Positions 1 to 64,000 of a DNA stretch of 64,000 bases are shown piece after piece. A program made the translations under genes and the position numbers. The DNA is from Chiloscyllium plagiosum. Taxonomy: Eukaryota. Below the pieces are notes generated by a model. That model searched no databases and was not told the origin of the DNA. It saw nothing but the letters and a program-made list of their open reading frames with translations. The stretch covers positions 44,625,921-44,689,920 of the forward strand of contig NC_057719.1 of the NCBI RefSeq assembly GCF_004010195.1, given 5' to 3'. The first letter of the stretch is position 1, and every line of letters begins with the position of its first letter.

Positions 1-1328
1 GGTATGATAGATTCAGGATTTAAACGTTGGGCAGCTCGGGGTATATCTTGCATGGGTGATTTATTTGAGGGAGATGTAATGATATCCTTCGATCAGTTAG
101 CACAGAAGTACAAGTTACCTAATAGAGACCTCTTTCGTTTTTTTCAAGTTAGGGGTTTTATTCAAAAAAGGACCACACTTTTGACTGATCCCTACAGAAG
201 TACAAGTTACCTAATAGAGACCTCTTTCGTTTTTTTCAAGTTAGGGGTTTTATTCAAAAAAGGACCACACTTTTGACTGATCCCTACAAATCTGACATAG
301 AAAGAGGGGTACTAAGGGCTAAGAGTACACTCTCTGTCAGTACTCTATATCACCAATTGGGTGGCCACCTCAGATGAATCTGATCGACTCTGCAAGATGT
401 GGGAAAGAGAGCTGGATGTTGAAGTTTCTTCAGAGGTATGGAAGGATATTTGGGAGAATGCTAGGAAGATATCAATTTGCAATAGGACTCATGCTTTACA
501 GTTGAAGATTCTCCACAGGGTCCACTTAGCCCCAGACCGTTTGTCAAAATTTAAACGAGGGGTATCTTCAGCATGTCCCAAGTGCAAGGTCTGTACGGGT
601 ACTCTTACCCATTGTCTTTGGTCTTGTGACAGGCTTCAAACATATTGAAGCGCTGTGGTGGGTGCAATGGAGAGGATTTTAGGTGTAGGGGTGGAGAAGG
701 ACCCTATTTCTCTCCTTTTGGGCCTACCCATTGTATTTCCTGCAGACTCACATAAGGCAAAACTTTTCAATATTCTTACATTCTGTGCAAGGATGAATAT
801 CTTGCTAGGTTGTATATCAGAAAACCCCCCCAGGCCTGTCGGGTTGGCGGAAGATTGTTATGGAGCATATTCCCCTGGATTTTCTCACACATATGGTACA
901 CCACAAAACTGAGAATTTTTACAAGACATGGCAACCCTTTTTGAAATACCTGGACACAGATTTATCTGCCCAACTAACAAGGGCTTTTATATAACGGTAA
1001 CGATTGTGTTTCATGAGTCCAATATCCAGGGAGGAGGAACTGTGAATGTATGAATGTTTTGTTTGGCTGGGCTGAGTTATTACTATTTATTTATTTGTTT
1101 GTTGTCAGGTATTTATTTAGTTAGTTAAATAGCTAGTTTAGGGTTTTTTTTAATTTTATACTTCTCTATATATGTTTATACATTCATATAGGAGAGTGGG
1201 TTGGGGAATTTTTTTTATTATTTGGATTTAGTTTTGTACTATTTTTGTACTGTTTTGAATTGCATTGTTTGTAGTTGTAATATTTAAAAATCTATTTTTT
1301 CTTAATAAAAATATATTATATTAAAAAA
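1..1328 (+). mobile_element. L1-clade LINE, 3' fragment (ORF2 C-terminus, 3' UTR, poly(A) remnant), frameshifted
   Basis: Translation contains WERELDV...LQLKILHRVHLAPDRL...CPKC...GTLTHCLWSC, the CCHC zinc-knuckle region of L1-type ORF2. T-rich 3' UTR, AATAAA at 1304-1309, A-run at 1323-1328. Confidence 0.85.
102..288. repeat. 92-bp exact tandem duplication inside L1 ORF2
   Basis: 102-193 is repeated at 194-285, with ACA microhomology at 102, 194 and 286. Confidence 0.9.
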
Positions 1329-1559
1329 GGAGCTCTGAAAGATATTGTGGTCGAATCCATGATTTGGGTGCTTGTCTCTGAGCACAATGTGTCCTTACAG
1401 CAGCATACAATGACAGGTGCTTGTACACTCCAATATGTAACATTGAGATACAGACCCATTCTGTACATGGATTAGAAATGAGCCATGAGGGTGCAGGGAG
1501 GCTGGTGCATGTCTAAAGCCAATGTTTATGGATGGGGGATGTGGGTGGTCAGTGTCGAT

Positions 1560-1890
1560 AGAACATCACCTGAGATGTTGGTGATTGCTATCCAAGATGG
1601 AGGGCTGAGGAGCAAGTGATCAGTTGGAGTCACCAAGTAACTGCTCTGACTTGCATGTCAGGAATTATCACTGTCTGTATTCATATGGTGGGTGTGAGAA
1701 TGGGAAACTGCATATCACTGAGGTGAGATTAGGTAATAAATAAATGTTAATGCATGCAAATCCATGCATGCAAAAACATGCAAATAGTCTCTCATTGCTC
1801 ACCAGCAAGCAACACCTTTTACTGTTCAAGTTCAACCAACTTGGTTGTTTAATGAGACTTTTTGCTCCTGACATTGAGAATCATCCCCAC
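1560..1890. mobile_element. Old dispersed repeat, copy 1 of 3 (possibly a PIF/Harbinger-type terminal region)
   Basis: Shares gtaactg(c/t)tctgactt-catg...gaatgggaaactgcat-tca-tgaggtgagatta...tgttaatgcat-caaat with 8150-8540 and 27290-27515. Confidence 0.5.
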
Positions 1891-2029
1891 TTTAGTGTCA
1901 ATGCTCCTGTCATTCAGTGTCTGTGAAGACTTTTCCCATTAATTCTGCTTCATTCTGAGTGTTTCCTGAATCTTCAATTTTTATGTCAGATTTTCAATAT
2001 CCACAGTATCTATCGTCTCTTGTTTAAAA

Positions 2030-2381
2030 TTATGGAATCCAGACATTGCAGATAAAGGCCACTCAGCCCATCAATTCTGCATCGACCTTCTAAGAGAATC
2101 TTGCCCAGACTCAACTCCTCCATCCTATCCCCATAACCCTGTAGTTACCATGGCCAACTCACCTCGCCTATGCATCCCAGAACATGGCGGGACAATTCAC
2201 CACAGCCAACTCACCCAGCCTGCACATCTTTGGATAGTGGCAGAAAACTGGAGCACTTGGTGTCTCCATGCAGATACAGGAAGAACATGTAAACTCTACA
2301 CAGACAGCCATCTCAGGCTGGAATTGAACCCGGGTCTATGGTGCTGTGAGGCAGCAGTGCTAACCACTGAGTCACCATGCC
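2030..2381 (-). mobile_element. tRNA-derived V-SINE (HE1-like)
   Basis: Reverse complement begins ggcatggtgactcagtggttagcactgctgcctcacagc, has a B-box (gggttcaattcc) and ends in a CR1-like 3' tail. Confidence 0.8.
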
Positions 2382-3280
2382 TCAATGGAATTATAATTCT
2401 TCATTTTCTCCGTTGTTGATGGTGTTGGATTTTCCCATGATTCCAAAAGTATTTTCTCTCTGGTGGAAGTGAAAACTAGGTAAATATATGAATTGCAGGA
2501 AACTGTTCTCCTATTAGACACAGAGCAGTTAGGTATTAGTTGGGATATAGTGGGACATTAAGGACAGTTATTGTTTCCAATAGCTTCCATGATTTTTAGA
2601 TCAAAGAACAAAGAAAATTTACAGCCCAGGAAAAGGCCCTTCGGCCCACCAAGCCTGAACCAATCCAAATGTGCTGTCTGAACCTGTCGGTCAATCTGTA
2701 TCTCTCTGCTCCCCACCTACTCAAGCATCTGTCCAGATGCATCTTAAATGAATCTACCGTGCCTGCCTCTACCACCTCTGCTGGCAACGCGTTCCAAACA
2801 CCCACCACCCTCTGTGTGAAGTACTTGCCGTGTGTATCCCCCTTAAAATTTCCACCTCTGACCTTGAAAGCATGACTTCTCGTTATTGAATCCTTCACCC
2901 TGGAAAAAAGCTTGTCTCTATCCACCCTGTCTATACCCTTCACGATTTTGTAAATCTCAATCAGGTCCCCTCTCAATCTCCTTTTTTCTAATGAAAATAA
3001 ACCTTACCTACTCATCCTCTCCTCATAGCTAGCACCTTCCATACCGGGCAACATACTCGTAAACTTTCTCTGCACCCTCTCCAAAGCGTCCACATCCTTT
3101 TGGTAGTGTGGCAACCAGAACTGTACACAGTATTCTAAATGTGGCCGAACCAATGTCTTGTACAACTTTAACATGACTTGCCAGCCCTTATACTCAATAG
3201 CCCGTCCAATGAAGGCAAGCATACTATATGCCTTCTTGACCACTCTATCCACCTGTGCAGCAAACTTCAGAGTACAATGG

Positions 3281-3560
3281 GTGGCACGGTGGCTCAGTGG
3301 TTAGCACTGCTGCCTCACAGCATCAGGTTCCCAGGTTCTATTCCAGCCTTGGGCAACTGTCTGTGTCTGCGTGGGTCCACTCCAGTTTCCTCCCACAGTC
3401 CAAAGATGTGCATGTCAGATGAATTGGCCAGGCTAAATTGCCCATTGTGATAGGTGCATTAGTCAGAGGGAAATGGGTCTGGGTAGGTTACTCTTCAGAG
3501 GGTCAGTGTGGACTGGTTGGGCCGAAGGGCCTGTTTCCACCATGTAGGGAATCTAATCTA
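3281..3560 (+). mobile_element. V-SINE (HE1-like) inserted in CR1
   Basis: A-box tggctcagtggttag, B-box-like ggttctattcc, (AATCT)n tail, AATGG duplication at 3276-3280 and 3561-3565. Confidence 0.9.
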
Positions 3561-4190
3561 AATGGACCTGCACTACAAGATTCCTGCCTATCAACTTTTC
3601 CCAAGGCTCTTCTGTTCATTGTATAATTCGCTCTAGAATTAGTCTTGCCTAAATGCATCACCTCACATTTGTCTGGATTGAAAACCATCTGCCACTTTTC
3701 CACCCAACTCTCCAGTCTATCTATATCCTCCTGTATTCTCTGACAGTCCATCATGCTTTTTGCTACTCTACCAATCTTCGTGTCATCTGCAAACTTGCTG
3801 ATCATACCAACAGTGTCCTCTACCAGATCATTTATGTACATTACAAACAACAGTAGCCCCAATACTGACCCCTGTGGAACACCATTGGTCACCTTTCTCC
3901 ATTTTGAGAAACTCCCTTCAACTACTACTCTCTGTATCCTGTTGCTCAACCAGTTCTTTATCCACCTAGCTAGAATGCCCTGCACACCATGTAACTTCAC
4001 TTTCTCCATTAGTCTACAATGGGGAATCATCAAATGCCTTCCTAAAGTACATGTATATGACATCAACAGCCCTTCCTCCGCCTATCAACTTGGTCACTTC
4101 CTCGAAGAACTCTATTAAGTTGGTAAGGAATGATCTCCCCTGCACAAAACCATGTTGCTTACCACTGATAAGCCCATTCTTTTCTAAATA

Positions 4191-4274
4191 TAAATAGATC
4201 CTATCCCTCAGTACCTTTTAAATAGATCCTATCCCTCAGTACCTTATAAATAGATCCTATCCCTCAGTACCTTT
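4191..4274. repeat. 3 x 28-bp tandem repeat at the CR1 5'-truncation point
   Basis: taaatagatcctatccctcagtacctt(t/a) starts at 4191, 4219 and 4247. Confidence 0.9.
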
Positions 4275-4479
4275 TATGCAGAAACTTGGGAGTAGAATCA
4301 CAGCCAGCCAGTTTACGTTGAGATACATGTTTGCTCTCAGTATCTAATGTTGTCAAGGGAGGAAGAAATGGGTGCTCAAGATGTTTGTCAGATTCTGAAC
4401 TGCTAGTTATCCATTTTTGAGGCATGAGAAGGATGTTTGTCAATATTGCAACTAGCAGTTTCTCAAGATAATGAAGCAG

Positions 4480-5302
4480 TCCAACAAGCATGCAGCAACT
4501 TTCACACCTGAGCTGATTAGTGGCAAATAACATTCACACCATACAAGTGTCAAGCAATGCCCATCCCCAACAAAACAAAGGCTAATTATATCCCCCTTGA
4601 CACCAATGGTGTTACCATTGCTAAAACACCACTATCAACATTCTGGGGGGGGAAGGGGGTATCATTGATCAGAAATGTAACTGAACCAGTTATGTAAACA
4701 CAGTGACTACAAGACCAGGCTGGGTATTTTGTGAAAGGTAATTCACTTCTTCATTCCCTAAATTATTTCCGATATTTCCAAGGTATATTTTAGAGTATGC
4801 TATACTATCCCCCACCTCTCTGGCTGAGTGTACCTTCAAAAATGTTCATGAAGCCTGACACCATACATAACAAAAGATTCCTGCTTACTTTGACACCCCG
4901 TCCAGTGTTCAACAATTACTCTCTATACAATTAGCAACCCATTGTTGCAATGTGTTTCCATCTACAAGGTGCACTACAGCAACGCATGCAGGCTCCTTCA
5001 AAAGCACTATCCAAATCCGCAATCTCCACCACCTAGAAGGACAGTGGCAACAGGAAAATGGGAAACTGCATCATCTACAAGTCCTCCTCAATGTCACATA
5101 TCTTCCTGATGTGGAATTACATCATTGTTCCTTCATTGCTGCGGGCTCTATAACCTGGAACTTCCTCTCAACAGCATTGTGAATGTAACTATATCACATG
5201 GACTGCAGCAGTTCAAGAAGGCAGCTCATTGCTACCTTCTCATGGTATATGGGCAATAAATGCAGCCTTGCTAGCATTACCCGCAGCCAATGAACAAATA
5301 TA
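4480..5302 (+). mobile_element. Ancient CR1/L2-clade LINE 3' fragment, heavily decayed
   Basis: Decayed RT C-terminal motifs (WQITF...KCQAM, INILG...IDQK) and a 3' end cagcagttcaagaaggcagctca...gggcaataaatg. Related pieces recur at 19760-20205, 21830-21925 and 53700-54000. Confidence 0.6.
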
Positions 5303-7723
5303 ATATGCAATATTTTACAACTGTAGTATTTTTTTATATATGAACGTGAATGTTGACAGCAACAAGTTAAGGGAGAATACTCCTTTCCTGTTAAAAGTGG
5401 AAGTGTAAGAATACTTCAATTTCGCAGAATTTTGTCAAGCAGAATCCAATGTGTTGGGAATGCAAACTTCCCATTGGGAACTGTTTGAATGAGTTGGATC
5501 GGAGCATCAGTTTTTGGATCTGCATCTTGTTATTTGGTAATTTGTTCATGTCATTTTGATTAGTGTGTGTAATCTTATGATAGATACTGCAATAAATCAA
5601 GATAAATGTGACTGTATTTTCATTAACAAAACATATCAATTGCTCTCTGATTTCTTCACACCAGAAATATTGCATGTGTTTAGCAATATACATTCAAATA
5701 AACTCCAGTTAAATTTTGTTGCTTTACAAAGTTTAAAATTCTAATACCAGTTGTTTTGTGAATCTAGAAGCAAGCAAAAAGAAAGCTCTACTTACATGCC
5801 ACTTTCCATGGCCAAAACATATGAAATAATTTGGCATTTAATGATTCTGTATGTAAGTTACAAAAAATGTTGCCTTTTCTCCAATTTGAAATATGTTTCC
5901 AGTTAGTGAATATCACCCCATGACTCGGTATTATCAGTACATTGATTATAGTCCACCCCATAAAACAAATTCAGTCATATCTATTAAACAGTATTTATTA
6001 TTTTAAAATGTTATATATAAATTATTTATACATAAATTATTCTAAGAAGTTATCTTTATACACAATTTCAATTCAAATTAACAGATGTTTGAATTGAACA
6101 ATTGAATGAAGTGCACTGTCTGAGTTGATTTGAACTCTGAGTAGGTGATCAATGGGGCAATTGTGAAACGCACTCACAAATGTAAAGTTGAAGATGGCAT
6201 CCTGGTTTTGATTCACAATGTTTATCAGTTGCTCACTTGAAACAGGCAGAAATCCAAGTTGGTTGATAAGCAGCAGAAGAGAATGTTTGGGCAGGCAATG
6301 TTTGACACTAAGGGGGAAGGCAAGGTGCAGGACAGGGAATTTAAAAGGCTGCATAGGGTCCATAGGAGGGCCCAGTGTCTACTGTTGCTACTTAATTTGG
6401 ACTCACAAAGGAACATTTTTCACATGTCTTGGAGGGCTTCTGTTCTATGTGGCATCTACTTCAGTGGATGTAACTTGCCAGTTCTTGTCCCAGTTAAATA
6501 AGCTACTTTTAGTGCAGTTAGAACCCAGTTTTTAATAAGTTCACGAGGCTTCTGGACTAAGTGGGTACAGAACCCTACAGGTTAAAATCAACAACATCTG
6601 GGAAGAGTTAAATTTTGAGTGAATCACTAGTCCTTTCAATATAAACTGCCTACAACTCATGGTTTCTGCCAGGTGGACGGTGTTAGAATTAACTCCTCTG
6701 TTTCAATGCATGTTCATGCTAATTTCGTGAGCCATTTTACAATTCAGAAGTTAACAAAGTCATCAGGCAACTATACAAAGTAAAATTAGAAGGGAACAGA
6801 TATTCATGTTGTATTCCAAATTAGATAATAAAAGGCATCCTGATAGAAATTACAACCAGGTTGTGCAATAAATGGGAAAAAAATTAGATCAGAAGTGTCC
6901 ATGCATCTGTTAACCTTCAATTCCTATAGATATCATATAGTTACTGTTTGATTCCACATACTCCTAAATACAATAAATGATAGCTTTGTGTAATAATCTT
7001 CCCAATTTTCCATCCATCCATACTGCAATTGTCAGCTTAGCATCTTGTTGTCTTGTGGGACATAAGTTCTAACTTCCGTCTTTTGTGCTAGACCACTATT
7101 AATTATATTAATGTATATTAATTTCCTTTTGGAAATAAGTTCCCAAATGAATAGAATATTGGGTTACATGTGTTTAGAATTAAATTCAGCATAGGAGGAT
7201 ACCAACTGGCTTTCTACACAATGAAGCAGATTAGGAAGGAGACAGTGGAAGTATAAATTTTAATTTTACAAATATATTTGGAAACAGGGATAATACCAAA
7301 AGACTATAAATTCAACAAAATGGAAATAAATAAGTCGAGACTATAACCAGTTGATTTTATCTTGGCTGTGGATAAAAGTTGAGTCTATAAAACAAGTAAA
7401 AGTTAGTAAGCATTAAGAACAAAATGGGGATAGATTGTGGATTGTAAAAAGCTGCCCATAGTTGACTGAATTATTAGAGCATTGGAGATAATAAGTGCAG
7501 TCTCGATAGAAGTGAAGGAAATTGATTTCATCCCTAATATCTGCTTTGGTGACATCCCATTGTAACAAGAGGAAGATTGGGATTTCTGTTATGCAAAAGG
7601 CTAATTTAGTCTACAAGGAAGATGGGAAGTATGTCAGAGAATTAACCAATATTTAAAAGGATGGATGATTAGCTAAGTTCAACTGTTATTGAAGCATTGC
7701 TCATGTGACTATTGGAATGGGGG

Positions 7724-8109
7724 AAAATGAGGACTGCAGATCAGAGTCAAAACGTGTGGCGCTGGAAAAGCACAGCAGTTCAGACAGCATCTGAGGAGCA
7801 GGAGAATTGACGTTTCAGACATAAGCCCTTCATCAGGAATGGCAGGGGGAGCCCAAGGAGGCTCAGAGATAAATGGGAGGGTTGTGGAGATGGGGTGATG
7901 TTAGCTTGGAAGGCGAAAGGTAGATGAAGGTGCAGCGTGATGGTGATAGGTCAGATCGGAGGTTAGAGCAGATAGATGGGAAGGAAGATGGACAGGTAGG
8001 ACAGTTCAAGAGGGCGGTACCAAGTTGAAGGGTTGGATCTGGGATAAGTTGAGGGAGGGGAGATGAGGAAATTGGTGAAATTGACATTGATGCCGTGTGG
8101 TTGGAGTGT
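7724..8109 (-). mobile_element. Penelope-like element 3' end (GIY-YIG C-terminus plus 3' UTR with hammerhead motif)
   Basis: Minus strand encodes TLQPHGINVNFTNFL (the TLxPxGxN end of PLE endonucleases), then a pyrimidine-rich UTR and CTGATGA-agggcttatgtct-GAAACGTC. Confidence 0.72.
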
Positions 8110-8149
8110 TTGTTGCTTGTTGGCTGTCAAAGGTTTGTAGATGGAGAAG

Positions 8150-8540
8150 TGCATGCAATGCTACATGTTCCCTGACATGATGGTGATTGCTGACCAGGCT
8201 GGAGGTTGTAGGAGCAAGCAGTGAGCTAGAGTTGTCGGGTAACTGTTCTGACTTTCATGTTGGTTATTTTCAGCATCTTGTTTCTATTCTGTCAATGAAA
8301 GAATGGGAAACTGCATGTCAATGAGGTGAGATTAAGAATAGTTAGACAGGAATGCATGTTAATGCATACAAATAGGCCTCTCATACTTACCAGCGAGAAC
8401 CTCTTCTCACTGTAAAAACATTGACTGGAAAATGGGACTTCGTGTTCTCAATATTGAGAAGTTCAATGGTGGACATGTCACTCGATGTTTCTAACTTTCT
8501 TGCCATGGTCCAGGTTGTTCAGGGTCTAGGAAGATTCTGC
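8150..8540. mobile_element. Old dispersed repeat, copy 2 of 3
   Basis: Visible alignment to 1560-1890 and 27290-27515. Confidence 0.5.
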
Positions 8541-9249
8541 ACATAAAGTATGAGAGGTAAGGATTGGATGAATGGTAGAAAATATATATTGGCAATTATG
8601 TCTTCCTTTACTTTGACTATTTGTTTAGGTCACTGACCTTTATGCATTGGTTGTAGTTTTTAGGATGGTATAAGTTGCACTTATTGCCTCTGTCAGCTCA
8701 AGGTCAAATGCATGTACCATACTTCCACTGTATTGTGCTTCTACTGAAACTCTTGCCTTTACTGTCCAAGATTATGCCTCTTCAGGCTGTCAGTGAACTT
8801 AGCAGCCCCTCCAGAGAGCCATCTGAGAGTCAAATCTTACTACTACTGCAGTAAAATATACCATTCTCATTCTTCTTGATGTCATCCTCTGACTGGCTGC
8901 AGGGCTCTGACTGGTCATTTTAGTAGGATATTTGCAAATTTATCTGAGTGGGAGGGATTCATGGTCTACTTCTAATGGTAGAATAACTCAGTACAATGTG
9001 CCTGGAGAAATAACTTATTACACTGAAGGTAGCCAGTGTGGACTCTTTTGTCATTGCCAGCAGAGCTCAGGAGGTTGATGCTGAATATAGAAGCAGCCAA
9101 GTTGGAAGGGATTGAAGAGAGCTGAAACTGAGAGTTTCAAAATGGAGTCAAAACAAATGGTCAGAGAGAGTGAGATTGGAAGCCTGAACAAAACAATCGC
9201 GGCTCCAAGTTTTTTGAAGTCAGTGTGGGAGTTCAGTTTGGGAAGAATA

Positions 9250-9418
9250 GATGAAATAGGAGCAGGAGGAGGTCAATTAGCCCATTAAACCTGCTCTACA
9301 ATTCCACCAGGTCATGATCAATCTTCTATGTCAGTACTGCTTTCCTGCATTACCTCCCTATCCCTTGATATCTGTAATATTTAGAAATTTTGTTAAAATC
9401 TTGTTGAAATCTTGAACA
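9250..9418 (-). mobile_element. Old CR1 3'-tail fragment
   Basis: aaataggagcaggaggaggtcaattagccc...cctgct matches the reverse-complement CR1 tail also seen at 40960-41178. Confidence 0.6.
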
Positions 9419-9638
9419 CAGGGCAACTCACGTATCCGCAGAATCATTTTCCACGGTTTCAGTTATCCACGGTTTATCGTGGCCCGAACATATTTTAGGG
9501 AACCTGCAGAACCAGGACCAAGGTATTGCCGGGTAGGTAAATTTCCCATTAAAAGGAATGGGTTCGCTCTTATCCGTGGTTTTGGGCTTCTGCGGTAGGT
9601 GTTGGAATATGTTTCCTGTGGATATGGGGAGACTACGG
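9419..9638. mobile_element. Tigger/pogo-type MITE
   Basis: Imperfect terminal inverted repeats (cag-ggcaactcacgtatccgcag versus ctgtggatatggggagactacgg), TA on the right flank, internal tatcc(a/g)cgg repeats. Interrupts an old CR1 tail. Confidence 0.55.
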
Positions 9639-9688
9639 TATACTCAATGAGTGAGCCACCACAGAAGCATGACAAGGCAGACGAAGTG

Positions 9689-10019
9689 ATAGAGTCACAG
9701 AGATGTACAGCTGGGAAACAGACCCTTCGGTCCACCCCTTCCATGCTGACCAGATATCCTAACCCAATCTAGTCCCACCTGCCAGCACCCGACCCATATC
9801 CCTCCAAACCCTTNNNNNNNNNNNNNNNNNNNNNNNNNNNNNNNNNNNNNNNNNNNNNNNNNNNNNNNNNNNNNNNNNNNNNNNNNNNNNNNNNNNNNNN
9901 NNNNNNNNNNNNNNNNNNNNNNNNNNNNNNNNNNNNNNNNNNNNNNNNNNNNNNNCCAACCCTGGCAACATCCTTGTAAATCTTTTCTGAACCCTTTCAA
10001 GTTTCACAACATATTTCCG
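9689..10019 (-). mobile_element. CR1 3' fragment spanning the assembly gap
   Basis: Both flanks align to the CR1 at 13341-13860 (MKLERVQKRFTRMLPGL on one side, the tail on the other). Confidence 0.85.
9814..9955. other. Assembly gap (142 N)
   Basis: Run of N. Confidence 1.
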
Positions 10020-10970
10020 TGTCTGAGAAGAAGCACAATTTTTCGCATCTTCTTTCTGAATGCATTTTTCACTTCAGAACTTTAACCTGTAATCTGTACT
10101 GACATTTCATTACCCAGGGATTGCTGCTCTGAGACTGTACTATGTAAATGCAGGCTGCAAGAGGCAGCAATTTTCTGTTCACCTCTTTTTAAATAGTGCA
10201 CTAATGAATAAGGGAATAAAAATAACTTTACAAAAATCAGTACAAAGACATTAGAACTCTTTTAAACTTTTCAATTGTTTTGTTTTTGGTTTTGTCATTG
10301 ACCTCAGCAGGTCATTAGGAATCAGAAGTGACAAACTAGTGTTTTGTTTAGATAAAAGTTTTTCTGAAAGATTGTAACTGCTGAGTGTAACCAGACCTTG
10401 GTTCAATGTTTATTCAGCAGCCTGCAGCAAGTACAGATATCTGATAGATCACTTCTCAGTAAGGTCACAGGATAAATGCGTAAGTAATGACACACAGATG
10501 TTTATTTCCTGCTGTTTAAATGCCTTCAAGTCACAGACATTATATTAAAAATATTTGAATATGTATTAACAATGATAGGAGTGTACTGTGCATTCAAATA
10601 TTAAGTAAGAGTACAAATTAATTCCAAATGACTACAACTGTAAGATGCTTATAATAACACATTCAATTATTTATCTTACAGCTCTCCACTGTGTGTGAAC
10701 CAATTGGTATAAGGGAGAGCAACTGCATTGAAAATAATAGAGAAAATCTGCAGAAATGTATGTTTAGCCAGATCTTATTTTAAATTTATCCTAAATCAAA
10801 CATAAACAAACTAGGCTAAACTTTTTAAAAGTTTTATTATTCAAAAAACATCATGTGTAATCCAGATTTCTGTTCTTGTTTTTAATTAGGAATATAAGTA
10901 TTATGTAATAATACCTCCTATGTTATATGTGGAAAAATTGGGAACACTGTCGGTTAGAATTGAAATAATG

Positions 10971-10990
10971 CTCTCTCTCTCTCTCTCTCT
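10971..10990. repeat. (CT)10 microsatellite
   Basis: Seen directly. Confidence 0.95.
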
Positions 10991-11140
10991 TTCTTCACCA
11001 CTGAATGTTGAAAAGAACAGAACTTTAATAGTAATAAGCATCTGGTTTGGGATTTGAGATAATTGTTACATTTGCCAAAAATGGTAACATCGCTGGAAGT
11101 CAGCTCCAAGGCATTTGCCTTGTTTTGGATTTAACTCAGG

Positions 11141-11186
11141 GTGTGTGGATGTATGTGTGTGTGTGTGTGCGCGTGTGTGCGTGTGT
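11141..11186. repeat. Imperfect (GT)n/(GC) microsatellite
   Basis: Seen directly. Confidence 0.9.
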
Positions 11187-11499
11187 AACCTTCTCTGTTT
11201 ATAATACTTACATTAAGGAAGGAGTTTGTCACCAACATTTAACTTCAAGACCACAATCTGTTGAATGTGTGCAAAATATTTTTTTTTGTGAAATTTGGAG
11301 TTTAAAATGAGAGATGTATAAGGGCGGGGTTAATGCTGTGGAAATCTTTTTAATAAAATGATCAGAATGTCATTCTGGAACAGTGACCTTAATGCATCAT
11401 TTCCAAGAAGACGTGTGACAGTATCTTATGGTGATAATGGAATAAGACACATGCTTTTGAGTTGATGTAAACATATTAACCCATTGGTTTTGTTTTCAG

Positions 11500-11790
11500 T
11501 TAAGATCAGAAAAAGTTTTGGTTGGATGAATTAAGAGGTTCAGAAGCAAGTTTTTCGATTCTCTCCCAGCAGGTCTTACATCATTTCATAAGAAATTAGT
11601 CACTGCAGCAGCAGTGTTTTTTCTCTCTTTCTGAAGTTTCCAAGCCAGGAGAGAATGGGATAGCAATATTTGTTAATAGAATGAAGATTTTGAGGCCATC
11701 CAAATTTTGAAAGGTTCATGCCATCAGATGTAGAGCAGAATTGTAAAATTATCTCAACAAGTTCAAGAATGAGAAACTGGAAGAAGTCAG
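11500..11790 (+). other. Candidate host-gene exon (5' UTR plus a possible short coding start)
   Basis: Acceptor ttggttttgttttcag ends at 11499. Donor CAG|GTAAGT at 11790/11791 is a perfect consensus. ATG at 11718 is open to the donor (MPSDVEQNCKIISTSSRMRNWKKS, phase 1). Unique sequence; protein not recognised. Confidence 0.35.
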
Positions 11791-11897
11791 GTAAGTAGAA
11801 ACTTTAAGACTTTAGTCTCTGAAATGGATGGAGTTGGTGAACAAGTTGAAACATTATTTTAATGTCTGTATTAAGGTGTTTCTTATACATATGTGTG

Positions 11898-12195
11898 TGG
11901 CACAGTGGCACAGTGATTAGCACTGCTGCCTCACAGCGCCAGAGACCAGGGTTCAATTCCCACCTCAGGCGACTGAATGGAGTTTGCAAATTCTCCCCGT
12001 GTCTGCGTGGGTTTCCTCCGGTTTCCTCCCACAGTCCAAAAATGTGCAGGTTAAGTGAATTGGCCATGCTAAATTGCCCGTAGTGTTAGGTGAAGGGGTA
12101 AATGTAGGGGAATGGGTCTGGGTGGGTTGTGCTTCGGTGGGTTGGTGTGGACTTGTTGGGCCAAAGGGCCTGTTTCCACACTGTCAGTAATCTAG
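11898..12195 (+). mobile_element. V-SINE (HE1-like)
   Basis: Head tggcacagtgattagcactgctgcctcacagc, B-box gggttcaattcc, core gtctgcgtgggtttcctccg, CR1-like tail. Confidence 0.9.
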
Positions 12196-12272
12196 TATGT
12201 GTGTGTATATATATATATATTATATATATATATAAATGTATGTGTGTTTGTAACATACACACACGTGCGCGT
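12196..12272. repeat. Compound (TG)/(TA)/(CA) microsatellite
   Basis: Seen directly after the SINE tail. Confidence 0.85.
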
Positions 12273-12617
12273 GCTTCATTTGTTTTCTTTCTTTTGTGGA
12301 ATAAACTTATGTCGGTTTTTAAAGAACAACTGCAGCCTCATATGAATATATTTCAATGGCTAATGACCATGGTAACAAAACAAACAAGAAATTAAACATA
12401 TTATCTTTCAACCTAGATTTCATTCTGAAATCTGGCTTGTCCAGTTGTACCATCAACTGCAATCATGAAAAGTTGGAGGTTATTTGGGCTCAAAATTTAC
12501 TAAATTTAAGAAATCTCTGTCTCTTTTAAAGAAACAGATACAGATAGGTATTGGACACAAACAGGAGTGTTGTGATGAAATTTATTGCATTGATTAGACT
12601 TTCAACATAGCTTGAGT

Positions 12618-13022
12618 CGATGGGCCAGTGGGCTAAGGAATGGCAAATGGAGTTTAATTTAGACAAATGTGAGGTGCTACATTTTGGAAAGGCAAATAAG
12701 GACAGGACTTATACACTTAATGGGAAGGTCCTAGGGAGTGTTGCTGAATAAAAAGACCTTGAAGTGCAGGTTCATAGTTCCTTGAAAGTGGAGTCACAGG
12801 TAGAAAGGATAGTGAACAAGGCATTTGGTATGCTTGCCTTTATTGGTAAGAGCATTGAGTATAGGAGCTGGGAGGTTCATGTTGCAACTGTACAGGACAT
12901 TGGTTAGGCCACTTCTGGAATACTGTATGTAATTCTGGTCTCCCTCCTAATGGAAGGATGTTGTGAAACTTGAAAGTGTTCAGAAATGATCTATAGAATG
13001 TTGCCAGGGTTGGAGGGTTTGA
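12618..13022 (+). mobile_element. CR1 fragment, left part (resumes at 15534)
   Basis: WQMEFNLDKCEVLHFGK...LVRPLLEYC; ends ...ggagggtttga. Confidence 0.88.
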
Positions 13023-13340
13023 ATCGAATTGAATTGAATTGAATTTATTGTCACATGTACCCAGATACAGTGAAAAGCTTTGTCTTGTGAACAATACAGG
13101 CAGATCACATAGTTAATAGCATAGATAAGTAAATAGTAGGTAAACAGTGGCAAACACCAAACACAGGTACAGGTGAATGTTAAGAGTTTGTGAGTCCATT
13201 CAGTATTCTAACAATCCCTGATTGTGGCCCATGGATCAGGAAACTGAGGATCCAGTTGCAGAGAATGGGGCTTAGTCCAAGATCAATAAGATTAGTAATC
13301 AGTCTCGAGGTGATAATAGTGTTGAAGGCTGAACTGTAGT
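13023..13340 (-). mobile_element. Rex1/Babar LINE, 3' part with internal deletion
   Basis: (CAATT)n tail with AATAAA on the minus strand. 13216-13340 reads [35 protein letters not shown]. Confidence 0.8.
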
Positions 13341-15320
13341 CATAGATTTATAGAAATGTACAGAACAGAACCAGACTTTTCGGTCCAACTCATCCATGTC
13401 GACCAGATATCCCAACCCAATCTGGTCCCACCTGCTAGCACCCAGCCCATATCCCTCCAAACCCTTCCTATTCATATACTCATCCAAATCCCTTTTAAAT
13501 GTTGCTATTGTACCAGCCTCCACCAATTCCTCTGTCAGCTCATTCCATACACGGACCATGCTCTGCGTGAACAAGTTGCCTCTTAGGTCTCCTTTATATC
13601 TTTCCCGTCTCACCCTAAACCTAAGCCCTCTAGTTCTGGATGCTCCCACCCCAGGGAAAAGACTTTGTCTGTTTACAATATCCATGCCCCTCATAATTTT
13701 GTAAACCTCTATAAGGTCACCCCTCAGCTTTTGATACTCCAGGGAAAACACCCCCAGCCTGTTCAGCCTCTCCCTAAAGCTCAAATCCTCCAACCCTGAC
13801 AACATCCTTGTAAATCTTTTCTGAACACTTTCAAGTTTCACAACATCTTTCCGATAGGAAGGAGACCAGAATTGCATGCAATATTCCAACAGTGGCCTAA
13901 CCAATGTCCTCTACAGCTGCAACATGACCTCCCAACTCCTGTACTCAATACTCTGACCAATAAAGGAAAGCATACCAAACACCTTCTTCACTATCCTATC
14001 TACATGCAACTCTTTCAAAGAGCTATGAACCTGCATTCCAAGGTCTCTTTGTTCAGCAATGCTCCCTAGGATCTTACCATTAAGTATATAAGTCCTGCGA
14101 AGATTTGCTTTCCCAAAATGCAGCACCTCGCATTTATCTGAATTAAACTCCATCTGCCACTTCTGAACCCATTGGCCCATCTGAGCAAGTTCCTGTTGTA
14201 ATCTGAGGTAGTTTTCTTCGCTGTCCACCACACCTCCAATTTTGGTGTCATCTGCAAACTTACTAACTGTACCTCTTATGCTCGTATCCAAATCATTTAT
14301 GTAAATGACGAAAAGTAGAGGATCCAGCACCGATCTTTGTGGCACTCCACTGGTCACAGGCCTCCAGTCTGAAACACAACCCTCCATACCTCCCTCTGTC
14401 TTCTACCTTTGAGCCAGTTCTGTATCCAAATGGCTAGTTCTCCCTGTATTTCATGAGATCTAACCTTGCTAACCAGTCTCCCTACTCCCAATGCTTTACT
14501 GAAGTCCATATAGATCACATCTACCACTCTTCCCTCATCAATCCTCTTTGGTACTTCTTCAAAAAACTCAATCAAGCTTGTGAGACATGATTTCCCACAT
14601 ACAAAGCCATGTTGACTATCCCTAATCAGTCCTTGCCTTTCCAAACACTGTACATCCTATCCCTCAGGGTTCCCTCCAATAACTTGCCCACCACCGAAGT
14701 CAGGCTCACTAGTCTATAGTTCCCTGGCTTTTCCTTACCGCCCTTCTTAAACAGTGGCACCATGTTAGCCAACCTCCAGTCTTCCGGCACCTCACCTGTG
14801 ACTATCGATGATACAAATACCTCAGCAAGAGGCCCAGCAATCACTTCCCTAGCTTCCCACAGAATTCTAGGATACACATGATCAAGTCCTGGGATTTATC
14901 AACTTTTATGCGACTTTCAAGACATCCAGCACTTCCTCCTCTGTAATATGGACATTTTTCAAGATGACAACATCTATTTCCCTACATTCTGTATTTTCCA
15001 TGTCCTTCTCGACAGTAAATACTGATGTAAAATACTCATTTAGCATCTCCCCCATCTCCTGCGGCTCCACACAAAGGCCACCTTGCTGGTCTTTGAGGGG
15101 CCCTATTCTCTCCCCAGTTACCCTTTTGTTCTTAATGTATTTGTAAAAGTCCTTTGGATTTTCCTTAATTCTATTTGCCAAAGCTATCTCATGTCCCCTT
15201 TTTGCCCTCCTGATTTCCCTCTTAAGTATACTCCTACTGCCTTTATACTCTTCTAAGGATTCACTCGATCTATCCTGTCTACACCTGACATATGCTTCCT
15301 TCTTTTTCTTAATCAAACTC
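13341..15320 (-). mobile_element. 5'-truncated CR1 nested in Rex1
   Basis: Successive minus-strand ORFs: KENPKDFYKYI, VPEDWRLANMVPLFKKG, SQHGF, FADDTK, RGDLIEVYKIM, then the tail. Confidence 0.93.
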
Positions 15321-15533
15321 TGAGTATGATTCTTACATATCTGTTCTTGGTGTCAAGATGTTTTAGGGAGGAGTGAAGGGCAAGTGATATGGCATCTGAT
15401 GTGGCTCTGTTTGTCGAATAGGCAAATTGGAGTGGGTCAAGAGGAGTGGGGAGGCTGGAGCTGATTAATGCCTTGACCAGCCTTTCAAAGCACTTCATGA
15501 CCACTGAAGTTAGGGCTACTGGGTGGTAGTCAT
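15321..15533 (-). mobile_element. Rex1/Babar LINE RT fragment, 5' part
   Basis: [20 protein letters not shown]...LDPLQFAY...DAISLALH...YVRIIL, which continues into DYSSAFNT at 13340. Confidence 0.88.
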
Positions 15534-15975
15534 TGAGCTATAGTGAGAGGATGAATAGGGTAAAGCTGTTTTCCTGGAGCATCAGAGGCTGAGGGGTGAT
15601 CTTATGGATGTTTATAAAATCATGAGGGCCATGGATAGGGTAAATAAACAAGGTCTTTTCCCTAGGATGGAGGAGTCCACAACTAGAGGGCATAGGTTTA
15701 GGGTGAGAGGGGAAAATTTAAATGGAACCTAAGGGGCAACTTTTTAATGCAGAGCGTGGTGTGTGTATGGAATGAGCTGCCAGTGAAAATGGTGGAGGCT
15801 GGCACAATTATAACAATTAAAAGGCATCTGAATGTGTATCTGAATAGGAGGTATTTGGAGGGATATGGTCCAAGTGCTGGCAAATGGGACTAGATTAATC
15901 TGGGATATCTGGTCGGCATGGACAAGTTGGACAGAAGGGTCTGTTTTCATGCTGTACAGCTCTGTGACTCCATGA
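15534..15975 (+). mobile_element. CR1 fragment, right part with 3' tail
   Basis: Resumes ttgagctatagtgagagg directly after the 13022 breakpoint (TTGA shared) and ends in the CR1 tail. Confidence 0.88.
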
Positions 15976-16029
15976 GTATTGCTGGAACTTTTCTTGGAGT
16001 AGAAGACATGACAATGGATTATTTGAAAT

Positions 16030-16490
16030 CGTTGTGGTTCTGTTCACCGAGCTGGGAATTTGTGTTGCAGACGTTTCGTCCCCTGTCTAGGTGACATCCT
16101 CAGTGCTTGGGAGCCTCCTGTGAAGTGCTTCTGTGATCTTTCCTCTGGCATTTGTAGTGGTTTGAATCTGCCGCTTCCGGTTGTCAGGTCCAGCTGTCCC
16201 CTGCAGTGGTCAGTATATTGGGTCCAGGTCGATGTGCTTATTGATTGAATCTGTGGATGAGTGCCATGCCTCTAGGAATTCCCTGGCTGTTCTCTGTTTG
16301 GCTTGTCCTATAATAGTAGTGTTGTCCCAGTCGAATTCATGTTGCTTGTCATCTGCGTGTGTGGCTACTCAGGATGGCTGGTCATGTCGTTTCGTGGCTA
16401 GTTGGTGTTCATGGATGCGGATCATTAGCTGTCTTCCTGTTTGTCCTATGTAGTGTTTTGTGCAGTCCTTTCATGGGATTTTGTACACTA
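16030..16490 (-). mobile_element. Penelope-like element: GIY-YIG endonuclease plus 3' end
   Basis: Minus strand reads VYKIP*KDCTKHYIGQTGRQLMIRIHEH...HEFDWDNTTIIGQ...REFLEAWHS...SINKH. Confidence 0.9.
16067..16106 (-). ncRNA. Minimal type-I hammerhead ribozyme motif in the PLE 3' end
   Basis: gca-CUGAGGA-u-gucaccu(agac)aggggac-GAAA-CGUC-ugc: 3-bp stem I, stem II, palindromic ACGU stem III, GUC site. Activity untested. Confidence 0.65.
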
Positions 16491-16494
16491 TTTG

Positions 16495-16760
16495 GAATTG
16501 TTAACTAAGGGTAAACTGAGAAGTTAGCAGTTAAATTGAAGATAGAAATAAAAGCAGGATCTCATAAAAATGAGATACTTAAACTGATTGCCCAGCATGG
16601 AGAATTAGGAAGGAAACATTAAATTGAGATGTCACAGCTAGAATTAGCTAAGATTCAGTTAGAAATGAAAAATAAAACTATTAAGAGAGAAAAGAGAATG
16701 AAAATACCAATAAAAATGGAAACAAAATCAAGAAAGCTTGATCTTCAAAGTGGAGTGAGA
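16495..16760 (+). mobile_element. Decayed Gypsy-type gag N-terminal fragment
   Basis: LTKGKLR/LAVKLKIEIKAGSHKNEILKLIAQH...LELAKIQLEMK then a K/E-rich coiled coil. Resembles fish Gypsy gag starts from memory only. Confidence 0.45.
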
Positions 16761-16850
16761 AGTCAAATATTGTAAAATGAATGAATTCAGTTCATTCATT
16801 TAAGAATGTATATGAATGTTAGTCTTTATTACAAGGGAAAAAGACTTGGC

Positions 16851-16950
16851 GAGCTGAAAATGTGTTGCTGGAAAAGCGCAGCAGGTCAGGCAGCATCCAA
16901 GGAGCAAAAGAATCGAAGTTTCGGGCATAGGTCCTTCTTCAGGATTCCTG
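16851..16950 (-). mobile_element. Short Penelope-derived unit with decayed hammerhead motif
   Basis: Same family as 57646-57870; ends just past the CTGAAGA core. Confidence 0.8.
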
Positions 16951-17524
16951 GGCATAAATACCTCAATGTATGTGGAGTTCAGGAAAAAGAGAGAAACATA
17001 TGCAGAGTTAGATAGGAGCTTAACATGCATCGATTTGAATGTTAGTAATATGCTGAGAAGCCTGTGGTGTAGACTGTGGTGTATTAGGCAATAAAGTTCA
17101 TGGAATAGTCTTCCAATAATGAAACAAAAAATTAGAGTCTGGTATATCTCTCAGTACTATATATTGTTGTATTCAGTCTTAATATATAATAAGAAGTCTT
17201 CTGAAGATACCCAAGCCTGAAGGCAATTCTTGACCTTATTTCTTCTTGGCCAGTCTGTCACGAACCTAAACTAATGCTACAGCAGATTTGCTATAATAAC
17301 CTTTGCAGAGTCAAATATTCCACAATGGATTTTAATGTTTTGAATGGACGAAGTGAAAAAAAAACAATTACTGCAATTTCTACTTATGGAAAAACCTTTA
17401 AAAGCTCTACTTACAACAATATGATTAAGTCACTGTATGGTTTGTTTTGTCATGATATCAAACAGAATAATGAAATTAATTAAATCTCAGTATTCCCTGT
17501 GCTACTAAACGGTACAGTCAACAT

Positions 17525-17710
17525 GATCTTACCAGACTGTAGGGCTGCGGTCTAATTAATAAGAGATAACTAGCGGTGGTTTAACCTGAAGGTCACCATA
17601 CCTCAGGGAAGGGGAGAGATTGAGAAGGAGACTCCTTCATGGTAACCTTAACCAATACAGGAATTGAATGCACAATGTTGGCATGACTCCCTCATTGCTA
17701 ACCAGCCAGC
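17525..17710 (-). mobile_element. Old tRNA-derived SINE fragment
   Basis: B-box-like ggaattgaa (reverse complement) and a body shared with pieces at 18265-18307 and 18570-18885. Confidence 0.45.
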
Positions 17711-17711
17711 T

Positions 17712-18075
17712 ATTTCTGAAGTGTCATCAGTCTAGTAATGTAGGAAATGCAGCAGACAATTTGCACAGAGCATACTGCATTATGATAATGAGCACATTAT
17801 GTGTAATATTGGTTGAGGAACAAATGTTGCTCAGGAGGCTAGGCAATTCTCCCCTGCATTTCTTTGAAAGAGTAGCATGGGATCTTTTACATTCTCCTGA
17901 GAGGACAAAAGAGGCTTTGATTTAATATTGCATCTGAAAGATGCCACCTTTGACTCTCAGTATTCTATCAGATGTGCACTGAAGTGTTTGCCTAGATTTT
18001 GTGCTCAAGCCTCTGGAGTGGAGCTTAAACCAATCTTCTGACTAAGAGATGAGAATACCATTGAATCAAGTCTGA
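17712..18075 (-). mobile_element. Deu-domain SINE (SacSINE1/AmnSINE-like)
   Basis: Reverse complement contains aggtggcatctttcagatg...ctctcaggagaatgtaaaagatcccatgctact, characteristic of the Deu domain. Confidence 0.7.
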
Positions 18076-18307
18076 ACAATGTGAAAGGAAACATTTTGTA
18101 TATTAGTGAGGGAGTGAAAATGTAAGTATGTATATGCAGAATTCAATCTTGGTAGGGAGAATATGATTGATATTAGTGGCAGCTTCCACTGTAACATGGG
18201 TTTTGTTGGATCTTCTTTGTAATTTTCAGGCATTTATTTGTTTCATTAATAGGTCTTAATGCAAACGTGTTAAAGGTAAAGTTGCCACAATCTGACTCTC
18301 CCATTAG

Positions 18308-18570
18308 AGTATTGAGTACAGGAGTTGGGAGGTCATGTTGCGACTGTACAGGACATTGGTTAGGCCAATTTTGGAATTTTGCGTGCAATTCTAGTCTCCT
18401 TCCTATCGAAGGATGTTGTGAAACTTGTAATAGTTCAGAAAAGATTTACAAGGATGTTGCCAGGGTTGGAGGATTTGAGCTATAGGAAGAGGCTGAATAG
18501 GCTAGGGCTGTTTTCCCATGGAATATTGGAGGCTGAGACCTTATAGAGGTTTATAAAATCATGAGGGGCT
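18308..18570 (+). mobile_element. CR1 internal fragment
   Basis: attgagtacaggagttgggaggtcatgttg...gaggtttataaaatcatgagggg, colinear with the other CR1 copies. Confidence 0.85.
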
Positions 18571-18600
18571 AGCACTCTGTACTGCAAACCAACTGTCCAG

Positions 18601-18853
18601 GAGAAGGTGAGGGCTGCAGGTGCTGGAGAGACAGAGTTGAAAGTGTGGTACTGGAAAAGCACAGCAGGTCAAGCAGCATCTGAGGAGCAGGAGAGTCAAC
18701 ATTTCGGGTACAAGCCCTTCATCAGGAATCTGATGAAGGGCTTATGTTACATTGAATTCCTGATGAAGGGCTTTTGTCTGAAAAGTCAACTCTCCTGCTC
18801 CTCGAATGCTGCCTGATTTGCTGTGCTTTACCAGTGCCACACTTTTCAACTCA
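18601..18853. mobile_element. Fold-back Penelope-derived element with hammerhead motifs
   Basis: Inverted arms; 15-bp TSD aaac(c/t)aactgtccag at 18586-18600 and 18854-18868. Confidence 0.85.
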
Positions 18854-19197
18854 AAACTAACTGTCCAGCCAACTGATCTAACCAATCCGTTTGTGAATTG
18901 TGTACAACGTGAAAATAGCTGGGGCCCATAACCATTTCTGAATTTAATTTGTGAGAATTTTTGTTTCTTAGACGGGCCTAAGCTCATCCTGAATGCTAAC
19001 ATTCATATTGTCGTATTGTGTACTGATAATTATATCGATTTGCAATCAGGATTGCAAAATGTTACATTGAATTTTACTTTCCTCTTTTCTATTTTAATAA
19101 CTTAATTTTGCATCGCTAAGTGTATTTTATAATACAATGGGCTAGGTTTTACACTGAGATATAGGCCTCTGGCTTTGGATGACAGCTAGGTTTGAGC

Positions 19198-19300
19198 GAA
19201 TTGTGAGAAGATTTGTAGTTCAGGTTGAGGTTCTGGATGTAGGTTTGCTCACTGAGCTGGAAGGTTCGCTTTCTTCCAGCTCAGCGAGCAAACCTACATC
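19198..19300. mobile_element. Small fold-back Penelope-derived element (second family)
   Basis: 31-bp arms at 19233-19263 and 19273-19303 (one mismatch); TSD cag(c/t)taggtttgagc at 19183-19197 and 19301-19315. Confidence 0.75.
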
Positions 19301-19759
19301 CAGTTAGGTTTGAGCCTGCCACTAGTTTGGCTGGCTCACCCCACAGCCTCTTCATGGTTTTCCAGCTGTAAATTGGCTTGAAATGAGTCTTCCACTCCCC
19401 CTGCAATGTAAGTCCAAGCAGCATCACAATGGGACTAAGCTTGGCATCAGTGGGCACTTGGCTGGATGGTGGGGTGGGGCAGGGAAAGATGTGAAGGAGG
19501 GTACTTTGGTGAGGGTGGTTCTGGTGGCACAGAGGCTCATAAAGGGTACGTGCCTTGTACGGTCACCAGCTCAAATTCACTGGGTGGGCTGGACATTTGG
19601 TGCCATACTCCCAGGCATGCAGATAAAACCCTGTGGCAGTAGGAAGAGGCCCTTAGTTGCCTATTAATTGGACTTACCAACATTCCCTTCAATTGGCACC
19701 CTTCCATCCAAAGCTAAAAGTGTGAATGCTCACTGGTTGATTACAGTGTTCTACTCCAT

Positions 19760-20205
19760 TTGTAACTCCTCAGATAATGAAACTGTCAATGCTTGCATGC
19801 AGTAAAACCTAGAACATCATTCAGATTGATCTGATAAATGGCATGTAATTACAAATTATGCAAGCATCAGGCAATGACTATTGACAAGAGAAAGTCTAAG
19901 CACAATGTGATGGAAAACTCTCCAGTTGCCAGGAAGGACACAGGTCCAAGCTCAACGCCATTGAAGGCAAAGTAGCTGATGTGATTTTCAGTCTGTTCTC
20001 CACCACCTTTAAGACTGTATTTTCTCGATCGTAGACAGACCATTCCTGTGATGTATCTGCTTATGAGATGCAGCAATTTTCCAGGTCTTCCAGCCAAATC
20101 TGAGATCTTGATCAACTGGAAGGTTAATGCAGCAGGAGGCATAAGGGTACATCTACATCTGCAAGTTTCTCTCCAGGAACACGCCATCTTGACTTGAAAT
20201 TATTG
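19760..20205 (+). mobile_element. Ancient CR1/L2-clade LINE fragments
   Basis: Similar to 4480-5302 (gataaatggcatgtaa...caggcaatgactatt; catctgcaagttt...ccatcttgacttgaaat). Confidence 0.5.
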
Positions 20206-20854
20206 GCAGAAACTATGGGGTGGTGGACTGCTCATCCTCCCAGAAGAAAAGCTGATGAATCAGAAAAAAGCCCACTGTGCAGTCTGTACTCTGCGCGGGC
20301 AGGCTACGCTGCCTAATTCTGGGACTTGTGCCTCTAGTTTGGGAGGCAGCCTGCCCTCAAGAGCTGCTGGCCAATCTGACTGGTGAGCTGTGCCGTCACA
20401 CCTGGCAGTGCCAGGTGTCAGCAGAGGACACTGTCACGAGTGCACGAAGAGGCTCCAGGGGCTCATGGCAGCCTGGGATGCTAGGCGTTAGAGTAGGAGA
20501 AGTCCTTAGAGTCCAGGGAGGAGGGTAGAATGTTGAGGTGGAGGGGCAGGTTCTGTTGGCCAGATAGGGTGATAGAATCCCCACAGTGCTGCCGCAGTGA
20601 TGTGACGCCTTGGTGGGGACATGCCTCTGATGAAGTACTCCCTCCTTCCATCCTGCTTTGTGCATGGAGGGCTTTGAAAATGGCCCACGCAAGGCTGTCT
20701 GACTGCCCACAGCATCTTTATTTTGGTGTTGGCAGTGTATTATCAGGGTCAATCAACCCAAAACGATTCATTTATATTTGGTGGGCAGGCTGCCAATTTC
20801 ATCACTTACCCAACCTCTATATCATGGGATTGATTTTGATTTTGTGGTTTTTAA

Positions 20855-21685
20855 TTTTATTGCCATGTCTATTTTACAGCAAGACTACAATAAAATACAG
20901 TGAAAAGCTTTCATTTGTTGTCACGAAACAGCATCATTTTGAATAAGTTAAGAATAAGGGAAAAAGAAAGATAGAGCCTGAGTCATGAGCCAGATCATCA
21001 CCATCAATGATGACTGTGATACCATCCCTTCTCAACCGCTCCGCTGTCATCTACACCAGACCCAACCAACATTGAAGTTGCCAATCCTCCTCTGCTATTT
21101 TTGCTGCTGGGCCAATTCTCCTCCAGCAATGCCTCACCACTGCCTGCACCGGACCAACCAACTCCAGAGCTGCATCTCTCACCACTGGGCTCACCTCATG
21201 ATATTGCCAAGATGCCCTTCCACCACCACTTCGCTGCCCCCAACCAACAACAAGATTACCGATCCTGAGGCACCACCTTTTGTTGCTGGATTTACCGTGC
21301 CGATGTTGCCTCTGCCGATGCAACAGCCACCAATTCCAGGTCCAGTGCTTGCTCTGGAAAAGTAAGTAGGCACTCACTCTCCTGCATCTTGGGTCCATGC
21401 AAGGCCCATGTCCTAGTCCTGCTCAAAATCCAAACCCTGGGTGTGCTTGAGCTCCGTGCCCTGGGCCCACTCAAAGTCTATGCCCTGGGCTCACTTGAGG
21501 TCTGTGCCCTGTGCCTGCTCAAGGTCGGTACCCTGGGCTCTTGTCTCTGCCGATGCCATCCATACTCAGGACAAGGTCAGTCAGTAAGAAAGAAACGAGA
21601 TGGTAAAAAAAGAGAAAAAGCAAAAGCAAAGCAGTCAGAGGGGAGTAGCTCTGTCATAGGAGCCCTACTCCTCCACCATCTTGGA
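20855..21685 (-). mobile_element. Non-autonomous retroelement with a Rex1-like 3' tail
   Basis: 3' end shares tttattg-c-catgt...atacagtgaaaagcttt with the Rex1 tail at 13043-13082. 5' end on the minus strand is ccaagatggtggaggag. No RT coding sequence between the ends. Confidence 0.55.
21387..21540. repeat. Degenerate 24-bp tandem repeat (about 6 units)
   Basis: ccctg(g/t) recurs at 21435, 21459, 21483, 21507 and 21531. Confidence 0.8.
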
Positions 21686-22814
21686 CAGGATTGTGCTCAA
21701 ATCAAGTGGTGGGCTAGCATCTTAACCTATCTTAATTGCTCTCATGCCTGTGGGTACCCCTCACATCTGTCCCTTCATCATTGCTGGAACTACCACCCTG
21801 ACAACACTGTTGGCTTACATGCCACATGACTGTAGTCATTGAGGAAGGTAACCGCATCACCTTCACAAGGGCATTTAGGGATGGGCAAGGAATGCTAGCA
21901 AAACCAGTAAATGAATGAATGAGAAGAAAGTGAATATGATACTAATGGAAAGCACATGAATCTGAAAATAATCAAAATCTACAAAAAGGTTCTTTTGTTA
22001 GTTGTTTCTGTTAAAAAGAACAGCTGCTGAAATGAGTTGGTAATAAAGAACAGATTTAGATAACAATCTGAAATAAAAAGGAACTTAACTGCTACAGCCT
22101 CAGTTTGGGAAAAGTACATTAACTGTAAGAAATCTTTTCCCAAAGGCCATGAATGCTTCAGTACTGCTATGAATAGCATCTTCTCTATTACATCTTGTAG
22201 GGCCATTGATTCTGAAAACCAAGGAACACATTAAAAGTGTTTGTGATAATAGTTGTTTGCCAGTAACGCTAACTGTAACAACAAACAGACAAATAGGATA
22301 AGGTTTTCTGACCTCAGATCACTTGTCGAATGTAAGCACAAGTATATTGAATTACTTCTTGATTACACCGTTAACTAAGACTTTTCCTCATTGGAAAAGC
22401 TTCTAATTGCAAATGGGTGTTGTGGCCCTTATGAAGGATCCATTTTAAACCTGCGCACACAGTGGGTTGGCTGGAAGGTGTGATCACTCCACTGACTGAC
22501 CCATTCTAAATATGTTGAGCTGCATCTTTCCAGAAATCAGCTAAGTATTATTTTTGGCTAGTTACGTGAAAGTTATTTCTCCATGTCCCACGTGAGATTT
22601 GTCACATTAACTTCCCAAACACACCTCATTAGCTGTGCACCACACCACAGTAGCATCCCACTCTCCCACTCACCACAGGCAGATATACTGACCATTGCTG
22701 GTGCCTCCTAGGATTCCTAGAATTGATGCCATCTTTAAAGGTCAGCCACGGACCCGGTCAAGTGCTGCCATCCTGTGCTGCCCTGCATTGTTCATTCGAT
22801 TTGCCCTGTTTTAT

Positions 22815-25800
22815 TAGTCAGGCAGAGGGTAATTGATACCCTGTATTGACAACAGGAACTGGGAGGAGTGACAGCGAGGACCCGGCGCCTGCCAGGAAGG
22901 TAAATTTAAATTATATAAACTTACCTCGTGTACAGACAGAGCACACGCTGAGCAGGAGTGAACATGAAACTGTTGAGTAAGTGAGGTAATATATTTGGGT
23001 GGTTGCTTTACCCAAAACACTAGAGTCATAGAGATGTACAGCATGGAAACAGACCGTTCAGTCCAACCTGTCCATGCCGACAAGATATCCCAACCTAATC
23101 TAGTCCCACCTGCCAGCACCCGGCCCATATCCCTCCAAACCCTTCCTATTCATATACCCATCTAAATGCCTTTTAAATGTTGCAATTGTACCAGCCTCCA
23201 CCACTTCCTCTAGCAGCTCATTCTATACCTGTGCCACCCTCTGTGTGAAAAAGTTGCCCCTTAGGTCTCTTTTATGTCTTTCCCCTCTCAACTTAAACCT
23301 ACGCTACTTGGATAGTGTCTCCTATCTGTCCTCCTCCTCTAACCAAATCAAAAGGTTTTGTGCGCCAGATTGGTAAAGTAATTAGTTCTTAAATTTTATT
23401 TAATGGTCTCTTTGGAAATTTAGAATAGTGTGAATGGAGGTTAGAGCAGTTGAATGTTCCTCCTGCAGAATGTGAGAGGTAAGGGTCACCACTACTGCCC
23501 CTGTTGACTTCCTCTGCAGGAAGTGCACCCAACTGCAGCTCCTCGGAAACCGTGTTAGGGAACTGGAGCTGGATGAACTTTGGATCATTCGGGAGGTGGA
23601 CGGGATTATTGAGAAGAGTTACAGGGAGGTAGTCACACCTCAGGTACAAGGAAAAGGTAGATGGGTTCTTGTCAGGGGATGGAAAGGAAACCGGCAGACA
23701 GTGCAGGGATCCCCTGTGGCCATTTCCCTCAGTAACAAGTATACCGTTTTGGATACCATTGGGGGGACCACTTACCAGAGGTAAGCCATGGGGTACAGCT
23801 CTCTGGCAGTGTCTGTCCCTGTTGCTCAGAAGGGAAGGTGGAGTGGAGCAGAGCATTAGTCATTGGGGACTCCGTAGTTAGGGGGACAGACAGGAGGTTC
23901 TGTGGGAACGAGAGAGACTCATGGTTGGGTGTATTACCTCCCAGGTGCCAGGGCTCATGATGTCTTGGGTGATCCTTAAGGGGAGGGGGAGCAACCCCAC
24001 GTCATGGTCCACATAGGCAATAATGACATAGGTAGGAAAAGGGATGGGGATTTAAGGCAGAAATTCGGGAAGCTAGCGTGAAAGCTTAGTGCTAGAACAG
24101 AGTTATTATATCTGGTTTGCTGCCCATGCCATGTGCTAGTGAGGTGAGGAATGGGGAGAGAGAGAAGAGTTGAATATGTGGCTACAGGGATGGTGCAGGA
24201 GGGAGGTATTCAGATACCTGGATAATTGGGCCTCATTCTGGGGTAGGTGGGATCTCTACAAACACCTGAACCAGAGGGGTACCAATATCCTGGGGTGGTC
24301 GGGGGTGTTGGAATTTACTAATGCTCTTCACGAGAGTTTAAACTAATTCATCAGGGGGATGGGAAACTAAATTGAAGTTCTAGCATCCAGGTGGTTGAGA
24401 GTAGTGAGGTCAGAAATAAGGTTTCAAGGTCGCAAGAGTACACCCACAGCCATGAAGATGGTTTGAAATGTGTCTACTTCAATGCCTGGAACATCCAGAA
24501 TAAAGTGCTCGCAGCATGGGTTGGCACCTGGGACTTGGATGTTATGGCCATTTCAGAGACATGGATAGAGCAGGAACAGGGTTGTTATAGGTTCCAGGGT
24601 TTAGATATTTAAGTAAGAATAGGGAAGGTGATAAAAGAGAGAGGTATGTGGCATTGTTAGTCAAGGACAGTATTACAGTGGCAGAAAGGACATTTGACGA
24701 CTCGTCTACTGAGGTAGTATGGGCTGAGGTTAGAACCAGGAAAGGAGATGTCACCCTGTTGGGAGTTTTCTATAGGTCTCCAAGTAGTTCCAGAGGAAAG
24801 GGTAGCAAAGATGATTCTGGATAGGAGCGAGAGTAGTTGTTATGGGGGACTTCAACTTTCCAAATATTGACTGAAAATGCTATAATGTGAGGACTTTAGA
24901 TGGGTCAGTTTTTGTCCAATGTGTGCAGGAGTGACGCAGTATGTAGACAGGCCAACAAGGGGTGAGGCCACATTTCATTTGGTTCTGGGTAATGAACCCA
25001 GGCCAGGTATTAGATTTACAGGTAAGCGAGCACGTTGGTGATAGTGACCACAATTCGGTTATGTTTACTTTAGTGATGGAAAGGGATAGGTATATACTGC
25101 AGGGCAAGTGTTATAGCTGTGGGAAAGGCAATTATGATGCAATTATGCAAGATTTAGAATGAGCTGGATGGGGAAGGAAACTGCAGGAGGTGGGCACAAC
25201 TGAAATGTGGAGCTTATTCAAGGAACAGCTACTGCGTGTCCTTGATAAGTATGTTTCTGTCAGGCAGGGAGGAAGTGGTCAAGCGAGGGAGCCATGGTTT
25301 ACTACAAAAGTTGAATCTCTTGTCAAAAGGAAGAAGGAGGCTTATGTAAGGATGAGATGTGAAGGCTCAGTTAGGGTGCTTGAGAGTTATGAGTTAGCCA
25401 GGAAAGACCTAAAGAGAGAGCTAAGAAGAACCAGGAGGAGACACGAGAAGTCGCTGGCAGGTGGGATCAAGGAAAACCCTAAAGCTTTCTATAGGCATAT
25501 CAGGAATAAAAGAATGACTAGATTAAGATTAGGGCCAATCAAGGACAGTTGTGGGAAATTGTGCGTGGTGTATGAGGAGATAAGAGAGGCACTAAATGGA
25601 ACTTTTTGTCAGTATTCACACTGGAAAAAGACAATGCTGTTGAGGAGAATACTGAGATACAGGCTACAGGATTGAGGTTCACAAGGAGGAGATGTTAGCA
25701 ATTCTGGGAAGTGTGAAAATAGCTAAGTCCCCTGGGCTGGCTGGGATTTATCATAGGATTCTCTGGGAAGGCAGGGAGGCAATTGCAGAGCCTTTGGCTT

Positions 25801-27262
25801 TGGTCTTTATGTCGTTATTTTCTATAGGAGTAGTGCCAGAAGACTGAAGGATAGCAAATGTTGTCCCCTTGTTCAAGAAAAGGAGTAGAGACAACCTGGT
25901 AATTATAGACCAGTGAACCTTACTTCGGTTGGGGGTAAAGCATTGAAAAGAGTTATAAGATTGAGGATTTATAATCAACCAGAAAGGAATAATTTGATTA
26001 GAGATAGTCAACATGATTTTGTGAAGGATACGTCGTGCTTCACAAGCCTTGTTGAGTTCTTTGAGAAGGTGACCAAACAAGTCAATGAGGGTAAAGTGGT
26101 TGATATGGTGTATTTGGATTTCAGTAAGGCATTTGATAAGGGCCCCCACAGTAGGCTATTGCACAAAATACAGGGGCATGGGATTGTGGGTGATTTGGCG
26201 GTTTGGATAAGAAATTGGCTAGCTGAAAGAACACAGAGGGTGGTGCTTCATCCTGGAGTTCAGTAACTACTGCAAGGATCTGTATTGGGGCCACTGCTAT
26301 TTGTCATTTTTTTTAATGACCTGGATAAGAGTGTAGAAGGATGAGTTAGTAAATTTGCAGATTACACTGAGGTCAGTGGAGTTGTGGATAGTGCTGAAGG
26401 ATGTTGAAGTTTATAGGGGATATAGTTAAGTTGCAGAGCTAGGATAAGAGGTGGCAAATGAAGTTTAATACAGAAACGTGTGATGTGATTCACTTTGGTT
26501 GGAGCAACAGGAATAAAGAGTACTGGGCTAATGGTAAGATTCTTCATAGTGGATGAGCAGAGAGATCTTGGTGTCCATGCACATAGATCCTGAAAGTTGC
26601 CACCCAGGTTGATAGGGTTATTCTGAAGGCATAAGGTATGCTAGCTTTTATTGGCAGAGGGATTGAGTTTCAGAGCCATGAGGTTATGTTGCAGCTGTAC
26701 AAAACTCTGGTGTGGCCGCACTTGGAGTATTGCATACAGTTCTGGTCACCAAATTATAGGAAAGATGTGGAAGCTTTGAAAAGGGTGCAAAGGAGATTTA
26801 CTAGGATGTTGTCTGGTATGGAGGAAAGGTCTTATGAGGAGAAGCTGAGGGATTTGAGACTGTTTTCATTAGAGAGAAGAAGGTTGAGAGGTGACTTAAT
26901 TTGACATATAAAATGAGCAGAGGATTAGATAGGGTGGACAGCCAGAGCCTTTTTCCTTGGATGGTGATGGCTAGCACGAGGGGACATAGCTTTAAATTGA
27001 GGGGTGATTGAGGGGTGATAGATATAGGACAGATGTCAGAGGTAGTTTCTTTACTCAGAGAGTAGTTGGGGCACCGAACACCCTCCCTGCAACAGTAGTA
27101 GACTCACCAAATTTAAGGGCATTTAAATGGTCATTGGATAAACATATAGATGAGAATGGAATAGTGTAGGTTAGGTGGGCTTCAGAATGGTTCCACAGGA
27201 CGGCGCAATATCGAGGGCTGAAGAGCCTATAATGTGCTGTAATGTTCTATGTTCGATGTTCA
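22815..27262 (+). mobile_element. Near full-length decayed CR1 LINE (5' UTR, ORF1 zinc finger/SGNH esterase, ORF2 APE-RT, tail)
   Basis: ORF1 from ATG 23434: CSSC...CRKC, LVIGDSVVRGTDRRFCG, VHIGNND. ORF2: CVYFNA, ISETW, GDFNFP, SDHN, YLDFSKAFDK, LEYCIQFW. (TTCTATG)-like tail. Many stops and frameshifts. Confidence 0.93.
23023..23300 (-). mobile_element. CR1 3' fragment inserted antisense in the CR1 5' UTR
   Basis: Matches 13341-13620; flanked by acacta / acgcta. Confidence 0.88.
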
Positions 27263-27289
27263 ACGTCCTGTGAGCTGGGGTGCATGCAA

Positions 27290-27515
27290 TTGTCTATGGA
27301 GTGTCCTCTGAAATATTCGTGACTGATTTGGTGTTGCCAGGTTATCACTTTAACTTTCATGTCAGAATTTGTCAATGTTTGGTTTCTATCTGTTCAGTGA
27401 GAGGATTGGAAACTGCAAGTCAATAAGATGAGGTAATGTAATATTGGGGATGTTAATACATACTAATTGGCCTCTCACTCCTCACTAGCAGGAATCTTGT
27501 TGGAAAATAGCCCCC
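27290..27515. mobile_element. Old dispersed repeat, copy 3 of 3
   Basis: Alignment to 1560-1890 and 8150-8540; ends ggaaaatagccc. Confidence 0.45.
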
Positions 27516-28041
27516 TTCTCACCCTAATATAATTCTATCAACTTTCTTGCAAACCCCAATGTCAGTCAGCATCTGGGAAGCTTCTGCCAACTATCTTCTT
27601 CTCGGTTGAATTTTTTGTTAGGTGAAAATGCCTCTGGGCAGAAGAAAATGATTTTCCATTTTCCAAGTGTGAAACCAAGTTAAGTGCTAGTACTGCATTA
27701 TGTGGACCAGACAGATTGTTAGAGGGCATTGTTAATGATTGATTAACAACTCTGGCACGGTCTTGGAAGCTGCAATATTTAACCTTTCATTAAGAGGCTG
27801 CTGATTCTGATTCAGATAGTACTGCAAGCATAGCCTTAAAGACTAGTTTGACCTGAGATGGAATCTATGCTGGAAGTCTAGACAGTTTCAGCTGGCTAAA
27901 CTTCAATAACACACCTTTGAGTAATCAGAAATTTAAAAATACTTAGAATTTAGGGATTCTAATCTCTTTAAATTCAGGTAGGCTTTTGTCCCAAAGAGGG
28001 AGAGCAGTATCTGTTGGAGCAAATAAAAATACATCTTTCCG

Positions 28042-28156
28042 AGATATTTTACCTAACCTGTCCAGAGATGTTATTGTTTGTCCCTGGAGCTTGTATGACT
28101 CAAATCTGGGTCTCCTGCCTCAGAGGTCAGGACATTACCACTGTCCCACTAGAGCC
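28042..28156 (-). mobile_element. Short tRNA-derived SINE-like unit (inverted partner of 28243-28355)
   Basis: Reverse complement: ggctctagtgggacagtggtaatgtcctgacctctgag...aataacatctctggacaggtt. Confidence 0.6.
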
Positions 28157-28242
28157 ATAAGGAAGGCACATGTGAAGGGCAGCAACAGATTTAACAACTT
28201 GAAGGCTTCTGGGGATGGGGGGAATGGGGGGGGGAAGGAGGT

Positions 28243-28355
28243 GCCCTTGTGGTGCAGTGGTAGTATTGCTACCTCTGAGCCAAGTGGCATGGTTTCAAGT
28301 CCAATCTGATCCAGAGGTGTGTAATAACATCTCTGAACAGGTTGATTACACAATA
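28243..28355 (+). mobile_element. Short tRNA-derived SINE-like unit
   Basis: A-box tggtgcagtggtag, B-box-like gtttcaagtcc, then aataacatctctgaacaggtt. Confidence 0.65.
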
Positions 28356-29159
28356 GATACAATTTTAAAAAAAGACTTGAATATTTCCTTGTGTTTTCTG
28401 TGGCCTAGAGGAGTCCATGTTTGATGTGTACACTGGATATGTGTACATTGCATCTAAAGATTTGCTTGCACTTCAGCCCCATGCTCCTGATCTTTGGACA
28501 TCTGTTGCAGACGAGGAGAGACTCATCCTGACCTCACCAAGATGGATATTAATGGCTCGGGCAGCAGGTTGTCATGGGGGTTGTTAGACCTGATTGTCTG
28601 CCTCTCTTCTGGGATGAAAGCCACAGCCAAGTGACCTTGTTTGGCGAGTATATGGTGCCCACTCTCACCTGAGGTTTTCCATGGGGACTGGAGTGCAACG
28701 TTCCATTCAGAATAACATTTTAATTTAAGTTTAATTTTGCTTTGAATATTCAATTTCCATCACAATATGCCTTTAATGGATGTTTTCCTTCTAATGTCAT
28801 TTCATTTTATTTAGTTGCATTAATTTAATTACTTTAACAAATGAGCACAAGAAAGACTTCTAACACACTGGATGTTGGTTTGGGAGGAAGCAGATATATA
28901 TATAATGTTGCATTCTGTAATTGAATCTTGCATTAAATAAAGGATTAGAATCTGGTTTACTATTTCACGATTAGGTTTTCTAATTAATTGACATAGTTTT
29001 CAGTAGTTTGATGTGAAGATGTGATGGAGTTTTGATTGGCTCGCTGGTTAGAGAAGGAGGGAATGCTTAAGATGAAAATATTCCATTTGTACAGTCTCAA
29101 GATTTGAAAAATATGATACATGCTGAATCTCATATAACCTTTGATCATTTTTATTCATT

Positions 29160-29394
29160 TGTATTGTTCTTTGTTCTTTCCAGAGGAGGTGGTGGAAGCA
29201 AACACAATAGCAGCATTCAAGAAACACCTGGACAAATACACATATAGGAAGAGAATAGAGGCATCTGGATCCTGTAAGGAAAGACAGTTTTAGTAATAGA
29301 ATGGCAAAACATGGCAGTGCAGGCTTGGAGGGCCGGAGGGCCTGTTCCTGTGCTGTATTGTTCTTTGTTCTTTGTTCTTGTTCTTTGTTCTTTG
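29160..29394 (+). mobile_element. CR1 3' fragment with (TTCTTTG)n tail
   Basis: PEEVVEANTIAAFKKHLDKY then tail repeats; ttcatt on both flanks. Confidence 0.85.
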
Positions 29395-29456
29395 TTCATT
29401 CCCCTGTCAAATTACTGATCTAAATGTCCTGGTATTGTTTCAGTGACTGGACTATT

Positions 29457-29556
29457 CTGGAGAAGAGTCATACTGGACAAGAAATGTCAACTCTGTTTCT
29501 TTCGCCACACATGCTTACAGGCCTGCTGAGTTTCTTCAGAATTCTGTGTGTTTGTT
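29457..29556 (+). mobile_element. Older Penelope-derived short repeat (decayed hammerhead region)
   Basis: ctggagaagagtcatactggacaagaaatgtcaactctgtttct...cctgctgagtttc. Relatives at 42893-42992, 50467-50640 and 55051-55183. Confidence 0.6.
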
Positions 29557-29594
29557 ATAGGGAAGGCCTACTCCCTGAGCCTTGTTTAATTCAG

Positions 29595-29814
29595 AGCTGG
29601 AAATGTGTTGCTGGAAAAGCGCAGCAGGTCAGGCAGCATCTAGGGAACAGGAGAATCGACGTTTCAGGCATTAGCCCTTCTTCAGGAACCTGAAGAAGGG
29701 CTAATGCCCGAAACGTTGAATCTCCTGTTCCCTAGATGCTGCCTGACCTGCTGCGCTTTTCCAGCAACACATTTCCAACTCTGATCTCCAGCATCTGCAG
29801 ACCTCACTTTCTCC
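29595..29814. mobile_element. Fold-back Penelope-derived element with hammerhead motifs
   Basis: About 95-bp inverted arms around aa (29687-29688); perfect 15-bp TSD ccttgtttaattcag at 29580-29594 and 29815-29829. Confidence 0.9.
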
Positions 29815-30374
29815 CCTTGTTTAATTCAGGTTGTTGAATTGATCTGGTGGCATGTCTGAATACAACATATAATAAATCATACAAATATGAAAATCTGTTT
29901 ATATTTTAAAGTACTTTGTAAATATGTTACTAGTTTCTAGGCTAACAAGGTCATTACTGATCTGAGCCGTGACACCTTATGGACCTTTGCTTGGAAGTAG
30001 TAGATGCATAGGTTGAGGGTCTTGAGGTGGCTAATGTTGGAGCACAGGTCATTCTGCTGTATCAGGATGACAGGTTTGGACACACACAATCTGCCGCTCA
30101 GCAACAGATGCACCGTTGTTAGGTTCATTGCAGGGAATGGGTTTGATGAGGAATGTCAAGAGTTTCTGAACTGCAGAGAACATCATGTGAAGCCGTTTCT
30201 GGTCACTGTGATTTCATTCAAACTCTCCACAATTTCTAGTGATGGAAAACACATTGAACTCCCATGGCAGGAGATCATGGCCCAGAAGTAAAGAGAAAGC
30301 TTCAGAAAGTTAGGGAACAAGAGGATTTCGGGAATCCTTGACAATGAATGTCAAAAAGCTGGAACCCTAGTTCA

Positions 30375-31025
30375 GTGACTAATAGGGAAGGCAAATGGAA
30401 TGTTGGCTTTTATTTCAAAGGGAATTGCGTGTAAATGTAGAGAGGTTTTGTTCAAACTATACAAGGCACCAGCAGAACAATGGAATAATGTGAACAGTTT
30501 TCGACTCTTTATGTAAGGAAAGAAACAGCGACGTTGGAGGCAGTTCAGAGATAGTTCACTCGGCTGAGGGTGTGGAGGGACTGTCTTATACAGGTTGGAC
30601 CCATACTTGCTGGAATATAGAAGAGTGAGAGGCAACCTTATTGAAAAACGCAAGATTCTTAGGGGACTTGACAAGGTAAATATAGAAAGGTTGTTTTCCC
30701 TAATGGGAGAGTCCAGGCCCAGAGGGCATAATCTTAGAATAAGAGGATGCACATTTAAGGCAGAGATTAGGAAAATTTCATTTCTCAGAGGGTAATGAAT
30801 CTGTGGAACTCTTTACGATGGAGGGCTGTCGAGCCTGGTTCATTAAGTATATTCAAGGTTGAGATAGACAGATTTTTAATCAGTCAAGGATTCAAGGGTT
30901 ATGGGGAAAAGGCAGGAAAGTGGAGTTGAGAATTATCAGATCAACCATGACCTCCTTGAATGTTGAAGCGGATTTGATGGGCTGAATGGCCTGCTTCTAT
31001 TCTTATGTCTTGTGGCCTTACGGTG
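30375..31025 (+). mobile_element. Older CR1 3' fragment
   Basis: KANGMLAFISKG, RVRGNLIE...LRGLDKV, then tail gatgggctgaatggcct. Confidence 0.8.
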
Positions 31026-32432
31026 AAAGCCTGAGAAAACAACAAGTTGAACATAGTCAGGGCCTTGGTGCTGGTGAGGGGCACAAGTTCAGAGAAGAGG
31101 GAACTTGCTGACAGTTTCTATGACTCCATAGCTTGAGAACCATTGATTTAGATCTTCTGTTTGAAGATTATTGCAGTTTATACATTTCTCCAAAATATTT
31201 AAACCATTTATAAAGAAGTAAAATCAAATTTCTTCTGCAATCATATCTACAAATATTACTTTCTTAAAATTTGAATCAGGAATATTACTTTCCATTTAAA
31301 GTTTTGTAAAGCATTTTTTAAAAATTTGTTATAATATTTGAGTGAGATTAAAGCTTTGGTACAGACTACATCGAATCAATGTGAATCACTGTGAAAAATT
31401 ACAATGTTGTTGAGTAACAAGCAAGTATTAGTTTAGTAAGCAAGGAACCAAAAGTATATGTTTTTATCTTTTAAATATATGTTACACAATGACTTTAAAA
31501 GAAAATAATACATTACTATATTTTTCTTCCAGAATGCCAATTGCATGACATTATTATAACCAGCATTGTCTGGTATGAATGTTAATAAAAGATATTTTTT
31601 AAATTTTTGCAAATCAGATTCTCTCCTAATGCATATTATACAGAGTAGTTCATTGAATTTAATTTTCTTTACTAACTGCCCTTGATATTTCATATTTATT
31701 TCCTTAGTTTTCTCTATTATTCTTGTAGCATGTAATGTTAAAAAGATAGAGACATGTTATAGTTATTATTTATCAGTGAAATAAACTCAAGCTTTGCATC
31801 TTAACTATCTGCATCTGGATCTAACCTGACAATCTCAAGTTTTACACCAATCCCTTTCAACTATTAAATCATTATGCTCCACATTTATTACCCCAGTAAG
31901 TGGGACCACTAAGCACCTTTACAGCTGCTCTGACTTCCTTAAGTTACCCTTTCAATCTATGTTTTGAATGTATTGAAATCTTCTGTGACTGAATGAGTAA
32001 TTGTTTCAGGAAATTGGCTCAGGCATAATGAGCCATCTGTTCTGTAAGATTCAATGATTCAGTCTTAATGTTGGCAGTACTGAGCCATCCTCTTTAGCTT
32101 TGCTATCATCAACAAATAAATATGGTTCTGTCCTTGACTCCATCAACCTCTTGGGCCTAATTCTCAAATTCAATGCATAATTGCTAAACCATGAAGTAAG
32201 CTTCCTTCTCCATTTGACCTACTATCAAGATTATTCCTCTCTGTTTACGAAACAAGGTCCTGAAGATTATAACCTCCATGCTACATCCACATTGGTCATC
32301 TCAACACCATCTTTCTGTCCCTCCTTTCAGTTTCCACGGTCTACAAATAATAAATACCTCAGTATGTCTTCCTTGTAACCATACCCAAAGTTCCACTACA
32401 TTATAGACATCATTATTGCTAAACCTAAGGCT

Positions 32433-32824
32433 CATTTTGTCAGAACTTTTATACTTGTACTCATCAGGACAATTCACAAGAATACAATATAAAGGGGAAT
32501 AACATTTATACTATATAAGAGCATGCTGAGTGGGTTCTGGTAAAGCATTGCCATGAAGAGTACACCAATTAGATTACGACAGTTAACTACCATTGTTTAA
32601 ATTTAAATCTGGCAGTTTGCATCTGATTGGTCTGAACATTTCCCTGAGGAATGAATAAAAAAATACTGTCACTTATTTTGTTCAGTTGCATAGTGTGTAC
32701 GTGTTCTTTCTATCTGCAAAGAAAAACATACGTTTCTCATGCTGTAGAAAATGGTGTTTGCCTTTATATTGTTTTTCTTGCAAATTGACCTGATGTGTAT
32801 AAAGTGAAAAGCTTAGACAAAATG
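32433..32824. mobile_element. Element with about 63-bp terminal inverted arms carrying hammerhead-like motifs
   Basis: 32433-32495 is the reverse complement of 32761-32824 with several mismatches. Arms read ttg(t/a)c-CTGATG(A/T)...(G)AAAagctt-a-gacaa. Confidence 0.6.
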
Positions 32825-32895
32825 TGCACTTTTGCAGTCATACTCAAAATCTTAATGGCTGTATATGCACTTTTTTGTGCAAAACACTGCAATGT

Positions 32896-34096
32896 CTACA
32901 GGAGTAGTGCCAGAAGATTGGAGGCTAGCAAATGTGGTTCCCTTGTTCAAGAAGGGGAGTAGGGATAACCCTAGTAACTATAGGCCGGTGAGTCTCACTT
33001 CTGTTGTGGGCAAAATCTTAGAGAGAATTGTAAGGGATAGGATTTATGAACATCTGGATAGGAATAATGTGATCAAGGATAGTCAGCATGGTTTTGTGAA
33101 GGGCAGGTCGTGCCTCACAAACCTTATTGAATTCTTTGAAAAGGTGACGAAGGAGGTTGATGAGGGGAAAGCGGTAGATGTGGTATATATGGATTTTAGT
33201 AAGGCGTTTGATAAAGTTCCCCATGGTAGACTACTGCAAAAAAATACGGAGGTATGGCATTGAGGATGAGTTGGAGGTTTGGATTAGGAATTGGCTGGAT
33301 GGAAGAAGACAGAGGGTAGTAGTTGATGGCAAAGTTTCTTCATGGAGTGCCGTCACTAGCGGTGTTCCGCAAGGATCTGTTTTGGGACCATTGCTGTTTG
33401 TCATTTTTATAAATGACCTGGAAGAGGGGTTAGAAGGTTGGGTGAGCAAGTTTGCGGATGACACAAAAGTCGGAGGAGTTGTTGACAGTGAGGAAGCATG
33501 TGGCAGGTTACAGCAGGATATAGAGAAGCTGCAGAGCTGGGCAGAAAGGTGGCAAATGGAATTCAATCTATCCCAGTAACCTGGCTTTCTTCATTGCCTT
33601 CCTATAGACTTCAGAACCTAGAAGCCTTCTTATAACAGTAAATGTCTTCCATCACTATAACGTTCCATATCTCTGTTAGTATATACAATACTCTCCTCCC
33701 TGAAACACCCCCTGTCTGTGCCTCTCAGACTGCCTGCCTCTCCCTACATCCATCCCTATTCCTGTCTCCAGAATCTAATCCAGCTCCCTCTATCTCTGTA
33801 AATTCCTCCAATCCCCACGTATGGAGTCAGCTATTACAAGGGGGCATAGCTTTAAATTAAGGGGGGTAGGTATAGGACAGATGTTAGGGGTAGGTTCTTT
33901 ACTCAGCGAGTCGTGAGTTCATGGAATGCCCTGCCAGTAGCAGTGGTGGACTCTCCCTCATTATGGGCATTTAAGTGGGCATTGGATAGGCATATGGAGG
34001 ATAGTGGGCTAGTGTAGGTTAGGTGGGCTTGGATCGGCGCAACATCGAGGGCCGAAGGGCCTGTACTGCGCTGTATTCTTCTATGTTCTATGTTCT
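32896..34096 (+). mobile_element. Young 5'-truncated CR1 with a foreign internal segment
   Basis: Well-preserved RT (NYRPVSLTSVVGK, YMDFSKAFDKVPH, GVPQGSVLGP, FADDTK) to 33566. 3' end at 33821-34096 with (TTCTATG)n. aatgt on both flanks. Confidence 0.92.
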
Positions 34097-34999
34097 AATG
34101 TTTTTCTGTAATGTTGTACCCAATCATCACTATCATGGAGTGATTGACATTTAACAAAAGCTCAGTTATGTAATACTCCACATTCTGCTGACCTCTCTCT
34201 AATGTTATCTTTTGTTTAGAATAAAAATAAAAGTGATGGGTATCTAAAATGTAAGGACTAAAAGGTAGAAATGCATTGTAGGTTGATAAAAGCAAAACCC
34301 TACATTCATATTTAAGTTGAAACAAAAAGCTTTATGTTATATATTTTTGTCTGGCTGCAATTCACTATTGCCTTGGCCACAAGATATTCATTTCTCACAA
34401 CTTAGGCCTTTGAATGTGTGAAGTGACCTTGGTCCCAATATATGATGTATACAAAGCAATCTGGAATGATAACCTAGTTAAATATAAAGGCAAATTTGTC
34501 ATTCCTTCTGCATTCATGTTAAGAGGTTAAATGTCAAAGAAACTGAATAAAACACAAACTTATGACATTCCTTATGACAAAGGTATTTGTAAAATTTTTG
34601 CAGTCTAACCACAAATTGGTCCCAAACAAGTAAGCTGCAGTATTGCCTTCAGTGCATTAGATTAGTTAATAAAATGGCAGAAAACCAAAGTGGCTTACCT
34701 CTGACAGCTTTATGATGGCCATTCCTTAGATTGTGTTAAGTGAATCAGGCAGTAAAACTAATGAACCCTTTGTTCCTGCATGTCTTCTTAAACCACAAAA
34801 CTCTGAAGAATTTATTGAAAATCGTTGCTGTGCTTCAAGGTTGCAGATAATCGGTGACTGTCATCATACTTTTACTAATTAACGTCAGTAATGAATTGTG
34901 GTAAAAGTGACAAACATGTATGTTACAAGAATTTTATTTTTGATAAACCTGTTTTTGATGTTTGGAAAGGATGTAATTGGCAACATTATACATTAAGTT

Positions 35000-35940
35000 C
35001 TATCTGGATTACAGCATTGAAACAGACCATTTAGCCCAACTGATAAATGCTCCACATGAGCCTCCTCTCAGACCTTTTCATCTAAGTCTTATTAGCTTAT
35101 CTTTCTCCTCCATTCTCCTTCAAATGCTCCTTTAGTTTCCTTTGAGCATACATTTATGCTATTCACCTAAATTACATCTTCTGATAGCAAATTCTTGATT
35201 TATTTGTGGTATCTTAGATTTGTGATCTCTGGTTTAGATTCCACAACAATTAGAAACATTTCTTTACATCTCCTCTATCAAACCCTTTCATTAATTTAAA
35301 GATATCTATCAGGTTGTTGTTCAGCCTTTGCTTCCGCACTAAGCCCCAGCCTTGTCAGACTTTCCTGATGGGTACAGTGCAGATTGAGTTTATTCTGCCT
35401 ATTGTGGCTGCATCGACTCTCTCAATGAACAATTCATTTCAAGTTGTGTTCCTGCCTTCTCTCTATAAACCTTTATTCTTCCCTTTTCAGATCTCAATCT
35501 AATTCCATTGTGAATAGTCCAATTGAACCTGGCACCACTCTAAGGTAGTGCATTCCAGACCTTAACCAATCACTGAGGGAACTTTTCTTTTCTGTTATCA
35601 TGTTTTCTTCTTTTGCCAATAATTTTAACCTCTGCCCCCTTATTCTCAATCTTTTCATGAGTGAGAACAGTTTCTCGCTATTGATTCTGTTGATCTCTTG
35701 ATTTTTGAATGTTAATTATATCTTCTTTTGGCCTCCTTTTCTGCAAAAAGCCCTAACTTCTCCAATCGATCTTCCTAACTGTAGTTCTTCATCCTCAGAA
35801 TCGTAAGTCTTTTCTACAGGTCTGAATCAGTTCTGGTATAATCTCGTAAATGTTTATAACCTGGACATCCTTTACTGTAGGGTGCAAATCAGAAATGTGC
35901 ACAATTCTCTATTATGTGCAGTCTTAAGTTTGTGTTTTTG
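35000..35940 (-). mobile_element. Several old CR1 3' fragments
   Basis: Decayed reverse-complement CR1 motifs (cagcattgaaacagaccatttagccc; tagtgcattccagacc; gaacagtttctcgctatt). Confidence 0.5.
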
Positions 35941-36501
35941 TCCTCCAGAATGAATTTTATTCTCATTTGATTGTATTAACATATCTGAGTATATTTCTTA
36001 TAACTGTAGGTTTGATGGAGGGAGTGGCTCATAAAATGCAACATGTGACCTGCATGCTGCTGACCTGCCCATCGTGACTTCTTTCATTAATTGGACACTC
36101 ATGCCCCCCTCCTCTGGGTTGCTAATTTACCTGCAGGTGTGTTGTCTGACAGAGTTTACTGTCAGGCAGTGAGAGAAGTCAGGCAAGATGGATTGACTTC
36201 TTTTGTTTGCACCTCCACAAGGTCATACTCCCCATTTGACCCTCCCTTTAATCTTCCCACCCAGCCTCTCAACACCACCACCCTCACTGTAGCCTGCTAG
36301 CCAAGGTATACCAATGCCCTGACCTACCCTGACCATAGCCTTCTTTCTGGGGACTGATTGTAGTCCCAGCAGAGGGCATCACTTCAACCTGACACTGTAG
36401 GGACTGCAGAGCTGTGGCAATTTTCTAAGGCAGGACTTGCTTCCTACATTGGGATTGAAATTTCAATCTTAGATAATTAATGTTCTGTCCCAAGCATTAT
36501 T

Positions 36502-36576
36502 TAGATTAGATTAGATTCCCTACAGTGTGGAAACAGGCCCTTTAGCCCAACAAGTCCACACCGACCCTCCAAAGAG
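36502..36576 (-). mobile_element. V-SINE/CR1 tail fragment
   Basis: (TAGAT)n followed by ccctacagtgtggaaacaggccc. Confidence 0.8.
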
Positions 36577-36809
36577 CTGCAGGGTAGCTGGGTTCCCTGG
36601 GAATGCATTCTCTGTCAATACTTTAGTGGGATGGGGTAGCAAGGTATGCCATTCGAATATTCCTGCCCTTCAATTTGGATGGGCTGAGGCAGGTGGCAAT
36701 TCATTCTGACCTTGGCAGTGTGAGGCCTTGTATATTTTAAACCCCTGTGTGCCCCAGTCAGCTGAACACCATGCGTGAGATTAATGTTGGGTGACAGGTG
36801 CCAAACCTT

Positions 36810-37114
36810 TAGAATAGATTTCCTACAGTATGGAAACAGGCCCTTTGGCCCAACAAGTCCACACTGACATTCCAAAGAGTAATGCACCCAAACCCATTCC
36901 TCTATCCTATATTTACCCCCTGACTAATGCACCTAACACTATGGGCAATTTAGCATGGCCAATTCACCTGACCGGCACATCTTTAGATTGTGGGAAGAAA
37001 CTGGAGCACCTGAAGGAATCACACGCAGACAGACAGTCGCCTAAGGCAGGAATCGAACCCTGATCCCTGGCACTATGAGGCAGCAGTGCTAACCACTGAG
37101 CCACTATGCTGCCC
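36810..37114 (-). mobile_element. V-SINE (HE1-like)
   Basis: Reverse complement of the 3281-3560 family, with A-box and B-box (gggttcgattcc). Confidence 0.9.
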
Positions 37115-38867
37115 CAAAACCTCATAACAAAGAAATGAGAAACAGTACTTAAAGAAAACCTCATAATCAAAGGAAGAGATACTCAGAGGCCTATCCTTTC
37201 ATTGTCAAGTTTGAACACCATCCCTGATGCTCCTGGCACTGTGATGAAAATAAATAATAAAACAAAAACAGATGTTTGGGCTTCTTTTGGTTCCAAAATT
37301 TGTTGTTACTCAGCCAACTTAGCACGAAAACCACAACCCTTTTACCACTCAAATCCACCGTTAACATCACAGTCAGATCACAATGCTATAATTGAAGTCC
37401 GATCTGAATATCTAAATGAAGACCATGCCCAATTTCTAATGGGTACCAGCTCAGAAATGCCTGCTCTTACCTGCTCAGAAGTGCAGGTTAATGCTAGAGG
37501 CTGGGGAATGGAGATTGGTGAGTGCTTCCCACTGACAATTCAAAATGTGTAGATTGACTATTTTCTGCCAAACAGGCAGAATTAAAACCATTCTTCCTGT
37601 TTTGTATATTTCATCACAAGAGGAATCGCTTCATGACCTGTAAACTTATATACTAGTTTAATACTAACTGGATTTTGTGGTCAGTGGCAAACAAGAGCAT
37701 TTGACACTGACATCAAAGAAAGCTGCCTACCGAGATCTACTGATGGATCTGGGATCTGAAGTAAGGTTTTCCCCTTTCCTGGTGCCAAGTCAAAGTGATG
37801 GCAGTAGATGGCTAGGCAACCAAACACACTGAAGTATTCACATGAAGAACAATTTATGAAACTAAAATCTCATAAAAGCTTTTTATTTAAATTTAAAATT
37901 TCAATAAGCAAAATAAATGATGTAATTTGATTCAAATGGAAGCTATAAGCATCCTTTTAAAATATATTTTAAAAATTTATGTTTCACCATTATGGAAAAG
38001 TTTGACATTTCACAAATATAAAATTAGCTTTACAGGGCTAATGTGCATCTTTATGAAGTTAGTATAAAATTAAACACTAAGTCACACTTCATTCAACAAG
38101 GCGTAATCTTTTCCATGGATTTTTATAGAGAGGCAAACAATGCAAAAGTGGAAATTTTCATGAGTTCGCTGATTGCTTGAATATTGCATGGAGATCTCAA
38201 CAGTACACCCTCTGGAGAGGCACAGAATCAGTAACAGCTGTCTCCAGCTTTCTGACATCCTGTGCATGTGCATGCTGCAGATGTTGTGGTCAGTTTCAGT
38301 GAAGTAATGATGGCAAGTGCTGACAGCTTCACCATCATTACCACAGCAAAATCAGAGCCAGTGTTGCCTTGAAAACCAGACAACTGTGAGATTAATTATC
38401 AATGCTACCTGTCCAGTTTATCCTTGGGAAGACTAAGGAGCTTTTGTCCAAATTGTTAGTCATTTTCCCCATAACTAACTTCTTTCTGGTAAATCATTAA
38501 TGTTAACATAGGTACGCCTTTATTCATTTTTTTGACTGGTTCAATTTGTTCTGAATACTGCAAATCCAGGTCTGAAGTTAAATATAATACTTGTCTTTGT
38601 TCCTCTTGTGGCGAGGTTACCTGGTGGGAAATGTTTAAGAACTTGCCAGTGCTGTATTCTATTAAAATAGTTCAAATGGCCTCTTTTGTTTTTCATATTT
38701 GAAGAAGAAACCAAAATGCTTCGAATGGGCATTCTCACCTGCCTAATGTAGCATGTTAAGATCATAATACATCAAAGATGATGGGGAAGATGATGGGGTA
38801 GATGCAGGTGAGTCCCATGGATATTGCCTATCCAGTTTTCACCAGGTAGGCAATGTTAAAAATTTGT

Positions 38868-39068
38868 TGCTGGAGAAGCGCAGCAGGTCAGGCAGCATCT
38901 AGGGAACAGGAGAATCGATGTTTCGGGCATTAGCCCTTCTTCAGGAATAAGGGCTAATGCCCGAAACGTCGATTCTCCTGTTCCCTAGATGCTGCCTGAC
39001 CTGCTGCGCTTCTCCAGCAACACATTTCCGTCTCTGATCTCCAGCATCTGCAGACCTCATTTTCTCTT
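38868..39068. mobile_element. Fold-back Penelope-derived element with hammerhead motif
   Basis: Inverted arms; perfect 17-bp TSD caatgttaaaaatttgt at 38851-38867 and 39069-39085. Confidence 0.9.
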
Positions 39069-39459
39069 CAATGTTAAAAATTTGTCCTATTATTTCTTAA
39101 ATTATGTTCATTGTTTTTATTCTAAAAGAAATGACAAACAATGAAGTTTTGGAAGATTTGGAAAGATTTACCACATGAAATATCCTTCATTCAATGTCAG
39201 CCTGGATATTGTGGCATACAAGCCACAGTGGAATCTAATTCTACCCTCACAACTGCAGGAGACTTGCCTTCACAGCATCTGACAAAGCTGAGAAGGTTGT
39301 TTTCTGCTGGTTCCTGATCAATCTGGCAAGCTAATCCGCCTTTACCCAACAATTCTGCAAACCATGCTGAGGCAAATTGCATATTATTTTGTAATATTGT
39401 TATATGGCTGTAAATCTAGCTGAACCCATTCTATTGTCTAAGACTGTAAAACCGTGTGT

Positions 39460-40860
39460 CATAGTAGAAATAGCTAATTTGGCCTATCAAGTCTGCTTCA
39501 TCATTCAATGAAAGTATGACTGATCTGATCATTCTCAACTCCACTTTCATGTCTTTTTTGCCATAACCTTTGATTCTCTTAATGATTAGAAATCTGTACT
39601 TAATGACATACCCTCGATAGCCCTCTGCAGTAAAGAATTTGACAGATTCACTACTTGCTGAGAGAATAAATTCCTCCTCGTCACTGTCTGTAATGGGTGC
39701 TATTTTTCTGGATTATGCCCTCTGATTCTAAACTCTCTCATAAAGGGAAACAACTTCACTGCATCTACCCTGTCAAGCCCCTTAAGAATTTTACACTTTT
39801 CAATAAGGTCTCCTCTCATTCTTCTAAACCCAAATGACCATAGACCCAACCTACAAAACCTCTCCTTGTATGAAAGATCCCTTTGTACCTGCAATTATCC
39901 TAGTAAACTTTCTTTGGACCTCTCCAATGCCAGCTTATCTTTCTTTAAACAAGGAGACCAACATTATTCTAGGTGTGGTTTTGCTGGTGTCTTGCAAATT
40001 TTAGCAAGGTGTCCCTATTTTTATATTCCATTCCCATTGAAATAAAGGCCAACGTTCCTTTTGACTTCCCTGTTACACACTGCTCTCCATCATTGCCTTT
40101 ATTCGTCCAGCTGTAAACACTACTCCCATTTACCTGCACTCGGTCCATAGCCTGCTGTGCCATAGCATTTTAAATGCTCAGCCAGATGTCTCTTAAATGT
40201 TGTGTGAGTACCTGCCCCCATTACTCCCTCAGGCACCACATTCCATATTTCTACCTCTGGGCAAAACAGAATTTTCTCATATCTCCTCTAAGCTACTGAC
40301 TCCTCATCAGAAACTTGTGCCCTCTGGTCTTATGCATGTCTGTCACGGGAAAAATATTCTCATGATCTACTCTGTCTATGCCTCTCAAAATCTTGTACAC
40401 TTCAATCAGATCTCCCCCAGTCTCTTCTGCTGCAAGGAAAACAAACCCAGTCTATCCAGGAAACCCAGTCTCTTCTCATAACTGAGAGTTTCCATCCCAG
40501 GCAACATCCTGGTGAATCTTCTCTGTAGCCCCTCCAGTGCAGTCATGTCCTTCCAAAAGTGTGACGACCACAACTGCACACAGTATTCCATCTGTTTTCC
40601 AACCAATGTTTAATAAAATTTTAACAAGACTTTCTTACTCCTATATTCTATACTCTGACTAATGAAGGCAAGTATCCCATATGCCTTCTTCACCATCCTG
40701 TCTACCTGTGTTGGTACTTTCAGGGATCTATTGAATTGTAGACCAAGGTCCCTTTGTTCCTCAGTACTCCCTAGGACCTAACATTTATTGTGTAAATCCT
40801 CCCATCAATAGACCTCCCAAAATGCAACATCTCACACTATCAGCATTAAATCCTTTGCTA
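39460..40860 (-). mobile_element. Two adjacent old CR1 3' fragments
   Basis: Minus-strand ORFs RRMRGDLIEKCKILKGLDRVD and MEYCVQLWS...LQRRFTRMLPGM. Confidence 0.8.
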
Positions 40861-40959
40861 AATTTGGGAGAAGTGAGTCATTTCTACGCTCCAATGAAAT
40901 GTTAATTGAATAAACAGTTTCTGGAAATCTGGAATTGTTCAGAAACCTTGAGATTTGTG

Positions 40960-41178
40960 AATAGACAATAGGTGCAGGAGTAGGCCATTCTGCCCTTCGA
41001 GCCTGCACCATCATTCAATCTGATCATGACTGATCATCCTTAATCAGTATCCTGTTTCTGCCTTATCTCCATAACCCTTCATTCTACTATCCTTGAGAGC
41101 TCTATCCAACTCTTTCTTAAATGAATCCAGAGACTGGGCCTCCACTGCCCTCTGGGACAGAGCATTCCACACAGCCAC
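40960..41178 (-). mobile_element. CR1 3' end fragment
   Basis: VWNALSQRAVEAQSLDSFKKELDRAL...GYG, then tail. Confidence 0.88.
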
Positions 41179-41585
41179 AAAAAAGGTTGACACAAAAAAA
41201 GTTCTGGATAAATATATTAAGGTTGAAAAACCAAATCTTTGTGTGTGGTCCAAAATTCCCTCAGTACATTTCTGGCATTCAGTCTTTTTTTGTAGCTTAC
41301 TACATTTGTAAACCTTCCTGGGATGACTGCTTTTTCTGTAGGAGTAAGAATGAGACCCAAAGAACAACGAGAATTTCTGGCAAGAACAGTCTGACCGATT
41401 GAGTATCAAATTTAATTTGAAAACAACAGACTTTACAGGAAAGCGAAATGAAAAGATTTATGCAGTAAAACCTAGTACGTGCTTCTCAGAGTTAACAGTG
41501 ATGTTCTGCCTCCAAAATTATATTTTTTTGTAATCCATTCAGAGCACATGAGTTTAGTTGGCTGGATATTGTCCGGGCCTTGCTA

Positions 41586-41745
41586 CATTTGGACAATTCA
41601 GTACCTGAGGTGTTATGAATGATGCTGAAGATTGTGCAATCATCAGTGAACATTCCCACTTCTGAATTTATGATGGAGGCAAAGTCATTGATGAGTCAGT
41701 TAAAGATGGTTGGGCTGAGGACACTAGCCTGAGAAACTCCTGCAG
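41586..41745 (-). mobile_element. Ancient LINE RT core fragment
   Basis: Minus strand reads GVSQASVLSPTIFN*LINDFASIINSEVGMFTDDCTIF. Confidence 0.7.
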
Positions 41746-43134
41746 TTCGCATGTCTGATATTATTCACATTGGACTCCATTTTGGCATCATTTTTTAATT
41801 GTTTTGCTTAATGCCTACAGGATGTCCAATAAGAGGTATACAGAATACACAGGTCATGACATCAATCAATGTTTAGCATTGATGTGAAGCCAATACTGGC
41901 AACTATCACCAATAGATGAAGACATGTTCAGCTACAACAAAGATCCCTCATTAACATTATTTAAAGTGATATTCAACTACTGAAATATTGCAGCCTGAGT
42001 GATTTTTCCTGGTGCTTGCAGCATTAATGTTGAGCATCAATTCATGCACGGTTTGAGTGTAGTGTGTTGAAAATTCCATTGGATACTTTGTCTATCTGAG
42101 GCTTCTATAACACATACATCAGCAAAGAAAGTTGAATAGGAAGGATTGATAGTAAAGGATCTATTTTTAAAAGCTTGGTAGTAGTGATGCTAAATATTTT
42201 TGGCTGAATCTACTGTTTCTTCCCTAGAACTTCACAACAGCAGTGAGGATGGTGAAAAATATAAAATAGGTCAATAAGAAATTTGTGAAGGTATTTCACA
42301 TTGAGGTTGTGTTAGAGGTACACATAAGAGACACTCCATTTTAGGATAGCAACAGGAAAGCCTGCAGTGTATACTGAAACAGACACAGAAACAGACAAAT
42401 ACACACAGATCTTACCAAAATATCTATACTATCAGAAAAAAACGTCATTAACAATTTCAGGAACGTTTCATTCCTGTGTTGTTGATGGTATGTTATTGTC
42501 CATGGTCAATTGACCACCTTTCAGTGAACATTTGGATCTGCTACCTGTATTTCCAGTAACTGTGACAATTTGAAAGTACAATTGCAGATTTTGCAATCAC
42601 AGATGACAAACAAGGCCTTATTATGTAAGTGAAGAATTGCAAGATTTTTTTGCAGCACTTCCATCGAAGTAAAATTACACTGACTCAGATTGTTAGTGTT
42701 TTTTATTGCTATTGCATGCCCCCCAAAATACAAAAAACAAAGCAGTTGTCTTCCAATGCACTAAGGAAGGAGGAAATGAATTTACTAACACTGTATTTGA
42801 TTAGGCAATTCACAAAAACTACAACTTTGGTGATGTTGAACATGTCAAATAGGGATTCAAAACATTCATAATCAAAGGTTGTCACACTAGGTCTGAAGCC
42901 AGTCACTCAACTCAAAAAGTTCATTCTGCTTTCTCTCCACAGATACTAAAAAGAGACCTGCTGAGTTTCACCAGCAATTTCTGTTTTTGTGTGTCACTCT
43001 AACTGAAAGCACTCAACAAAAGCCAGGAGTTAGACAGGCCATTGTTACTTTCAGACTTCAGAGTTACTGAATTTGAGGTGTCAACAGTAACTACCATACT
43101 TCAAATTTGACACTTGTGATCAATGGTCATTGTC

Positions 43135-43237
43135 GAGACCGTGGTGCTGGAAAAGCACAGTAGGTCAGGCAGCATCCGAGGAGCACGAAAATCGACGTTT
43201 TGGTCATAAATCCTTCACCAGGAAAGGCCAACAAAGC
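43135..43237 (-). mobile_element. Short Penelope-derived unit
   Basis: Family match; tcattgtc at 43127-43134 and 43238-43245. Confidence 0.75.
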
Positions 43238-44169
43238 TCATTGTCCTAGTAACAGGTGACCACTTGTGAAGCAGCAATGGGAGTCTCACAGAGTTGTGGC
43301 TTGTCCAATATGACTACGAGCTGCAAATCATCACATTTCATCCTCTCCAAGTCATCAAAGATCTTCCCTCCATCAAACTTGACCATCCCCCAACACTGTT
43401 GCTTTGAGCCAACCACCATCCCTCTTGATCAACTGTCAACCTAGAACTGCCAACCATCACCCTCACTCAGTTCCCCCATCAAGTTTGACCTGCTAGCTGT
43501 CACTCTAGACTCTCCCCTCATCGCCAATGACTTACCCTTGGTTCCTATGGGTCTCCTGTCCTCCAGACTGACCTCGCCCCAGTCACACTTGATCCCCCCC
43601 CTTTATCATGCTTGATTATCTTCGGTAGAGACTGGCCTTCTCTGTGTCATTCAGCTCCCTTCCTCTGCCCCACAAACCCTCTTAGGCCCACCATGCCCCA
43701 ATCACTCTCTCAGAGGCAGCCAAGCTTGACCACTCGAGATAGCTGCCACACCCTGTCCCTCGCTCAGCCACGTCCTGAGAGTCTGGGACAGCTGCCACAG
43801 CCCAGCCTCCTTTCACATGGTGCAAAACAGTGTCCAAGAAAGAAAAATAGCAGAAATCCACCAGGAAGACCATCTCACCTTCTATAACCCACCTTTAACT
43901 AGTTATGAATCTGAAACCATTTGTTCCTTGTTTACTGCTGGATTTGTCATAGAGATACAATCTAATCTGATAACCATGTGTTTTAATGACTACATGACAT
44001 GCTAATACATTAAAAATAGGTTTCTGCCACTTTCTATCAGAATCTGCAATCTGCCTTTAATCCACCACCAACTTAATATCCAACTTTCATCCTGGTGGTG
44101 GAAAGCTATAACACTATTAAAAGCTCCCACTGTCTCTTTTCCTGTTTCAAGACTCAGCATAAGGTTTCT

Positions 44170-44552
44170 TCCCGTGAGTCAATTGATAACATTTTTATCT
44201 GTGAGTTAAAAAGTTGTAGTTTGAAGTGCTATTCTATAATTCAGACTAACATTTCACTGCAATGTTGAAGGGGTTATTTCCGTCAAGAAGCAGAGACCCT
44301 TCTACTAGCTTAGCTGATGTAAAATATTTCATTCTACTCATTGAAGATGATCATGGAGAAGCTCCAGTTAACACTTCTCATCAACAACAAGAATAATTAA
44401 CTTACCGTCCATTTCGTTTCTCTGTACAAATGGACTACTGTATTTGCTTGAATAACGAGAGTGAATGCACTTCAAAAATAACTTATTAGTTACAAACTGT
44501 TTTGAAATGTCACTGAAGCCTAAGATACTATGTAAATCAAAGTTCTTTCTCT
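44170..44552 (+). mobile_element. Decayed Deu-domain SINE
   Basis: Colinear with the reverse complement of 17712-18075 (gatgtaaaatatttcattctact...tgcacttcaaaaataactt). Confidence 0.55.
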
Positions 44553-46290
44553 TAAAACAAAACATTGATAAAACCATGAGATACAAGACTAAATTAGAAG
44601 ACGTAGAATGCAAAAAGGGATTTAACTATAAATAAATACAGAATAAGTTAACAGCTAGAGAAACAAATTACACAGCTGACCAAAAGGAGAAGCCAACACG
44701 GGTAAACAGAACATAACAAATTAGGAATATATGTGTCGGTAAAAAGTGATTGAAAAAGATAAATGAAAGATAGTGGAAGTAGGAAGTAGTACCAAATTAC
44801 CGAGAGTTAGACTAGTGAGAAGGTGTTATTGAAATCGAGGAGATCCTAGCTTTGCTGGCAGAGTGATTGATTTTTAGTACAATGCACTATCACCAGCACA
44901 AGTTCAATTCCAGTACAGCCTGTGATCATCATCATCTCCAGTTGTGTCTGTGTAATGGGAGAGCAGCCTCTCTGGTTATTGAAATTTTCATTTTTCTCCT
45001 CCAGTTATCAGCCTTGCAACAATTTTTTGATACTCTGATTTCACAGGTAATGTGTATTCTAGCCTGACATTCTTGACAAGCTCATATTAATGTGAACTTA
45101 AATTTACCTGAAAGTTGATGGAAACAAAGCTTTCTTTCAAAATCATACTACTTACAATTGATTCATATTGCAAAACATGTAAATATGAGGAACTTCCTTC
45201 TCAATTCTTCAGCAAGTGAGATAAGACCAATGTACCTGGCTTAAATCTAGATGAGTAATTGGTCTGACAAACAGGTATATCATTCTATCAGTCTATATAG
45301 TCATTTATCTTGTTAAATAGACAGCCAGTTTGCCAGTGAGAACATTTCATTTATGGTCAGATTACCCAGGCACCTTGCATGATTCTGATTTATACTTGCC
45401 TGCTATCTTCAACATTATTAATAGGCATAACAATTGTGTCTTCAAATTAATTCTGAAAATGTCACATTCCTGTGACAATGAGCTTTTTCCTCTTACACTG
45501 ATATTTCTTTCTTCTTCCCCGAACTTCTGAACATGAAGAAATGTTTATAAAATACTTCTGATTTTCTGCCTCATTTGGGAAATAATTTACTCTGTCTATT
45601 GATAGAGCAGCTGATGGGATTGTGTGCTTTGTGGGTTATGTGCCCTTCTGTGTGATATCAGTTTGATAGTGGGAAAGCATTCAATTGGACAGTTGGCTGG
45701 TGCCATATTCCTGCCTCTTCCCTGAAAAGGCCATGCAGGGAAAGGCCTGCAAATTATTTTCCTGTCCTGTCTCCAAATAAAGCTCTTAAATGGCAATGAC
45801 TGTCCTTTAAAGGGTCTCATTTCAATGCCAATAGGTACTAACTTGGCACCGGGTAGGAGATTTGCTGTGATGAAAGTATGACTGACAAACCTGTGGGTGC
45901 TGGATCAGGTTCCTGACTGGTTGGGAGCAGTGCCTTGTTCAGAGGCACTTCCAGAAAAGTGGCATTGAGAGAGGGAGGGTGATCGTGACAGGTGCCTTTA
46001 ATGCCAACCCCCTTCCCTGTGATCCAGCAACATTCTCACACCTCTGACATGAGCAATACTGGCAGCAGCCACTGCCTACTCAGTGGCAGGGCCATTCAAT
46101 AGAGTTGCTAGCCTCTGATTGGCCAGCAATAATTGGTAGACAAGACGTCTGTTCCCCCAGAGACTTTGATCCCAGGGAAGGCCCACTACTGTCCAGTAAA
46201 ATGCTTGTTGGCACTTAAAAAGGAAGGTTTCCCTAAAGAGACAGAGCAAGTTCTATGCAAGACCACCATTGCCGTCTTTAAGTACTGCAA

Positions 46291-46342
46291 TGGGTGTGTG
46301 TGTGTGTGTGTGGGAGTGTGTGGGTGTGTGTGTGTGTGTGTG
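46291..46342. repeat. (GT)n microsatellite, interrupted
   Basis: Seen directly. Confidence 0.95.
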
Positions 46343-46948
46343 TAATCTGAGGCACAATCCGTGATGTGTCACAACTAGTAAATGCAGGACTTCTGCTGAT
46401 ACCAGAGTAGTGATTCTCACCTGTTATTTCACTGTTGAAGTGCACAACATTAACCCTATTTCAATTCCTCCTTCCCAAGCTCCTAATGAAAGGATTAAAA
46501 AGATTTTGAAATGTAGCTGTTTGTGCCTCTTTTTTATTCTCTTTGCACTACCTTCACCTACAGGTGAGAAAAGAACAATGATTTCCCCACTCGGGTCTGT
46601 TATACGTGCACTCAGGGCCTGATTAAATATGTTGATTCAGTTTGAAGATGTCAAAAACAGCACTGCCAGCTGCTGTTGTAGGGAGCTGGGAAGTGGAAGA
46701 TGTTGGGGAGTTGGCAGCATGCACAGAGCCATCTCATGGCTGATTCTAGCTGTTCACCTAACCAGCTCCATTGACTAAAATTATCCCTTAAATTGCCGTT
46801 GTAGTCTTATCATTGATCTTGATGTTAAATCTGTCACCTTTTCCAAAAATATCGCCTACCTCCTGAACATTTGCAGTTTTTCTGTCATGTGACCTTGACA
46901 TCCACCAGCTGTGTCATTCAGAATGCAGAATTCAGATGTTGACTGGAT

Positions 46949-47084
46949 GAAAGTGAGGACTGCAGATGCTGGAGATCAGAGTCAAGATTAGAGTGGTGCT
47001 AGGAAAGCTCAGCAGGTCAGGCAGCATCTGTGGATCAGGAAAACCGACGTTTCGGGCAGGAGCCCTTCATCAGCCCTTCATCAG
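46949..47084 (-). mobile_element. Short Penelope-derived unit with hammerhead motif
   Basis: Reverse complement CTGATGA-agggctcctgccc-GAAACGTC; the terminal cccttcatcag is duplicated. Confidence 0.82.
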
Positions 47085-48111
47085 TCCTATGATAGATGGC
47101 ACCATGTAATTCCTTATTCTTTCCTCACCCAATGTTTGCTATATCTGATCTTCTTTAATCCTTGGGTAATTTTTCTGAAGGCATTCTACCCAGAGTGCAG
47201 GCTGTTCACCTTATGCCTTTGATTTGATTCTGACATGCCTGCTCTTATTTGTCTTCCTTAACTGGCTCCAGTGCTAAAGCAGTGCTACATGTAACATTGA
47301 ATAATTAATTTTGGTCTGCCTTGCAAAATTGATCCAATTTAAAATTATCTTAAGAAATATTTCTCTGACCACAGCTGGTTAGATACAATGGCAAAGAAGC
47401 CACAGTTTTTTTTTAGATACGAGTTCGATTTGTGAAAACATTCTCATATTATATATGTTACAATCTCAATGTATTTTGATGACAGCCTATCATTTAAATT
47501 GAAATGTTGTGATGTTTCTTTCGACTAAAAATAAAATTACCATTCTACATAATGTCTGTTTGAACATGGCTGTTAGAACAAATATGCAATGTTAGTAAAA
47601 CTTTACAAAAATACATTGAAATATATAATACAAAATCTGATTCGCAATCAATGGTGCAATCCTCTAAGGGTCTGAGTGATATGGCGAAATGCGTGGCCAC
47701 AAATGTGCCAAGGCTCATCTTGATATCAAAATTATTTTGATTCATCTTTTAATCTTCTCACAAGTGATGCATGAGATTCTAGCTAGGACATGAGCAGCTG
47801 CCAATTGGAGGGATTTAGTGCTTGTTAAATGCCTCATTACTGCCACAACTCATCTTATTAATATTCAGATTTTAGTCATGCCCAAGTTGCCAAACAAATT
47901 AGACATTGGGAAAACAACAGCGGGTACCTAGCGGATTGAGCTCACCACTTGCTTGAAAAAGACCTTCATGCTAGATATTGTGCAACAACAATTCAGGGCA
48001 TGATCCAAGGGCATTGGCCACACATAGTCCTCATCTGTGGCCAATGGTATTTGGCATCTGCTAACCCATCATGATCATCCTGACACTTGGATGCATTGGC
48101 AGTATGTTCTA

Positions 48112-48636
48112 TGTTATGAACAAGGCCAGACCCCCTCAAAACACTTTAAGAAGGTAGCCCAGACCCTAACTTTTTCTTATTTTAAAGACAGATGTGAAGT
48201 GGATAATCCAGAGTGATGCCGTTGGTCAAACCACTCAGCTTTAAGCAAAATAGAATTTATTTAAACACTACAGTTGAAATATAGACAAAAGAAAGCAGAA
48301 TTTAGAGTAACTTTACTTGAAAACCCATCCGACTCAATACCACAACTTAATGAAGGAGCTGTTCCAATTCCCGTAACATCCCATAAACACGCCCCTTGGC
48401 AAGAGACAAATTCAAACTCGGGTTCTTACAGGCAGGAGAGTTATCAGAGAGAAAGCCAGTCTGCTGAAGGTTGGAACCTTTCTCCACTGCAAGCAGCGCT
48501 GATTGTTACAGCTAAACCAGACGAGAAAAATCCTGAACTGGGAGTACTGGCCACTCCCTTGCCATTGTTAAACTAGGCTCTTCCCAAACATTTCGGCACC
48601 TCTGCCTTTACAACTAAAAGTGACAGCATAATCACA
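48112..48636 (-). mobile_element. Probable solo LTR
   Basis: TGTTATG...CATAATCACA termini, tcta / tctg flanks, AATAAA on the minus strand near 48255-48260. Confidence 0.5.
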
Positions 48637-49429
48637 TCTGGAAGCACAGGTTTGCAATGTAGGGTGCAGCAGTAATTAGTATTGGAAAGCTGCACTTTGG
48701 GGACAGGCACAGGTGTCCAGCTTGTAAACTGGACTAAGCTGCATCTCAGGGCTGATCTCTTACTTAATGCCTACCTGCATACTCATAGCATCTCTACCTC
48801 ATTATGTAGTGCCAGTTTATGAAGTTACAGAACCAGGCAGCTAAGCTTACTGGTCAGCAGTCCTCAGTCTAGGGAATGCGCATCTTGCTTTATGACAGTG
48901 TGCTACATCAATCTCCCAAGTATCTGCGCAAAGAGGCAGCAGCTTACCAAACACACAGCATATTCTGCAACCATGCAGCAATCTCTTCGAAGGTTAGTCC
49001 TTAACGAAGTGCACGGAGGCACCCTTCAATCGGGGGTCCTGACACAGTAAATCAAGGGTACCCTCTGATACATATATCCAGGGAGTGTGTCAGGCAGCCA
49101 GTCAGAGGGTCTGTGCCTCTGCAGTCTAGAAAGTAGATCATGGCAAGTCGTTTGCCTCTGTAACAACCTGTTTGGGAAATAGGGTAGTTGGGGAAATAAG
49201 CATTCATCAGTCAGATATCTGAGCACATTTCGCTCAGGACTGTCCAATTATGTTGATCAGCTTTGGTGTTGGGTCAAAGTCAGTTAATTGGGTTCATCCA
49301 CAGAAATTAAAGGATAGCGTGTTGTGAATTAGACTGACAGTAGGGTTAACATGGGACCTGGAGTAGAATGGAGAATGATATTTACTCGGTTGGCGGGACA
49401 TGGATGTCTCAGCACTCTCACAGGACTTG

Positions 49430-50035
49430 TCTCCTGTGATGGCCTGGATTCTCTCCTCATAAGGGTGAAGACATAGATCCTGGGTACTTCTCCACCTGCC
49501 TTTGCTCTCTCTGTTATGGGCTGCCTTCTCCTGTAATGGGAAAAGTTGGGCACGGGGGAGGGTGAAATGAATGAGATTGTACTGGGTGCATGGCTGCTAG
49601 TGTCGGTTCATGCGGGAGAAAGGTGATAAAGTCTAACAAAGTACTGAGAAGGCAGGACAGAAGGCACACAGCTTTAGTGATGTGGGATGTTTGTTGGGAT
49701 GGTGGAAAACAAAAGAAAGTGAGGGAAAATGTTGCATGAAATAATAAGTGTGGTGAGCATATTCTTTGGTGTTAGCAAAGAGGGATTGAGTGTGAGGTAG
49801 CAGAGAGATAGATGCGTCACTTACACTTGTATAACAGAGAAGGTCAATGACTTTCTTTCTATGCTGAAAGCTGTTCCTCCCCAATGGCACTGACCTGGCG
49901 GTGACCTCAAGCTGGCAATGTCTGGTGTCATGCCGTGCTCTGCCAGTTCCCTGGCAAAAGAATGTCCACCCTGTACACCAGGGCCGTCAGGGCCCTATCA
50001 GAGACTCGCATTGTCATGTTCCAATTCTCTGACAT
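49430..50035 (-). pseudogene. Harbinger-type Myb/SANT DNA-binding protein relic, two exons
   Basis: RVSDRALTALV...QHRKKVIDLL, then a GT-AG intron (49824-49531), then EKAAHN/RERAKAGGEVPRI. Contains stops and frameshifts. Confidence 0.6.
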
Positions 50036-51512
50036 GTTGAGACTCTACTTGCCAATGAGCCGGCCAGCTTTGGAATGCCAGTGCTTGTCAGGGTGTGCAG
50101 TGGCCTTGTCAAGATGGTGCAGCTGCAAGGGATGCCAGTCTTTGGGCAGATATCTACTGAGTGATGGGCTCTTACTGGGATGGTGCAAGGTGGGGCAAAA
50201 ATTGAGTGTGCAAGAAGTCGTAGAGGTGTGATTGTTGATTACTGTGGTGAGTTTCATAAAATGGACTGAGAAATCTTGCTAGGCGCTGTGGCAAAAAAAC
50301 TCCTCCAAATGCAACTTGGTCTTAGGCAAACAAAACATAAGATTCAGGGTTAAATGAAATTGGGAATAGTGAATATGGAAGTGAAACTTTATTGTACTTC
50401 AGTTTGGGATTTTTCAGGTGAAAGTAATTATGTATAACATAAAATACGCACAATGTTATATTTTATAAAAGCAAAACATTGTGCATGCTGTCAAACTAAA
50501 ATAAAAAAAAGCAGAACGTGCTGGAGAAAGTCAAAACATTCTGAAACGGAATCTTATTGGATTCAAAACGTTAATTCTGTTTTTCTTTCCACAGGTGCTG
50601 GCAGAACCGCTGAGTTTGTCTAGCACCGTCTGTTTCACTGTTTTATTTTCAAATTGATTTCAATTAATCGAACAGCTGGCAAAGACGTTTGCCACCAATG
50701 GAGAAGTTGAGGGGGGAGCGGGGGAAGGATGGTGGAGGAGTCCAGAAGTTAGCTGTTTGCAATTTCACGATATGTTTGTTCCCAGTTGAAATGCGGAATG
50801 GAATCTGTGTCTTTTTAATCCCTTAATTCAGCTTTCACCTTGTTAATCCTTTACACCTCTGTCGACTATAATTTTGTATTTGTTATTGCTACAAAAGCCA
50901 CTGTTCTGTAATAACTTAGAATTCAAATCTCTATCGTGGTCAAAGAGGTTTCCATTCTAAAGTGCTTAACCTAAACAGACTGTGGTTGATAAGATACAGG
51001 TCAGGGAATGTTTTGCAGGTCTGGTTTGTTCCAGTTACATGGGTATACATTGTATCTGGTTAACTGTTTATTTTGATCTGGTTTATAGGTAATGTTAGAA
51101 TGGATCTGCTGCCACCCATTAAGAACTTCAAAGATAGAGGTTAACTCCAACATTTGGTGATAAAGTAAATCATTGTTGGCTGAGGAAAGGCACTTTCACT
51201 ACAACAAGATGTGTTTATTTCATTGATCTGTATTCATTGAATGTAATCATTTACAGTGCCAGAGCGACTTAAGTCTTGTACATCTGACACTTGTACAGTT
51301 CCCAAAGCTTTAATATAATATTAGTGGCCTGTTTGGTCAGAGACATTGAATTGTATGTTTATTCATGCTTGGGTGCAGCCTTGCCAATGGACCATTTTCC
51401 ATCAACTAAACATAATAATATTTATGATATACAAAGTGTTTGCTTGATGATTTATCTTTGTGGTGATGATTTGGATGATGGTTTCTGAAAAGGTTATCAT
51501 TCACCTAGCTAC

Positions 51513-52970
51513 CAGTCATGGCGCAGTGGGAGTACTTTTGACTCTAAGACTTGTACTTCAAGTCCCGGTTCAAGGACTCGGGCTGAATCTTACTTTTTTT
51601 GAGTAATTGTGAGTTGTGTCGCTTTATTTTGGAAGGAGCAAAGTTTTTCACCACATCTTATCAAACTCGCCTCTTTATTTGTCCCATGGCGCCCATCTCG
51701 TCCAATTCTAGCCCCAATTTACCATGTGATGTTGCCGGAACAACTTGGTACTGTTGCAATATCCAGAATTGCCTTGCATCCCTGCTTCTGGCTCCATTTT
51801 TAAAAGGCTGTTGCACATCCAGACAAGGACTGTCAGTCCTGACATGCCTCATCCAGTTCCTGACATTCACCCTGGCAAGGAAGAGAAACTGGTGCTTTGC
51901 GGGCAGGGTCTTAGATGGATGGGGCATTGCACTGCTGGGACATCCTCTTGCCTCAGCAGACAAGGTGTTGACACTAGACCATGTCAGCCTGGTCGAAGCT
52001 TGCCACCCCAGCTAAAGAAGTCTCAGCTGTCTGGATGAATGCATAGCACTGTCGGATGTAGCTCAATCATCTTCTTCACTCTACCAACAGAAGTGCCACC
52101 ATCTTCTCTCTGATACATCACACTCACTCTATCTCTGCTTTTGTATCCATCTACCATCAGCACTCTTGCTCTATCACTCTCATTACTGTCCGCAATGGGG
52201 CAGGAAGAGTCAAGATGGGTGGGGGACTGCCTGACATTCAGATCCTTACCCCTTCTGAACAGAGATTCCTGACTCTGGCCACCCTGAGCTGACCTTGTTC
52301 AAGCCGTTGGATTGGTGTTAGATTCCCCCCTTGACTTACTATGCTGGGAACCCTGATCAAAGGCTTTCTCCCTTACCTTGACTGAGCACTGCTAGCAACC
52401 ATGACAAGATTCCTGGCTTTGTGCCTGTGCTAAACAACATGGCAATACAGCAATTCTGGCTGAGGAGAAAAAATGCAAAAAGACAAGGCAATGCAGGGAC
52501 TCTGAGAGCTCCAGTTAGGCTCTAAGTGATTGAGAGCAAGACAACAAATGGCTCAGAAATGTGCCATGACAGTTCCTAGAGGCTGAATGTGTTGGTTGTA
52601 ATTGTCCACATATGTGCATCTGGCCAGTATCCACGTTGTTGTTGTTGTTGCCCAGTGTCCAACATGGAAGTCCTTTTGGAGAAGACATCATATTGAAGGG
52701 CTATTTCCACATCTCAGGTGGATGTGAAGATGATGTAGCACCATTTCAAAAGGGGCAGAATGGTATCCCACTGTCATTACTAATATTTAGTCGCTAACAA
52801 ATATGATAAAGTATATTATCTCATCATCTTACTATTCATGAAAGCATGCTATGCACAAATTGGGCATTGCATTTTCTACATCACTGAACAAACTTAAAAG
52901 AAAAACCTTCATTGGCTATAAAGTTTTTTCAGATGTCATGGAAGACACTATATGCATGCAAAACTTGTTT
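51513..52970 (+). mobile_element. Deu-domain SINE split by a Harbinger fragment
   Basis: tRNA-like head at 51513-51579 (tggcgcagtggg...ttcaagtccc). Deu domain and tail resume near 52700 (ctcaggtggatgtgaagat...ttcattggctataaag). Confidence 0.55.
51580..52690 (+). mobile_element. PIF/Harbinger-type fragment with Myb/SANT relic
   Basis: Starts gggctgaatctta. Encodes AWSKLA...VSAVWMNA*HCRM*LNHLLHS and RVKMGGGLPDIQILTPSEQRFL. Confidence 0.6.
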
Positions 52971-55900
52971 TACTTATAATTTGAGGGGAAATTATTTATT
53001 ATTGTTTTTAAATTGTACACATAGTCTACAGTTTAGCAACATTGCAGTCAAAGTTTTCATTTTGCATTTGTCAACCAACCCTTAAAGAGAACAACTACTT
53101 TACTGATTGAGTGGCAATTGAAAATAAAAAAATAAAAAAATAAGAAGAAAACGCAAGCATGTTCTACTAATAAAGATTTGTCAGTGGCTGTGCAATTCTC
53201 TATTGGAGAATTACTGAAGTTTAGTCAAAAACAGGTATTAAAAAATGAAATCTGAGACATATATTTATTGTTGACCATTTTGTTGGTCTAATTTTTTTGT
53301 GACTTTTCTTTTAATTCTCAGTTCATAAATATGCCTTAATTGGAAATCTGTCACAACTTTGTGTATCTACATGCTATTGTTTGTTCTTGTCACTTAGAAT
53401 AGATACAACTGTTTGCGTCTCCTTGGAAATAAGCAGCATAATACTTCACAAATTTGCAATGGTAATTGCATCAAAGACAGTGGATGTGATCCACAGGGAG
53501 CTTCCTGCGCCTTTTTTTTAATGTCTCTCTGATGGGAAATAACATTGTAACTAAAGCCAATTTATGTCTATTGTGGCATTTCCAGTTTTAAATTGATGAT
53601 AACCTAGCAAAATTATTTGAAGTCTCTAAAAATAACTTGTGACACATTTGTCTTGTGTTTAATCTACAAGATATACTGCAGCAACTCTCCAAGGATTTAT
53701 GAACAGCATGTCCCAAACCTGGAATCTCTATCATCAAGAGAGACAAGGACAGAGTGTCTATGGGAAGATCAGCCCCCACACTCCACCCCTCACCCCCGCC
53801 ATATCAAATTATCTGAGTCATACACAAAATTCTTTGGAAATGTATCACCATTCCTTTGTCAAAATGCCATCATAGCCCAACAGGAATGCGAGAGTAACTT
53901 CACTACCCGACTGAAAAGATCCAAGAAATCAGCTGACCAAGCATCATTTGACAGTTAGGGATGACAACTTTGTTAATGACACTATTGTCCCAAGAATGAA
54001 AAAAATATGTCTTTAAGATGAGTTGTGATTAAAAACAGCTCTAGGAACATTCTGTACTTGGTCAGGAAATCAGTAATGAATCAACAATGATTTCAGCCTG
54101 TGATTGCTTTCGCTTGTATCCATTGAGAAATTACTGTTGCTGCCTTTATTGAGAAAAAAAAATATTATAGCAGAATAAAGGAGCTATCAGAAACAGGTGG
54201 GGGGAAAACTGTAAAGCACAGTGAGAGAGCAGAACCTTTATAAATAGAGAAGAAATTACTGCAAGTGGAGACAGAATAGCGAAGCACTGTGGGAGAAAGC
54301 AGAGTTAGCGAGGGGGGTGGTTATGTTGAGAAAGGATGTCACAGGATTCAGAGACACATGAGTTGAATACACTGGAATGCTTTTAAATTTCATTATAACT
54401 TATTTAAATTTTACTATACAGTATTCTCTAAAGTAAAGTTATTATCAGTTAAGCTAAAAATAAATCCAACTTGACAGTTCAACGAATCAGTGTTCAATAA
54501 TTTAACCAGTCTAACGATAAAGTTAAAATTAATTTAATCTTAGGTTTGGGATCCTGCTCTTGAAATACTGCTTTCCTCAGAGAACTTGGTGCATTGGAAG
54601 TGACGTGGGAAGATAATGTTGTGGCCACTGGTGGAGACCTGGCTTCGAAAATGACATGACAGCAATAAAGAAATCAGAGGACTGATGGCAGTGTAATTGA
54701 GAAGAGTAATGCAGCACTGGAAAGAAGGGTGCTCCAGAGGGAACAATAAAAGGAATCTGTTTGATTAGAGCTAAGAAACAGTGGGTAAAGCATTGCGCTC
54801 AATAGACCACTAACTAATGGGAATGATATACCAGAACAAACTTGCAAGGAAATTATAGAGTTGCAAAAACTATTGAGTAGAGGTAATTGAGAAGGAAATA
54901 TTGCTGGATTTGATGTTATATTTATGAGGTTTATAAGATTTTTTGGACCTGTGCATGTAAATTTAGGGCAAATTAATAGGGTCAGGTAACATATTTTGAA
55001 GTCTGTCTGACAATAAGTCTAGGTGCTCGATTTTTGAAGATCCATCTCAGTCTTAATGGTAGGTCATCAACCTAAAGTATTAACTCTGTTTTTCTCCACA
55101 GATGCTGCATGACCTGCTGAGTTCTTTTCCCAGCATTTTGTGTTCTTGTTTCAGATTTCCAGCAGCTGTAGTAATTTTGTTTTGTACAGGAAAGGTGTGA
55201 ATTGTTTTATTGAGAAGAAGGTGCAAGATGTTTACACTTGGAGCCAATGATAGCAGACTCTGACCTTACAATGCAAGGACGGTGTTTCCAAAGTGCCAGA
55301 AAGATTCTGAGAACATCAAGTTGTAAACAGTTGTGCTTTGAACTGTCCAGTTACTCCTAAGATTAAAAGGAGTTTCTGGTGAAGAACTGCTAATTATTGT
55401 TTCTATCTAGATACAAGACGAATGTGCTTCATCTTGCCATAGGGATGAGAATGGAGGAAGCCATTTTTGAAATCAGTATATAGGCTTCCTTACAAATAAA
55501 TAAATATAGTGGATTGACAGCAGAGGTTCCATAAAGCTCAGCAGGGAGAAAAGGCTGCTTGACTTTGCGAGCTACCAGAGCTGGATGCAGGAGGGAAATG
55601 CTCTCTAGGCCAAGAGATCATTTTATGATCCAAACTGATATTAACATTGGACTAATCAGATTCCATATTGAAGCTCCAATTTACAGACACTAATTTTGCA
55701 TTTGTTTTAACTGTGGAGGTAAATTACTGAACACAGTTGCCCAGATCTGTGCTTTTCCATGGTCCAATTGAATGCACAGCAAATGCAGGAAAATAGACCA
55801 AAGACTTTCTAGGTTCTGCAAGGCTAGGTGCTACCATTTTCTCTCTGCTACATCACCCTCTAACTCTGCCATTGCACACAATCCTGAGCAACATTCATGA

Positions 55901-56845
55901 ACTACAAACTTCGGAGTTGCATGCAGCAACTCTACTCAGCACCTCTTCTCCGCCTCATCCTCTACAACTACTAAACCTTCCTGCCCTCTGGCTAAAAACG
56001 TTATGCATTCCAGAACAGTTGGCAGACTCCAAGTAAGTGCAAAGTGAGTGAGCTCTAAAAAAAGGACGCTTTTTAAAGTGCCATAAGATGCATCCATACG
56101 TGAGCTGGCTGTGTGTCCGTGTGCGCAAAGTGACCTGGCAGGAGCATGCATGTCAAATGTATCACTGAGTTCCAAAAGGAAGTTGAGAAGGGCTGAGGTA
56201 GATTCTGAGTTGCTCCAAGATCAGCCAAAGCAATGTGGGGAGGCAAATGGTTTTCCGGTTTCGTAAATGAAAAGTGAGGAGGACACTCTCTAGGGAGCAT
56301 TCCAGGACATGTTGGTGAAGGGCGATTATGATGAGCGATGTGTGCCAGGCATTTCTGGGAATGATCACATCTGGTTTCTGAGAAGATGAGGACAGAATTG
56401 CAAGCTGCATGTAAAATGAGGTGAGTCGGGGTATTAATGTGATGCCAACGCAGAAAAATAAAATAGTTGCTGCTTATCAGTGACATTCTGATCTCACCAT
56501 TGAGATTTTCAAGGGAAAATTGAAAATTCTTTTCTTGATGTGGAGAATCACATTTTTAAAATTCTCATTGCATTTTCACACCTTTCTCACTGTTGCCCAC
56601 ATCACATAAGACATGGGAAAATTCAGCCCCCATTTTCTAACAGGATTCCTTACTAGACAGTTTAACACTTCAGCCTTCATTTTCTGGCATGCCCACATAC
56701 AGGCTGACTACCTCCTTTTTAGATTTGTCTGACTCTCTGAGTCCCTGTTGCTAGGCAACAGCACAGAGCTTTTCTCTATCTGTTTTTCTGCATTAACCCC
56801 CATCTCTTGCATTCAAGGGTTATTGAGCCTCATTGAAAATGTATA

Positions 56846-57113
56846 AAGAACAAAGAAAATTTACAGCCCAGGAACAGGCCCTTCGGCCCTCCAAGCCTGA
56901 GCCGATCCAAATCTACTGTCTAAACCTGTCGTCCATTTCCTAAGCATCTCTATCCCTCTCCTCCCCACCTACTCATGCATCTGTCCTGACGCATCTCAAA
57001 TCAATCTACCGTGCCTGCTCTACTACCTCAGCTAGCAACACGTTCCAGGCACCTAGCACTTGCCGTGTGTATGCCCCTTAAACTTTTCACCTCTCACCTT
57101 GAAAGCATGACCC
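56846..57113 (-). mobile_element. CR1 3' fragment
   Basis: Close match to 2603-2875. Confidence 0.9.
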
Positions 57114-57645
57114 TGTATGAAAACATACAGTTCATCAAACATCTCAGCAACTGAAATGAAACTAAAGTCAACAACACCCAAAATGCAAAACATAAGTTAA
57201 GTTATACATTGCTCCTAACAATATATCCTGCCACCTTCTACAGGTTTCAGGCAATCTGTTCTGGTATAGCTAGGGGAAATGTCAAAACCTTTACTGCAAA
57301 TGATGGTGATTTTATGAAACTCTCCAAAAACTGAGCAAACTACCAGGAGACCATCATTTGAAGCTACTATTCAGTAAAAATGGGATATGGGATTCCATTG
57401 GTATCTGGGAACAGCTGTGAACTGTTTGCGAAAGGCACTGTACTTCCATGGAGAGTGTGATTGGTGATTTATACAAGAAGACTGTTCCAATCTCAAAGCT
57501 TACAGGTGGACATGGGTTCATAACATTGGTTATGGGTAATGAGGTAGGTCAAATGAAGCAAGTGTCAGTTTAAGGTTTAGATGACAGTGATCACAGTATC
57601 AAAGGCTTAATTTCACTGTGGAAAAGAATGAGGAACAATCCAAAG

Positions 57646-57870
57646 AAGAAAGTGAGGTCTGCAGATGCTGGAGATCAGAGCTGAAAATGTGTTGCTGGAA
57701 AAGCGCAGCAGGTCAGGCAGCATCCAGGGAACAGGAGAATCGACGTTTCGGGCATAAGCCCTTCTTCAGGAATGAGCCATTCCTGAAGAAGGGCTTATGC
57801 CCGAAACGTCGATTCTCCTGTTCCCTGGATGCTGCCTGACCTGCTGCGCTTTTCCAGCAACACATTTTCA
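57646..57870. mobile_element. Fold-back Penelope-derived element with perfect 94-bp arms
   Basis: 57681-57774 is the exact reverse complement of 57778-57871; TSD gaacaatccaaag at 57633-57645 and 57871-57883. Confidence 0.92.
57779..57814 (+). ncRNA. Minimal hammerhead ribozyme motif (mirrored on the minus strand at 57738-57773)
   Basis: auuc-CUGAAGA-a-GGGC(uuau)GCCC-GAAA-CGUC-gauu. Stem I is weak; activity untested. Confidence 0.55.
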
Positions 57871-58551
57871 GAACAATCCAAAGCAAAGTAAAAGGAATTG
57901 AAGGAACATCAATTTCAATGAGGTGAGAACAAAGAACATGGACTAGTAACAAAGATTGTCGAGCAAAACTTAGTTGAACAAAGGGCTGCCTTCGAAAAGG
58001 AAATTGTTTGGTACAGTCAAGGTACATTCACACAGCAAGAATAATAGGATACGCAAATTTGCAGTACTGTGGATGATGAAAGATCCAGAGGGTGAGATTA
58101 AAAGCAAAATGGGTGTATATGATGCAAATGTGAACAAACTCGTATGCAGAAAGGTCAAGGAGGAGGAAAAATGGAATGAGAAGCAAAAGCTGGTACTGGA
58201 GTAGACTGGCAGAAGAGTGTCCAAAAGACTTCTATAGACTTATGAATAGTGAAAAAAACAGGTATAGGGAGGAATAAAACTGATTAGAGACCAAAAACGG
58301 TATTTATGCATAGTGTCAAAGAGTGAGAGAGAGGCGGGAAGTCACAAGGTTAGGGAGTGGTGGAGAAATGGGGAGGTTGAATGATTTGGGCAGCTGATGA
58401 TGCAATAAACTGGAGGGTTGGAATATAGGAGATGTGGTGAGCTGGAGGGTCAGGTAATGGGAGAGATAGTGAGCCAGTCAGGTAATGGGTAAAGCAGTGA
58501 GGTAGGAGGCCAGGGAATGGGCGAGGTGTTGACCTGTAGGGTTGGTGAGTG

Positions 58552-58850
58552 GGAGAGATAGTGAACATGAATGTTTTGGGACTTGGAGAGATGGTGAACT
58601 GGATGTTTGGGGATTTGGAGAGATGATGAACTGGAAGTTTGGGGAGTTGGAGAGATAGTGAACTGGATGTTTGGGGAATTGGAGAGATGGTGAACTGGAT
58701 GTTTGGGGAATTGGAGAGATGGTGAACTGGATGTTTGGGGAATTGGAGAGATGGTGAACTGGATATTTGGGGAGTTAGAGAGATGGTGAACTGAAAGTTT
58801 GGGGAGTGGAAGAGACGGTGAACTGGATGTTTGGGGAGTGGGACAGGCAG
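58552..58850. repeat. 32-bp minisatellite, about 9 units, with degenerate flanks (about 58330-59070)
   Basis: Unit ggagagatggtgaactggatgtttggggaatt at 58585, 58617, 58649, 58681, 58713, 58745, 58777 and 58809. Confidence 0.92.
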
Positions 58851-59634
58851 TGAGCTAATGCGTCAGGGAATTGGTAAGATGTGAGTTTATGAAGTGGGAG
58901 AGACAAGGAGCTGAAAGTTTTGTGAGTAGGAGGGGAAGGCAGTTGGAGAAACAGGGAGTCAGAAGGTTGACGAATAGATAAGATAGTGAGTCAGAGATTT
59001 GGACTGGAGGAGAGCTGAATGGTTGGGGAGTGAAAGAGGTGCTGAGCTGAAGAGGCGGTTAGCTGGAGGTAGGCCAGAAAGTCATTTTTTATATATACAC
59101 AAATTATTGAGAGTTGTGTTGTGGTTAATGAACGTGGTTAAAAACGAAGCATATAACATTCTCGGTCTTGAAAAGTGTACAGAAAAGATTTATGAGAAAT
59201 ATTCCAGGAATGAGGGACTTTTAGATAGGAGAGCTGGGGCTGTTTTTTCCTGAGAAAAGAGGGTTAATACAGGTATTTAAAATCAGGAGGGTACTCTCCA
59301 GAGTAACAAGTATGACGTGATTATGAAGAGATATGATATGAAAGTGACCAGGGTTTGGAACTGAATATTCAAGGGTATTCAACATTTAGGAAGGATGAAC
59401 AAAAAGGGAAAAGGAAGTGAAAAAAAGTGAAGTGAAGCATTGTTAATAAAGGATGAACTCAGTGCAATAGTGAGAAAGGCAATTGCCTCAGAAAGTCTAG
59501 ATATAGGATCAGTCTGAATGAAGAAATAAAAGGTGGTGGAAAACATTAGTGAGTGCAACCTATAGACTTCCAAACAGTAGTGGTAATATAGGGATGGCAT
59601 TAAATAGGAATTAGAGATTCATGCAGCCAGAATC

Positions 59635-60010
59635 CTTTTCTTCATTCACATAATGCAGGCATCAATAGCTAGATCAGCATTTATTGTGTATCCTTATTTT
59701 CCCAGAGGGCAGTTAAGAGTCAACCACACTGCTGTGTGTCTGGAGTCACATGTAGGCCATAAGAATGGCAAACCTGTTGGACTATAACCTGGTGTTGTAT
59801 GATTTTTAACTTTGTCCACACCGGTCCAACACTAGCACCTCTACATCATGGCGATCATTTCAAGGTCATCAGTAGACTCAACTCTTGATTGTTAATGAAC
59901 TCAAACTCCACCATCTGCCATGGTGGGATTTGAACCCAGGTACCCAGAACATCATGTAGACCTCTGGATTAATACACTAGTGATAATAGAGTGAGGCCAT
60001 CATCTCCCCT
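59635..60010 (-). mobile_element. Old tRNA-derived SINE containing a short insert (59770-59847)
   Basis: B-box gggttcaaatccc on the minus strand and the tail of the old LINE family. The insert is flanked by atggc on both sides. Confidence 0.55.
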
Positions 60011-60014
60011 GGGA

Positions 60015-60900
60015 ATTGGTGGGAATAAACTGACATGGATTCAGAACTGATTAGCAGATAAGAAACAATTGGAATAAACTGATCTTTTACAGGGTGGAAG
60101 GCAATGATGAGGGGTGCATCAGATGGATCAGAACTTAGGCCTTCACAAAATACATCAACAGTTTGGATGAGGGCATGAAAGCAATATTTCCAAGTTTGCA
60201 TGCAACAGAACTAAGTGGAATTATGAGCGTTGAGGAGAAATTTAAGAGGCTTCAAGGTGATTTTGACAAGTTGAGTGAGTGGGAAAACGTCTAGCAGATG
60301 CAGTGTAATATGAATAAGTATGAAGCAATCCACTTCAGGAGGAAACGCAGAATGCTAGAACTATTATTCAAACTGGGATAGATTCAGAAATGTTAATGCA
60401 CAAAATAACCTGCGTGTCCTTGCACACCAGTTACTGAAAGCAAACATGTACATGCAGCAAGCAGTGAGGATGGGAAATGCTATGTTAGCCTTCTTTGCAA
60501 GGGGATTTGAGCACAGGCATGAAACTGTCCTACTTGGTGAGACCACACCTGGAGTATTAAATTCAGTCTCGGTTTCCTTACCTAAGAAAACACTTACTTG
60601 CAGTTAAGGGAATGCAGCAAAGGTTCACTAGACTTATTCCCGGATAGCAGGTCTGTTGTATATGGAGAGTTCAGGTTGACTAGACCGGAAATTTAGAAAT
60701 ATTAAATTGGATTGCATTGAAACGCATAAAATCCTGACTGAATGCAGGGTTAATGTTTCCCTTGCTGGGGGTATCCAGAACAAGAAAATCTGGTCTCCAG
60801 ATGGAGGGTAGACCATTTAGAATTGAAATGAGAAGAAATTTCTTCTCTCAGAGAGTAGTGAACCTGTAAAATTCTCTTCCATAGAATGCTGTAGAGGTCA
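60015..60900 (+). mobile_element. Old CR1 RT fragment
   Basis: Decayed ISKFA, LVRPHLEY, FFSQRVVNL. Confidence 0.7.
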
Positions 60901-60904
60901 CCTC

Positions 60905-63900
60905 TGACCAGCAGAGGATTGTGACAACATGGGTTGGCTTTTGGGATGAAGATTTGCATTCGTGCCACCAGAGGGAGGACCTCAGCAAGACGCCCTCTAA
61001 GCTTAGGTGAAGAGGAGCAACCAGCAGAGGACTGTGACAATGTGGATTGGCTGTCAGAGTGAAGATTTGTGTCAGTGCAGTCACCATTACCAGAAGAAGG
61101 ACCTCAGCAAGATGTCCTCTGAGCACTGAAGAACAGCTTGTTGTCAAGGAATGCTTAAGGTCATATACTGTAGTGGACTCTGACAAGGAGTAGGGAGATA
61201 TGAAAAATTTGTTGGTAGCAGAGTAAGAAGTAAGGCTGTGGCTTGAGAAGCTTTGCAGAACAGCAGCTCAGCAAAAAGTACAGGTAAGCTCAGGTAAAGT
61301 CATTTTAACTTCCCTTTTTAGTGTTAGAGTAGTTGCATGTTCCTCCTGCAGGATGTGGGCGCTCAGGGAGACTTCTATCATCCCTGATGACTACAGCTGT
61401 GGGAGGTACACCCAGCTACAGCTCCTGGGAGACTGTGTTTGGGAGCTGGATGCACTCAGGATCATCTGAGTTGCTGAGCGCTTCATAAATATAGTTTTAG
61501 TGTGGTGGTCACACCTAAGGTGTAGGCAGAGAGTAGCTGGGTGACCACCAGAAAAGGCATGAATCTCCGGTGGCCATTCCCCTCAAAAACAAGTATACCA
61601 TTTTGGATACTGTTGGAGGTGGTGACTGTTCAGAGGAAAGCAGCAGTAGCCAGTTTGGTGGCACTACGACTGGCTCTGGGCCACAGTGGGAATGGGTAAA
61701 GATAAACAGGACCTTAATGACAGGAGACTCAATAGTTAGGGGATAGATAGGAGATTCTATGGCCACAAATGGGAATCCAGGATGGTGTATTGCCTCCCAG
61801 GTGCCAGGGTCCAGGATATCTCCAGGTGGCTGCAGAATGTTCTTAAGGGGGAGAGGGAACAATGACTTGCAGTCATTGTGCACATTGACACAAATGACAT
61901 AGGGAGAAATAGGGATGAGGCCTGCCACTGTGATTATAGAGAGCTAGGAAAAATGTTAAAAACCAGGACCGTTGTTAGTGATTAATCTCTGGATTGCTTC
62001 CAGTACCATGTGCTAGTGAGGGTAAGGACAGGAGCATATGACAGACGAATGCATGGTTAAAGCATTGATTTAGGGGGCAAGAACTTATTTTTTTAGATCA
62101 TTGGGATCTTTTCTGGGGCAGAGGTGATCTGTTCAAGAGGGACGGGTTGCACCTGAACTGGAGGGGGACCAATAACTTGATGGTCAGATTTGCTAGTTCT
62201 GCAAGGGAGAGTTTAAACTAGATTGGCATGGGGGGTTGGGATTGTCAACAGCAGGGAGGCATGTACGAGGTTCAGGGGAGATCAGTGATCAAAAATAGTA
62301 AGTTGAAGAGACAGGTCAGGCTGGAACAGAACAGGGAGCAGGGAATGCCTGTTGGGTTAAATGCATTTATTTCAATGCAAGAGGGCTGACAGGTAAGGTT
62401 GATGAACTCAGGGTGTGGATAGGTACATGGGATGGGATATAATAATCATTATAGAAACATGGCTAAGGGAGGAATAGGACTGGCAGTTTAATGTGCAGGA
62501 TACAGGGGCTTTAGGTGGGACAGAGGTGGTGGAAGGAGGGGAGGGAGAGTTGCATTTTTGATTTAAGGTGAGTATCACAGCAATAGTCAGAGATGAAATA
62601 ACTGAAGGATCATCCAGTGAGGCTTTGTTGGTGAAGCTAAGTAGTAAGAAGGGGATAGTGATGTTATTAGGGTTGTACTATAGGCCCCCAAATCATCAAT
62701 GGAAATAGAGGAACAAATATGGAGGGTGATTGGGGAGACTTGCAGAAACAATAGGATTGTCATAGGGGATTTTAATTTTCCTAACATAGACTGGCACTGC
62801 CAGAGTGTTAGGGCTTAGATGGAGTGGAATTTGTTAAGTACATTCAGGAATGTTTCCTCAAGCACATATAGAGGGCCCTACTCAGGAAGGGGCAAAACTT
62901 GACTTACTTTTGGGAATTAGGGCAGGACAGGTGACAGAGGTGACGTTGAGGGACCACTTTGGGACCAATGATCATAGTTCTATTAATTTTAAAATAGTTA
63001 TGGAGAGGGACAAAACTGGTCAACAGGTTCAAGTTCTAAATTGGGGCAAGGTGAATTTTGATGGAATTAGACAAGAGCTTGCAGGGCTGAATTGGAATAG
63101 TTTGTTTGTAGGGAAAGGGACCTTTGGCAAATGGGAGGCCTTTAAAAGTGAGATAACTAGAGTTCAGGATCTATATGTTCCTGTGACGGTGAAGGCCAAG
63201 GTTGGCAGGAATAGGGAACCCTGGACGACAAAAGATATTGAGGCTTTGGCCAGAAAGAAGGCAGGGGCGTGGCTCAGGTACAGGCAGCTGGGATCACGGG
63301 AATACCTGCAGGTATACAGGGATACAGGAGTTTACTGAAGAAAGAAATCAGAAGGACGAAAAGAGGGCACGAGATAGCCTTGGCTGAGAAGGTTAGGCAA
63401 ATCCAAAGAGGTACTTTAAGTATACTAAAGGAAAAAGAATAACTAGTGAAAGAATAGGACCCCTCCAGGAACAAAATGGACATGTATGTGTAGAACCGTA
63501 TGTGAGTGTTTACCATTAGAGAAAGACATGAAGAGTTGGGAACTTAGGGAAGTTAATGGTGATATTTTGGGGATAGTCGATGTCACAATAAAGGAAGTGT
63601 TGGATGTATTTGTACGAAGGTTGATAAATCTCCTGGACCTGACCAGATATAAAATACAAATACTACAAGAGGCTAGAGAGGAAATTACAGGGACCCTGGC
63701 TGATATTTTTCAATCATTATTAGCCACTGGTGAGGTCCCAGAAGACTGGAAGGTAGCAAATGTTGTGCCCTTATTTAAGAAGGGCTGCAAAGAAAAACCT
63801 GGGAACTATAGACCAGTAAGCCTGGGTAATTTATTTGAGAAGATTCTGAGGGATATGATACACATACATTTGGAAAGACAGGGTTTGATTAGGAGTAGTC

Positions 63901-64000
63901 AGCATAGCTTGGTGAGTTGGAGATCATGCCTCACAAATTTGTTAAAGTTCTTTGATGAAGTGACCAGGAAAGTTGACGAGGGCAGGGCAGTAGACGTAGT
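60905..64000 (+). mobile_element. Decayed CR1 LINE from the 5' UTR through ORF1 into ORF2, cut by the window end
   Basis: VRVVACSSCRMW, GDSIVRG, CLPGARVQDI, CIYFNARGL, GDFNFPNIDW, NDH, VPEDWKVANVVPLFKKG. Confidence 0.9.

Follow-up and report, generated by a model that had tools for sequence, protein, structure and literature searches.

The insert at 57646–57870 of the analysed window, a stretch of 64,000 nucleotides from Chiloscyllium plagiosum (organism A below), is a true, lineage-specific insertion that was accompanied by a 13-bp duplication of the target site. Its 225 bases comprise a repeat end with a hammerhead motif, in two copies placed head to head; this repeat end very probably comes from a Penelope-like element (PLE). 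The layout is already known for PLEs and is present here in its shortest form, and the variant part is that the copies lack an ORF and share a fixed 5' end. The favoured reading of its origin, to which a probability of about 0.5 is given as a whole, is that both target strands primed reverse transcription, that the cDNAs ran off at a fixed RNA 5' end, and that they were end-joined at the centre. Positions within the repeat unit are counted from the core C of the hammerhead.

Results

Structure and reality of the insertion

A sequence-only reading of the window had described perfect 94-bp inverted arms with a 3-nt loop, a one-sided extension of about 35 nt and a 13-bp target site duplication (TSD), and all of these features were reproduced at 57633–57883 (Table 1). 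Positions 57681–57774 and 57778–57871 are complementary at 94 of 94 positions (the first TSD base included) with 3 nt between them, and the TSD copies beginning at 57633 and 57871 are identical at 13/13 positions, for which the chance is about 2e-8 per placement.

Reads of two DNA runs of organism A (X2 and X5) and of one run of organism B, a related species (X9), were compared with 57400–58200. A single 1195-nt contig of X9 joins 57400–57632 straight to 57871–58200 with retention of one TSD copy, and its flanks differ from the window at 18 of 563 letters. Contigs of X2 run across both flank-element junctions, left and right, and enter arms of opposite orientation, although they include no more than 27 and 23 element letters, which is below the threshold of 31 letters. 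In X5, the left contig stops at 57633, and 57886–57912 is without coverage. None of the contigs listed spans the 3-nt centre. The alternative that this palindrome is an assembly artefact was not borne out as far as tested, in view of the X9 empty site and the X2 junction contigs in the raw data.

Table 1. Features of the insert and further copies of the unit in the window
Feature	Position	Strand	Basis or remarks
Left TSD copy, 13 bp, GAACAATCCAAAG	57633..57645	+	Single copy at the X9 empty site
Long arm, 131 nt, ribozyme sense on -	57646..57776	-	5' end at -7, 3' end at +123 from core C
Tail, 35 nt, restricted to the long arm	57646..57680	-	Loose ends with unrelated flanks at 57647 and 57678-57684; PMC11167929
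Minimal type I hammerhead motif, long arm	57738..57773	-	Sequence, descriptor, folding
Long-arm motif: helix I 5' strand; core (core C 57769); stem II	57773-57770; 57769-57763; 57761-57750	-	Sequence
Long-arm motif: GAAACGUC; predicted cut after 57742	57749-57742	-	Sequence
Inversion junction	57775..57777	.	Base 57777 matches the parent sequence of neither arm
Short arm, 93 nt, tail-less version of the long-arm unit	57778..57870	+	5' end at -5, 3' end at +87
Second minimal hammerhead motif, short arm	57779..57814	+	Core C 57783; predicted cut after 57810
Right TSD copy, 13 bp, GAACAATCCAAAG	57871..57883	+	Matches left copy 13/13
Longer single copy, sibling subfamily	7720..8111	-	81% identical to the 57646 arm; 5' boundary by eye
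Single short arm, small rearranged pieces at 5' junction	16851..16960	-	Sequence
Older palindromic copy	18586..18868	.	TSD 15 bp, 1 mismatch (18586/18854); extra 17-nt sense piece centrally
Palindromic copy	29580..29829	.	TSD 15 bp (29580/29815); 2-nt centre 29687-29688
Palindromic copy	38851..39085	.	TSD 17 bp (38851/39069); asymmetric 10-nt centre
Single short arm	43141..43223	-	BLAST, end comparison
Single long arm, 11-nt core duplication at 5' end	46946..47084	-	BLAST, sequence

The hammerhead motif

As had been claimed, a hammerhead motif is present on each strand of the 57633 copy, and it is intact both ways. The motif pattern matches 11 times in the window compared with an expectation of 0.02. 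Both arms show the features of minimal type I hammerheads (PMC4209133), i.e., a CUGANGA + GAAA core, an extra base after A9, G10.1-C11.1, a palindromic 15.2–16.2 and an NUH site. A hammerhead search, the check proposed together with the sequence-only reading, succeeded with a structure descriptor (five matches in the window versus none in 100 shuffles) but not with the Rfam hammerhead models, which gave no match at gathering score in the window and none among the 17 weak matches at 57600–57920. These models seem to expect a helix III, which is absent from minimal forms. The matches to Rfam microRNA models were below gathering score and were discarded as being due to the perfect hairpin only.

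Helix I has 3/4 pairs at 57646–57870, and in folding its pairing probability is at most 0.01 in a single arm. For stem II the probability is 0.96–1.0 in a single arm but 0.0 in the palindrome hairpin, which is predicted to fold at about -207 kcal/mol. A read-through transcript would, as stated earlier, hold one sense ribozyme inside a hairpin, but with stem II unpaired the ribozyme is predicted to be locked and the RNA to be double-stranded. The inserted copies are thus likely to be inert by-products and, because each strand carries one of the two motifs, they do not provide the kind of dimer that a minimal hammerhead needs. The palindromic copies are probably also inert as host features, though hairpins of such length and perfection might be a source of double-stranded RNA.

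Among 10 distinct arms, none of the seven pairs of helices I and II changes on both sides, and 324 of 500 shuffles pair equally well; such a lack of covariation is expected of decaying copies. By eye, the stems of an older copy at 50538 differ yet still pair.

Other copies in the window

BLAST with the long arm revealed 12 arms at eight loci in the 64-kb window, plus one older relative. Four of the loci are palindromes, three are single arms and one is a longer single copy (7720–8111), so that the description of the unit as routinely integrating as a palindrome goes too far. The same architecture had been reported at 18601, 29595 and 38868 with TSDs of 15–17 bp; these are indeed real palindromes, but the motif is intact on both strands only at the 57633 copy. 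The + arm at 38949 is devoid of the CUGA half, both 29595 arms carry a substitution, and the 18601 copy has decayed. The copies at 29595 and 38868 have subfamily variants in common.

Older diverged relatives are located at 50495–50650, 29455–29540, 42890–42980 and 55050–55160. The first of these (the copy at 50538) repeats the build of the younger insertions: its arm begins at helix I and is joined on the 5' side to a stub of some 44 nt in inverted orientation, for which none of 1000 shuffles was as good. Candidate inverted stubs at three other old copies were equalled by 495, 129 and 2 of 500 shuffles, and two of them were rejected, while that at 42892 is borderline. Pattern scans in viral, metagenome and prokaryote collections yielded no loci.

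A conserved ATG, 46 nt past the core C (57721–57723 on the - strand, and equivalents), opens a frame of 23–27 codons to the 3' end in all six long arms, and is preceded in five of the six by a pyrimidine tract ending in AG. By analogy with other PLEs it could be the ORF start of the parent, short open frames being common by chance. Used as a protein query (26–40 residues, a length that makes for a weak search), the frame had no match.

Arm ends

The 5' ends of 11 of the 12 window arms fall between -7 and +6, mostly at -4, where helix I begins, and the remaining arm reads through. This clustering holds for long and short arms, though their starts are about 35 nt apart. Memoryless truncation would produce it with a probability of at most 1.7e-12, a value for a range (-7 to +6) that was chosen after the data had been seen and for boundaries that were set by eye. 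The 3' ends form two groups, at +116 to +127 (long arms, 6/12) and at +76 to +93 (short arms, 6/12). Short 3' ends also exist without a long partner (16851, 43141), which identifies them as primed ends. Genome-wide, too, loose ends that pass into unrelated AT-rich sequence gather at the places of these two groups, namely, at 57647 in at least 398, 292 and 493 contigs of the three DNA runs, and at 57678–57684 in at least 79–191 contigs per place.

The fixed 5' end just before the ribozyme may mark the position where the element RNA begins. The bases from -6 to 0 weakly fit an initiator consensus. In Penelope of D. virilis, transcription starts 46 bp ahead of an intron of 75 bp (PMC2377424), the end of which maps to helix I (PMC2377424, PMC4209133), and thus upstream of the ribozyme and not at it. 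This counts against an RNA start at the boundary, since the shark unit, with its start at -4, would deviate from that arrangement. Two other origins of the boundary were considered and rejected: a splice acceptor does not fit because, going upstream into the continuation, the first AG is met only after about 26 nt (by eye), and cleavage by the ribozyme is ruled out because the inserts span the cut site.

Joints between arms

The view that the inversion is made at insertion is supported by the four palindromes in the window, which have four different centres, and by at least 829 different joints in the three DNA runs. In 12 of the 15 best-supported joints, one arm ends at -4 to +6, short of the possible extent of the alignment, and the ends of the partner arms are scattered from +26 to +102, falling in the tail or at its border in three of the 15. 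For ten of these 15 joints the letters between the arms are not known, and their far ends are not visible. Seven of the 15 are missing from organism B. The joints 57667–57782 and 57763–57844 have a depth of 180–480 in both runs of organism A (flanks 4–19), and are not found in organism B; some junctions thus reach 20 to 60 times the depth of the flanks in one species only. Such asymmetric joints of high depth possibly represent multiplied ready-made units or insertions within a host repeat. Together with the absence from organism B, the high depth means that some ready-made junctions may have multiplied as units, which counts against the favoured reading. The arms of young palindromes have private variants in common (94/94, 70/71 and 88/92); these would also be explained by fold-back copying or by later conversion, which likewise argues against the priming of two strands.

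A longer parent

At 57776, at least 114, 122 and 122 contigs of the three DNA runs depart from the arm and continue in a common upstream sequence (agreement 0.47–0.56), the first 19 or so letters of which are alike in all three. Twelve bases beyond a common GGAAT follows an 11-mer that matches the 7720–8111 copy at 10 of 11 positions at equal offset, and then a shared 8-mer (by eye). That copy extends about 270 nt upstream, through a pyrimidine-rich spacer, to a short candidate ORF end at 8020–8118. Its 14–20 residues at about 8050–8111 presumably resemble the end of a PLE endonuclease; protein searches with this ORF end, which are weak at query lengths of 26–40 residues, gave no match. Judged by these sequences, the insert unit is the 3' end (the pseudo-LTR part) of a longer element.

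The sequence-only reading is partly upheld. Its assignment to a Penelope-type element is supported by the combination of inverted end, one-sided tail, TSD and minimal hammerhead. Its non-autonomous family of about 130 nt is unproven, since the arm continues upstream in all three DNA runs and the sibling at 7720–8111 is longer. No RT or endonuclease ORF is tied to the family, so that the mobilising protein is a postulated one, and this counts against the favoured reading.

The window also contains, at 16030–16491 (- strand), a 3' fragment of a second PLE family. Over 134 residues, its endonuclease end shares 86% identity with a bamboo shark protein that bears an RT; the fragment has its own, different minimal hammerhead at 16103, and the ORF stop lies inside stem II of that ribozyme. 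Another fragment in the window has protein matches under the name Chiloscyllium punctatum, with 92–100% identity for the best five of 13 hits, which indicates that the DNA is from a bamboo shark. Many broken RT/endonuclease frames at 2596–4081, 13299–15352, 25163–25675, 32856–33579 and 62838–63338 look like CR1-type LINE fragments. A 32-nt tandem array of 9.4 copies occupies 58542–58843, and 9814–9955 is a gap of 142 N.

Discussion

The first two steps of the proposed pathway are visible in the insert itself, namely, the entry into a formerly empty site, of which 13 bp were duplicated, and the use of two favoured 3' termini about 35 nt apart, which would correspond to the two internal RT start sites described for PLEs. 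The GIY-YIG endonuclease of the element would cut both strands, 13–17 bp apart, and each 3'-OH would prime on uncleaved element RNA, at the tail start and at the inner start. It is probable that both strands of such a staggered cut prime reverse transcription. The arms stop by the 5' edge of helix I, at -7 to +6, independent of the start that was used. This stop would result from run-off at the RNA 5' end, the likely start of a pseudo-LTR transcript, and would yield strong-stop-like products; that the boundary is such a fixed RNA 5' end is plausible, but the odds are slightly below even. The two cDNA ends would finally be end-joined with the loss or addition of a few bases, creating a new centre each time.

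A bolder version, which is a long shot, holds that the main role of the minimal hammerhead is the pairing of two element RNAs via its self-complementary ACGU, that a dimeric Penelope protein thereby brings along two templates and primes both target strands simultaneously, and that transcription begins at the first base of helix I. If two templates were used, each strong-stop product of about 130 nt would keep the promoter, the dimer signal and the RT starts and could seed further rounds, and sharks would hold tens of thousands of two-template products, enough to settle how the inverted ends of PLEs are built.

Both strands might be primed on a long parent transcript, with RT being arrested just past the hammerhead by a ribozyme dimer, a bound protein or the pyrimidine-rich spacer, and the fixed end would then be a truncation hot spot. 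The parent does continue upstream in all three DNA runs, one of the 12 arms reads through, and small pieces of the core have been copied anew at the junctions at 16943, 18730 and 47074, as if RT had paused and restarted. However, helix I is already unwound when RT reaches -4, and its 3/4 pairs, with a probability of at most 0.01 in a single arm, make the ribozyme itself a poor roadblock there; arrest is thus unlikely as the cause, though it retains a real share of the probability. It is unlikely, too, that the unit is a non-autonomous mini-element that propagates from short masters with their own internal promoter and RT starts, some perhaps as ready-made inverted units. The unit also exists in a longer form, the four palindromes have four different centres, and no 5' end in the window has carried-over flank. 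Nevertheless, several observations point in this direction, including the fixed 5' and 3' ends, the density of eight loci in 64 kb, the 64,000–73,000 matching contigs per DNA run, the variants shared by the 29595 and 38868 copies, and the high-depth joints confined to organism A; in rotifers, pLTR sequences alone were enough to move a host gene (PMC3846280).

Priming on two strands would be dispensable if one strand folded on itself and the second arm were copied from the first. Such self-priming has been proposed for rotifer PLEs (PMC3846280), and the arms of the 38868 palindrome are 99% alike compared with 93–96% to other copies, the arms at 57646 likewise being closest to each other. On the other hand, centres of 2 and 3 nt leave no priming stem (the 2-nt centre at 29687–29688 appears too tight for fold-back priming), short ends also occur alone, the partner in some joints, the far ends of which are not visible, lies in the tail that is normally missing from the other arm, and both strands were extended in vitro (PMC11167929). 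Fold-back copying is therefore quite improbable. Long inverted repeats around a short centre would also be expected of a MITE-like DNA transposon or of an artefact, but either is extremely improbable: the TSD has no fixed length (13/15/15/17), the tail is one-sided, single arms and a longer parent exist, and the empty site and both junctions are present in contigs of the raw data.

The formation of inverted PLE ends and the role of weak hammerheads are open questions (PMC8557442, PMC11167929, PMC4209133). The ORF-less products are short enough to be read whole and very numerous, so that a table of their junctions could separate two-strand priming from fold-back, and the fixed 5' end offers a precise site for testing an RNA start against an RT stop.

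Comparison with known systems

No report on these shark elements or on a 5' end fixed at helix I was found in the literature covered, outside of which lay most subscription journals, Repbase, Dfam and supplements. A typical PLE insertion consists of an inverted, 5'-truncated copy with a tail of 30–40 bp at one end (PMC8557442), and rotifer PLEs have inverted pLTRs that are flanked by TSDs and form palindromic junctions (PMC3846280). Head-to-head ends, the one-sided 30–40 bp tail, the TSD, a hammerhead in the terminal repeat and variable junctions are shared between EN+ PLE insertions (PMC3846280, PMC8557442) and the shark copies; in the latter, the inverted end is found at four of eight loci, the tail is 35 nt long and the TSD is single at the empty site. 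They differ in that the four palindromes have no ORF body between the ends, in the length of the TSDs (13–17 bp versus 8–10 bp in rotifers; PMC3846280), and in the 5' ends, which cluster at helix I and are not scattered.

The core, the extra base after A9, G10.1-C11.1, the loopless palindromic 15.2–16.2 and the short helix I are common to the minimal hammerheads of metazoan PLEs, which have no activity as monomers and low activity as dimers (PMC4209133). Pairs of motifs on opposite strands are already known from Schistosoma, about 100–700 bp apart compared with 13 nt here, and stem II has 7–8 bp in the Schistosoma families compared with 4 bp in the shark unit (PMC4209133).

Animal non-LTR retrozymes (bioRxiv 10.64898/2026.07.22.740005) are likewise non-coding, bear hammerheads and stem from PLE terminal repeats, and they are present in the single cartilaginous fish that was sampled there. 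They are head-to-tail tandems of at least two units, whereas in the shark all eight loci are either single or inverted head to head, and the 18 TRF rows include no tandem repetition of the unit, which sets these copies apart from retrozymes as defined.

In PAc, the Poseidon element of Anolis carolinensis (PMC11167929), two RT start sites define the tail, as is proposed here, and the distance from the outer RT start to stem II is 111–118 nt in vitro compared with 116 nt in the 57646 arm. The shark inserts span the cut site, so that uncleaved RNA was copied, as in PAc. The accessible text on PAc describes neither ORF-less fold-back products nor a fixed cDNA end, and the hammerhead of PAc differs from that of the shark family.
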